Shown here: positions 1 through 64,000 of the stretch, one piece after another | Layout: the number at the start of each line of letters is the position of its first letter | Numbering within the stretch: position 1 is the first letter of the stretch | Assembly: GCA_030704615.1 (NCBI GenBank) | Contig: CM060734.1 | Location: forward strand, 8,494,001-8,558,000 | Direction of reading: 5' to 3' | DNA: 64,000 nt | Source: Takakia lepidozioides | Lineage: Eukaryota; Plantae; Bryophyta | Made by a program: the position numbers and the translations under genes | The notes under the pieces: model-generated | What the model saw: the letters and a program-made list of their open reading frames with translations, nothing else | What the model was told of the DNA's origin: nothing | Databases searched by the model: none

Positions 1-84
1 CGTTTTTCCATCCGCGGAGGTTTTTATGTCGGCCAGTTTTTGGCCTGACCCCCCGACAGGACTTCCTTTGGGTGGATCCGAATG

Positions 85-275
85 GAAATTCGGCGCTGAA
101 TTTCCATCCGGGGGATGTTTTCTGTCGGACAGGTGCCGGCATCTCTGCCCCAGACGACTTCATCCGTGCGGCCCCTGTTGGATATTGGGTGCCGAATTTC
201 CATTCGGGGGTAGTAATGTGACGGCACGGTGCCGGCTTCTCCCCTTCAGCCGACATCATCCGGACGGCCCTCCAC
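85..275. repeat. Two ~100-bp degenerate GC-rich direct repeats carrying the GGYGCYGAATTTCC motif
   Basis: ggcgctgaatttccatccggggg...ggtgccggcatctct...gacttcatccg (~92-166) recurs as ggtgccgaatttccattcggggg...ggtgccggcttct...gacatcatccg (~189-262); near-palindrome gaaattcggcgctgaatttc at ~85-104. The motif recurs at 1599-1745 and 17544-18290. Confidence 0.7.
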
Positions 276-507
276 TTTCTGACTGCATACCGTTGGCAGT
301 TATTGCGCAAAGATCAGGGGCCGCATTCCGGAGACAAGATTCATTAACACTCTGACTGTGGATTTTTGAGATAGTTGGCTCCCTGGATTTGGATCAGGCT
401 TCGTCGCTCGGACAAATCGGCACCGCATTCCTTCCCATCGCTGCATCCCCCTTCTACCAGGGAGCTTCCCCGCACGCCATCCTGGCAGTCTTGTGTGCAC
501 ATCTCCC

Positions 508-1592
508 ATGGCGGAAAACCCGAGCGCTACAGTGTACTGCCCTCCTCACGAGCATAGAGCTTCATTTCCGTGCAGAGGGGACATTTGCCGGGTGATGGAG
601 AAATATCTGTGCGTTCGATACCACCTGAAACCGGGGTCGGTTTTTTGGAGGAGGAAAGGAAGGACTCAAACGGCCTTGTTGTCGAGAGTATTGTTGTGCT
701 CCACGATGATTTCGGCGATGGCAGGGAATGGCGAGTTCCACCATCGGACAGCGTCATATACAGGGCTGTTGGGGACTTCATTTGCCCGCCAAATGCACCT
801 TCTATCCTGGCGCCTTCCACGAAACAATCCGCGAATCAGAGAGTGGCTACCTCAAAGAGAGAAGTCCGCAACGAAGTAAATCCAGAGCCAAACCCATCCA
901 CGAAGACGAGCGAGAACCGGGTTGTTCACAACCTGTCCGACTCAGACGAGGTCATGGAAGTTCCGAGATCGTCCTGGAGATCAGGCAAGTCCTCAATGGA
1001 CGTTAGTGGAGGAGGGAGTCATATTCCCAGCACGAGCACCGCAGTTCGATCTATTCTTGAAATTCTGCGAGGGCTTCACCTGGAGGGACACCGGTCGGAG
1101 CTGGCCGGGCTGGACTACAGCAAGTTCGCAATTAAATCGGTTACATGCCTTCCCGCCGACGTCGACGGTAATATCTTCTTTGAGTTCCCTCCTCGGGCGG
1201 ACTACTCGAGGGCGTCCGGAATGTTGACAGATATGGATAGAAAACATGACGGTCATCCTTGGTGCGTTACCAAAACCACCAGCATGAAGATGCTCGATGG
1301 TTTCCGGTGCGCTACGTTGTTTGTGCGGGCGCGTTGCGGTGTTTCTCCCCAACTTGCTTCCACTTTAAATCCAGAGGTCACAGGAACGAGACCGATTGGA
1401 TAGGCACAGCTCATCAACCATTTCGAGCTCAGGAGAAGGTTCCGAACTCCACATTTAAGTGTGCGCATTGCAAAGAACCACCACACTGCATGTCTGTTTG
1501 TAATGCCAAGCAGTTCTATGTGTTGCACCGTTTCCCTGACCTCACCCGAGCTTACATACACGTTGGTTCCCATTGTCACAAATTGGCGAGGG
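508..1592 (+). pseudogene. Frameshifted gene with GCM/WRKY-like Cys/His zinc-binding domain (transposase-associated type)
   Basis: ORF 570..1403 (...DRKHDGHPWCVTKTTSMKMLDGF) joins ORF 1259..1867 (PVRYVVCAGALRCFSPTC...CAHCKEPPHCMSVCNAK...RAYIHVGSHCH) through one frameshift at ~1303. The W...CxGxxxC...CxxC...C...GxHxH pattern resembles the GCM fold. The start is uncertain (ATG 508). Confidence 0.55.
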
Positions 1593-1598
1593 GGAACA

Positions 1599-1745
1599 AA
1601 AATGGCGCCGAATTACCTGTCATGAGGGGACCTATAGCCGCGGAATTCGGCACCATTTTTCGCCAGAGAGACCTATTACCGCGAAATACGTCGCCGTATT
1701 TTCAGGTTACGGACCCTATTACCGCGAAATTCGGCGCCATATTTG
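1599..1745. repeat. Alternating-orientation copies of the AAAATGGCGCCGAATT motif
   Basis: aaaatggcgccgaatt at 1599, ggaattcggcaccatttt at ~1642, gaaatacgtcgccgtattt at ~1683, gaaattcggcgccatattt at ~1726. Confidence 0.75.
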
Positions 1746-2008
1746 CACATGTCGCTGGGAATTGGCATGAGCGGAAGACAAAATATCATGAGCACAACTG
1801 TCAAAACTACAATTTTCCCTTCAAGGGGCCGAATAATATATTTGTTTTTCCTGACACATTGCATTAAATTAATGTTTTTTTTATTGTTTTTTATTTTCAA
1901 AATTTGTACTTCTGCTCATGAAAACCGATTGTCTTACTACTCCGCTCATGCCGCTCATGCTCATGAAATAGCTAACCTCCCACGCGGGTTACACAGTCCA
2001 TAGGGTCA

Positions 2009-5000
2009 GTGACATGTGGACTTGGGTTAACGTCCGGAAAGTGGCCGGCAGGTGAAAAGACAGCTTGGAAGTCAAACTCGGAGAAGGTGCCACGCGGACA
2101 GGGGAAGACGGAGGCAGGTCTAGAAATGAACATATGGTCGCCAGGGCGAAGCACACCGCAGTGCATATATTGCAAAAGCGGATGTCATCATGCAAGAAGC
2201 CACATTGAGCCGCCAGAGTACCTACCCGGTACATCAGCTAAAACTATTTGTGGGCCCATTAATGCATTCAGGGCAGGGGTAACGGAGCCCTTTCCGAGTA
2301 CAGAAAAGAGGGACTTTTACCACATGTGTTGTCCTACTGGACATTCTAGATGGAAATGTCCACGGAGGGGGGGTAGAATTAAAAAGTTACCTAAGCAGGC
2401 AACAACCAATCAGGAGCGAGAATTTCATGCAAGTGGTTCCCTCCAAGAAACAAGAACAAGAAATTGGAAGAGTTATGAGCGGAAGAGTCGGGGTGGCTCC
2501 GAATAGCCCGTGTCTCGACGGGAGGGGCAATCAAAGTTATAGCTTTGTAGCTATGACGGATATAACGGATTACACGTTCGCTTTACTTCTCACGCAGTGG
2601 CGCAAGGATGAACGAATTGAGAGTACATTCTCTCTCACTCGATACTTGTAAGCCCCACAGGCTTACACACTCTTACCTGTTCCATTCTGTGCCAACCATA
2701 CCTTTATGCTCTGTGCCCTGCAAGCTTTCCTACAGCTGTTTCAAACAAGGCCTTTTTGTTTGTCTAGAATGAAGAGAGTGAGGGGAATGGAGGATATCAG
2801 GGTGAAGAGCACCACAATTCTGCAGAAGCAAACAATTGCTACACCGCAGGCAGTGCAGCTGCTGAGGGAGTTGCGATTGGAGGGGCTGCTACGCAAGGAC
2901 TGGTCCATGCATCATCGGCAATTTATGATTCAATTTCTTCAGAACTTTGAGCCTCGGACGAGAGTTACCCAGGTGAGGGGAGTAGATATAGAAATTACTC
3001 CCCAGTACTTGCAGCAATTGTTTGATTTGTCATCGGGTCATGTGGATGTGGATGAGCACAGGGCAAGATTGCAGATAGGGAATTTGTTCCAAGAAGGGAG
3101 TTTCTTTAAGACTCAAGGTTACGCTTGTACCAAAGCCAAGTACCCAGGGCTCAGAGAAGTTGGCCAAATATTGAACGTTCTGTTTGCCATGAAACAGAAC
3201 CAACAATATTTGAGCAGGTCATTCACAGAGGAGATCCTGAAAGCTTTGAGGGGAGAGGATGTAGCTTGGGCAGAGTTAATGTACAATGGTCTGGTGGAAG
3301 AGATGAAGAGGTTACAGGGCACTGCGGCTAAGTCTCCGATCATTGTGTCTGGTCCAGTCATTGCCCAAATCATTCTTGACTCTTGCATACTTGATACTCG
3401 GGAACGTAAGAAGATGGGAGCGTTTGAGGCAGTAACCACTGCAATTGAAGAGCATGGCTCTTCACATAGTGAGGGTGGACTGGCAGGGCAACACCAGTCT
3501 AAGAGACAAAAGCGGGGTATGACTGTAGTGGCGGATCCACTGACTTCACGGAAACCGCAAGATGATGTTTCCCAAGCTCTTGTGCAAGATGGGGCACAGC
3601 AGCACAGAGGGCTGTTATTATTGGAAGCACAGCCTTCGGAGAGGGAAGAAGAAGTCACTTCGGTACCACAGCCATCACAGCCAGTTGACTTAGTTGTCTC
3701 AGAGCTTCCACAGTTAGAACATGTTGTGACACCACCCCCAATTGCTCTGGACGGAGAAAGGTTGGACATTCCCACTACAGAGCAGGTCGTGGTAGAAATT
3801 GAGAAGGGTGACCTTCTCTATGAAAACTTTAGCTTGGTAAGGGAATCAGTGGTTCCAGAGGTGCAGAGTTTGTCTAGGGAAATCCCTATTGTGCATGTAA
3901 TACCCACACCTGTGATGGAGGTACCAGGGGTAGAATATAAGTACACTGCAGCACCTGTGGAGGATGAGGTGGTTCAGGAAGGGATCTGGTGGGGCAATGG
4001 CCTAAATGGTTGGTGAAGCATCACACTGTGGAAGATCAGGGGGAATGGCAGCAAGTTCACCATGATGACCCCCAGCACGCCATGCTTATGAGTTCCATAA
4101 GCACGACACTCAATTTGTTGGGCACTTATGTGAAATCCCATGTTCCATCTACCCAATTGGCAGCTTTGAGGGAGGAACTCAGGAAGGAGTTTGAGACTCA
4201 AATTGTCACTGAATGTGCTAACAAGGTAGATGAAGAGGTCCATCTCAAGTTACAGCAAGAGTTGGAGGACACAAAGGCTGCCTTGCAGTTGGCTAAGGGA
4301 CATCTGATTGAAGCAGGTCTCGAGCAGGACCAGTTAAAATGAAACACATAAGCAACAGATATACCAATTGCAGGTGAAGCATGAGGGCAAGTTTCAAGAA
4401 GTGAATGTACTACATACAGAGTTGGAGGCAATACATCAGAGGATGACCATACAATGTGCTACACTCACAACTGCTCTAGAGCAAACTGCATTAGAAGTTA
4501 ACAGACAAGGGGAGAGATGTATGATGGCAAAAGCTGAGATAATAGAGTAAAGGAAACTCATTGTTAATTTGCAGGCTACAATCTGTCGCAATGAGAATAC
4601 TTTCCAACAGTACAGACAGGTTGAGGCTGACCAGGAGAGGTACATCCTGGAGTTGCAACAAACAGTCATGGTCAATAGAAATGAACTCTCTGTGGCTAAC
4701 AAGGCTTGGAAGGAAGCCAATAATCTGGCTGCTGCCTATGCGGGCCTGGTTGAACCTCATGCGAAGCGCATGGAGGCTTTACAGCAGTAGTTAGATGTGT
4801 ACAGACTCACGGAGGAGCAGACTCTCAGGGGTGCCACACAGGACTTGGTGGATAACCTCCTTATGCAGGTCTGGTTAGCACAAGGGCCGGTAGAAGGCAA
4901 AGCACCAAGGAAGCTCACCCAGGGCGAGATGAATGAGCTCAGATTGCAGGTGCAGAACATTGCCACAACTACTATAGACAATGTCTATAGTAGGATAATG

Positions 5001-5334
5001 GAGCTACAAGAGGATGTGGAAGGCCTGCAGACTCAAGTGGATGACCTGAGTTCAAATATTGACAAGAGAGTCTTTGTTCCTGAGGAGCAGCTCATGGCTA
5101 CTTATTTACATGCCAAGACTCTAATTTTTCAGTCTTCTTCGCAGGGGGTGGAGGAGATGCCAGTGGTAGAAGGGCCAGTGGTACCAATACCACAGCAGGT
5201 GCTTGTGTAGGTAGCTGACCCTGTTGCTACTACAGCCAAACCACAGCTTGAGGTATGGGGGGATGCTGCTTTTAACCCACCTAGGACTCATGCTCGCTCA
5301 CAAAGGTTTGCTGATCCCAAACAGTAAACCGTGA
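2009..5334 (+). pseudogene. Linker plus accessory ORF of A1 (putative plant-transposon-protein N-domain, coiled coil; C-domain deleted)
   Basis: ORFs 2009..2506, 2427..2651, 2706..4016, 3989..4342, 4368..4550, 4569..4790 and 4797..5210 align with the other A copies. A deletion at ~5295 fuses the FNPP segment to the terminal HKGLLIPNSKP-stop (TGA 5332-5334). Confidence 0.8.
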
Positions 5335-5365
5335 GGACACGGCTTTTTGAGAGGGGGAGGGGTAA

Positions 5366-6284
5366 TGTTAGAGGGCTGCTTGGGACTTAGACGCTTTTAC
5401 GGGTTCTGTGGGGTACCCTTAATTTTTGCGCAGACTGAGACCAACAGGAGCCTTAGGGGTGGCAGGAGCAGACCTTAGGGGGGTTAGACAGCTCGTCACA
5501 GTCTATCACAGCCAGACACAGCTTTACACAGCCCGACACAGCTTTGCACAGCCAGTCACAGCCCGACACAATCTATCATAGCCAGACACAGTCTGACATA
5601 GCTTGACACAGCTTCGCACAGCCAGTCACAACCCGACACAGCTTTACACAGCCAGTCACAGCTCGGCACAGCTTGACATAGCCTGTCACAGTACATGGGG
5701 AACAGTTATCATTGACATGGAACGATATCTGCAGAGGGAACGTGTTACTTCAGGGGTGACGGTTAGTTAGTTAGGTGGTTAGAACAGCTTGCGGGTAGAT
5801 TAGGCAGAGCGGCAACAGGAAGGGGATCACTTCTTGAGGAGGGCGACTTGTTCAGGAGATGAGGAGACGTAACGGAGAGCGGAAACAGTGAAGATGAGAT
5901 GATGACTTGATTGAGGCTTAATTCATGCAAGCTGTAAAATTATACAGTAGGGTAGATTAGGGATACCATGGCATAGGCATGATACATGATTAATCTTAAT
6001 CCGATACTGAATCGATACAAACATATTGTGTAGAGAGACATGAGAGAAGCTGTGGAATGAATGCATGATTAATTGGAACTCCGATGCTTTAGTATACACG
6101 GTAAGGTAAATTGATAACATGAAGGCAAGAAGGAATAAAAATAGGAAGCACAACCATGATTCACTAGCTGCAGGTCATGACTGATTGTTCTGAGCGGGCT
6201 GAGTGCTTAGAGATATCCAACTCTTCTATCTTGGAGTTTCCACCTCGGATAGCGAAGGGATGGGTGAGTAAAAGCCGCTCGACA
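5366..6284 (+). repeat. 3' LTR of A1 (TG...CA) with CACAGC-rich tract at ~5490-5692
   Basis: Starts TGTTAG just after the PPT and ends GCCGCTCGACA, matching the LTR end that abuts the PBS at 45809 and 59034. Confidence 0.9.
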
Positions 6285-6294
6285 GCGACCCTGG

Positions 6295-7720
6295 TTGTCT
6301 GTCCCTCGTAGCATAGCTGTTATCAAAGACATTAAAATTAGTGAGATACCTGCCACGATTGCAACCATCGGACAAGAAATTGCAGGATGGACAGTAACGG
6401 AAGAAACTCAATTGATTCAAGTAAATCTGGGAACACTAGAAGAACCACAGATAATACGAGTAAGTACAGGTCTTGAAGAATCATTTCTACAAGAAGCCAC
6501 TGCATTATTCACTGAATACAAGGATATATTTGCCTGGAACTACAAAGAATTGAAGGGTATACCTTCCAACATCTGTCAACACCGAATTGAATTGGAAGTT
6601 GACACAAAACCAATTCAGAACCGTTACAGAATGAACCCCAACTATGCAGCTAAAGTTTGGGAAGAAATCAAGAAATTACTGGATACAGGATTCAAATACC
6701 CAGTAGAGACACCACAATGGTTATCGCCCATTGTGATAGTACCCAAGAAAAATGGAAAATTACGAGTATGTGTAGACTACCGCAAGTTAAACGCAGGAAC
6801 CAAGAAAGACCCCTTTCCACTACCTTTCACCGAAATAGTGTTGGACACAGTGGCTAGACATGAGATGTACTCATTCATGGACGGGTTTAGTGGGTACAAC
6901 CAGGTGCAGATGACAGAAGAAGACCGAGAAAAGACCGCATTCATCACTGAATGGGGAGCCTATGTTTACAAAGTCATGCCATTTGGACTTTGCAACGCAC
7001 CAGCCACGTTTCAGCGAGCAGTATCTGAGATATTCAAGAATTATCTCAACAATTTTATGCAGGTATTTTTGGATGATTTCAGTGTCTTCGGACAGAAATC
7101 CAAACACTTGGCACAGTTAAAACTTTGCCTACAAGCCTGTAGAAACAATGAAGTAAGTCTCAACCCGGAAAAATGTACATTTTGTGTGAATTCAGGATTA
7201 TTGTTGGGACACATTGTGTGCCAACAGGGAATTCTGGTGGATCCAAAGAAAGTGGAGGTTATCCAGAAAATACCACCACCAGAAAATCCCAAGAAACTCA
7301 AAAGATTTTTGGGACAGACAAGCTATTACAGAAGATACATGACAAATATGCTCACAAAGCGGCACCAGTCTATAGACTGCTGAAGCAAGATGCCGAATAC
7401 CGATGGTCTCCAGCTTGCCAGGAATCATTTGATTCACTAAAAATGGCACTCACAGCAGCACCAATTATGATAAATCCAAGATGGGATTTACCATTTCATG
7501 TACACAGTGATGCATCAGGCATTGCTTTGGGAGCAGTTCTAGCTCAGAATGTGACAGGCACAATAAATTCAACAATCTATTATGCAAGCAGATTGTTGAC
7601 AGCAGCCGAGAAGAACTATAGCACCACAGAAAGGGAAGCATTGGCAATGATTTATGATGTTCAAAAAATTTCGGTATTATTTACTTGGCAATCGCTTTAA
7701 GTTTATTGTTGATCATCAGG
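6295..7720 (+). pseudogene. pol: Pol fragment: reverse transcriptase and RNase H (family B)
   Basis: SPIVIVPKKNGKLRVCVDYRKLN, MDGFSGYNQV, MPFGLCNAPATFQR, VFLDDFSV; RNase H HSDASGIALGAVL, NYSTTEREALA, IVDHQ; frameshifts at ~7345 and ~7665. Confidence 0.95.
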
Positions 7721-7819
7721 TAGTGTGCTTCATACTGCTTATGATACAGGAATTGGTGCTCCAATTCCTTACAGCAACCACAAGACTAAGAGCGGAAGGC
7801 ACCAAGTTCTTATGCGCAA

Positions 7820-10735
7820 GTGAATTTCAAAATCAGCCCGGCGTTGCAGAAGATTGAGCAGGACACAGAGACACAGGAGACGTTGGACAGTCTTGGCCTG
7901 CGATACTTCATCACCACGCTGGACTTGAACCTTAAGCACAACGAGCTGTGCAAGGAGTTCTTGGAGAATTACAACACCAGCACTCGGAGCACAAATGTCC
8001 GCGACACACACATTCTGCTGACGGAGAAGTACTTGGCGGAAGTATTTCACCTTCCCAGTCTGGACTTACCGGCGCACAGCGGCAAACCTCCAAGGTTTGT
8101 ACTTGCAGATTTGTTTGAGAATCTCAACCAAGCAGATCAGGGCTACACATGCAGTCACAGCAAAAGCCCCGACTTTGGGAAGATAGCCCCGGTACTTCGC
8201 ACGTTGCTTTGCCTCAGGAAAAACCGCAGCTACTGTACCAAGGAGCTAATCGATCAAGTGTTGATTTGCCTCAATGGGCAAATCGTGAATATGGCAAGCT
8301 TCTTATTGAAGAAGTTAACCCAAGAATTGATCCGGTTGACAAAGAAGAAGAAGGAAGCAACTGTTACCATGGCTACTCCCTTGTTACTCCAAATGATTCG
8401 ACACACTGTACACCTAACACCCGAAGAGCAAGCGACGTTGGGGATTATGCTGCGGGTAGATACGATGGAGGAAGAAGGAAGTGACTCGGCAGCAGGTCAA
8501 GAAGGAGAAGAGGGTGGACTTGCAAAGAGAGCCTGGATCAACGAAGCAACCACAAGTGCAGCAGCAGAGGACATCATCAACTTGACGGCTGATTCCACAG
8601 TGCAGAGAGAAGGGGAGAATCAACAGCCAGAAGGAGGGAACCAACCACAGACCAATGAAGCAACACCCATGGAAATTAGCCATGGTAACACCGAAACCCT
8701 GCAAACAACACACGCAGAGGCCACACAACCAGAAATAGAGGAGGGAGACATAGTGGAGCAGCAACAGCAGATGGTGCAAGAGGCACCCAGTCAGCAGCAA
8801 CAGCAAGTGGTGCAAGAGGCACATAATCACTAGCAACAAGACAGTAATTCCAATTTGGAATTACTACTAGCACAACAGGTTCTGGATACAACAGCATGGG
8901 ACACAGGGTTGGAAGAAACGCCACAGAATGTAATTTTGCAGGCAATACAAGCATTGGGTCAAGTAAATAGCTTGTATGGATAGGGCCAAGGATTACATAA
9001 GCCCGGAGAACCTTAGCATGATTTTAGACCACGTCAAAGAGAAACACCAGAGGGAATTGGCGACAGCAAGAACAGTATGTAACCACGAGGTTACAATCGC
9101 AGCGTTAGAAGATCAAAAGACGACCTTATTTCGCCAATACAACACTTTGACACAACGCAGAGATGAGTGGGAGCAGAAGTGGCAAAGACAGCAAGACGAA
9201 ACACGCCATGTCCAAGCTGACCTTGATGCAGAGCGAGAACGATCTCGCAAAATAGAGACAGAGGTAGAAACACTCACAGGACAGGTGCAGACACTTAGGC
9301 AGCAGGTGGAGACACTCAAGGGGCAGCTCAAGACTGCCAAAGGGACCAGGGAAACAAGTGGCTCTCAAGCAACACTGTACTGCTGAGGGAAAGGGAGAAT
9401 GTTGAAAGCAGGCTGTTCACAGCCACCACAGAAAGAGACATTGCCATGGGCAATGAACAAGAATGGAAACAGCAGCTGGAGAAGATGACACTGCAAGCAG
9501 GGTTGGACGCAGCAGACGCAGCCTTGGCCAGAGCCTGGTTGAATGAATGAAGTGAACTAGAGATGAAGAAACTCAGCAAGGCAATGGTCAGACAGATGAA
9601 ATGTCAATTGGCGAAGTTGGTGACAGACATTCACGAGGAATTCCTGCCACCAATTCCAGAACAGGAGGAGCTCATGGATGAAGATGATCAAGAGGAGCAA
9701 GACCACGAACAAGAAGCACCGATACAATCAACAACAACAACACCAACACCAACACCAACACCACCAACAACACAACCACCACCAAGTCAACAGGCACTGG
9801 TACAGGCCACAACAAGGCCATCTACTCAAGAGGTAAACCCCATAACACTACCAAGTGTCCTGGTAGCATCAACTTCGGTAGCAGTGGATGATTTCCAAAT
9901 CATGCCATGCAAGCAGGGTGGGGAGTGGCTAAAGTATTCGGAGGAATATTTTAAAATGATGGTAGTCCCAGCCCACCAAATCCCAGAAATATTGGAGAAG
10001 GTCTTCAAAACCTTAACCCCCTGCAGATCATTGGGTCAATTGCATCTGCTCAATCAAACTCTTATACCTCTGAGATACAGGATGAGGCCACTGGCTAGGG
10101 AAGAGACATGGGCAAGGGCAGAATTGGTTGAATTCTGGCGCCAGGCTCCCCTGGAATACAAGGAGCTGGTAGCTTACATGTGGGCAGTGGGGCAATTGAA
10201 GATTAATCCTACCCCGGCAGTAGACATTGTAATGGGCTGCCCCAGTTTTTATATTGGCAGTTACTTGTACTGGATGTTCGTGACAATGAGGGGAAGCTGG
10301 CAGCGCTATGAGAGTATTGAAAAAGATACTCACTGGGAATTACCCAAATTCCAGCCACTAGAGAGAGTCGCAGGCACTTCAGCATACATGAACAGACCAC
10401 TATATGCTGAAGCATGGCGCCAGGCAAAAGACCACTTTCCACCATTGGTCTTGGACAGAGACCACCCTTTCAGAGATACAGGAATCCAAGCTGTTAACTG
10501 GTTAACGGGCAGCAGGGCGACTAAACACATTATACCCTGGACCAAGGAGGAGCTGCAAACCTACCAAGAAACCTTGACCACCAAAATCGACATGCTACGT
10601 GGGGACGGAGTGGCAGAACACCCTGATGACGAAAGTTGGCCCACTCATGAACCAGAGGAGCAACCAGACAGTGACGACAACAGGAACAAGAAGCTGCCAC
10701 CACGACAATCCTGGGACGCACTTCCTACCCCGTAG
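7820..10735 (+). pseudogene. Accessory 3' ORF of family B (N-domain, acidic/Q-rich linker, coiled coil, conserved C-domain)
   Basis: ORFs 7820..8833, 8976..9386 and 9563..10735 link through stops and frameshifts. LCKEFLENYN...NVRDTHILLTEKYLAEVFHLP parallels family A FMIQFLQNFE...QVRGVDIEITPQYLQQLFDLP; both share IVMGC. Confidence 0.8.
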
Positions 10736-10832
10736 ACAGGCATGCCACCACCCTACATCCCCAAGAGATACAGCAAGCACAAGAACTGACGAAATTGTGC
10801 GGACACAATTTCAAAAGAGGGGGGGGAATAAA

Positions 10833-11415
10833 TGATAATGGCTATGTTACGAGGGCCAGACAACGAGGGTCACAACGGGACATACCGGGTGGTGATTGAT
10901 GTACACTACCTGGTCACGGGCAGAAAAGGCTAAGTACGCAGTACTTAGCAAATGGCGGAACAAGGGTACATTACCACGGGAGCAGTAGTGGGTAGTGTAG
11001 TGACCGTGGGCCGTGAACCACGATATCACACGGCCACGTTAGCATCGGCTTTAACCAATAGAGGGAGTAGTGGACCGTTTACCACTATGGCTCACGACCA
11101 CTACAACGAGCCACTTTTTTAGCAAACCTTTTAGGTTGCGTAGGCAGTTAGGCAAACGGTCATTAACGACCGCAGGCTGTAACGGCTTTCGAGCATAGTA
11201 TAAAAAGGCTACACGCAACATAGAGGGAGAGAAATATGAGTATCAGTGATCAGTGTGTATTCAGGGGACTCAGAGTGATTCAATGTGTACTTCTGTGATG
11301 ATGTGACGAACTCTGAAGTAAAGCCATGCTATTCGAAGCATCTCTGTGTAGAGTGAACGTGAGATGGAGAGAATGTGCCTTATGAGAGAACGTGAGATGG
11401 TGAGAATGTGTATCA
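10833..11415 (+). repeat. 3' LTR of family B
   Basis: TGATA at 10833 after the PPT; TATCA at 11411-11415 (inverted termini); TATA-like tataaaaagg at ~11198-11208. Confidence 0.7.
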
Positions 11416-11627
11416 TCTCATAATCATTCTTGTTTTGTCTTGACTACCATGTGCTTGTATGAACAAAGAAGCTTCAGTCCTTTCGACTAAGATCTTATAT
11501 GCCAAAGAGACTGTAGGTTGGGCTTAATCAATAGGATTAAGCAGCCTGTAGGGACATGGATTCATACGACGTTCATGGTTTAGCTATCCTTAAAATGATT
11601 ACTTCGTAATCGTTTTTGAAAGCATAC

Positions 11628-12075
11628 CGTCGGACAACCTCTGTTGTATGTCTTTGGAAATGGGCAGTAGCGCTGATAGCCTGTTTTGTCTAAGTCAAAA
11701 ACCAGCGGTTAACAAGCTCCGACGTAAAGGTTGATCCAAGCTCAAATCTGGATCCATTCGAACCGTGCTGCAAAAATGGAGTGTAGGGGGTGCTATGTCT
11801 AATGACATCCCTCTCTAGGTCGGCCTCTTCCACAATTTTCATGTCAACTATCTCGCTGTTCTCCTCCTGAGGAACCTCCTATTCCTGCACACCAACCTGT
11901 TCGGCGAATAGGGAAAAGAGCTCGGTCAGTAATTCAAACTTTGGAAGTGCATCGGTTGCTACCGAGTGTACCATCACATACTTGCCTTGGTTTTCTCCAA
12001 ACAACCAGGCGATGCAGTCCGCATCAGACTCGCATTTGTATAATCCCGGACCTAGGGACCTGACTGCATCCTCTC
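11628..12075 (-). pseudogene. Unidentified exon-like reading frame with two TAG stops
   Basis: Minus frame reads REDAVRSLGPGLYKCESDADCIAWLFGENQGKYVMVHSVATDALPKFELLTELFSLFAEQVGVQE*EVPQEE...RWFLT*TKQAISATAHFQRHTTEVVR, then a GTATGC donor-like site. Confidence 0.35.
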
Positions 12076-14858
12076 CTCAGGTATCCCGATTTGATGCATT
12101 CTACTGTGATCTCTTGAGATTCAGGTGTTGAATGCCGCAGCGTCCCACTCCACAAACGATTAAATTTCTTTGTGGTGTCGCATCTATGTTTTACTTTTGA
12201 TCAATTTGCTCACTGTAGAATGCATGTTGGACATGGATAGCAACTGTGAAGACCTGCTACTCACCTCGTGCATCCTCACTAACACACATCTTGATGTGGT
12301 GGTTTTTGGGACGGGCACATGTGAGGGTCTTCACTTGATGTGTATTTTTTTTTTCAGTTTGCAGATGATCAAAGGACTTGGCGATGGTGACGATTGATGC
12401 TACAAACTGCTTCAGTGGGCAGATTCGGCCTCTCAACCTTAATGCTTTTTTGTTTTTATGGGTTGTAACCTGATTATAAGTCAGTTTTCTGGTATGATAC
12501 CAGTTTGAACTATGGCACCATATTAGTGGGGTTTTCAACCTGATTGTAAATCAGCTTTCTGGCACGATACCAGTCTGAGCTTCGGCTGCATTTTGATATG
12601 GTGCTGGAGTACCATCTCCAGACCTTATAAGGCTATCCAATGATGCTTAAGATAGGCCTTCTTATGTTGATTTAACACGGTAAGTACCAAGCGGTACTTT
12701 TTGGACATTGAGGTCAGAGTTCTAAATTTAAAATAGCCCTCGTTACACTGTTTTAACTTAGAGATTACCAAGCAGCTGGCGTGATGGGCTTTTCAGATTA
12801 CATAGCACCTGTTTTAAGGTTGCCAAGCGATGTCATTGGAACCATCCTTTGAATTTGAAACAGGTTCAGTTTTACCATGTTAACTTGGAAGGTACCAAGC
12901 TGTACTTGATTTGGAAGAATACCAAGCAGTACTTGACTTGGAAGAATACCAAGCAATGGTCTTGTTGGGCTTTTTCAAAATACGTAGGGGCTGGTTTAAC
13001 TTATCAAACTAGCCTTTTAGAATACCCTTTGAGCTGGTGTTGTCTATAAAGTTCTGATTATGCTCATTGTAGCAGTCCACTCTGATTGAGTTTTGGAGAT
13101 CGATGATTGGAAAACCAGATCCAGACCTTTGTGCATTCATAGAACATAGACATAGCATGTTGGCTGGTCTATATTATCAGGCTGGGCTCTTGGAATTGCA
13201 ACACCTGCAACTCATTCTTAAAGGCTCAAGTGTTTATGTTGATCTGGTATGTACCAAAGGTGGTGTTTGTCCCGATTGTTTTATAAGAAATACAAGACTC
13301 CTTCGATGATGAATGACATCTGAATCTAGGGTGATGGTTGTCTTGGAAATCCCACCCTCCCACCCTAATTTTTCATGTGTTTTCAGGAAGATGACATGAG
13401 TTTTTATCAGGTATGCCTATGGAAGGTGAAGTTAGATAGTGCCTTGTTATGAGGCTGATTTGTCGTTAATTTGACAAAGACCTTGTTTGGTCTTGTCCAT
13501 GTCCCGACAAGACATAGTATCTTCCCTCTCTATTCTTGACCAGTGTACTTAGTGGTTTCTGTACACACTCACTCTCTCTCTCTCACCTGCCATTTTCCAG
13601 TTTTCTTACTATGATGTACTAACACCTTTAGTGGCTTTTGCAGAGGTCTAGGAAAGCCATGGGGTATCAGCCCCCTATAACAATAGTGTGGAGCAACAAA
13701 TCCCTCATAAGGTATGATGATCCTCTCCAACAAAAATTTGTTGGCGGATTGGACAACGAGAGAAAGGCATTGCTGATATTACTTGAAGAACATCTAAGGG
13801 TTTCTTGCATACTGATATTATGAGCTAGGCCCAGGTAAAACAGCCTGTTAGAGTATGTGTGTACACCTTCTACATGATCCGGTCAATGCACATTACTCCT
13901 GTTAACTGGTAACCTGTAGTTGATGCCTTATGTCAGCATCAGATCCCTTATGATGAAAAGCCTTCCCTACTCGTGGGCTTTAATACTTCTCCTGGATGTG
14001 GGGTTGCTCTTTATAGCACCACTAAAAAAATGCCCAGGTGTAACGTGATATGTCATTTTTCATACCTTGAGGAAATATGGTTTTAAAACCATAAAGCTCG
14101 TTGATATGGTGAAAAGATGGGCAGCAGATTGCTGCCAATGTTCTTATTCACATGTTCATGTTGTGAATCACGGGCAGTAGACTACTGCCACTGGCTGAAG
14201 AACACGAGTTCTTATTCATACCTTTGGAAAAACGGTTCTAACCATAAAGTTGGCTGATATGGTGGAAAAATGTGCAGTAATTTACTGCCATCGGTTAAAG
14301 AACACCTGTAATTTCTGAACTCTTGCGTGCCCAGCTATATGAATGTTTTGTCCGTATTTTCTCTTGACTTGGGAAGCAGAGACTGTAGCTTTTTAACCAA
14401 AGATAAAACTACATCGCACGGAGATCCTGCCTTGGTCTCTACTTCTTTACAAGAGCTTGTTGACAAGATAAGAGGTAACATGGAAAACGCATGACTCTAT
14501 ATTCTTGCCAAGTTTGATTTATGCTATGCCAATGTTCACTCGTGATCTGAGGGCAGAGAGAATGTAGACCTTTTATCTTTTTGGTATTCAAGTCCAAGGA
14601 TAGAACTACATTGTAGAGGGAGACCTTATGAGAATGGGTCTGGTATGCACTCCCTTACGGGGTGAGCGCATACCACACGCACTCCATAAGGGACTGCCAT
14701 ATTAGGGGTTGGATGGTGGGCGCCCCCTCTCTCCAATTATCCATTTGGGATTAACAATTTTTTTTTCCTAAGCCTACCTGGTTTGGAAATACCTTCTTTC
14801 TAATCCCTAATGGAATATGTTTTGAATTTCATCCATACCGGATGGAAAATATGCTAGG
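12076..14858 (+). repeat. Repeat X, partial copy 1
   Basis: Near-identical to ~18859-21618. Confidence 0.95.
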
Positions 14859-17800
14859 AACTCATCGCATGTTTGCATCGCCCAACTTGGGGCGAGAGGG
14901 CAAACCTAAACCTTTTGTTGGTGGACGGGAGGACCTGCAGCGAGAGTACGACAGAATAGGCATTGGGGAGGTTGGTGCAGGCGGCATGGCAGGTGAAGGG
15001 CGTGAGGATGTGAGGACAACATATCCGGCAATGGAGGTTGTTGATGCACATGCTGTAGGGCCCGCCCACGCAAAGAAGAAGAAGAAAGTTAAGCACATGC
15101 AATCCCCGGCGAGAGAGCCATCACGGGCTGCGGAGGGGGGAGTGAGCAGTGCGCGCGAGGGTGTCAGTTCTCCTCAATCAAAGGTGGTCGTCCTGGAGGG
15201 CTCCCCTGCTGCTAGCCCTAGTAAGAAACAGAAAGCCCGTGAGAGGGCAAAAGAACAGGCGAGACAGAATGCTAGCTAGGAGGAAAGAGAAAAGGCCACT
15301 GAAGAGGCCAGGGGTGCCCAAATGACAGATGCCAATGTAAGCGAGGGACGCACAGAGACGGTGGATCCCTCCAAGACACCACAAAGAGGCAGTAACACAC
15401 CAGTTAGACCATCGCGGGCAAGAGCAGCCCCTGCAATTACCCATACAGTGGAGAGTGGAGGAGAGGAAAGAACACCAGAAAGAGCACGGATTGTGCCAGT
15501 TTGAGGTGAAGCCGGGGAGAGGGTAGTATAGACGGGGAGAGTGCTCGAGGTGGTTTCGCCGGTGGCTGACCATGTTGAGGAGGACGACAGGGAGCTTTCT
15601 GACCAGGATGACATCCTCCCGGATATCCCCAGGCCCCAAACCCGCAGCATACAGGCTGGATTTGGCGGTCCTGGTGGGCTGCCGGAGAACCCCTCTGCAG
15701 TAGACGTCATGTCGGAGGCGGATATGAAGTTGGCCGCTGCCAAGATGTTGGAGGCAACCCACAGCAACATTGGCAGGGTGCTGGGGGGCATGGTGTACCC
15801 GGCCAAGCTTCGGATTCCCCTTTGCCGCTTGGTGTCATTGCAGGTGGTGAGACTTGCCCTCCCAAGCGATATCGACAAGCTGAAATTCTCTTTCCGGGAT
15901 GGATATCGAATGGGGTCTGCCGTGTTTTACGTTTCCATTGAGAACGACCACGGAGCTTCCCGTGCCCACACTTCCGATGAGGTGGACAAATGGGGTCCCC
16001 ATTGGCAAAGGCGAAATGAGGAGTTCGAGAGAACAATTGCTACTGATCCTCTTTTCCAGCACTTGTCCGGTAAGATGTTTTACGTGTGGGACGGCAATCA
16101 TCGCCTCCTGGCATGGATGGAGCACATAGCCGAAGCCCACCCCAACGACCTCGATTGGCATTTCGCCGTGGAGTGTGTTGTGCTGAAGGTTGCGGGGCCC
16201 AAAGATCGCAGTATTCTCAAAGCTGCAATGGCGGACATCAACTCGTAAGTTACAACGCCTCTTGCTTTTGGACCCATCCAATTGTAAGTCATTTCATTGC
16301 GAATCCTCATATTTGTTGAAAATTCCCATTTCAGTATTGTTTGATGGAAATGTGGCATTGCAGGGTGACTGAGAATGCCTTCATTGCCACCAACTTGTCC
16401 CATATGCTCTTCCGAGTGAAGGATGTCGGGAAGCAGGGGGTGCAAGAGTTTGCCAATTCGCTCAGTGCCGTCCTCCTGCGCAAGTCGGAGGCAAAGGCAG
16501 ACAGAACCTGGTATAGGCTGAGCATGGACGCCATGGTGGACTACATATTTCGGGTAAAGCTCCTCACTGTTTTGTTGAGCTAATGTGTCTCTCCTCCCCC
16601 AATAGAAGAAAAAGTGTTGAGCAGGATCTCTAATCTTATGTGCGCATTCTTGACAGACAAAAATTCAGCAGGATTTGGCACATGCGCGGAGGTTCTACAT
16701 GGAGTCAGAGGAGAAGAATCTAACCTTCCCGGCACTCGAATCGTATCTCAAAGTTGCGGAGGCCAGGGCCCGCATAAAGTACAAGTCGCGGATGGTAAAG
16801 TACGTGGCCATAGCTGATCCCGCCCTTGGTGCCGACTTTCTGGTGGAGGTGGGGAAGCACTACTCCCGTGCTCTGAAGCCCACGATGACATTGGAGAAGC
16901 TCCATCGTCTAGCCACATCTTGTGTGGATGCAACAGAAAAGGTGATACATTCTTAACCAAATTGTGGTGGCAACAACTCGTTTTTGTGGTGTTTGGCGCT
17001 TATGAATATGCTGGGTGGTTGGACAGACCCGGTGGCTCCAAATCTGGAATGGTTCCCAAAGTACAAGGGACATGTGGAGCTTCCCCAAACCGGACAAACT
17101 GTCTGACCCCACATTCGACATGTGGATGAACCGCATGACATGGTGGTTTCAGGTACTTCCCCACGCTTCGTTTGGCGCTTCTACTCTTGTAGGGGGTGGA
17201 TTCATTGTATTTTTTGAGGAAAGCGATCTGATGGAGAATCTCCACAGGTGACAACAAATGCGCAAGAGAAGCTGGACACACAAGCACATCAGTTCAAGAT
17301 GGAGATTTCTCCTGCAGCAGAGAGCCTACGCGACTATGTGATGAGGTACTTTCTGCTCTACAAAACCGACCTATTCTTTCGGGAGATACCCCATGCCCGC
17401 CGGAGCCACGAGTTCACCGACCAGCCGAACGCGGACAAAGCAGCAATGCGCCTTCTGTACAGGTACATACGCGATGCCTTCCTTTCAAGTCCTTGCATTT
17501 CAGGATGTTAGAGGCCTCATGTGGCGCATGAAAATTGGTCTTTGGGAAAATGGCGCCAAATTTCCAGTTCAGGGCTCCAAAAATGGCTAAGTCCCTAGGG
17601 TGCCTGGCCCTAAACTGGAAATTCGGCGCCATTTTTCCAGTTCAAGGCCATATTACCGTTCTGGGACTTAGCCATTTTCGGGCCGGAAAAGGGAAAATGG
17701 CGCCGAATTTCCAGTTCAGGGCTCCGAAAATGGCTAAGTCCCTAGGGTGGCTGGCCCTGAACTGGAAATTCGGCGCCATTTTTCCAGTTCTAGGCCCTAT

Positions 17801-18780
17801 TACCATTATGGGACTTGGCCATTTTTGGGCCGGAAATGGGAAAATGGCGCCGATTTTCCAGTTCAGGGCTTCGAAAATGGCTAAAGTCCCTAGGGTGGCT
17901 GGCCCTGAACTGGAAATTCGGCGCCATTTTTCCAGTTCTAGGCACTATTACCGTTCTGGGACTTAGCCATTTTCGGGCCGGACCAGGGAAAATGGCGCCG
18001 AATTACCAGTTCAGGGCTCCGAAAATGGCTGTCCCTAGGGTGGCTGGCACAAAAAACCGAAATTCGGCGCCATTTTTCGAGTTTTAGGCCCTGGCAGTTT
18101 TGGAACTTAGCCATTTTCGGGCCATACCGGGAAAAATGGCGCCGAATTTCCAGTTCCGGGCTCCCAAGATGGCTAAGTCCCTAGGGTGGCAGTCACCGAA
18201 AACTGAAATTCGGCGCCATTTTTCCATTTCTAGGCCCAGTCAGATCCGCCCCTACCTAGGAAAATGGTGCCGAATTTGCAGTTCAGGGACCTCATTGGGT
18301 TTTTCATGAATGCAGGTACTGCAAGTTCTCCCTTTTAGAGAAAGGTCATCTGTCTTTCGAGCCACCATTCTTCCTGGCATGGAGGAACCCTGGGGCTGAC
18401 TCCATGTACACTGACGATATTGTGAAGGAGTGGCATCTGGAACATTTGCATGATTGCCCTTGGTATGTGGACCATCCGCCCGGCTTGCTCGACCCATCCG
18501 AGTTTCAATTGAAGCTGGATGCTGAGGCCCGACGAAACCGGGCTCCGCTGTCTCCGCTGGGTGCAAAAGAGGCAAAAGCACTTGCGAACTCCAGGAAAGC
18601 GGCAGAGCTTGCTCAGGCAGGAATTCAGGAGAAATTGAATAAGAAGCATAAAGGCCAAAGGAAAAGGACAAGGAAACAGGTGAGTACAGTAACACCCAAA
18701 AAACAGAAAACCATCGGGGCATCGGAGGAGGCGCAGGAGGGGACCCAAGTGAGTGACTCGGACGACTCGGACGACTCGGC
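14859..18780 (+). pseudogene. Six-exon gene encoding a ParB/Sulfiredoxin-like domain protein, truncated at both ends by repeat X
   Basis: Exons ~14859-16244, 16364-16553, 16657-16941, 17027-17152, 17248-17462 and 18316-~18780. All five introns are GT-AG and phase-compatible. Motif GKMFYVWDGNHRLLAW (DGNHR 16090-16104). Exon 1 has in-frame stops at 15277, 15502 and 15529. Confidence 0.8.
17544..18290. repeat. ~147-bp tandem array (5+ units) built of interleaved inverted repeats, inside intron 5
   Basis: TGGCGCC/TGGTGCC anchor at 17551, 17698, 17845, 17993, 18137 and 18265. Confidence 0.95.
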
Positions 18781-21700
18781 AATCTTTCCTATTCATGAAG
18801 CAGCAGTGCTCATAAGGTGATGGGGGAAGTATCATGCACTTTGTAAATGTGCAATTTGTCCTCAAGTATCCCGATTTGTTGCATTCTGCTATGATCTCTT
18901 GAGATTCAGGTGTTGAATGCCGCAGCGTCCCACTCCACAAACGATTAAATTTCTTTGTGGTGTCGCATCTATGTTTTACTTTTGATCAATTTGCTCACTG
19001 TAGAATGCATGTTGGACATGGATAGCAACTGTGAAGACCTGTTACTCACCTCGTGCATCCTCACTAACACACATCTTGATGTGGTGGTTTTTGGGACGGG
19101 CACAGGTGAGGGTCTTCACTTGATGTGTATTTTTTTTTCAGTTTGCAGATGATCAAAGGACTTGGCGATGGTGACGATTGATGCTACAAACTTCTTCAGT
19201 GGGCAGATTCGGCCTCTCAACCTTAATGCTTTTTTGTTTTTATGGGTTGTAACCTGATTATAAGTCAGTTTTCTGGCATGATACCAGTCTGAACTTTGGC
19301 ACCATATTAGTGGGGTTTTCAACCTGATTGTAAATCAGTTTTCTGGCACGATACCAGTTTGAGCTTCGGCTGCATTTTGATATGGTGTTGGAGTACCATC
19401 TCCAAACCTTATAAGGCTATCCAATGATGCTTAAGATAGGCCTTCTTATGCTGATTTAACACGGTAAGTACCAAGCGGTACTTTTTGGACATTGAGGTCA
19501 GAGTTCTAAATTTAAAACAGCCCTCGTTACATTGTTTTAACTTAGAGATTACCAAGCAGCTGGCGTGATGGGCTTTTCAGATTACATAGCACATGTTTTA
19601 AGGTTGCCAAGCGATGCCATTGGAACCATCCTTTGAATTTGAAACAGGTTCGGTTTTACCATGTTAACTTGGAAAGTACCAAGCTCTACTTGACTTGGAA
19701 GAATACCAAGCAATGGTCTTGTTGGGCTTTTTCAAAATACGTAGGGGCTGGTTTAACTTATCAAACTAGCCTTTTGGAATACCCTTTGAGCTGGTGTTGT
19801 CTATAAAGTTCTGATTATGCTCATTGTAGCACTCCACTCTGATTGAGTTTTGGAGATCGATGATTGGAAAACCAGATCCAGACCTTTGTGCATTCATGGA
19901 ACAGAGACATAGCATGCTGGCTGGTCTACATTATCAGGCTGGGCTCTTGGAATTGCAACACCTGCAACTCATTCTTAAAGGCTCAAGTGTTTATGCTGAT
20001 CTGGTATGTACCAAAGGTGGAGTTTGTCCCGATTGTTTTATAAGAAAAACAAGACTCATTCGATGATGAATGACATCTGAATCTAGGGTGATGGTTGTCT
20101 TGGAAATCCCACCCTCCCACCCTAATTTTTCATGTGTTTTCAGGAAGATGACATGAGTTTTTATCAGGTATGCCTATGGAAGGTGAAGTTAGATAGTGCC
20201 TTGTTATGAGGCTGATTTGTCGTTAATTTGACAAAGACCTTGTTTGGTCTTGTCCATGTCCCGACAAGACATGGTATCTTCCCTCTCTATTCTTGACCTG
20301 TGTACTTAGTGGTTTCTGTACACACACACTCTCTCTCTCTCTCTCTCACCTGCCATTTTCCAGTTTTCTTACTATGATGTACTAACACCTTTAATGGCTT
20401 TTGCAGAGGTCTAGGAAAGCCATGGGGTATCAGCCCCCTATAACAATAGTGTGGAGCAACAAATCCCTCATAAGGTATGATGATCCTCTCCAACAAAAAT
20501 TTGTTGGTGGATTGGACAACGAGAGAAAGGCATTGCTGATATTACTTGAAGAACATCTAAGGGTTTCTTGCATACTGATATTATGAGCTAGGCCCGGGTA
20601 AAACAGCCTGCTAGAGTATGTGTGTACACCTTCTACATGATCCGGTCAATGCACATTACTCCTGTTAACTGGTAACCTGTAGTTGATGCCTTATGTCAGC
20701 ATCAGATCCCTTATGATGAAAAGCCTTCCCTACTCGTGGGCTTTAATACTTCTCCTGGATATGGGTTTGCTCTTTATAGCACCACTAAAAAAATGCCCAG
20801 GTGTAACGTGATATGTCATTTTTCATACCTTGAGGAAATATGGTTTTAAAACCATAAAGCTCGTTGATATGGTGAAAAGATGGGCAGCAGATTGCTGCCA
20901 ATGTTCTTATTCACATGTTCATGTTGTGAATCACGGGCAGTAGACTACTGCCACTGGCTGAAGAACACGAGTTCTTATTCATACCTTTGGAAAAACAGTT
21001 CTAACCATAAAGTTGGCTGATATGGTGGAAAAATGTGCAGTAATTTACTGCCATCGGTTGAAGAACACCTGTAATTTCTGAACTCTTGCGTGCCCAGCTA
21101 TATGAATGTTTTGTCCATATTTTCTCTTGACTTGGGAAGCAGAGACTGTAGCTTCTTAACCAAAGATAAAACTACATCGCACGGAGATCCTTCCTTGGTC
21201 TCTACTTCTTTAAAAGAGCTTGTTGACAAGATAAGAGGTAACATGGAAAACGCATGACTCTATATTCTTGCCAAGTTTGATTTATGATATGCCAATGTTC
21301 ACTCGTGATCTGAGGGCAGAGAGAATGTAGACCTTTTATCTTTTTGGTATTCAAGTCCAAGGATAGAACTACATTGTAGAGGGAGACCTTATGAGAATGG
21401 GTCTGGTATGCACTCCCTTACGGGGTGAGTGCATACCACACTCACTCCATAATGGACTGCCATACCAGGGGTTGGATGGTGGGCGCCCCCTCTCTCCAAT
21501 TATCTGTTTGGGATTAACAATTTTTTTTCCTAAGCCTACCTGGTTTGGAAATACCTTCTTTCTAATCCCTAATGGAATATGTTTTGAATTTCATCCATAC
21601 CGGATGGAAAATATTCCAGGTATAATCCCTAACTGGATGAATTATTGTCTTGAGCTTTACCACTAAGGATGTAGCCTACAAATTTTCATCCATGATGGAT

Positions 21701-21815
21701 TACATCCATCCTGGATGTTACATAACAAATGTAAACCTAAGAGGATGTAACTCTAATGAAGTGCAAAATTTCATCCCAGTGGATGAAATCACGGGATGGT
21801 TTGCTAACCGCCTCT
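18779..21815 (+). repeat. Repeat X, copy 2 (longest)
   Basis: Near-identical to copies at 12076, 30442 and 39136. Confidence 0.95.
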
Positions 21816-21820
21816 AATGG

Positions 21821-22058
21821 AGTACATCACCCATACCGGAAGAACTAGATGATTCCCCTATGTCTATTCCTCTCTCCCAAAGATATGGATAATTAGCTTT
21901 CAAATAACTTTCTCTTTTTGCTGAATATCTCTGGAGTCTAGCTTCTCTTTCATCACTCATGTCCCATGTCTTTCATTTCTTTTAATGTGGCAATAACCAA
22001 AACTCTCTTCTGTAATATCTCTCGTATATGCCTGGGTTTCTTTCAAGCTTCAATGCAC
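21821..22058. mobile_element. Two small family-A 5'UTR/gag-start fragments in opposite orientations
   Basis: 21821-21849 is the reverse complement of 58257-58285; 21848-22058 matches 58314-58525 directly. Confidence 0.85.
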
Positions 22059-25000
22059 GTTCATAAAGGAGTGGCTGGAGGACATTTTGGAGAAGAGACT
22101 ACCAGTAGGAAGATACTACTTGCAGGTTACTGGTGGCCTACTTTGTTCAAGGATGTACACAAGTATTGTCAGAGTTGTGATGAATGTCAGAGGCTGGGAC
22201 CCTTGCAGAGATCTGGGAAGATGGCTTTGCATCCTACGATGCCTACTGAACCATTTCAGAAATGGGGACTAGACTTTGTCGGACCAATTAACCCACCGGC
22301 CAAGAATACACAGAACAAGTATATAATTACAGCCACTGATTATACTACGAAGTGGGTGGAAGCTAAAGCTCTGAGGGACAACACAGCTAAGTCCACAGCA
22401 AGGTTCCTGTATGAGAACATACTTACACGATTTGGCTGTCCCTTGGAATTTATCAGTGACCAGGGAAGTCACGTCATTAATGAGACCATTGAACTATTGA
22501 CTAAAGAGTTCATGATTGTGCATAGGAAGAGTACAACGTATTACCCGCAGGGTAATGGGCAGGCAGAGGCTACCAACAAAATACTATGTACTATCTTGGC
22601 TAAGATAGTCAATGCAAACAGAACGGATTGGGATACAAAGCTGCTGACAGCTTTGTGGTCATACAAGACTTCATATAAAGTCACCACTAAGTATACACCA
22701 TTCCAATTAGTTTATGATATGGAAGCTTTACTTCCAGTGGAATTCTTGTTACCTACCATGAGAACGGAATGGGGAAAGAGAATGGAATTGGAAGATTCAA
22801 TTAAGGTCAGGAAACATGAATTATACCATGTGGAAGAAGTACGTGCTGATGCAGCTGATAACATGACCAGAATTCAGATGAAGAGGAAGGAATAATTTGA
22901 CGAAGGCAAATTAAAGACTTTTAAGACGGGGGATTTGGTTCTCTGGTTGCAGAAGAAGGGGAAAATTAAAGCTTCTAAGCTTAAATCACCATGGAAAGGA
23001 CCTTATGTCATACAGAAGATGTATGATAACAACACCGCCATGTTACAAACCATTAACAAAGAGATGCTGGGAAGAGTCAATGCCAATAAGTTGAAGGGGT
23101 ACAGTGGTATCCATGACAAACCATTGCAGCACGATTTGCATGTTGAAACGCAAAAGCAGTCACGGGCTGCGCCAGTGATACCAACGGAGTATGAAGCACT
23201 TGTTGCTAAGCTGAGCGTATATGACCAGGGCGGGCAGTACAAGCGTGACACAACCTATCACAGCCCATCACAGTGTCACACAACCTATCACAGCCCATCA
23301 CAGTGTCACGCAGCCTATCACAGCCCATCACTGTGTCACACAGCCTATCACAGCCCATCACAGTGTCACACAGCCTATCACAGCCCATCACAGCGTGACA
23401 CAACCTATCACAGCCCATCACAGTGCCACACAACCTATCACAGCTCAACACAGCCTACCGGGGTTACACAGTCCATAGGATTAGTGACCGGTGTACGTGG
23501 GTTAACATCCGGAGAGTGGCCGGCGGAAAAGTGGACGGAGGCAGGTTTAGAAATGGACACGTGGATGCCAGGGCGAGACACACAACCGGACATGAATTGC
23601 AAGAACGGGTGTCATCAAGAAAGAAGACAAAATTGGCCGTCAAAGTACCTACCCGGCACGTTTATTAAAATTTATTGTGGGCCCATTAATGCATACATGA
23701 AAAGGGTAACGGAACCCATTGCAAGTACAGAAAAGCAAAATCCTTGTCACATAGGCTATCCTAATGGACAGTCCAGGGGGGAAAATCCACGGAAGGGAAT
23801 TAAATTACAAAATCAATCACAGAGCCAACAGCCAATCATAAGCCAGAATTACCTGCAGAGGGAATTTTCCAAGAAGCAAGATCAAGAATTTAGAGGAATT
23901 CTGAGAGTCGGCGTCGTTCCAAGTAACGGGCGTCTCGACGGGAGAGACAATCAAAGCTATAGCTTTGAAGCTATGGCGGAAATAACAGACTACACACTCG
24001 CATTACTACTTACGCAGTGGCACAAGGACGGACGAACGGAGAGTACCTTTTCTCTAGATCGATACTTGCAAGCCCCACAGGCTTACAAGCACTTACCCAT
24101 TTCATTCTACGCCAACCATACTTTTATGTTTTGTGCCCTGCAGGCGTTTCTTCAGTTGTTACAACCAAAACCTTTCTGTTTGTCTAGAATGAAGAGAGTG
24201 AGAGGAATGGAGGATATCAGGGTGAAGAGTACCACAATCTTACAGAAGCAAACGATTGCTACACCACAGGCGGTGCAGCTACTGAAGGAGCTGCGATTGG
24301 AGGGATTGCTACGCAAGGACTGGTCCTTGCATCATCGGCAGTTCATGATACAATTTCTTCAGAACTTTGAGCCTCGGACGGGAGTTACTCAAGTGAGGGG
24401 AGTAGATATAGAAATTACTCCCCAGTACCTGCAGCAATTGTTTGATTTGCCATCAGGACATGTGGATGTGGATAAGCACAGGGCAAGATTGCAAATAGGG
24501 AATTTGTTCCAAGAAGGGAGTTTCTTTAAAACTCAAGGCTACGCTTGTACCAAAGCCGAGTACCCAGGGCTTAGGGAAGTTGGCCAAATATTGAACGTTC
24601 TGTTTGCCATGAAACAGAACCAACAGTATTTGAGCAGGTCATTCACAGATCCTGAAAGCTTTAAGGGGAGAGGATGTCGCTTGGGCGGAGTTAATGTACA
24701 ACGGATTGGTGGACGAGATGAAGAGGTTACAGGGCACTGCTGCTAAGTCTACGATCATTGTGTCCGGTCCAGTCATTGCCCAAATAATTCTTGATTCTTG
24801 CATACTTGATACTCGGGAACGTAAGGAGATATGAGTGTTTGAGGCAGAAACCACTGCAATTGAAGAGCAAGGCTCTTCACACAGTGAGGGTGGACTGGCA
24901 GCGCAACACCAGTCTAAGAGACAGAGGCGGGGTATGACTGTAGTGGCGGATCCACTGGCTTCACGGAAACTGCACGATAATGTTTCCCAAGCTCTTGTGC

Positions 25001-26977
25001 AGGATGGGGCACAGCAGCACAGAGAGCTGCTATTATTGGAAGCAGGGCCTTCAGAGAGGGAAGAGGAAGTCACTTCGATACCACAGCCACCACAACCAAT
25101 TGACTCTGTTGTTTTAGAGGTTCCACAGTTAGTATATGTTGTGGCATCACCCCCAATTGCTCTGGAAGGAGAAAGGTTGGACATTCCCACTACAGAGCAG
25201 GTCGTGGCCGAAATTGAGAAGGGTGACCTTCTCTATGAAAATTCTGGCTTGGTAAGGGAAACAGTGGTTCCAGAGAGGCAGCAGTTGTCTAGGGGAAACC
25301 CTGCTGTGCATGTAATACCCACACCTGTGACGGAGGTACCAGGGGTAGAATATCAAGACACTGCAGCACCTGTGGCGGATGAGGTGGTTCAGGAAGAAAA
25401 TCTGGTGGGGCAATGGCCTGATGGTTCGTGAGGCATCACACTATTGAGGATCAGGGAGAACAACAGCAAGCTCACCATGATGACCCTCAGCAGGCCATGC
25501 TTATGAGTTCCATAAGCAGAACACTTAATTTGTTGGGCACTTATGTGAACTCCCATGTTCCATCTACCCAATTGGCAGCTTTGAGGGAGGAACTCAGGAA
25601 GGAGTTTGAGGCTCGACTTGCCACTGAGTGTGCTAACAAGGTCGATGAGGAGGTCAATCTCAAGTTACAGCAAGAGTTAGAGGATACAAAAGCTGCTTGC
25701 AGTTGGCCAAGGAACATTTGATTGAAGCAGGCCTCGGGCAGGACCAGTTGCACGAAGCACATAAACAACAGTTATACCAAATGCAGGTGAAGCATGAGGG
25801 CAAGTTGCAAGAAGTGAATGCACTACATATAGAGTTGCAGGCAGTACATGAGAGGATGACCATACAATGTGCTACACTCACAACTACTCTTGAGCAAACT
25901 GCATTAGAAGTTAACAGACAAGGGGAGAGATGTATGAAGGCAGAGGCAGAGAATGTCGAGCAAGCGAAACTCATTGTTGATATGAAGAATACAATCTGTC
26001 GTAATGAGAATACTTTCAAGCAATACAGACAGGTTGAAGCTGACCAAAAGAGGTACATCCTGGAATTGCAACAAACGGTCATGGTAAATAGAAATGAACT
26101 CTCTGTGGCTAACAAGGCTTGGAAAGAAGCCAATAATCTGGCTGCTGCCTATGCGAGTTTGGTTGAACCTCATGCAAAGCGCATGGAGGCTTTACAGCAG
26201 CAGTTAGATGTGTACAGGCTCACAGAGGAGCAGATTCTCAGGGGTGTCACCACAACTTGGTGGATAACCACCTTATGCAGGTCTAGTTAGCACAAGGGCC
26301 GGTGGAAGGCAAAGCACCACGGAAGCTCACCTAGGGCAAGATGAATGAGCTCAGACTGCAGGTGCAGAACATTGCCACAACTACTATAGACAATGTCTAT
26401 AGTAGGATAGCGGAGCTACAGGAGGATGTAGAAGGCCTGCAGACTCAGGTGAATGACCTGAGTTCAAATATTGACAAGAGAGTCTTTATACCTAAGGAGC
26501 AGCTGATGGCTACTTATTTACAGGCCAAAACTCTAATTTTTCAGTCTTCTTCGCAAGGGGTGCAGGAGATGCCAGTGGTAGAAGGGCCAGTGCTACCAAT
26601 ACCACAACAAGTGACTGTGCAGGTAGCTGACCCTGTTGTTACTACAGCCACACCACAGCCTGAGGTATGGGGGGATGCTGCTTTTAACCCACCTAAGACT
26701 CCTGCTGCACGAGAATACAGTCGGGCTATGATTATGCCCTTCAACCAAATTCCCATTGTGTTGGATTTGGCTTGGAAGGAATTTAGTCCTCCGCAGTCGT
26801 TGGCACATTACTACCAAATCATGCGCATTTGGCTGCCAGTGGCAACTAGGACTAAGGTTCTTCCGAACAATCGACCCATTGAGGATCATCACTTTGCGAG
26901 GTACTGGTCTGAAGCAAGTACCATGTTAAAGGAATTAAGTGCCTTCCAAGTTGTACATGGATACATTTATACCAAGA
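22059..26977 (+). pseudogene. pol: Family A (copy A2): integrase, linker and accessory ORF
   Basis: HKGVAGGHFG...CDECQR (HHCC), WGLDFVGP, ISDQGSH, GQAEATNK (DDE), WKGPY; one TAA at 22893, then an open frame 22896-24646 running into MKRVRGMEDIRVKS. Confidence 0.9.
23248..23455 (+). repeat. 30-bp coding tandem repeat (about 7 copies; T[T/A]YHSPSQCH)
   Basis: cacarcctatcacagcccatcacagtgtca repeated; degenerate counterpart at ~52000-52312 (minus). Confidence 0.95.
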
Positions 26978-28498
26978 TCATCGATCTCCAAAACTCAATC
27001 AGAGTGGAGTGCTATAATGAGCATAATCAGAACTTTATAGACAACACCAGCTCAAAGGGTATTCCAAAAGGCTAGTTTGATAAGTTAAACCAGACCCTAC
27101 GTATTTTGAAAAAGCCCAACAAGACCACTGCTTGGTATTCTTCCAAGTCAAGTACAGCTTGGTACTTTCCAAATTAACATGGTAAAACTGAACCTGTTTC
27201 AAATTCAAAGGATGGTTCCAATGGCATCGCTTGGCAACCTTAAAACAGGTGCTATGTAATCTAAAAAGCCCATCACGCCAGCTGCTTGGTAATCTCCAAG
27301 TTAAAACAGTGTAACGAGGGCTGTTTTAAATTTAGAACTCTGACCTCAATGTCCAAAAAGTACCGCTTGGTACTTACCGTGTTAAATCAGCATAAGAAGG
27401 CCTATCTTAAGCATCATTGGATAGCCTTATAAGGTCTGGAGATGGTACTCCAGCACCATATCAAAATGCAGCCGAAGCTCAGACTCGCATCGTGCCAGAA
27501 AACTGATTTACAATCAGGTTGAAAACCCCACTAATATGGTGCCAAAGTTCAGACTGGTATCATACCAGAAAACTGACTTATAATCAGGTTACAACCCATA
27601 AAAACAAAAAAGCATTAAGGTTGAGAGGCCGAATCTGCCCACTGAAGCAGTTTGTAGCATCAATCGTCACCATCGCCAAGTCCTTTGATCATCTGCAAAC
27701 TGAAAAAAATACACATCAAGTGAAGACCCTCACCTGTGCCCGTCCCAAAAACCACCACATCAAGATGTGTGTTAGTGAGGATGCACGAGGTGAGTAACAT
27801 GTCTTCACAGTTGCTATCCATGTCCAACATGCATTCTATAGTGAGCAAATTGATCAAAAGTAAAACATAGACGCGACACCACAAAGAAATTTAATCATTT
27901 GTGGAGTGGGACGCTGCGGCATTCAACACCTGAATCTCAAGAGATCACAGCAGAATGCAACAAATCGGGATACTTGAGGACAAATTGCATATATTACAAA
28001 GTGCATGATACTTCCCCCATCACCTTATGAGCGCTGCTGCTTCATGAATAAGAAATATTGCAGGCAAACACAACAGTAGGTCATTTGCCAGTGCGGGAAA
28101 TGGAAGGGTCTGCCGCCATCGCGCAAGAAAAAACAAAATGCACGCGGATCTCAGCTCAGCCCCCATCGCCATCCTCCAGAGAAAACAAGCACGAGTATCG
28201 TGTCGTGCCTAGGGCAGAGAGGCGGTTAGCAAACCATCCCGTGATTTCATCCACTGGGATGAAATCTTGCACTTCATTAGAGTTACATCCTCTTAGGTTT
28301 ACATCCGTTAGGGTAACATCCAGGATGGATGTAATCCATCATGGATGAAAAAATGTAGGCTACATCCTTAGTGGTAAAGCTCAAGACAATAATTCATCCA
28401 GTTAGGGATTATACCTGGCATATTTTCCATCCGGTATGGATGAAATTCAAAACATATTCCATTAGGGATTAGAAAGAAGGTATTTCCAAACCAAGTAG
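26977..28498 (-). repeat. Repeat X, inverted copy spanning the end-to-start junction
   Basis: Reverse complement of ~38699-40223. Confidence 0.95.
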
Positions 28499-29571
28499 TG
28501 TCGAACGGCTTTTACTCACCCATCCCTTCGCTATCCGAGGTGGAAATTCCAAGATAGAAGAGTTGGATATCTCTAAGCACTCAGCCCGCTCAGTACAATC
28601 AGTCATGACCTGCAGCTAGTGAATCATGGTTGTGCTTCCCATTTGTATTCCTTTTTGCCTTCATGTTATCAATTTACCGTATCTGATACTAAAGCATCAG
28701 ATTGCTTCAGTATCTTCTTAGTTCCAGTTAATCTTGCATTCATTTCACAACTTCACTCATGTCTCTCTACACAGTGTGCTTGTATCGAATAAGTATCAGA
28801 TTACGATTTATCAGGTACTAGGCCAATGTGAAAGTGACTCTAATCCGCCCTACAGTATCACTACAGCTCTGCATGAAATGAACCTCCATCAAGTCATCAT
28901 CTCCTCTTATGTGTAATCATCATCCCTGTGCTCCAAGATCGTGCCCTCCCTCTGACCTTTCCCCCGATGTCTAAGAAGTGATCCAAGAAGTGATCCCCCA
29001 GAAGTCCCCGCTCTTCGCTTTATCTACCTCCAAGCTGTTCCAACCACCTTGCTAACTAACCATCACCCCTGAAGTAACATATTCCCTTTGCAGATGTCGT
29101 TCCCACACAGTCATTCCCTATCCATGTTAACCGTTCCCCCTGTACTGTGACAACTGTGCAAAACTGCGTTCGGCTGTGTGAAGCTGTGACGGGCTGTGGC
29201 TGGCTGTGTCAGGCTGTGTCGGGCTGTGACTGGCTGTGATTGGCTGTGACGGACTGTGATTGGCTGTGACGGATTGTGACGGACTGTGATGACTGTGACG
29301 GGCTGTAACTGGCTGTGTCGGCTGTGTCGGGCTGTATCGGGCTATGTTGGCTGTGGCGGCTGTGACTGACTGTGTCGGGCTGTGTTGGCTGTGACGGCTG
29401 TGTCGGGCTGTGTAAAGCTGTGGCGGGCTATGTCGGGCTGTGTAACCCCCCCCCCCCCCTAAAGCCTGCTGCTGCCACCCCTAAGGCTCCTGTTGGTCTC
29501 AGTCTGTGTAAAAATTAAGGGTACCCCACAGAACCTGTAAAAGCGTTAAAGTCCCAAGCAGCCCTCTAACA
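28499..29571 (-). repeat. Family A 3' LTR (inverted), GCTGTG-rich tract at ~29145-29443
   Basis: Reads tgtcgaacgg...ctctaaca on plus; PPT complement cccctccccctctc immediately right; near-identical to 45809-46310. Confidence 0.95.
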
Positions 29572-29603
29572 TTTACCCCTCCCCCTCTCAAAAAGCCGTG
29601 TCC

Positions 29604-30358
29604 TCACGGTTTACTGTTTAGGATTAGCAAACCTTTGTGATCGAACACCCTTCTGACGGTGAGAGTTTCGTGAAGGACTTCGTGTGCGAGCCCGAGGCCT
29701 GTCACTGGTTGACGGAGATGATTGAGCACTACTTGGAAATGTCTATCCCTCCTTTGGCTGATAACGAGGTAACCTCTCAGGCATAGGAGACCCCCGTCGT
29801 TTCTTCTCTGCCATCTGAATGGCATAGTCCTCTGCCATGTCAAAAGAGTCCGCTGAAGAAACAGTAGTATCAGAATCCTCATCGTCCCTCAGGTGTTTTA
29901 ACGGCCGAACTTTAAATGGAATCCTCTGTGGCATACAATGTTGTCCAACCATATCTAGAAGTTTAAATTGCACAACTTGTTGCAAGCGCTGGCACGCAAA
30001 ATTAGTGAACGTCCTGAACTCCTTATCTGTACAGGTAAGAGGTGTGCCAATGACTTGGGAACAGTGCAAGTATTTCCATGCCTCATGTCCCTTAAATAAA
30101 ATATCGTCAGGGCCGAATTTCTGTGTTGTCAAATTGTTCCAAGCCAAATGAAACCATGAACGAAGATGGGAATCCTTCTGCATCATAACTTTTGCATCAT
30201 ATAGGTACATATGAGGTGGCACTGAAGGTAAGACCCAATGATCCCCACTGGAATAACTCAGAAATTGCGATTGCACGTACCCACACGTCCGGATCGTCAA
30301 GGTTGAGGACTTGAGCAGTGTCCCAACGAATGGCTGCAGGCAAATCCGGCTCTCGGCC
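29604..30358 (-). pseudogene. C-terminal part of the family A accessory ORF (inverted)
   Basis: ORFs 29743..30369 and 29604..29882 (SYSSGDHWVLPS...DDEDSDTTVSS...LNSKP-stop) match 47778-48430. Confidence 0.9.
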
Positions 30359-30446
30359 GGAGGTAGCAAGTATTGTCATGGGCTGTGGATTATACTATGC
30401 TGCTTGTTTTCTGGCATGTTATCACATTGAGCAGCAGAAGATGCAA
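30359..30446 (+). mobile_element. 88-bp sense fragment of the accessory ORF (EVASIVMGC...QQKMQ)
   Basis: Reverse complement of ~48438-48526; directly continues the ORF that breaks at 26977. Confidence 0.85.
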
Positions 30447-31944
30447 CACCTCCAACTCATTCTTAAAGGCTCAAGTGTTTATACTGATCTGGTATGTACC
30501 AAAGGTGGTGTTTGTCCCGATTGTTTTATAAGAAAAACAAGACTCCTTCGATGATGAATGACATCTAAATCTAGGGTGATGGTTGTCTTGGAAATCCCAC
30601 CCTCCCACCCTAATGTTTCATGTGTTTTCAGGAAGATGACATGAGTTTTTATCAGGTAAGATACTGCCTATGGAAGGTGAAGTTAGATAGTGCCTTGTTA
30701 TGAGGCTGATTTGTCGTTAATTTGACAAAGACCTTGTTTGGTCTTGTCCATGTCCCGACAAGACATAGTATCTTCCCTCTCTATTCTTGACCAGTGTACT
30801 TAGTGGTTTCTGTACACACTCTCTCTCTCTCTCACCTGCCATTTTCCAGTTTTCTTACTATGATGTACTAACACCTTTAATGGCTTTTGCAGAGGTCTAG
30901 GAAAGCCATGGGGTATCAGCCCCCTATACCTCCATTACAATAGTGTGGAGCAACAAATCCCTCATAAGGTATATGATCCTCTCCAACAAAAATTTGTTGG
31001 CGGATTGGACAACGAAAGAAAGGCATTGCTAATATTACTTGAAGAACATCTAAGGGTTTCTTGCATACTGATATTATGAGCTAGGCCCGGGTAAAACAGC
31101 CTGTTAGAGTATGTGTGTACACCTTCTACATGATCCGGTCAATGCACATTACTCCTGTTAACTGGTAACCTGTAGTTGATGCCTTATGTCAGCATCAGAT
31201 CCCTTATGATGAAAAGCCTTCCCTACTCATGGGCTTTAATACTTCTCCTGGATGTGGGTTTGCTCTTTATAGCACCACTAAAAAAATGCCCAGGTGTAAC
31301 GTGATATGTCATTTTTCATACCTTGAGGAAATATGGTTTTAAAACCATAAAGCTCGTTGATATGGTGAAAAGATGGGCAGCAGATTGCTGCCAATGTTCT
31401 TATTCACATGTTCATGTTGTGAATCACGGGCAGTAGACTACTGCCACTGGCTGAAGAACACGAGTTCTTATTCATACCTTTGGAAAAACGGTTCTAACCA
31501 TAAAGTTGGCTGATATGGTGGAAAAATGTGCATTAATTTACTGCCATCGGTTGAAGAACACCTGTAATTTCTGAACTCTTGCGTGCCCAGCTATATGAAT
31601 GTTTTGTCCATATTTTCTCTTGACTTGGGAAGCAGAGACTGTAGCTTTTTAACCAAAGATAAAACTACATCGCACGGAGATCCTTCCTTGGTCTCTACTT
31701 CTTTACAAGAGCTTGTTGACAAGATAAGAGGTAACATGGAAAACGCATGACTCTATATTCTTGCCAAGTTTGATTTATGATATGCCAATGTTCACTCGTG
31801 ATCTGAGGGCAGAGAGAATGTAGACCTTTTATCTTTTTGGTATTCAAGTCCAAGGATAGAACTACATTGTAGAGGGAGAGCCTTATGAGAATGGGTCTGG
31901 TATGCACTCCCTTACGGGGTGAGCGCATACCACACTCACTCCAT
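30442..31944 (+). repeat. Repeat X, partial copy
   Basis: Matches ~19953-21450. Confidence 0.95.
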
Positions 31945-34900
31945 TTGGAGGAATTTCCTCATCCGACCACAAATGTTCTTCGCTCAAGTCAGCAGACTCT
32001 TCATCGGAGCCGATTGCGCCACTGAGCTTATCCTCATCCGTAATGACATGAGGTGCCCTTGAAAGAAATGCAACAGTAGTAATGTAAGGTGTTACCCCGT
32101 AAGTGATGGTGTGTGCCCCCAGTCCGTTCGTGCTCGAGACTGGACCAACCATGGCCTCCCCAATAGGAGGGCGTAAGAATATTTGTCGATGGGAAAGTCA
32201 ATGATTTGAAAGTCCACCGCATACGTGTAGCCACCCATCTTCATTTTGACGTTCGCTATGTGGCCCACTGGCTTGATCCTCCGTTGATCGGCCATCCTGA
32301 TAGTCAAGGGGGATTCCCTTGTCATGTGCAATCCTAACTTGGACAAGGTGGAGAGAGGCATGATGTTTACCAAACTCCCGCCATCCACTAAACATCGTCG
32401 GATAATGCAGTCAACGATCTTTACTTCAATCTCGACTGGTCCCGGATCAACTTGCGCGCTGATATGATGAGATTGGGCTGAATGTCCAATCCTTTTCTTC
32501 ACTAATGAAGCCTTGAGTGCATGCCAGATTGTTGGCACCATAGTAATGTGTTGGGCAAGAGTAATGTTTGCCTGAATGTGGCGCAGATCCTCCAGTAGAT
32601 TGTATGGCTCTAGCTCGTCGGCGAACCGCATGGTCGAGGATGTTCTTCTTTTGGGCAACCCTGCCGATATTGCCGGTTGAAATGCCAAAACCTTTGGTCT
32701 TGCCGCGGGTGGAAGGGAGGGCGTTGATTTCACCACTAAGGGGTCTGCTTCTGCAAATGCCACCTCCTTCTCCTTCGGTCGTATGTTGTCTTCTTCGCGA
32801 AGCACTGTCGTTGCTACCTTCTGCGTATTAGACTTCATCATGGCAAAATCTAAATCGTCCTGCTCCAAGGCAGAGGACGTGGACTCAGGCACCACATACC
32901 CAGGTCCTTTACCTAGCGTATCTCTTTGTTGCTTGGTCATAACTGCATAGCTATCTTTCTTGGGGCTAGCTTGTATGGTTAGAGTAGCCCTCGGCTCACT
33001 CGCAATCCAATTCACCTTATGTTGCGTCTCCGGTTGGCGCACCGCTTGGTTTTGTACGTTGGTCTGTTGCTGCAGGGGCGCCGCCAAAGTCGACACCTGA
33101 TGTTCTTCCTGCACCCTTACATCTTGAGAGAGAGACCATATGTTAGAAGATCACTGGGCTATCTGAGCCGCAAGATTGGAGAATGCTCCTCGGGACACTT
33201 GCTCGGTAGCTGCATTGCCTCTGGAATATGATGGGCCTACTTGATCTGATCTAGGCTATTGGGCAATGTGTGTTGGCGTAGCAAAATGCCTGCTAGGCTG
33301 CAGTGGCACAGAAGTTGGTTGAACAGTCGTACACTGATCTGAAAAAAGAGCCCCTTGCCTATCTAGATTTCTCTCCACTTGTTGTTGAGTGGCAGGTGTA
33401 GGTCGGTCCACTTGCCTGCAGGGACATTTGTCAAATGAGTGACCTTGTCTACCACAATGACGACATACAATGGTTTTCCAACATTCTTCTATTCGGTGGG
33501 TCGTTCTCCCACATTTCTGACGATTTCTCTGATCACAAGACCGGTTGTTCTGATCCTTTTGCCTACCCTGATAGTTTGGGTTTTGGCTTACCTGCCTTTT
33601 CCGAATGGGATACAATGTTGAGAAGCGTGACCTGACGTGTTGCATTTGGAATACCAGACCTTTGCCGGATTGGGCCCCGATTCTTCCATTGGGAACGCGT
33701 CTCGATAGTCAACATAGTTGGTGATCTGTTGACCAATGGAACTCATGCGATCAGTCATAGAACATGAGGATCCCTAAACTCCAAAGGCACCTTAAGCGAT
33801 TGGGGAAGAGGGTTATGCACCATCACCACCCGGCTAAGTTGCGGTGTAGGTTGGGCTCACTGAACCGCCTACCCGACTGCGGTTAGTGCAGGGGGTCCGT
33901 GGTCGTACATGGTGGCTATGATCACTATCTAAGTCCTACCGGCAAAGAGAAATCACGTACTCCTCTTCACAGGGCGAGTTTGCGTTTCTAAGTCCTACGG
34001 TATCCTACAATCTACTCAGTAACTGCCTTCCAAGTCTTTGTGTTTTATTGTCTAATTCCTACCGCCTATGCCCCCGAGCCGCCTATAGCCGGAACATGTT
34101 TTAATCCCTTCACAAGGCACCTGCCGAGCCTAGGAAGAAGAGGGAAAATCTTCCTCTCCCAATGCCCCTCCTTCACCGAGTGCTTAAGTTCAAGTCATCT
34201 CTGATGGAAGGGCCAACGCTTCCTACCCCAGTGCCTAAAATACTTTGTCTTAACAAATGAGTGGCCAAAATACCTATCATAATCCAATAGGTTCACCAAG
34301 TTCAATAAGGTGGTTCTAAGCCCCTCAACTCAATAAGTTCAATCAGTTTAATCAACGCCCTTCAGGCTATAACGTGCACCACGTGCATCTATCCTATTTG
34401 AGCAATTTCGCAAATCAGAAATGTTGGAAAATAAAAGAAATTAAGAAAATCAGGAAAAATACCTCCCCTATGGGAAATCATGTGGGGAATCCAAAGATAC
34501 CCTTGGCCCCTAAAGATGCCATTGGGAACCCTGTGGGAACCCAATGAGAACCGAGGAACACCACGGCAGTTCCCTACCGCGAGGAACTGCCGCGGCCCTA
34601 TCGGATGAATGAATCTCGCTAAGAGCTCATCCCTGCCACTACATTCGTTAGTCCAGAACATGCATGCGTAAATAATAAAATAACCACTGGTGGGTCCAAG
34701 CCAGATTTCACCCCTTTACATTATTTTAAGTGCGCTTTCCCTACGTGGAAAAAGTCATCCTCTATCTTAGGCTCTGACACAAAGGCGCATTGTAGCCGAG
34801 TTTTTAGGACAGAGTACTTTCTCTCCTCCCTTGTCTCTCGAGGTCTCCGCCTCTAGCTCACTGCTCACAGGCCCGCTTGGCTCTCTCTTGGAGTCATAAG

Positions 34901-36632
34901 AACGCTCCCCTCCAAGGCTACGTCCTCCCAAAATCCTAGATTTTATCTACCACTGACGCCTTAGATAAGGGCTCCTAACCCTTAGAGGGGTATAAATTGA
35001 ATCTACTAGCTAAAGGTAAGAATACCCCCATTTAAGGGAATTTGCAGACGCATTGCCCGCTGGGTAAAACGCCCCCGCCACGTGGCGGGGCGCAGCTCCG
35101 CGCGTAGCGGTCCAAGCCGTGGACCGCTGCAGTTAACGCCGGCGTCCGCCGGTCCGTCTCAGCTTTTGGTTATCCTGCGGGTAAAGACCCGCCCTCTGCT
35201 TGCACGCTTCAGGGCGTCACGCCTGAGCCACGCGGCTGATGTACTTGATCTCAGTACGACTTAAGGTCAGCGCTGGGGCCCCGCTCCCCGTACGTCGTGG
35301 CTGGGCCACGGCTGCCTCCACACTTTTAGTAATCGAGTGCCTACTCTCTACGCGCAGCACCCGGGCTCCTCCCGGGCTGCTCGCGACCTTGGGGCAGCTG
35401 CTGTCAAGCGAAATCAGCCCGCGCAATACCCAAGACAAAAAAAATACAACCCACCCTCCCCTAGGCCTCCATGGCTTGCTAGTGGGGGGGGGGGGATTAG
35501 CACATAGTGGCCTTATAGTGGCCTTATATCATAGATCCAACCTACTGGCCTACCTTTGCCAGAGCTGGCTATATTTCAAATTAGTAATCAAACACAAAGA
35601 TTCTTTCTTTAAACAATTCAAATACAAGCCTCTATTGGTACCCTTTCCAATAGGCTATGGGGTTCTTCCCCTTGTCAATTCTAGACATTAAATAGTGGGA
35701 TTCGACAATGCACTCTCCTCTTTTGAAGAGCCTAAATCAGATTTTGAACTTCAAGCTTTGCTTGGAAAATAAATGAATCACATACATAAATGGTGAAACC
35801 TTTCTATGCGAGAGTGTTTGGGATGCTCTATCGACTCAAGTAATGGTACTCTATGCGGCCTCCACTTGGGCTCTCGTCCATAAGTGCACACTAGCCCCTC
35901 CTACTCGTCTTCAAGTCACTTTCCTCTACATGAAATTGCCCTCTTCCTTCACAAATGAAATGGCTCAAAGGCCCACAAGCTAGGCCACTTGCCTTAGCTC
36001 ACAAGAATTCTACCTAACTAGGGAGCTTCAAGCTCCACTCCCTAGGATCTAGCCTCGTCAAGCCTCAAACTAACAACACTACAACAACAAGAGGAAACTA
36101 AGCAAGAGAAAGAACTAGATGAAGAACAAGAGAAGCCTTGCCCTTCTTTTATAATGTTTTTGAGCCTAATAAACTAATGGAAAATATTCATTAAACTATT
36201 GTTTCCTTGGGGGATCTATAATATAATATTCAACATGGATGAAAAGTCTTAGAGGCAAATGAAAGTTGGCTTTTCATCCATCCAATTAGATAACCAGTTG
36301 GCGCGAGTTGTCATTTCATCCATCCAGCTCCTCAAGGCGAATTCCAGGATTTTTCATCCATCCAAAAAATAGAAATGCAAATAATAGGCCCCGTGAGTGC
36401 CGTCAACTCAATAATTTGGCCCGGCTGCTAATCAGCTCCATAAATCACCAAACTTGGTGACAAACTACAATTATATATCTCGTATCAGCTTGTAAATTTT
36501 CAGCTCCATCGGTGTTAGAAAGTTGCACTTCTCGCCATTCGTCGTATTTTCGCTACACACAGATTTTGTGGTATTTTTGGAAATCAAATCCCTGGTGATG
36601 GCTCTGGGGTCTTTGACCCTGCCACTGAGTCA
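31945..36632 (-). mobile_element. Ty3/Gypsy family C, 5' portion: candidate LTR, long 5'UTR, gag-protease remnant
   Basis: Zinc knuckles QKCGRTTHRIEEC and CRHCGRQGHSFDKC (33256..33645); protease CLVDGGSLVNIM...LLLGRPWL (32092..33114); candidate LTR ~35472-36632 with minus-strand TATAAAA at ~36147-36153. Confidence 0.7.
32092..33645 (-). pseudogene. Gag nucleocapsid and aspartic protease remnant (family C)
   Basis: CCHC knuckles; DGG protease motif; LLGRPWL. Confidence 0.85.
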
Positions 36633-37118
36633 TAGGTTGTCCAGAGTCCCCTCTAGTTGTCCCGCACCGCTAACAAGGTCACGCTTTGCCGTTTGAAGTC
36701 GTCCTGACCTGCTGTCAATCCGATGCGCCCAATTGCTTTGTTGTGATATTTCATCGTTGTACATGTCGCTTCCACCAATTGCCAAGCTCCTCGCCGTGTG
36801 TTCCTACTGGACTTGAAAGGCGGGAGAAAAGAGAGATCGCAATCTGGGATTGGAACAGTCGTCCTGTATTGTTTGAACAGGATTAACTTGTCGTTTCTGG
36901 TACCGAATTGACAGCCTAATTTGCTGTCGATGCAGCTTCCTACGGTCATCTTGACGCCAGAGTTCCACTCCATGGTCGTCGCAGACACTGTCTAATTTCC
37001 CACGTGCTTTACCAACGATTTCCAGACATTAACTTGTTTTGGCAGTACAATGCCGAAACCGCTTGTCTTATGATAAAAAACGATCTAAAAATAAAAGTGT
37101 ATCAATATATGCATCTAC

Positions 37119-38415
37119 ACCAGGGAAGTCATTTCATTAATGAGACCATTGAATTGTTGACTAAGGAGTTCATGATTGTGCATAGGAAGAGTACAACCTA
37201 TTACCCACAGGGCAATGGGCAGGCAGAGGCCACCAACAAAATACTATGCACTATCTTGGCTAAGATAGTCAATGCGAACAGGACAGACTGGGATACAAAG
37301 TTGTTGACAGCTTTGTGGTCATATAGGACTTCATATAAGGTCACCACCAAATACACACCAATCCAATTAGTTTATGGCATGGAAGCTTTACCTCCAGTGG
37401 GATTCTGATTACCATGAGAACTGAATGGGGGAGGAGAATGGAATTGGAGGATTCATTTAAAGTAAGTAAACATAAACTATATCATGTGGAAGAAGTACGA
37501 ACTGATGCAGCAGATAACATGGCCAGAATTCAGATGAAGAGGAAAGATCAGTTTGATGAAGACAGGTGATTTGGTACTGTGGTTGCAGAAGAAGAGAAAA
37601 ATTAAAGCTTCTAAGCTTAAATCACCATGGAAATGACCTTATGTCATACATAAGATGTATGATAACAACACAACTATGTTACAAACCATTAACAAATAGA
37701 TGCTTGGTAGAGTCAATGCCAATAAGTTGAAGGTATCCATGATAGACCATTGTAGCATGATTTGAATCTTGAAACACAGATGCAGTCACAGACTACACCA
37801 GTAGCACCAGCGGAGCATGAAACATTTATCATAAAGCCGAATGTGTATGGCCATAGCAGAGAACACAGGTGTTCACATAGCCATCACAGCCCACCACAGT
37901 CTGTCACAGCCCACACAGGTTGCACAGTCCATAGGGGCAGTGACAGGTGGACACGGGTTAACGTCAGTAAAGTGGCCGGTAAGTGTAAAGACAGTTTGGA
38001 AGTCAAACTCGGAGACTGTGCCACGCGGACAGAAGGAGACAGAAGAGTGTTTGAATTCAAACACGTGGTTTGAGGAGCAAAGTATTCCGCATTGCAGGTA
38101 CTGCAATAACGAGCGCCATCACACTAGAAGACAAACAGGGCCATCAAAGTACCTACCCGATACATCAGCCGAAACTTATTACGAGCCCATTAATGCATCC
38201 AAATGACAGGTAACAGAACACTTTACGCGTCCGGAAAAAGGAACCTTGCCACATATGCAGTCCTAGTGGTCATTCCAAGATGGAATGTGAACAGATTAGG
38301 GTAAAAATGAGAAGTAACCTAATGAGGCAACGACCAATCAGCAACGTGAATTTTGTGCAAGAGACTCCATTCAAGAAACAAGAACAACAATAGAGAACAA
38401 CAACAAGACAAGAAA
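37119..38415 (+). pseudogene. Diverged family A integrase-core/linker fragment (copy A5)
   Basis: QGSHFINETIELLTKEF...GQAEATNK; linker homologous to 23140-23890 and 1990-2465, with many stops. Confidence 0.9.
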
Positions 38416-38620
38416 AGAGAGGGAAGATACTATGTCTTGTCGGGACATGGACAAGACCAAACAAGGTCTTTGTCAAATGTCATCTTCCTGAAAACACATG
38501 AAAAATTAGGGTGGGAGGGTGGGAATTCCAAGACAACCATCACCCTAGATTCATATGTCATTCATCATCGAAGGAGTCTTGTTTTTCTTATAAAACAATC
38601 GGGACAAACACCACCTTTGG
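38416..38620 (-). repeat. Short inverted X fragments
   Basis: Reverse complement of X ~13468-13530 joined to the reverse complement of ~13254-13397. Confidence 0.85.
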
Positions 38621-40469
38621 ATGGTGGGCGCCCCCTCTCTCCCTCTCTCTCCCTCTCTCCAATTATCTGTTTGGGATAAATAATTTTTTTTCCTAAGCCT
38701 ACCTGGTTTGGAAATACCTTCTTTCTAATCCCTAATGGAATATGTTTCGAATTTCATCCATACCGGATGGAAAATATGCCAGGTATAATCCCTAACTGGA
38801 TGAATTATTGTCTTGAGCTTTACCACTAAGGATGTAGCCTACAATTTTTCATCCATGATGGATTACATCCATCCTGGATGTTACCCTAACGGATGTAAAC
38901 CTAAGAGGATGTAACTCTAATGAAGTGCAAAATTTCATCCCAGTGGATGAAATCACGGGATGGTTTGCTAACCGCCTCTCTGCCCTAAGCACGGCACGAT
39001 ACTCGTGCTTGTTTTCTCAGGAGGATGGCGATGGCGGCTGAGCTGAGATCCGCGTGCATTTTGTTGTTTCTTGCGCGATGGCGGCAGGCCCTTCCATTTC
39101 CCGCACTGGCAAATGACCTACTGCTGTGTTGGCCTGCAATCTTTCTTATTCATGAAGCAGCAGCGCTCACAAGGTGATGGGGGAAGTATCATGCACTTTG
39201 TAATATATGCAATTTGTCCTCAAGTATCCCGATTTGTTGCATTCTGCTGTGATCTCTTGAGATTCAGGTGTTGAATGCCGCAACGTCCCACTCCACAAAC
39301 GATTAAATTTCTTTGTGGTGTCGCATCTATGTTTTACTTTTGATCAATTTGCTCACTGTAGAATGCATGTTGGACATGGATAGCAACTGTGAAGACCTGT
39401 TACTCACCTCGTGCATCCTCACTAACACACATTTTGATGTGGTGGTTTTTGGGACGGGCACAGGTGAGGGTCTTCACTTGATGTGTATTTTTTTTTCAGT
39501 TTGCAGATGATCAAAGGACTTGGCGATGGTGACGATTGATGCTACAAACTGCTTCACTGGGCAGATTCGGCCTCTCAGCCTTAATGTTTTTTTGTTTTTA
39601 TGTGTTGTAACCTGATTATAAGTCAATTTTCTGGTATGATACCAGTATGAACTTTGGCAGCATATTAGTGGGGTTTTCAACCTGATTGTAAATCAATTTT
39701 CTGGCACGATACCAGTCTGAGCTTCGGCTGCATTTTGATATGGTGCTGGAGTACCATCTCCAGACCTTATAAGGCTATCCAATGATGCTTAAGATAGGCC
39801 TTCTTATGCTGATTTAACACGGTAAGTACCAAGCGGTACTTTTTGGACATTGAGGTCAGAGTTCTAAATTTAAAACAGCCCTCGTTACATTGTTTTAACT
39901 TAGAGATTACCAAGCAGCTGGCGTGATGGGCTTTTCAGATTACATAGCACCTGTTTTAAGGTTGCCAAGCGATGCCATTGGAACCATCCTTTGAATTTGA
40001 AACAGGTTTAGTTTTACCATGTTAACTTGGAAAGTACCAAGCTGTACTTGACTTGGAAGAATACCAAGCAGTGGTCTTGTTGGGCTTTTTCAAAAATACG
40101 TAGGGGCTGGTTTAACTTATCAAACTAGCCTTTGGGAATACCCTTTGAGCTGGTGTTGTCTATAAAGTTCTGATTATGCTCATTGTAGCACACCACTCTG
40201 ATTGAGTTTTGGAGATCGATGATTGGAAAACCAGATCCAGACCTTTGTGCATTCATGGAACATAGACATAGCATGTTGGCTGGTCTACATTATCAGGCTA
40301 GGCTCTTGGAATTGCAACACCTACAACTCATTCTTAAAGGCTCAAGTGTTTATGCTGATCTGGTATGTACCAAAGGTGGTGTTTGTCCCGATTGTTTTAT
40401 AAGAAAAACAAGACTCCTTCGATGATGAATGACATCAGAATCTAGGGTGATGGATGTCTTGGAAATCCC
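38617..40469 (+). repeat. Repeat X copy spanning the end-to-start junction; left arm of a large inverted repeat
   Basis: Begins with sequence of ~21472-21815 and continues through a 156-bp link into sequence of 18779 onward. Confidence 0.95.
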
Positions 40470-41790
40470 TAAGAATGAGTTGGAGGTGTTGCAATTCCAA
40501 GAGCCCACCCTGATAATGTAGACCAGCCAACATGCTATGTCTATGTTCCATGAATGCACAAAGGTCTGGATCTGGTTTTCCAATCATCGATCTCCAAAAC
40601 TCAATCAGAGTGGATTGCTACAATGAGCATAATCAGAACTTTATAGACAACACCAGCTCAAAGGGTATTCCCAAAGGCTAGTTTGATAAGTTAAACCAGC
40701 CCCTACGTATTTTTGAAAAAGCCCAACAAGACCACTGCTTGGTATTCTTCCAAGTCAAGTACAGCTTGGTACTTTCCAAGTTAACATGGTAAAACTGAAC
40801 CTGTTTCAAATTCAAAGGATGGTTCCAATGGCATCGCTTGGCAACCTTAAAACAGGTGCTATGTAATCTAAAAAGCCCATCACGCCAACTGCTTGGTAAT
40901 CTCTAAGTTAAAACAGCGTAACGAGGGTTGTTTTAAATTTACAACTCTGACCTCGATGTCCAAAAAGTACCGCTTGGTACTTACCGTGTTAAATCAGCAT
41001 AAGAAGGCCTATCTTAAGCATCATTGGATAGCCTTTATAAGGTCTGGAGATGGTACTCCAGCACCATATCAAAATGCAGCCGGAGCTCAGACTAGTATCG
41101 TGCCAGAAAACTGATTTACAATCAGGTTGAAAACCCCACTAATATGGTGCCAAAGTTCAGACTGGTATCATACCAGAATACTGACTTATAATCAGGTTAC
41201 AACCCATAAAAACAAAAAAGCATTAAGGTTGAGAGGCCGAATCTGCCCACTGAAGCAGTTTGTAGCATCAATCGTCACCATCGCCAAGTCCTTTGATCAT
41301 CTGCAAACTGAAAAAAAAATACACATCAAGTGAAGACCCTCACCTGTGCCCGTCCCAAAAACCACCACATCAAGATGTGTGTTAGTGAGGATGCACGAGG
41401 TGAGTAACAGGTCTTTACAGTTGCTATCCATGTCCAACATGCATTCTACAGTGAGCAAATTGATCAAAAGTAAAACATAGATGTGACACCACAAAGAAAT
41501 TTAATCGTTTGTGGAGTGGGACGCTGCGGCGTTCAACACCTAAATCTCAAGAGATCACAGCAGAATGCAACAAATCGGGATACTTGAGGACAAATTGCAT
41601 ATATTACAAAGTGCATGATACTTCCCCCATCACCTTGTGAGCGCAGCTGCTTCATGAATAAGAAATATTGCAGGCAAACACAGCAGTAGGTCATTTGCCA
41701 GTGCGGGAAATGGAAGGGCCTGCCGCCATCGCGCAAGAAAAAACAAAATGCACGTGGATCTCAGCTCAGCCGCCATCGCCATCCTCCAGA
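40470..41790 (-). repeat. Repeat X inverted copy; right arm of the inverted repeat
   Basis: Reverse complement of 39017-40336 with scattered SNPs. Confidence 0.95.
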
Positions 41791-42730
41791 CAGGTGAGGT
41801 TGAGACTACAACCAAGACATCCCAACCCGTTGGACCTGGATCAAGTGGAGCACTTGGATCACAGGCCAACGAAGGTGTCGGCTCAGGGGGATCAGGCGGG
41901 CAGCCTGGATCTGGCTCTGGGGGGACAGGGAGTGTGGGAAGTAGTGCAACTGGAGCTGGGAATACTGTGAATATCGTGGGGCCAGTAGCAGGGAGTGCTC
42001 AGGGGCCACCACTTGGTGGAAGATCCACCACAACTACAACAGGTCCTCAAGGACCAGCACCGGCAAGGGGGCCAGCATCTGTCAGTGGGCAGAGGGTAGG
42101 GCCACAGATGGCGTTACAACCAACACGGGCAAAACCACATTTTTCAATATATTCAGGAAAATGGGATCCCGATGTACACATTAGCCAATTTGAGCACATG
42201 TGTATTGTGAACAATGAGAATGGCGAGGATGCCAAGATGAGATTGTTTCCTTGTTCGCTTATCAAGAAAGCAAGTGAATGGTATGCAATATTCCCTGATA
42301 ATCATTTCCTAACCTGGAATGGCTTGAATACAACATTCCGAAATAGGTTCAGGACAAGTAAAACTGAGGATGAAGTGTATGGAAGTTTACAACAGTTAAA
42401 GCAAAAGAAGCATGAAACTGTTGAGGAGTATATGGAAAAAATGGAATTGATGATGAAAAAGCTGGCTGCTGTACCAGCACCAGGTTTACAGAAGACTTGG
42501 TTTGTGAGTGGACTAAGACCAGAGTTGCAGAAGAAAGTGGATATGTTACCCCATAATACAGTGGAGGAGGCATTTGAAACAGCGAACAGAATTGAGCAAT
42601 TGGGAATGCTCAAGAGAGAGAAAAGGGATGATGAGGACTCTGAGGATGAGTCAGATGAGGAAGAAGAGCAAGAGCTGAAAAGGAAGAGTAAGAGGAAGGA
42701 GAAGTTGAAGAGGGATAACTATGAGAAAAG
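41790..42730 (+). pseudogene. gag: Family A gag (capsid) fragment, sense orientation
   Basis: YSGKWDPDVHISQFE...KMRLFPCSLIKKASEWY...LKQKKHETVEEY...WFVSGLRPEL; reverse complement of ~56982-57914. Confidence 0.9.
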
Positions 42731-42737
42731 TATAACT

Positions 42738-45305
42738 ACTCAAACTCGTGCAAGATTATTAACCACCTTGCTATCCTTCCACTTATCAAAGGTTTGTTCA
42801 CCAGATATATCAGAGCCTGGTGATCCACATAAAACATAAACTTTCTTCCCAATAGGTAATGCCTGAATTTCTTGACTGCATAAATCATTGCGAGTTCTTC
42901 TCTTTCAGTTGTGCTATAGTTCCTTTCAGCACTGTTCATCAACCTGCTAGCATAGTACACCGGTGAATCTATATTTCCTGTAACATTTTGGGCTAACACC
43001 GCTCCCAACGCTTCTCCTGAGGCATCACAGTGAACATGAAATACTACATGCCAGTGAGGGTTAATCAGCACAGGTGTAGTTGTTACTGACAATGTAAGTT
43101 CCTCAAAAGCCTGCTGACATTCAGCTGTCCATGCAAACACTGCATCTTTCTTCAGAAGCTTGCTCAATGGTGCTGCTATCTGTGCATACCTTTTGACAAA
43201 TCTTCTGTAATAACTGGTTTGTCCAAGGAATCTCCTTAGACTTTTAACATTTACTGGTGGTGGAGAGGCTTTAATGGCCTCTGTCTTCCTGGGATCCACA
43301 AGAAGTCCCCTCTTACACACAATGTGTCCCAAAAGCACCCCTGAGTTCACACAGAAAGTACACTTCTCTGGATTCAGGCCCAGACCTCTCATCCTGCATC
43401 TGGCCAAACATAACTCCAATTTATGCAAGTGCTCATTCTTAGAGCTGTACACACTGAAATCATCCAAGAACACCTGCATGAAATCATCCTGATACTCATG
43501 AAAAGATTCACTTATCACTCTCTGAAAGGTTGCTGGTGCATTACAAAGCCCAAAAGGCATGACTTTGTATGCATAAGCACCCCAGTCTATGATGAAAGCC
43601 GTCTTTCCCTGGTCTTCTTCTGCCACTTGCACTTGATTATAACCACTGAAGCCATCCATGAATGAGTACATCTCATGGCCTGCCACAGTATCCAATACCG
43701 CTTCTGTGAATGGCAAAGAGAAAGGATCTTTCTTCGTGCAAGCATTCAACTTTTTATAATTCACACAAACTCTCAGTTTACCATTCTTCTTGGGAACTAT
43801 CACAATGGGTGACAACCAAGTTGTATACTCTATCGGGTATATAAACTTAGCCTCAGCCAACTTCTTGATCTCTTCTCCAACCTACTATGCATAGTTGGGA
43901 TTCATTCTGTACCTTGCCTGTTTGATTGATACTGACCCTGGTTCCAATTCAATCTTATGCTGACAGATCTCAGGTGGTATCCCTTTTAGATCCTCGTAGC
44001 TCCAAGCAAATACATCTCTGTATTTGATGAACAAACTCTTAGCTTCCTCAAAGAATTCTGGCTCCAAATCAGCCCCTACCTTCACCATCCTTGTTCCTCT
44101 TCAGTTCCCACATTCACTTCTCTTACCTGCTCATCAGCTGTGATTGTCCAACCAGTCACCACTTCATTTTGTAAACTCACAGTGGCTGGTTCCTCTAGGA
44201 TTTCCATTTCTCCTTCTCTTTCTTCATAAAAATGTGGTGAGTAACTGCTTATTTCACCTTCAATTGGTGTTGCTGTCACTACACCACAGCAGATACCTTT
44301 TAAACAACTTAGGCCTTCCAGCTGCATCTCTGCAACCTGCTCCCACTCTGGGTGTGCAGCAAACAGGGTAGCTTCCCGCTCCTCATCTAATCCTCCCCTC
44401 CACTCATACTCCCTGACCCCTCGAGGTCTTCTCGTAGCAGGTAATCTACTAGATTTCTTAGTAGTAATTTGTATCTTGTGCATCCCATTATGCACAGTTA
44501 GTAACTGGGAATTCCAGTCATGGAATACCCTGGCCTGTTTCAGCCACGGACGTCCCAACAATAAGGAGTAAGCTTCCATGACTTCATCCATTTTTAACAG
44601 AGTTACTGTGATCATAAAGATCATCTTTTGAATCTGTATCTTAACTCCTCTTATCAATCCCAATGGCTGTACACTTCTTTGATCTGCCATTGTTACTGTA
44701 AATGGGGCTGGTTTCATGTTACTTAGACCAAGCTTCTGCCTTAATTGGTCTGTCATGATATTCACTCCAGAGCCTCCATCTATCAGTACATCAGTTAGTT
44801 CTGTGCTTCCAATTCTCAATTGGATTACTGGCAAAGGAACCATCAAAGTCCATGACTGCGTGCCCTTCCGGCTTCACATTATAACTAGTCATCTTGCTGT
44901 TCAGGTCTGTGTTTCCTGTCACATGGGCAATTTGATTGATTGCTTGATACAGCCTGTGTCTACAATAAGGTGCCACAGCCAATAGCTGTCCAATGGTAAT
45001 CTCTGCTTTGGTCTGGCATATTACTTCAGCCAAAGTCCCTTCATTACTCTGCATGTCTGCAGCTTCTTTCTTCCTTTCATCTTCACTCACTTCTTCTTCT
45101 CCATCAGAATCAGAGGAATCTGCCATAGGAATATCAGTACTCTTCTGCATTTCCCTCATGGTATCTACCACTTCTTTGTGCAGTTCTTTCTCATCTCTCC
45201 AAGCCTCATAATCTTCAGGCACATCACTGCCATCTTCATTATCATCATCTTCCTCAGCTACTGGAGGTATTAGTTTGGCTTTGCTTCTCGTTACTATCAT
45301 TGTAC
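42738..45305 (-). pseudogene. pol: Family A protease-RT-RNase H
   Basis: LIDGGSGVNIM; VFLDDFSV; HCDASGEALGAVL; ORFs 44791..45300, 44082..44846, 43885..44088 and 42736..43860. Confidence 0.95.
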
Positions 45306-45788
45306 ATACTAGAAGTCTCCGTTACCACATAACTATATGGCAAACAAGTCTGGAAAGCTGTTCTTGGTGTGAGTTTGATCCACAGAATATCCTCTGGAAT
45401 CCAATTCTTTACCAGTACAAGCTCTTCATGCATATGAGTATAAACATTCACCTTCCTTTCCTCCTAGCCTTCAAACTCTACTCGCTTAATGGATAGCAAT
45501 GCTATCACATAAACCAGTGTTGGTAACCAACGTGCTCTTCCTCTACAGGCCACCTGATAAATCTTTATCACTCCTTTCTCCAGACCCCACTCAGGGTCAG
45601 CATCATGCACTCTTTTAAGAATGTTTTCTTTACAACCGTCTAGCAATTCCAAAAACCTCTGAAAGAATCGTTTGGACAATCTTTCCTTCTCAGTTTCACA
45701 GGGAATTTGATTCACATCAAATTCTTTAATTCTCCAACCACCATGATCCTACCAGATGCCTGTCACATCTGGTTGTTCATGACCCAGT

Positions 45789-45806
45789 TCCCCAGTATGG
45801 TCGCCA
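45789..45806 (-). promoter_or_regulatory. Primer-binding site (tRNA-Arg-like)
   Basis: TGGCGACCATACTGGGGA 2 nt after the LTR-terminal CA; TGGCGACC is complementary to the GGUCGCCA 3' end typical of tRNA-Arg. Confidence 0.75.
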
Positions 45807-45808
45807 AA

Positions 45809-46310
45809 TGTCGAACGGCTTTTACTCACCCATCCCTTCGCTATCCGAGGTAGAAACTCCAAGATAGAAGAGTTGGATATCTGTAAGCACTCAGCCTGCT
45901 TAGTACAATCAGTCATGACCTGCAGCTAGTGAATCATGGTTGTGCTTCCCATTTGTATTCCTTTTTGCCTTCATGTTATCAATTTACCTTATCTGATACT
46001 AAAGCATCAGATTGCTTCAGTATCTTCTTAGTTCCAGTTAATCATGCATTCATTTCACAACTTCACTCATGTCTCTCTACACAGTGTGCTTGTATCGAAT
46101 AAGTATCAGATTACGATTTATCAGGTACTAGGCCAATGCGAAAGTGATTCTAATCCGCCCTACAGTATCACTACAACTCTGTATGAAATGAACCTCCATC
46201 AAGTCATCATCTCCTCTTCTGTGTAATCATCATCCCTATGCTACAAGATCGTGCCCTCCCTCTGACCTTCCCCCTGATGTCTAAGAAGTGATCCAAGAAG
46301 TGATCCCCCA
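45809..46310 (-). repeat. Family A 5' LTR, truncated
   Basis: Near-identical to 28499-29001; adjoins the PBS; breaks into X at 46309-46310. Confidence 0.95.
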
Positions 46311-46495
46311 TTACTCCTGTTAACTGGTAACCTGTAGTTGATGCCTTATGTCAGCATCAGATCCCTTATGATGAAAAGCCTTCCCTACTCGTGGGCTTTC
46401 ATACTTTCCTGGATGTGGGTTTGCTCTTTATAGCACCACTAAAAAAATGCCCAGGTGTAACGTGATATGTCATTTTTTATACCTTGAGGAAATAT
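46309..46495 (+). repeat. Short repeat X fragment (insertion target of A4)
   Basis: Matches ~13891-14078. Confidence 0.9.
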
Positions 46496-47746
46496 TGTCG
46501 CGCGGCTTTTACTCACCCATCCCTTCGCTATCCGAGGCGGAAACTCCAAGATAGAAGAGTTGGAAATCTCTAAGTACTCAGCCCGCGCAGAACAATCAGT
46601 CATGACCTACAGCTAGTGTATCATGGGGGTGTTTCCTATTTGTTTCCTTTTCCGCATTCATCTTAGCTACCTTACCATTGATAATTAAGTATCAGTTTGC
46701 TTCATCAATTTATCGGTTTCCTTAACTCCTCCATTCAATCCACAGCTTCACTCAGATCTCTCTACACAGTGTGATTGTATCGTATAAGTATCAGATTATG
46801 ATTTATCAGGTATCAGGCCGAAGCCATTATGTCTCTAATCTGCTCTACAATATCACTCTAGCTTTGCATATGACAAGCATCTACTAATCCTCTTTCCTCC
46901 TTCATCGTGCTCTCCGATCTCCGCTCCTGCCTGTCTCCGAAGTCCTCCCCGAATAATGATCCCCTTCCTATTCCCCGTTCTTCCCTTTATCCTCCTATCC
47001 GCGGTTCTAACCGTTTCCCTCTCTAACCGTCGTATGTGAACTAACATGTTCCCTTCACTGGTGTTGTTCCCCACAGTCGTTCCCTGTCCTACTCTTCGTT
47101 CCCTATTATCGTGACAGCTGTGTCAAGCGGTGACTGGCTGTGTTTGGCTGTGTCGGGCTGTGACTGGCTGTGTGTGCTGTGCCGGGCTGTGACTGGCTGT
47201 GTGGGCTGTGTCTGCTGTGACGGGTGTGTGGGCTGTGTGGGCTGTGGTGTTTGCTGTGACGACTGTGACGGGCTGTGTGTTGGCTGTGTGGGCTGTGACG
47301 GCTGTGTCGGCGGTGTGGGATTGGTGGGCTGTGACGATGTGACGGGCTTGTTGGCTGTGTGGGCTGTGACGGCTGTGTCGGCTGTGTGGGCTGTGACGAC
47401 TGTGACGGGCTGTGTTGGCTGTGTGGGCTGTGACGCTGTGTCGGCTGTGTGGGCTGTGACGACTGTGACGGGCTGTGTTGGGCTGTGTGGGCTGTGACGG
47501 CTGTGTCGGCTGTGTGGGCTGTGACGACTGTGACGGGCTGTGTTGGTGTGTGGGTTGTGACGACTGTGACGGGCTGTGTTGGCTGTGTGGGCTGTGACTG
47601 CTGTGTCGGCTGTGTGGGCTATGTAACCCCCCTCTACAGTGCGCTGCTGTCACCCCTAAGGTTCCTGTTTGTCTCAGTCTGTGCAAAAATTAAGGGTACC
47701 CTACAGATCCCGTATAAGTGTCTAAGTCCCCTACAGTCCTCTAACA
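46496..47746 (-). repeat. 3' LTR of A4 with an expanded GCTGTG tract (~47111-47625)
   Basis: tgtcgcgcgg...ctctaaca on plus; matches 59034-59638. Confidence 0.95.
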
Positions 47747-47777
47747 TTATCCCTTCCCCCCTCAAAAAGCCGTGTCC

Positions 47778-50700
47778 TCACGGTTTACTGTTTCCGAGTA
47801 GCAACCCTTTGTGAGTGAGCACCTTGTTGACGTGAGAGTTTCGTGGTGGGCTGTGTGTACGAGCCCGAGGTCTGTCTCTGGTTGATGGAGATGGTTGATC
47901 ACTACCTGGATAAGTGAGGCCTTCTGGAGGTTGATATCGAGGTAATCTTTCCGGCATAGGAGATCCCCTTTGTTTCTTCTCTTCCATCTGAATTGCATAG
48001 TCTTCTCCCATGTCAAAAGAATTTTGTGAAGAAACAGTTGTATCAGAATCCTCATCGCCTCTCAGGTGTTTTAATTTTCGAACTTTTTGTGGAATCATCT
48101 GGGGCATACAATGCTGTCCTACCATGTCTGGAAGTTTGCATTTACAACCTGGTGTAACGTTGAACAGCAAAATGGTGTAGACACTGAGCTCCTTGTCTGT
48201 CCAGATGAGTGGGGTACCAATTACTGGTGCCGCGTGCAAGTATTTCCATGCGATATGTCCCTTATAGAAAATGTCATCAAGTCCGAATTTCTGTGTTGAC
48301 AAATTGTTGCAGGTGCTTGAAACCATGAACGAATTTGAGAATCCTTTTGTATCATAACTTTTGGGTCATATAGGTACATATGAGGTGGCCCGAAGGTAAT
48401 ACCCAATGATCTCCACTGGAGTAACTTTGAAAGCGTGCTTGCATCTTTTGTTGCTCTATGTGGTAACGTATCAGGAAACAAGCAGCGTAGTATAGCCCGC
48501 ACCCCATGACAATACTTGCTATCTCCTTGGTCTTGGTATAAATGAGTCCATGTACAACCTGGAAAGCAACCAATTCCCTCAACATGGTACCTGCCTCGTG
48601 CCAGTATTGTGCAAAGTGATGATCTTCAATATGTCGATTGTTTGGAAGAACTTTAGTCCTGGTTGCCACTGGCAGCCAAATACGCATGATTTGGTAGTAA
48701 TGTGCGAATGACTGCGGAGGACTAAATTCTTTCCAAGCCAAATCCAACATGATGGGAATTTGGTTGAAGGGCATAATCATAGCCCTACTGTACTCCCTTG
48801 GCAGCTGGAGTTTAGGTGGGTTAAAAGCTGCATTGCCCCATACTCCGGCTGTGGTGGCTGTGGTGTGGTTTGTAGTAACCACAGGTTCAGCTACTGGTAC
48901 ACTGACCTGTTGTGGTGGTGGTGGTACTGGTTCCTGTACCATTGGCATCTCCTGCACCTCCTGTGAAGACTGAAAAGCCAGAGTTCTGGCTTGCAAATAA
49001 GAAGCCATTAGCTGTTCCTGAGGGATATAGACTCTTTGGTCGATGTTTGAAGTGAGGTCTTCCACTTGAGTCTGGAGTCCGTCTACATCCTCTTGTAACT
49101 CTGCTATCCTACTATAGACATTGTCTATAGTAGTTGTGGCAATGTTCTGCACCTGCAGTCTGAGCTCATTCATCTCGCTTTGGGTGAGCTTCCGTGGGCT
49201 TTGCCCTCTACTGGCCCTTGTGCTAACCAGACCTGCATAAGGCTGTTATCCACCAAGCTGCTTGTGGTTCCCCTGAGAGTTTGCTCCTCTCTTAGCTTAT
49301 ACAATTCCAACTGCTGTTGTAAAGCCTTCATGCGCTTCGCCTGTGGCTCAACCAATTGCGCATAGGCAGCAAGTAGATTATTGGCTTCTTTCGAAGCCTT
49401 GTTACTGACCGCGATTTCATTTCTATTGGCCACGATGGTTTGTTGCAACTCCACGATGTATTCTCCTTCTCAGCTTCCATCTGCCTGTATTGCTTGAAAG
49501 TATCTTCATTGCGACAGATTGTATTCTTCATATCGACAATGAGCTTCATGTGCTCCACATTCTCTTCTTCTGCCTTCGTACATTTTTCCGCTTGACTGTT
49601 TATTTCTTTTGTTGATTGGTCAAGCATAGTTGTAAATGTAGCGCATTGTATCGCCATCCTGTTATGCACTGTCTGCAACTCCGTATGTAGTGCATTCAGT
49701 TCTTGCAACTTGCTTTCATGCTGCACTGCATTTGGTATAGCTGTTGCTTATGTGCTTCGTGCAACTGGTCTTGCGCGAGGCCTGCCTCAATCAATTGTTG
49801 CTTGGCCAATTGCAAAAGCCATTTCTGTATTGGCCAAGTCCCTCTCATCTTGAGAGTGACCTCTTCATCGACCTTGTTTGAACACTCAGTGGCAAGTCGA
49901 GCCTCAAACTCCTTCCTGAGTTCTTCTTTCAAGGCTGTCAATTGGGTAATTGGAACATGGGTTTTGACATAAGTCCCCAACAAATTAAGTGTCCTGCCTA
50001 TGGAATTCATCAGCATTGCCTGTTGAGGGTCATCATGGTGAGGTTGCTGCTGTTCCTCCCGATCTTCAACAGTATGATGTTCACTAACCATTCAGACCAT
50101 GTCCCACCGGATTTTCTTCCTGAACTACTTCATTATGACCGGTGCTACAGTGTCATGGCCTTCCGCCTGTGGTACCTCCGACACAGGTGTGTGCATTATA
50201 TGTACCTCAGGATTTCTCTTGGGCAACTGTTGCACCTCTGGGATTTCTGTCTGCTTGACCAGACCAGAATATTCATAGAGAAGGTCCCCTTCTCTATTTC
50301 CGCCACTATCTGTTCTGTAGTTGGAATATCTATCCCTTCACTTTCCAAATCTATTATTTCGGGTTGAGCTGCATGGATAACTTGTGACCTTGTGACAAGT
50401 CGTTCAAGTGGCTGTGTTGGTTGTGATGCAGAAGTAACTTCTTCCTCCCTCTCTGAAGGTCCTGCTTCCAGTAATAACATTCTTTGTGCTGCTGTCCCCT
50501 CCCTGGTAATGAGCTTGGGAAACATTATCATGCGGAATCCGTGAAGCCAGTGGATCCGCCACTACAGTCTTTTCCCTTCTCTGCTCTTAGTCTCGGGTTG
50601 TGCTGCTAGTCCACCTCACTGTGTGAAGAGCCTTGCTCTTCATTGCAGTTGTTTCTGGCTCAAACACTCCCATTTCCTTCCTTTCTTGTGCATTAAGTAT

Positions 50701-51325
50701 GCCAGAACTAAGGATTATTTGAGCAATGATTGGGCCAGACACTATGATAGGAGATTTGCGGTAGTACCGTGTAATCTTTTCATTTCATCCTCTACCAGTG
50801 CGTTGTACATTATGTCCGCCCATGGTACCTCTTGTCCCTTCAAGCCTATGAGGATTTCCTCTGTGAAGGATCTGCTCAAATATTGTTGGTTCTGTTTCAG
50901 GGGCAATCAGAACGTTCAATACTTGGCCTATGTCTTTTAACCTGGGTACACAGCTTTGGTACAAGCATAACCCTGAGTTTTAAAGAAACTCCCTTCTTGG
51001 AATAAATCCCCTATTTGCAGTCTTTCTCTGTGTTCTTCCACATACACATGACCTTCTGGCAATCGAAACAATTGCTGGAGGTTATAGGGGAGTAATCATT
51101 AATTCAACTCCCTTCACCGTTGTTGTTCCTGTTTGGCTCAAAGTTCTGCAAAAAATTGTAACATGTACTGTCTATGGTGAGTGTCCAATCCATGCTTTGC
51201 AATCCTTCCAATCTCAGCTCCATTCAGTATCTTTATCGCCTGTGGGGGTAGCCATCGTTTGTTTCTGCAGAATTGTGGTGCTCTTCACCCTGATTTTCCT
51301 CCATTCCTCTCACTCTCTTCATCTT
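47778..51325 (-). pseudogene. Accessory ORF of A4 (many 1-bp indels)
   Basis: ORFs 50196..50531, 49696..50091, 49328..49726, 49170..49454, 48352..49173 and 47778..48326 are homologous to A1/A2. Confidence 0.9.
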
Positions 51326-52329
51326 AGACTCACAGAATGCTTTGGCTGTAAACAACTGCAGGAATGCCTTGTAGTGCACAAAGCAGAAACGTATGGTTGC
51401 CGCAGAAAGCTATGGGTAATCTCTTGTAAGCCTGCGGGGCTTGCAAGCATTGTTCAAGAGAAAAGCTCTGCTCTTCGTTTCGTGTCTCTGCCATTGCGTA
51501 AAAATATTGCGAGCGTATAGTCTGTTAGTTCCTCCATAGTTTCCACGTTATAGCATTATGGCCTGTCCTGTCGAGACGCCCGTTACTCAGAACGACGCCG
51601 CCTCTTGCGCTTAATTCCCTCCATTTTCTGATCATTTCTCTGGTTTTCTATTGGCTGTATCCGCTGTGACTGGATTTAACTTTATCTTCTTTAGTGGACT
51701 TTCCTGTTGGATAGTCCACTAGGATCACACATGCGACATGAATTCAGTTTTTCTGTACTTGCCGTTCGTTCTGTTTCCTTTTTCCGTATTCATTAATGGG
51801 CCCGCCTTTCATCCCTTTTGACGGCCGTTCTTGTCCTCTTTCTTTTGACACCTGTCCTTGCACTTTCATTCTCTGCTGTGTGTCGCACCTGACCTCCACG
51901 TGTCTATTTTTAAATTAATTCCGTTTCTTCTTCCTTCAGCCATTTCCTGAAGTTTTATGTGTCCACTTGTCACTGATTCTATGGATCGTGTAACTTAGTA
52001 GGCTGTGTTGAGCGAGTTGTGACAGGCTGTGTCATACTGTGTTACGCTGTGATAGGCTGTGTTGCACTGTGGTAAGCTGTGATAGGCGTGTGACACGCTT
52101 TGCGTAGGTTGTGATAGGCTGGGCTGTGTAGTCGGGAAGGGCTGTGATAGGTGTGTGTCACGCCGTGCTGGGCTGTGTGATAGGTGTGTCACCCGTGATG
52201 GGCTGTGATAGGTATATGACGCGGTTGGGCTGTGATAGCGGGTGTGTCACGCCGTGATGGGCTGTGATAGGCTGTGTATCACGCCGTGATGGGCTGTGAT
52301 AGGCTGTGTCACGTTTGTTTTGCCCACCC

Positions 52330-55300
52330 GGTCATATATACTGGCCTAGCGACAAGTGTTCCATACTCCGTTCGTACACTGGTGCAGCCCGTGACTGCTC
52401 TTGCGGTTCAACATGCAAATCATGCTGCAGGGGTTTGTCATGGATACCACTGTACCCCTTCAACTTATTTGCATTGACTCTTCCCAGCATTTCTTTGTTA
52501 ATGGTTTGTAACATGGCTGTGTTGTTATCATACATCTTTTGTATGACATAAGGTCCTTTCCATGGTGATTTAAGCTTAGAAGCTTGAATCTTTCCTTTCT
52601 TCTGCAACCATAGAACCAAATCCCCCGTCTTAAAAGTCTTTAATTGCCTTCATCAAACTGTTCCTTTCGCTTCATCTGAATTCTGGTCATATTATCCGCT
52701 GCATCAGCACGTACTTCTTCCACATGGTATAATTCATGTTTCCTGACCTTGATGGAGTCTTGCAATTCCATTCTTTTTCCCCCTCCGTTCTCATGGTAGG
52801 TAACAGGAATTCCACTGGAAGTAAGGCTTCCATACCATAAACTAATTGGAATGGTGTATACTTGTGGTGACTTTATACGAAGTCCTGTATGACCATAAAG
52901 CTGTCAGCAGCTTTGTATCCCAATCCGTTCTGTTGCATTGACTATCTTAGCCAAGATAGTACATAGTATTTTGTTGGTAGCCTCTGCCTGTCATTACCCT
53001 GTGGTAATATGTTGTACTCTTTCTATGCACAATCATAAACTCTTTAGTCAATAACTCAATGGTCTCATTCATGAAGTGACTTCCTTGATCACTGATAAAT
53101 TCTAAGGGACATCCAAATCGTGTAAGTATGTTCTCGTACAGGAACCTTGCTGTGGACTTGGCTGTGTTGTCCCTCAAAGCTTTAGCTTCCACCCACTTTG
53201 TAGTATAATCAGTGGCTGTATTAATGTACCTGTAATTTGTACCTGTTTTGTCTTGGATGGTGGATTAATTGGTCCAACAAAGTCTAGTCCCCATTTCTGA
53301 AATGGTTCCGTAGGCATTGTAGGATGCAAGGCCATTCTTCCAGATCTCTGCAAAGGTCCTAGCCTCTGACATTCATCACACTTCTGACAATACTCATGTA
53401 CATCTTTGACCAAGTAGGCCACCAGTATCCTGCGAGTAGTATCTTTCTACTGGTAGTCTCTTCTCCAAAATGACCTCCAGCCACTCCTTTATGAACTTTC
53501 CTCCAAGACTTTATTTACTTCATGGTGGTACAAGCATCGTTTTAGTACTCCATCAGGTCCTAACTTACATTCTGCTTCCTACCATAGTATAAGGTAAAGC
53601 TCTGATAGCAATTCTCTTCCTCTGCTCCTTACCATAACTAGGTGGGCACTGACCATGAGCAAGGTAGTATCTGATTGGCCACTGCCAATCTAACCATTCA
53701 TCTGCACTTCCTTGCACCTCCATTACAAAAAAACTCGCATCAGGTAACTGATCGTCCACTCCTGTGGCGGCCTCTCCTGTTGTTAGTCGTGACAAATGAT
53801 CTGCCACAAGATGCAAACGGCCAGGCTTGTAAATAACTCGAACTCAAACTCATGCAAGATTATTAACCACCTCGCTATCCTTCCACTTATCAAAGGTTTG
53901 TTCACCAGATATATCAGAGCCTGGTGATCCACATAAAACATAAACTTTCTTCCCAATAGGTAATGCCTGAATTTCTTCACTGCATAGATCATTGCCAATG
54001 CTTCTTTTCCGTTGTGCTATAGTTCCTCTCAGCACTGTTCATCAACCGGCTAGCATAGTACACAGGTGAATCTATATTCCCTGTAACATTCTGGGCTAAC
54101 ACCGCTCCCAACGCTTCTCCTGATGCATCGCAGTGAACATGAAATACTACATGCCAGTGAGGGTTAATCAGCACAGGTGTAGTTGTACTGACAGTGTAAG
54201 TTCCTCAAACGCCTGTTGACATTCAGCTGTCCATGCAAACACTGCATCTTTCTTCAGAAGCTTGCTCAATGGTGCTGCTATTTGTGCATACCTTTGACAA
54301 ATCTTCTGTAATAACTGGTTTGCCCAAGGAATCTCCTTAAACTCTTAACATTCACTGGTGGTGGAGAGGCTTTAATGGACTCTGTCTTCCTGGGATCCAC
54401 AAGGAGTCCCTTCTTACACACAATGTGTCCCAGAAGCACCCCTGAGTTCACACAGAAAGTACACTTCTCTGGATTCAAGCCCAGACCTCTCATCCTGCAT
54501 CTGGCCAGGCATAACTCCAATTTATGCAAGTGCTCATTCTTAGAGCTGTACACACTGAAATCATCAAAAACACCTGCATGAAATCATCCAGATACTCATG
54601 AAAAGATTCACTTATCACTCTCTGAAAGGTCGCTGGTGCATTACAAAGTCCAAAGGGCATGACTTTGTATGCATAAGCCCCCCAGTCTGTGATGAAAGCT
54701 GTTTTCCCTTGGTCTTCTTCTGCCACTTGCACTTGATTATAACCACTGAAGCCATCCATGAATGAGTACATCTCATGGCCTGCCACAGTGTGTCTAATAC
54801 TGCTTCTGTGAATGGCAAAGGGAAAGGATCTTTCTTCGTACAAGCATTCAGCTTCTTATAGTTCACACATACTCTTAGTTTGCCATTCTTCTTGGGAACT
54901 ATAACAATGGGTGACAACCAAGTTGTATACTCTATTGGGTATATAAACTTAGCCTCAGCCAACTTCTTTATCTCTTCTCCAACCTTCTGTGCGTAGTTGG
55001 GATTCATTCTATACCTCGCCTGCTTGATTGGTACTGACCCTGGTTCCAGTTCAATTATGCTGACAGACTTCAGGTGGTATCCCTTTTAGATCCTCATAGC
55101 TCCAAGCAAATACATCTCTGTATATTTGATGAACAAGCTTTTGCTTCTTCGAAGAATTCCGCTCCAAATCAGCTCCTACTTTCACCATCCTCGGTTCCTC
55201 GAGTTCCCACATTACTTCTCTCACCTGCTCATCAGCTGTGATTGTCAACCGGTCACCACTTCATCCTGTAAGCTCACAGTGGCTGGTTCTTCTAGGATTT

Positions 55301-58290
55301 CTATTTCTCCTTCTCTTTCTTCATAGAAATGTGATGGGTAAATGCTGGTTTCTCTTCAGTTGGTGTTGCTGTCACTACACCACAGCAGATACCTCTCAAA
55401 CAACTTAGGCTTTCCAGCCGCATCTCTGCAACCTGCTCCCATTCTGGGTGTGCAGCAAATAGGGTAGCTTCCTGCTCCTCATCCAGTCCTCCCTCCAGTC
55501 ATACTCTCTGACTCCTCGAGGTCTTCTTGTAGCAGGTAATCTACTAGATTTCTTTGTGGTAATTTGTATCTCGTGCATCCCATTATGCACAGTTAGTAAC
55601 TGAGAATTCCAGTCATGGAATACCCTGGCCTGTTTCAGCCACGGACGTCCCAATAATAAGGAGTAAGCCTCCATGACTTCATCCATTTTTAATACAGTTA
55701 CTGTGATCATAAAGATCATTCTGTATCTGTATCTTAACTCCTCTTATTAATCCCAATGGCTGTACACTTCTTTGATCTGCCATTGTTACTGTAAATGGGG
55801 GCTGGTTTCATGTTACTTAGACCAAGCTTCTTCCTTAATTGGTCTGTCATGATATTTACTCCAGAACCACCATCTATCAGTACATCAGTTAGTTCTGTGC
55901 TTCCAATTCTCAATTGGATTACTGGCATAGAATCATCAAAGTCCATGACTGTTCTCGCCTTCCGGCTTCACATTATAACTGGTCACCTTGCTGTTCAGGT
56001 CTGTGTTTCCTGTCTCTTGGGCAATTCGATTGATTGCCTGATACAGCCTGTGCCTACAATAAGGTGCCACAGCTAATAGCTGTCCAATGGTAATTTCTGC
56101 TTTGGTCTGACATATTACTTCAGCCAAAGTCTCTTCATTACTTTGCATGTCTGCATCTTCTTTTTCCTTTCTTCCTCACTCCCCTCTTTTTCTCCATCCG
56201 AATCAGAGGAATCTGCCACAGGAATATCAGTACTCTTTGCATTTCCCTTATAGTATCTGCCACTTCCTTGTGCAGTTCCTTCTCATCCTTCCAAGTCTCT
56301 TCATCTTCAGGCATATCATTGCCACTTCCAGTCTCATCTTCTTCCTCTTCTACTGGAGGTATTAGTTTGGCTTTACTTCTTGTTACTATCATTGTACTTA
56401 CTTCTGGTACAACACATGGCCTAACCATGTGAGCTGCCACCACTGGGCCCTCATTCACAGGAGCTCTCATCTCATTCTGGTGTCTTATCCAGAATGAACA
56501 GGCTGCCTTGCGATGTCCTGGCTGATTACAATAGTAACATAGCTCTTCACCATTGGGTCCTCGCCCTTGGTCTGGTCTTGGATTATTTCTATAATCCTGA
56601 TTCCCGGGCTGGTAATTCCCCCTTGGATTACCCTGATAGTTGCCTCTGGAATTTCCTTGGTAATTCCCTCTTGAATTACCTCTCCCTTCCATGCCATTGT
56701 TATAACCACCAGACCTACCATAGTGGTCCTGATCATTGCTTCTTCTTGGCTGGGGCTGCACCTGATGCACCCTTACTTGCCTAGGTTTCTCTTGCAGCTG
56801 TCCTTCTGTTGTAGTAACAATTCTCAGTAGAATGGTTATCCATTTTACAGATAGTACAGTGTTTCTCCTTCATGTGGCATTCTGTGGTGGTATGGCCTTC
56901 ATTCTGGCACTTTGCACACCATACACCTTCCTCCAATGTGTTGCAGCCTCTGTGGCATACTTCTTCAAGATTTCTTCCAATCTTTTCTCATAGTTATCCC
57001 TCTTCAACTTTTCCTTTCTCTTACTCTTCTTTTTAGTTCTTGCTCTTCTTCTTCATCTGACTCATCTTCAGAGTCCTCATCTTCCTTTTCTCTCTCCTGA
57101 GCATTCCCAATTGCTCAATTCTGTTTGCAGTTTCAAATGCCTCCTCCACTGTATTATGGGGTAACATATCCACTTTCTTCTGCAACTCTGGTCTTAGTCC
57201 ACTCACAAACCAAGTCTTCTGTAAACCGGGTGCTGGTACTGCAGCCAGCTTTTTCATCATCAATTCCATCTTTCCATATACTCTTCAACAGTTTCATGCT
57301 TCTTTGCTTCAGCTGTTGTAAACTTCCATACACTTCATCCTCAGTTTTACTTGTCCTGAACCTATTTCGAAATGCTGTATTCAAGCCATTCCAGGTTAGG
57401 AAATGATTATCAGGGAATCTTGCATACCATTCACTTGCTTTCTTGATAAGTGAACAAGGAAACAGTCTCATCTTGGCATCATCGCCATTCTCATTGTTCA
57501 CTATACACATGTGCTCAAATTGGCTAATGTGTACATCGGGATCCCTTTTCCTGAATATATTGGAAAGGGTGGTTTTGCCCGTGTTGGTTGTAACGCCATC
57601 TGTGGGCCCTACCTTCTGCCCACTGACAGGTGCTGGCACCCTTGCTGGTGCTGGTCCTTCTGGACCTGTTGTTTTGTGGTGGATTCCACCAAGTGGTGGC
57701 CCTTGAGCACTCCCTGCTTCTGGCCCCACGATATTCACAGTATTCCCAGCTTCAGTTGCACTACTTCCCACACTCCCTGTCCCCCAGAGCCAGATCCAGG
57801 CAGCCCGCCTGATCCCCCTGAGCCGACACCTTCGTTGGCCTGTGATCCAAGTGCTCCACTTGATCCAGGTCCAACGGGTTGGGATGTCCTGGTTGTAGTC
57901 TCAACCTCAGCTGTTGGGTCTACTTCTTCATATTTCCTCTTCCAATTTCTTCTCTCTGTTTTCATCCTCCAAGTTCTGCCCTTGGGTTTCTTCTTCACTC
58001 ATGTAACTCAACTGTAATGGTGTTGGAGAGTCTGAACTCTCCGTTGGCCTCTGCCACAATCTCATCTCCTTCTTCACCTTCTGCTTCAGAAACTGGAGTT
58101 CCTGCTTTTGGTGTTCCATGCCAACTCTTATCAAAGATTTCTGTCAAGTCTTTTATCCAGGATGTACCTCAGATCTTTCACCTCGTGATTGATCTTCTTC
58201 CTGTACCAATTCCCTTAATCTTTCTTGCAAAGAAAAGAAGAAGGAGTGCATCCAACTCTAGTTCTTCCGGTATAGGTGATGCACTTTTGA
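52330..58290 (-). pseudogene. gag-pol: gag-pol of A4 (frameshifted)
   Basis: Capsid 57033-57771; CYYCNQPGHRKAAC knuckle ~56500-56545; protease ~55400-55950; RT ~54280-55250; RNase H ~53850-54200; integrase ~52330-53600. Confidence 0.95.
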
Positions 58291-59013
58291 TCTTGATGGT
58301 GTGAGAGAGGTCCAGATGATTCCCCTATGTCTATTCCTCTCTCCCAAAAGATATGGATAATTAGCTTTCAGATAGCTTTCTCTTTTTGACTGAATATCTT
58401 TGTCGTCTAGCTTCTCTTTCATCACTCATGTCCATGTCTTTCATTTCTTTTAATGTGGCAATAACCAAACTCTCTTCTGTAATATCTCTCGTATATGCCT
58501 GGATTTCTTTCAAGCTTCAATGCACCCTTGGCTATACTTGAAGTCTCCGTTACCATATAACCATATGGCAAACAAGTCTGAAAGCTGTTCTTGGTGTGAG
58601 TTTGATCCACAAATATCCTTTGGAATCCAATTCTTTACCAGTACAAGCTCTTCATGCATATGAGTATAACATTCACCTTCTTTCTTCCCAGCCTTCAAAC
58701 TCTACTAGTTTAATGGATAGCAATGCTATCACATAAACCAATGTTGGTAACCAACGTGCTCTTCCTCTACAGGCTACCTGATAAATCTTTATCACTTTTC
58801 TCCAGACCCCATTCTGGATCAGCATCATGCACTCGTTTTAAGAATATTTTCTTTAACATCCGTCTGGCAATTCCAAGAACCTTGAAAGGAATTGTTTGGA
58901 CAATCTTTCTTCCTTCGTTCCACAGGGAATTTGATTCACTTCAAATTCTTTAATGGTCCAACCACCATGATCCCACCAGATGCCTGTCACATCTGGTTGT
59001 TTCATGTCCCAGG

Positions 59014-59031
59014 TCCCCAGTATGGTCGCCA
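59014..59031 (-). promoter_or_regulatory. Primer-binding site (tRNA-Arg-like)
   Basis: TGGCGACCATACTGGGGA adjacent to the LTR end at 59034. Confidence 0.75.
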
Positions 59032-59638
59032 AATGTCGCGCGGCTTTTACTCACCCATCCCTTCGCTATCCGAGGCGGGGAAACTCCAAGATAGAAGAGT
59101 TGGAAATCTCTAAGTTACTCAGCCCGCGCAGAACAATCAGTCATGACCTACAGCTAGTGTATCATGGGGGTGTTTCCTATTTGTTCCTTTTCGCATCATC
59201 TTAGCTACCTTACCATTGTAATTAAGTATCAGTTTGCTTCATCAATTTATCGGTTTCCTTAACTCATCATTCAATCCACAGCTTCACTCAATCTCTCTAC
59301 ACAGTGTGATTGTATCGAATAAGTATCAGATTATGATTTATCAGGTATCAGGCCGAAGCCATTATGTCTTAATCTGACTCTACAATATCACCTACTGTTT
59401 GCATATGACAAGCATCTACTAATCCTCTTTCCTACATTCATAGGCTATCCGATCTCCGCTCACGCCTGTCTCCGAAGTCCTCCCCGAATAATGATTTCCC
59501 CTTCCTTCTTCCCCGTTCTTTCCCTTTAGCCTCCTATCCGCGGTTCTAACCGTTTCCCTCTCTAACCGGCGGATGTGGAACTAACATGTTCCTTCACTGG
59601 TGTTGTTCCCCACAGTCGTTCCCTGTCCTACTATTCGT

Positions 59639-60138
59639 NNNNNNNNNNNNNNNNNNNNNNNNNNNNNNNNNNNNNNNNNNNNNNNNNNNNNNNNNNNNNN
59701 NNNNNNNNNNNNNNNNNNNNNNNNNNNNNNNNNNNNNNNNNNNNNNNNNNNNNNNNNNNNNNNNNNNNNNNNNNNNNNNNNNNNNNNNNNNNNNNNNNNN
59801 NNNNNNNNNNNNNNNNNNNNNNNNNNNNNNNNNNNNNNNNNNNNNNNNNNNNNNNNNNNNNNNNNNNNNNNNNNNNNNNNNNNNNNNNNNNNNNNNNNNN
59901 NNNNNNNNNNNNNNNNNNNNNNNNNNNNNNNNNNNNNNNNNNNNNNNNNNNNNNNNNNNNNNNNNNNNNNNNNNNNNNNNNNNNNNNNNNNNNNNNNNNN
60001 NNNNNNNNNNNNNNNNNNNNNNNNNNNNNNNNNNNNNNNNNNNNNNNNNNNNNNNNNNNNNNNNNNNNNNNNNNNNNNNNNNNNNNNNNNNNNNNNNNNN
60101 NNNNNNNNNNNNNNNNNNNNNNNNNNNNNNNNNNNNNN
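59639..60138. other. Assembly gap (500 N)
   Basis: N run; the right flank is not LTR sequence, so this is probably a scaffold join. Confidence 1.
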
Positions 60139-61489
60139 TCCAATCCCAACAAAGCAATTTCAAGCTACAAATAGAGGAGAAATACAGAAAACACACACCC
60201 TGTGGTGTCCATAAAAAGGGCCAATTGGACAGTAAAACAACAATGAACTGTAACACTACAAACAACTCGCAAAACTGAAATTCTTCATGCATTCAAGCTG
60301 AAAGCACCCTGAATTCCCGAAGGTTCATATGGGTGAGGAAGCAGCGACGTCGAGGCCTGCCATGACATTGGCAACACGTACACACCAGCGTAGATGACAA
60401 TTGCATCCCTGAATGACGAAATCCTTGCTCTGAGCTGAGAAGATTGTCCGGGCAGATTGCTGGCAGGCTAGCGTGCCCTGCACAAGGAACCGTTGTATTG
60501 TATAATGAGGGGGAGGAGCAAAAGGAAATTTTGCTTGCCACCACAACGAAAAGCTGGCCATTGGTTTTGGGCTTCATCAGCACTACCACTGGGATCCAAG
60601 TGAGGAGGGATCCATGGTAGCTACTAAAAGAGGATAGGGAGCCTGGAGTTCATTGGAACAGACAAGGAAACTTGAAAGGTGGCCAAACTACAGAAGAATT
60701 ATTGAGCACTGAATATTTGTCAGATCAGAATTGACTGCAGTTGTGGCCTACTATTATGGTGGCCCGACCAGCAGCCGTCTTCTTTTACATCGGGATATTG
60801 TTGTCAGCTAAATTTATATGCTTGCCTCGTGGTGGTGTGGCTTTTGGTGATGAATTTATCTATGCAGACCCGTGCATGCACTTTCCCTCCCCCCTAGCAG
60901 CCCACTCCCGCCTAGCAGCGCTCTGTAGTCACGTGATCAATATGAGCACTAGAAGGAGTTTAGAAGGACTACTTTTAGATAGAGTGCGAGAGCAGCGGCG
61001 TGGTGGGAGGACTTGCGGGGATTGTTTTTGCGGGTGGATCAGTTGCAAGGTCTATCCCTCCGCACGAAGCAGAACCTAAAATGCCGTATGAACATGGACA
61101 TTGAGCGTCAATTGAGAATAGCGAGGGTGTCCAAGCGCGAGCATGCTTTGGCGGGATAGAGTGGAGCATGCGTGCTCCGTATTCTTGGATTGGTTAAGAA
61201 ACCTTCACAGAGGTTCCTCACGTAAAGATCCCAGTCGAGCGTCTAACCCGACGTTGGATTTTCAGGAGTTTGGCAACCTGCAGCACCAAATTATGAGAAA
61301 TTGGGGCGGTGGCCAAGGCTCTACAAACCTACCTAGACTACATGGTTTTTGGGATGGCCTCCCTTTGAAGACTTCTCACATGAGGATCAAGTACGAATCT
61401 TGACCCAGATCACGCGAAAGTGTGAAACGTGAATAGCGGAACAACATGAAACGGACAAGAGTCCGTTGTGTCAATCACCAATCGGCAAA

Positions 61490-61633
61490 TTTGGGAGATT
61501 CCAAGGGGAAGTAATCACCAAGTCAACAATTTTTGAGATCTAGGGGAAGTAATCGCAAGTCACAAATTTTTGAGATTCCATGGGGAAGTAAATCACCAAG
61601 TCCACAATTTTTGGAATTCCAGGGGGAAGTAAA
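61490..61633. repeat. ~40-bp tandem repeat, about 3.5 copies
   Basis: gagattcca[a/t]ggggaagtaatcaccaagtc..caattttt repeated. Confidence 0.8.
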
Positions 61634-62589
61634 ACTGGTCCCTTGTGATTATCATTCACTGACAGCAAGTCTTTCCATGGGCTTACGTTTCTACAGTGTC
61701 TGTTGTTGCAAGTGTCTGGAATGTAGCAATGTAGTATGCTAAGATTTGCTTGTCACATGTGTTCGTAGCTTGTGTGTCCAAATTTTATGGAGTGGCATTG
61801 TGATCTTTCTGTTTCAGGCAAGAATTTTCTAATAAAGGATGTTATTGAAGTTATCGTGCCTCTCACTTGTACATTTGATTCAGGATATGTGGCATCTCGT
61901 TGTCCAAGTGTCACAATTGTCTTGTGACGTCTGTGTCAGCCCTCGACATTGAGAGGCTCGGGAGGAAGGCCCTGAGAATATATATTTTAGGTACTACAGG
62001 CACTTTTCCATGTGTGGATCCACCCCACCAATCACTTCCTGCTCCCTACTTAAGGTATCGCAGGCGAAAAAATGTAGAATGTGGTTTTATTGAAAGTAAT
62101 GGTCAACATGTCGGGAATGACTTGGATGAACACTCCAGAAGGTGTACAGAGAGTTTTTGGAACAATGTCCGTGGTGTTGCATTCTACCCCCAGATTATTT
62201 TCCGCTGATTCCTGCCATGTGATAACTTTGCGTGTCTTGCAAATCTGCCAAATCTGCACACAAACACCTACTACCTCAAACAATTGGTTACCAAGTGCAC
62301 CAGAGTGGAGGAGCACCCACGGTCCACTTAGTGCGGCACAGTTATGCAATGCTCCAATCCCAGGCAACGCAAGGGGCACATTGATTATGAAATGGCCTAA
62401 GAATGTCAATTGTACTGGTGTAGAATATACATTTTGCATTTTCAAGTTTTTGATCACACCCACCCACAAGCTGAATTCTAAATAAGTAGTTGCAAGACTC
62501 TTAGGTGCCTGCATCTTAACGCTACGAGATAAGACACAAAATAACTATTGAAAGAGGTCCTTATGCCTTGGCAAATTGCCGGGCCCACG

Positions 62590-62900
62590 CGTCCCAAGAA
62601 GGTCTCAGCATTGCAGCCAAAGTGCTCTCGCTGCTGGCCACGAGTAACCCTTCATGTTCACATTTAAAGTGATAATGTCTGGCTTCAAGTCCTTTTTGTT
62701 AATTCTTTCAAAGAGATGCAGGGCCTTCCTGTGACGACCATGCGGGCATTCATCCTGCAATCATTGCACTCCACCACACCATTACAACAAGTGGATGACA
62801 TGTGTTGAAGAAGAAAGTGCCGGATTTTGACAAGTCTGCTGCTGCTGCAGCTTCCTGCAGTTGTCCATCCACCCATGCTTAATTGCTGAACCACATGTCG
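62590..62900 (-). pseudogene. Degenerate PPR motif remnant
   Basis: Minus strand gives WWSAMIAG...HGRHRKALHLFERINKKDLKPDIITL. A weaker similar signal lies at ~62090-62290. Confidence 0.55.
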
Positions 62901-63714
62901 ATCCCTCAAAGCCTATTGCGAGGCAGCTGCCGACATCTCGTGTTGTCTAGCTCTACATGTCGCAAGCTTTACCTGCACCCCTCGAAACACATTCGTCTTG
63001 AACAGATCATTACCAAACATGAAATATGCTAAGGCAAAGGAGTATGAAAGGCTCGTCGTTCCCTAACAGTTTGAGCTCCGCATCTGGATTTGAGCTCCGC
63101 ATTTGAGAGGAAGATGTCTCATCTCCAATTGTGTCTGCACTGTTATTCTCCTCTTCTTTATGGGGGCAATACAGAAGATCGGAGAAAGCAGTCCAGACTC
63201 AATGCCGGATTGAGTGTGGAATGCTATTAGGCGTGATTCAGTTTGATGAACCTTCTGCCCCACCCAGTTATCAGGTGCTATCGCCAGCTTACAAGACAAC
63301 ATGAACCCAAATGCCACTCATGACACGAGAGTGCAGGGTGCAATCTTTCTAAGCTACAGGCAAAAAAAGACAACAATACAAGGCATACCTCATTGCTGCA
63401 GCTCCTTTACAGGCTCCCTTTACCTGCATACCCCAGTAACCAAATACATGCGTGTGCCAGCCTAAATCCCCATATACATTGGTCACGTCAAGACACTTAA
63501 ACCTTTCCAGAAAACTAGTATTTCCCCCACAGAACAAACCCCCATCTTCAAAGTGATGAAGCGGTTTGAGTCCCGTACCACAATTGTTCAGCCAACAGTC
63601 TTTGAGTTGAGCTTGGTGGGGTGTGGCAGTCTCCACACACCACCCGAAGATTCTTCATCAGACGGAGAGGCATCCCAGGGGCCGTGCTATCAGCCCCAAA
63701 CCTTGTCAAATTAA

Positions 63715-64000
63715 TATGTGGTGCAATCCTAGCTTTCAGGATGTCTGCATGGACCTTTCTTACCCAGTTCCAGAGCTCCTAGGTGTGCACACACATTGAG
63801 AACACACAGAGGAATGTAAAACTGTCCGGGCTGCACCCTTTCCCATTGCATTTCCTGATAGAGCTTGAAAGCCCCCTATCACACCTGTGCTGAGCATATC
63901 CTGCCATAATGGCAAATCCATGAGAACACATTTTGTTCAGGCATCATATGTTGAACACCTGACATGCATCCTTCATTGCTCCCCACACTTGGCATAACAT
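63715..64000 (-). pseudogene. PLS-class PPR gene remnant (frameshifted; continues beyond the window)
   Basis: Allowing 1-bp indels: YAKCG.MKDACQVFN.MPEQNVFSW..IMAGYAQH....AFKLYQEMQWERVQPDSFTFLCVLNVCAHLGALELGKKVHADILK. Confidence 0.85.

Follow-up and report, generated by a model that had tools for sequence, protein, structure and literature searches.

A broken transposon gene with a ParB/sulfiredoxin-like domain and an intronic palindrome array in the moss Takakia lepidozioides

The window, the whole 64,000-nucleotide stretch of Takakia lepidozioides DNA analysed here, contains on its forward strand a gene fragment (region 14859–18780) in which, on inspection of the sequence, six exons are joined by five GT-AG introns in matching phase. 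Exon 1 is truncated at its 5' end (14859–16244, frame beginning at 14860) and encodes a lysine-rich, disordered amino-terminal region followed by a ParB/sulfiredoxin (Srx)-like domain. Intron 1 (16245–16363, GTAAGT..CAG, phase 2) leads into exon 2 (16364–16553), which is followed by intron 2 (16554–16656), exon 3 (16657–16941), intron 3 (16942–17026), exon 4 (17027–17152), intron 4 (17153–17247) and exon 5 (17248–17462); exons 2 to 5 are all open frames. Intron 5 (17463–18315) is 853 nt long, most of it taken up by a palindrome array. Exon 6, truncated at its 3' end (18316–18777), encodes the conserved block FLAWRNP...CPWYVDHP and then a basic/acidic tail. The phases at the five junctions are 2, 0, 0, 0 and 2, and the exons add up to 2667 nt, or about 889 codons. 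An earlier note on this DNA had proposed five introns joining separate ORFs in phase, a protein of about 900 codons and a KKKKKVK tract; GT and AG are indeed present at the ends of all five introns, the size agrees, and the tract, which resembles a nuclear localisation signal (NLS), is found at 15073–15093 on the forward strand.

Three in-frame stops interrupt exon 1 (TAG at 15277–15279, TGA at 15502–15504 and TAG at 15529–15531), as stated in the earlier note, which took the copy for a pseudogene. All three fall in the weakly conserved amino-terminal region; no stop interrupts the ParB core or exons 2 to 6. The exon-1 pieces 14860–15276, 15322–15501 and 15541–16242 were each searched separately, on either side of the stops; the other exons were likewise searched singly, and the middle and carboxy-terminal domains were examined on annotated proteins of the liverwort Riccia. 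The amino-terminal pieces of exon 1 had no match. Exon 2 is matched by open reading frames (ORFs) of the related loci L001, L003, L005 and L006, exon 3 by Riccia P0191 and P0204 and Adiantum P0160, and exon 4 by ORFs of L001 and L005; the sole match of exon 5, to Adiantum P0160, is weak (E 0.009). The order of the pieces is conserved: the third piece of exon 1, exon 3 and exon 6 correspond to residues 175–303, 433–452 and 612–662 of an annotated Riccia protein of 1207 amino acids, and the ORFs of a metagenome relative match exons 2, 4 and 6 in the same succession. The intron positions had been predicted to be conserved, and for intron 1 position and phase are kept in 7/7 loci, the donor falling in the same codon, with unchanged phase, in the six related loci L001–L006, Riccia included. 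Bacterial contamination was rejected, because the spliceosomal introns are conserved.

On both sides the fragment adjoins a copy of a dispersed, LTR-like repeat of 2.8 kb with TG..CA ends (repeat R), which agrees with the earlier view that both ends of the gene are cut. The left copy (12074–14854, forward strand) meets the 5' break, located at about 14854–14858, where the similarity to other R copies ends; the right copy (18778–21618, forward strand) meets the 3' break at 18777/18778, and the exon-6 frame runs 13 codons into it, to a stop at 18818–18820. The two copies have the same orientation, and the left one is 96.7% identical to 18859–21614. Elsewhere, other R copies (38651–39136, and 28498–28061 as reverse complement) have 352 bp in place of the gene fragment. 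At 41748, behind an R copy of opposite orientation, there is a gag ORF, so the sense strand of the retroelement is opposite to the ParB gene. The fragment may have been captured between the two R copies of an LTR-type element, whose internal region it would form, antisense to the retroelement transcript, as opposed to being a gene disrupted by two independent insertions. Such a capture would account for the retained introns, and it is consistent with the orientation and identity of the flanking copies, with the occupation of the exact site of the 352-bp internal piece and with the strand of the gag ORF. However, past the right copy, the sequence at 21621–21815 resembles the internal piece of the other copies, as would be seen behind the 5' LTR of a separate element, and the left copy lacks its first 80 bp; we therefore regard capture as a serious possibility that falls somewhat short of likely. 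The window copy is a broken fragment of a spliced plant transposon gene, truncated at both ends and dead. Given the truncation, the three stops and the wedging between two LTR-like repeats, it has no function, except that it might possibly titrate factors through its palindrome array.

The conserved core of exon 1 (15802–16242, forward strand; residues 88–234 of the 15541–16242 piece) includes the RIPLCR sequence of the first beta-strand and a DGNHR motif (16090–16104, forward strand). An AlphaFold2 model of this core has a pLDDT of 75–90. When it was compared with the PDB in a wide VIA search, the top eight matches were KorB, PadC, AtSrx, SerK, Atu1540, human Srx, SbnI and pNOB8 ParB, with Z-scores from 7.5 to 5.5, followed by the next match at a Z-score of 2.7. 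The match to KorB has a Z-score of 7.5 and an r.m.s.d. of 2.5 over 91 residues; a Z-score of 7.5 is within the range reachable by chance, but an unbroken run of eight members of one superfamily argues otherwise. In Foldseek, the top ten matches are Noc, ParB or Srx without exception (probability up to 0.99, E-values 0.04–0.4), and a shape search of the ESM-Atlas also gives ParB_N clusters. The model combines a mixed alpha/beta core with a conserved phosphate-binding loop of the G-x-x-R type, comparable to GERR, GCHR and DGQHR: the DGNHR motif is located at a strand-helix junction, after the strand of residues 180–182, and opens the helix of residues 186–199. It is invariant in 14/14 aligned close relatives, and among the 133 members of the wider family that cover the site, 77 have DGNHR and 92 have (D/E/N)GNHR.

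Sequence models gave much less. PHROG 1033, a "ParB-like partition protein", provides weak support (E 0.007, residues 178–215). PF02195 (ParB_N) does not match the window exon or 13 relatives at E-value cut-offs of 1 to 5, Pfam yields only chance-level matches for all eight exon pieces, NCBIfam and Pfam yield nothing for 14 relatives, and the PDB gave no match to the ParB exon, whether searched by sequence or by profile. Because no curated sequence model matches, membership of the ParB/Srx superfamily is assigned on fold and motif, and at the level of the fold it is supported by the predicted structure. The ParB/Srx domain announced in the earlier note is thus upheld by the AlphaFold model and its structural matches while the curated families stay blank, and the DGNHR conservation expected of its homologues is present. 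Also confirmed is the distinction from plant sulfiredoxin: sulfiredoxin proper was rejected because DGNHR lacks the catalytic cysteine of FxGCHR and the protein has about 900–1200 amino acids, against about 100. The nearest neighbour of the family in ESM features is DUF3723, an accessory gene of fungal Starship elements, which on this lead may have the same fold; PF12520 (DUF3723) gave no Pfam match at E≤5.

The family is large: 1019 proteins pass a cut-off of E≤1e-3, and 497 of them pass E≤1e-10. Intact relatives are present in Riccia, in ferns and on moss-like contigs; one intact copy is Riccia KAL3677308.1. The window exons correspond in order to parts of the full-length Riccia proteins P0204 and P0191, which continue into a carboxy-terminal domain resembling N6/N4-methyltransferases, in line with the suggestion that intact copies might have a methyltransferase downstream. 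PF01555 (N6_N4_Mtase) partially matches this domain in 7/16 relatives, over model positions 166–218, with a best score of 26.2 bits, under the gathering score of 26.7. A profile of the domain aligns with CcrM and DpnA across the regions of motifs IV and I, and motif IV precedes motif I, as in beta-class enzymes. The S-adenosylmethionine (SAM)-binding motif I is kept, as GD(I/V/L)V(I/V)D..(G/A)G.G. The catalytic motif IV, (D/N/S)PP(Y/F/W), is absent from the methyltransferase-like domains of the relatives, which have D(L/M/I/V)P(T/S/E/N)(G/N) throughout, with DLPxG/N across Riccia and the moss-like contigs. Between the two domains, the Riccia protein has a middle region of about 400 residues, modelled as all-helical (pLDDT 78); fold searches with it gave generic helical hairpins and no helix-turn-helix (HTH) of the ParB type. 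In the 64-kb window no methyltransferase remnant was found, as tblastn with the full-length and carboxy-terminal Riccia proteins matched exons 1 and 6 only.

The array in intron 5 (17544–18237) consists of 4.7 copies of a 147-bp unit. Each unit contains a 24-nt inverted repeat (GGCGCCGAATTTCCAGTTCAGGGC, with a 31-nt spacer) and a second inverted repeat of 19 nt. The 24-mer GGCGCCGAATTTCCAGTTCAGGGC does not occur in the window outside the intron-5 array (0 expected). A private motif, GCCGAATTTCCA, has 12 matches in the window, where 0.27 are expected; nine are in the intron-5 array and the other three at 83–202, directly upstream of a fragment of a second gene, gene X, two of them making a 24-bp palindrome at 83–106. 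Arrays occupy the same intron in L002, L003, L006 and, in small form, L005, so that with the window there are five such loci. In L002, L003 and L006, arrays reach exactly to the start of the first exon of the ParB gene, and the elements carry arrays between gene X and the ParB gene as well as in intron 5. Among the arrays, those whose units are 267, 329 and 406 bp long have an invariant TGTCGGATCCGACA in common, while their flanks diverge. An unrelated gene, encoding DUF7869, is also adjoined by palindrome arrays of its own in L001 and L005; the arrays may therefore be common to these transposons in general and serve as binding sites of the transposase.

Gene X is a high-copy gene, and its amino-terminal half is preserved in the window at 558–1864 (forward strand), 34–41% identical to gene X of L003, L004 and L005. 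In these three loci, of which L004 is from Riccia, the ParB gene is arranged head-to-head with gene X. The consensus of gene X has a conserved Cys/His finger and a "C.FHW"-type block, and its neighbours in ESM features are MULE, ZSWIM and SWIM clusters (0.94–0.88). These features and the motif pattern indicate that it is probably a Mutator-type transposase; Pfam searches with 23 members and a PDB profile search with gene X returned nothing. In the search of L004, neither terminal inverted repeats nor target-site duplications could be defined, the candidates being ends like those of a Stowaway-like MITE, or a 33-nt pair that fails to enclose one of the arrays. In Riccia, clustering of the ParB family at 90% identity gives at least 37 clusters, located on contigs of eight different sizes, and many copies are truncated. 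The earlier proposal that the gene is borne by a transposable element is thus supported by a multi-copy family paired with a high-copy, transposase-like gene.

Many members are annotated as genes in Riccia, and the domains suggest modification of chromatin or DNA, which would fit a host gene family, either domesticated or acquired horizontally as an epigenetic enzyme, of which the window copy would be a decayed paralogue in a nest of repeats. Functional 4mC methyltransferases of bacterial type are present in Marchantia: MpDN4MT1a/b, two tandemly arranged host genes with expression in sperm, have the canonical TSPPY motif and no reported ParB domain (10.1101/2021.02.12.428880). They resemble the present family in placing a bacterial-type N4/N6 amino-methyltransferase domain in a bryophyte nuclear genome, but the transposon-borne family has DLPxG instead of TSPPY, and transposon-like repetition. 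The presence in each genome of dozens of diverged and in many cases truncated copies, together with the constant adjacency to a high-copy transposase-like gene and to private palindromes, makes a host gene family very improbable. The locus as a whole is probably best explained as the dead fragment of an accessory gene, from a family of cut-and-paste DNA transposons of seed-free land plants, whose protein would recognise its own element.

No paper describing the family was found in the land-plant literature, and the closest published analogue is in Plavaka elements of red algae, where PAG3 combines a ParB-like amino-terminal domain with a 2OG oxygenase and PAG2 a PF01555 methylase with a SET domain (preprint 10.1101/2025.02.11.637652). 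Its authors propose that these proteins bind and modify the DNA of their own element (10.1101/2025.02.11.637652). In both systems DNA transposons carry the genes as cargo, the ParB-like gene has tandem arrays of inverted repeats beside it and the element encodes a PF01555-type methylase or, in the plant family, a methylase-like domain; in both, the ParB-like domain is seen only by remote homology, and the best HHpred match of PAG3, 7BNR, is also in our Foldseek list. As far as a comparison by description goes, the plant family differs in fusing the ParB-like and methylase-like domains around a large helical domain, without 2OG oxygenase or SET, in its probable Mutator-type rather than Plavaka transposase, and in its hosts, a liverwort, ferns and moss-like contigs.

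The gene could be transposon cargo without the arrays being its targets. The arrays would then be ordinary repeats of the subterminal or promoter kind, to which the Cys/His finger (WRKY/GCM-type) of the transposase binds, or hitch-hiking repeats, and the ParB/Srx domain would be an NTP-dependent enzyme (a kinase or nuclease, like SerK, SbnI and Osa) or a protein-interaction module. The finger of gene X, the arrays of the DUF7869 gene and the lack of an HTH or other DNA-reading fold in the helical domain all fit this arrangement, as do the non-DNA-binding proteins sulfiredoxin, SerK and SbnI among the top fold matches. Against it stand the intron-5 arrays of five loci, the arrays that abut the first exon in three of them and the like association reported for the ParB-like gene of the red-algal Plavaka elements (10.1101/2025.02.11.637652), and we consider it unlikely, though worth keeping in mind.

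Fusions of ParB_N with N6_N4_Mtase domains are known from bacteria and phages, as are phage loci with ParB and terminase genes (Iyer, Zhang & Aravind 2015, PMC4738411). These fusions have the same succession of a ParB-type amino-terminal domain and a beta-class amino-methyltransferase, and they are the probable ultimate source of the plant family, by horizontal transfer. Unlike them, the plant family has introns, an NLS-like tail, a helical insert of 400 residues and DLPxG in place of (D/S)PP(Y/F), and no PF02195 match. The review reports ParB-HTH-Dam fusions from chlorophytes and chytrids only, and few N6A methyltransferases from land plants (PMC4738411). With the canonical ParB, Spo0J, KorB and Noc proteins, which are CTP-dependent DNA clamps, the plant family shares the fold of the amino-terminal domain, a basic motif at the strand-helix junction (the place of GERR) and palindromes clustered near the gene, whereas it has no detectable HTH, GERRxRA or ENLQR boxes and no ParA partner, and its setting is eukaryotic and nuclear. 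In another respect the family, with its probable Mutator-type partner gene, resembles Arabidopsis VANDAL elements, which are Mutator-type elements having accessory proteins and arrays of family-specific short motifs in their non-coding parts. These accessory proteins, VANC, are anti-silencing proteins without ParB or methyltransferase domains. They offer a model for recognising one's own copies and altering their epigenetic state, a likeness by description with no known relation in sequence or fold.

On the preferred reading, an accessory protein that recognises its own element, the intact protein would start with a lysine-rich, disordered, NLS-like amino terminus, followed by the ParB/Srx-fold domain, the helical domain of about 400 residues, a basic/acidic linker and the methyltransferase-like domain. 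Its (D/E)GNHR loop would occupy the nucleotide-binding place of ParB, sulfiredoxin and related kinases, and the carboxy-terminal domain is predicted to be of the beta-class N6/N4 amino-methyltransferase type, with the SAM-binding motif I kept and DLPxG replacing (D/S)PP(Y/F). We infer that such a protein would enter the nucleus and recognise its own element through the palindromes, by analogy with ParB and parS; it might modify the DNA or, should the methyltransferase lack activity, shield or mark the element against silencing by the host. This self-recognition would resemble that of VANC. The window copy has lost its 5' end and everything beyond the linker, including the methyltransferase-like domain, and has gained the three stops. 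A bolder and rather doubtful extension is a eukaryotic nuclear counterpart of the ParB-parS system in seed-free land plants, in which a ParB-fold protein, possibly gated by nucleotide, would load on element-specific palindromes in its own promoter and intron, and then spread or recruit the methyltransferase-like domain, each family marking or shielding only its own copies. If this were true, the rapid turnover of the palindromes between families around an invariant core would be the result of the protein and its site evolving together.

The value of the window locus itself is limited, as it is a dead, truncated copy; it provides an instance of the intronic array and of a motif in common with the transposase fragment. 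Its relatives show a fusion of ParB-fold and methyltransferase-like domains with a conserved intron, spanning liverworts to ferns amid private palindrome arrays. Known transposons whose proteins recognise copies of the element and change their epigenetic state are very few, and only VANDAL with VANC has been named (10.1101/2025.02.11.637652). If the proposed self-recognition is true, the family would represent a second module of this kind, evolved independently and derived from bacteria or phages, and would carry the observation made on red-algal Plavaka elements over to land plants.

The ParB-like gene fragment (14859-18780, forward strand) consists of six exons, separated by introns at 16245-16363, 16554-16656, 16942-17026, 17153-17247 and 17463-18315. 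A scripted check of this gene model, in which positions 14700-18900 were read, shows that all five introns start with GT and end with AG and that the six exon frames, that of exon 1 running from 14860, fuse without a shift, with junction phases of 2, 0, 0, 0 and 2 and a total exon length of 2667 nt. The five-intron, single-frame gene proposed in the earlier note is confirmed, as is its description as a pseudogene: the three in-frame stops of exon 1 were located by script at 15277-15279, 15502-15504 and 15529-15531, all of them in the lysine-rich, low-complexity amino-terminal part, which also contains the KKKKKVK tract (15073-15093). Open frames are present in the stretch 15541-16242, which encodes the RIPLCR...DGNHR core, and in exons 2 through 6. 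The window copy is non-functional, with its 5' end and carboxy-terminal domain gone and three stops in its frame; going by the sequence, translation from an in-frame ATG (15709) could, in principle, yield a protein made up of the ParB-like and helical parts.

The exon pieces were searched one by one, not as the spliced product, and Pfam, NCBIfam and PDB sequence searches gave no match for any of them. A word search identified 13 unnamed ORFs that match 15541-16242 at 36-45% identity; all 13 stop at the same "...AMHDIN(K/R)", which is the intron-1 donor, and RIPLC, VR, GY, DGNHR and A-W are invariant across them. In the AlphaFold2 model made from their alignment, residues from about 88 to 234 form a confident core (pLDDT 75-90), in which DGNHR is located between a strand and the amino-terminus of a helix, the position held by GERR in ParB and by GCHR in sulfiredoxin. 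In a Foldseek comparison with the PDB, the top of the list contains only Noc, ParB, sulfiredoxin, KorB, PadC, SbnI and SerK (probabilities of at most 0.99, E 0.04-0.4). A VIA structure search of 48,161 chains, independent of Foldseek, gives KorB as the best match (Z 7.5, r.m.s.d. 2.5, 91 residues), followed by PadC (7.1), Arabidopsis sulfiredoxin (6.8), SerK (6.6), Atu1540 (6.0), human sulfiredoxin (6.0), SbnI (5.6) and pNOB8 ParB-N (5.5), after which the ninth Z value falls to 2.7. An ESM-Atlas shape search with the ParB-like exon returned ParB_N clusters, and PHROG 1033 ("ParB-like partition protein") matches residues 178-215 with an E of 0.007. Because of these four sets of matches and the placement of DGNHR, we accept that the modelled product of 15541-16242 adopts the ParB/Srx fold. 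The earlier ParB/Srx reading therefore holds at the level of the fold. When tested against PF02195, the curated sequence family, the domain falls outside it. By language-model features, the closest ESM-Atlas clusters are fungal DUF3723 proteins and one cnidarian cluster, with scores of 0.95-0.94; a sequence-level link between the ParB-like exon and DUF3723 was looked for and none was found. DUF3723 is known as an accessory gene that is conserved in Starship giant transposons. If the likeness is real, DUF3723 would have the ParB/Srx fold.

A profile search against 1.84 billion representatives gave a family of 1019 proteins at E<=1e-3, 497 of them at E<=1e-10. ORFs of exon size from metagenome or Logan contigs make up the majority; the long annotated members belong to a liverwort (Riccia sorocarpa) and two ferns (Adiantum nelumboides and A. 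capillus-veneris). In Riccia alone, clustering at 90% identity gives at least 37 clusters, spread over contigs of eight sizes. Of the 133 members that cover the motif site, 77 have DGNHR and 92 have (D/E/N)GNHR; the others differ by a single substitution, a pattern expected when copies decay. Six related loci were fetched for comparison, five from ENA assemblies (L001-L003, L005 and L006) and one from Riccia (L004). The intron-1 donor follows the AMxDIN codons by two bases, in phase 2, in the window copy and in each of the six. The conservation of DGNHR and of intron position, on which the earlier note had staked its reading, is found in both cases, the latter for intron 1.

The full-length architecture is seen in Riccia P0204 (1207 amino acids), which is colinear with the window: the core of exon 1 corresponds to residues 175-303, exon 3 to 433-452 and exon 6 to 612-662, and the chain then runs on into a carboxy-terminal domain. 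The middle region, of about 400 residues, was modelled on residues 290-700 of a second Riccia relative (P0191), with the window exons as alignment rows, and is all-helical (pLDDT 78); comparison of the model with the PDB gave no meaningful match, and no ParB-type helix-turn-helix was seen. The downstream methyltransferase suggested as something to look for in intact copies has a counterpart in the Riccia relatives: the carboxy-terminal domain gives partial matches to PF01555 (N6_N4_Mtase) in 7 of 16 members, the best (9.4e-6) just below the gathering score, and its profile aligns with CcrM and DpnA across the regions of motif IV and motif I alike. Motif I, GDxVxDxxGGxG, is retained. Motif IV is D(L/M/I/V)P(T/S/E)(G/N), not (D/S)PP(Y/F), in Riccia and in the moss-like contigs, which makes methyltransferase activity doubtful, or at least unusual. 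As the window copy is cut within the basic/acidic linker, no trace of this domain is present anywhere in the window. The spliced gene, the ParB/Srx fold with its conserved nucleotide-loop motif and the methyltransferase-like fusion in intact relatives are directly established.

The fragment is bracketed by two direct copies of R, a 2.8-kb dispersed LTR-like repeat, at 12074-14854 and 18778-21618, which are 96.7% identical in the window self-comparison. Junction alignments place the breaks at 14854-14858 and 18777/18778, the same limits as proposed earlier for a gene cut at both ends. R has TG..CA-type ends and at least four further copies in the window, in both orientations (26977-28498, minus strand; 30442-31944; 38651-40469; 40470-41790, minus strand), and it adjoins Ty3/gypsy ORFs for gag (41748-42836), protease (32095-33114, minus strand) and integrase (21966-22892). 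At 38651-39136, and reverse-complemented at 28498-28061, a 352-bp stretch separates the end of R from a following start of R, in the place held here by the gene fragment. Two histories fit: the gene may have been cut by two LTR-type insertions, or a gene fragment may have come to form the interior of an LTR-type element. In the latter case, the fragment would run antisense to the transcript of the element, and this would account for the introns being kept.

Elsewhere in the window, a head-to-head palindromic R pair has arms at 39771-40336 and 40470-41035, with 133 nt between them. A 3.2-kb repeat is present three times (2107-5294, 23534-26706 and 48857-51447, the last on the minus strand; copies 78-88% identical) and carries long ORFs (2706-4016, 22935-24743) for which no Pfam match was found. 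A reverse-transcriptase ORF at 6295-7383 (RVT_1, E 7e-28), between the X and ParB fragments, belongs to the retroelement nest. At 59639-60138 there is an assembly gap of 500 N, and the ORFs listed across it are artefacts.

In a six-frame comparison, the ParB-like gene of L003, L004 and L005 has another conserved gene, X, upstream of it in head-to-head arrangement. X is a very high-copy gene (245 clusters, many with tens of members); its nearest neighbours by ESM features are MULE, ZSWIM and SWIM clusters, and its consensus contains a Cys/His finger and a MULE-like "C.FHW" block. Pfam gave no confirmation of X as MULE; it is probably a Mutator-type transposase gene. High copy number and adjacency to this gene bear out the earlier proposal of a TE-borne protein. 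In the window, an amino-terminal fragment of X is located at 558-1864 (forward strand), with the private palindrome of the element just upstream (83-202). The X and ParB fragments are not in the canonical head-to-head arrangement and therefore probably stem from different copies of the same family. A DUF7869 gene (PF25273, E 1e-39) lies tail-to-tail downstream of the ParB-like gene, on the opposite strand, in L005 (12875-15095, minus) and L001 (5916-7571, minus), and may belong to the element, as a second transposase-like gene, or to a neighbouring element. In L004, Stowaway-like MITE ends (ACTCCTTCTGTCCGGAAATAAGTGTC...) at 2133-2200 and 15990-16030, on either side of the element region, mimic terminal inverted repeats of the large element.

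Intron 5 of the window copy is filled by a tandem array of 147 bp x 4.7 (17544-18237), the units of which contain a 24-nt inverted repeat. In L002, L003 and L006, arrays (1155-10000, 5874-9977 and 92-5409) with units of 329, 406 and 267 bp reach right up to where the first exon of the ParB-like gene starts, and arrays recur in the intron preceding the exon-6 equivalent. The three arrays at the first exon share an invariant 14-bp palindrome core, TGTCGGATCCGACA, in 35, 14 and 21 copies, respectively, around which the rest of the unit has diverged; such invariance within diverging flanks is a sign of constraint on the site. In L004, ATTCCGGCGAG..CTCGCCGGAAT recurs in the interval that separates X from the ParB-like gene, and another palindrome is present downstream; L005 has palindromes with 21-26-nt arms, upstream and in introns. 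The 12-mer GCCGAATTTCCA, with at most one mismatch, has 12 matches in the window against 0.27 expected. Nine of them are in the intron-5 array, and the other three (83-202) immediately precede the X fragment. The main rival to recognition by the ParB-like protein is binding of the palindromes by the finger of the transposase. The DUF7869 genes of L005 and L001 have their own upstream palindrome arrays (15582-16047 and 7998-8761, respectively), which means that the ParB-like gene is not alone in having such arrays. High copy number, an adjoining transposase-like gene and constrained, family-specific palindromes in and beside the gene are directly established.

The nearest published case is that of the Plavaka transposons of the red alga Bostrychia, which carry PAG3, with a ParB-like N-domain (by HHpred) and a 2OG oxygenase, beside tandem inverted-repeat arrays, and PAG2, with PF01555 and SET (2025 preprint, 10.1101/2025.02.11.637652). 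Iyer, Zhang and Aravind described ParB-HTH-Dam fusions from chlorophytes and chytrids, as well as methylases of phage ParB-terminase loci, and stated that N6A methyltransferases are few in land plants (PMC4738411); Marchantia DN4MT1 has a TSPPY motif and is part of a host gene pair (10.1101/2021.02.12.428880). A literature search found no publication on this ParB-methyltransferase-like fusion, or its palindromes, in land plants. The window locus is a truncated, no longer functional copy from a family of transposon accessory genes, and this family is a variant, not previously described, of a recently described type. In intact elements, the ParB-like protein would be imported into the nucleus, would recognise its own element via the palindromes and might modify or shield the recognised DNA; by analogy with VANC in VANDAL elements, the outcome would be an anti-silencing or self-marking device.
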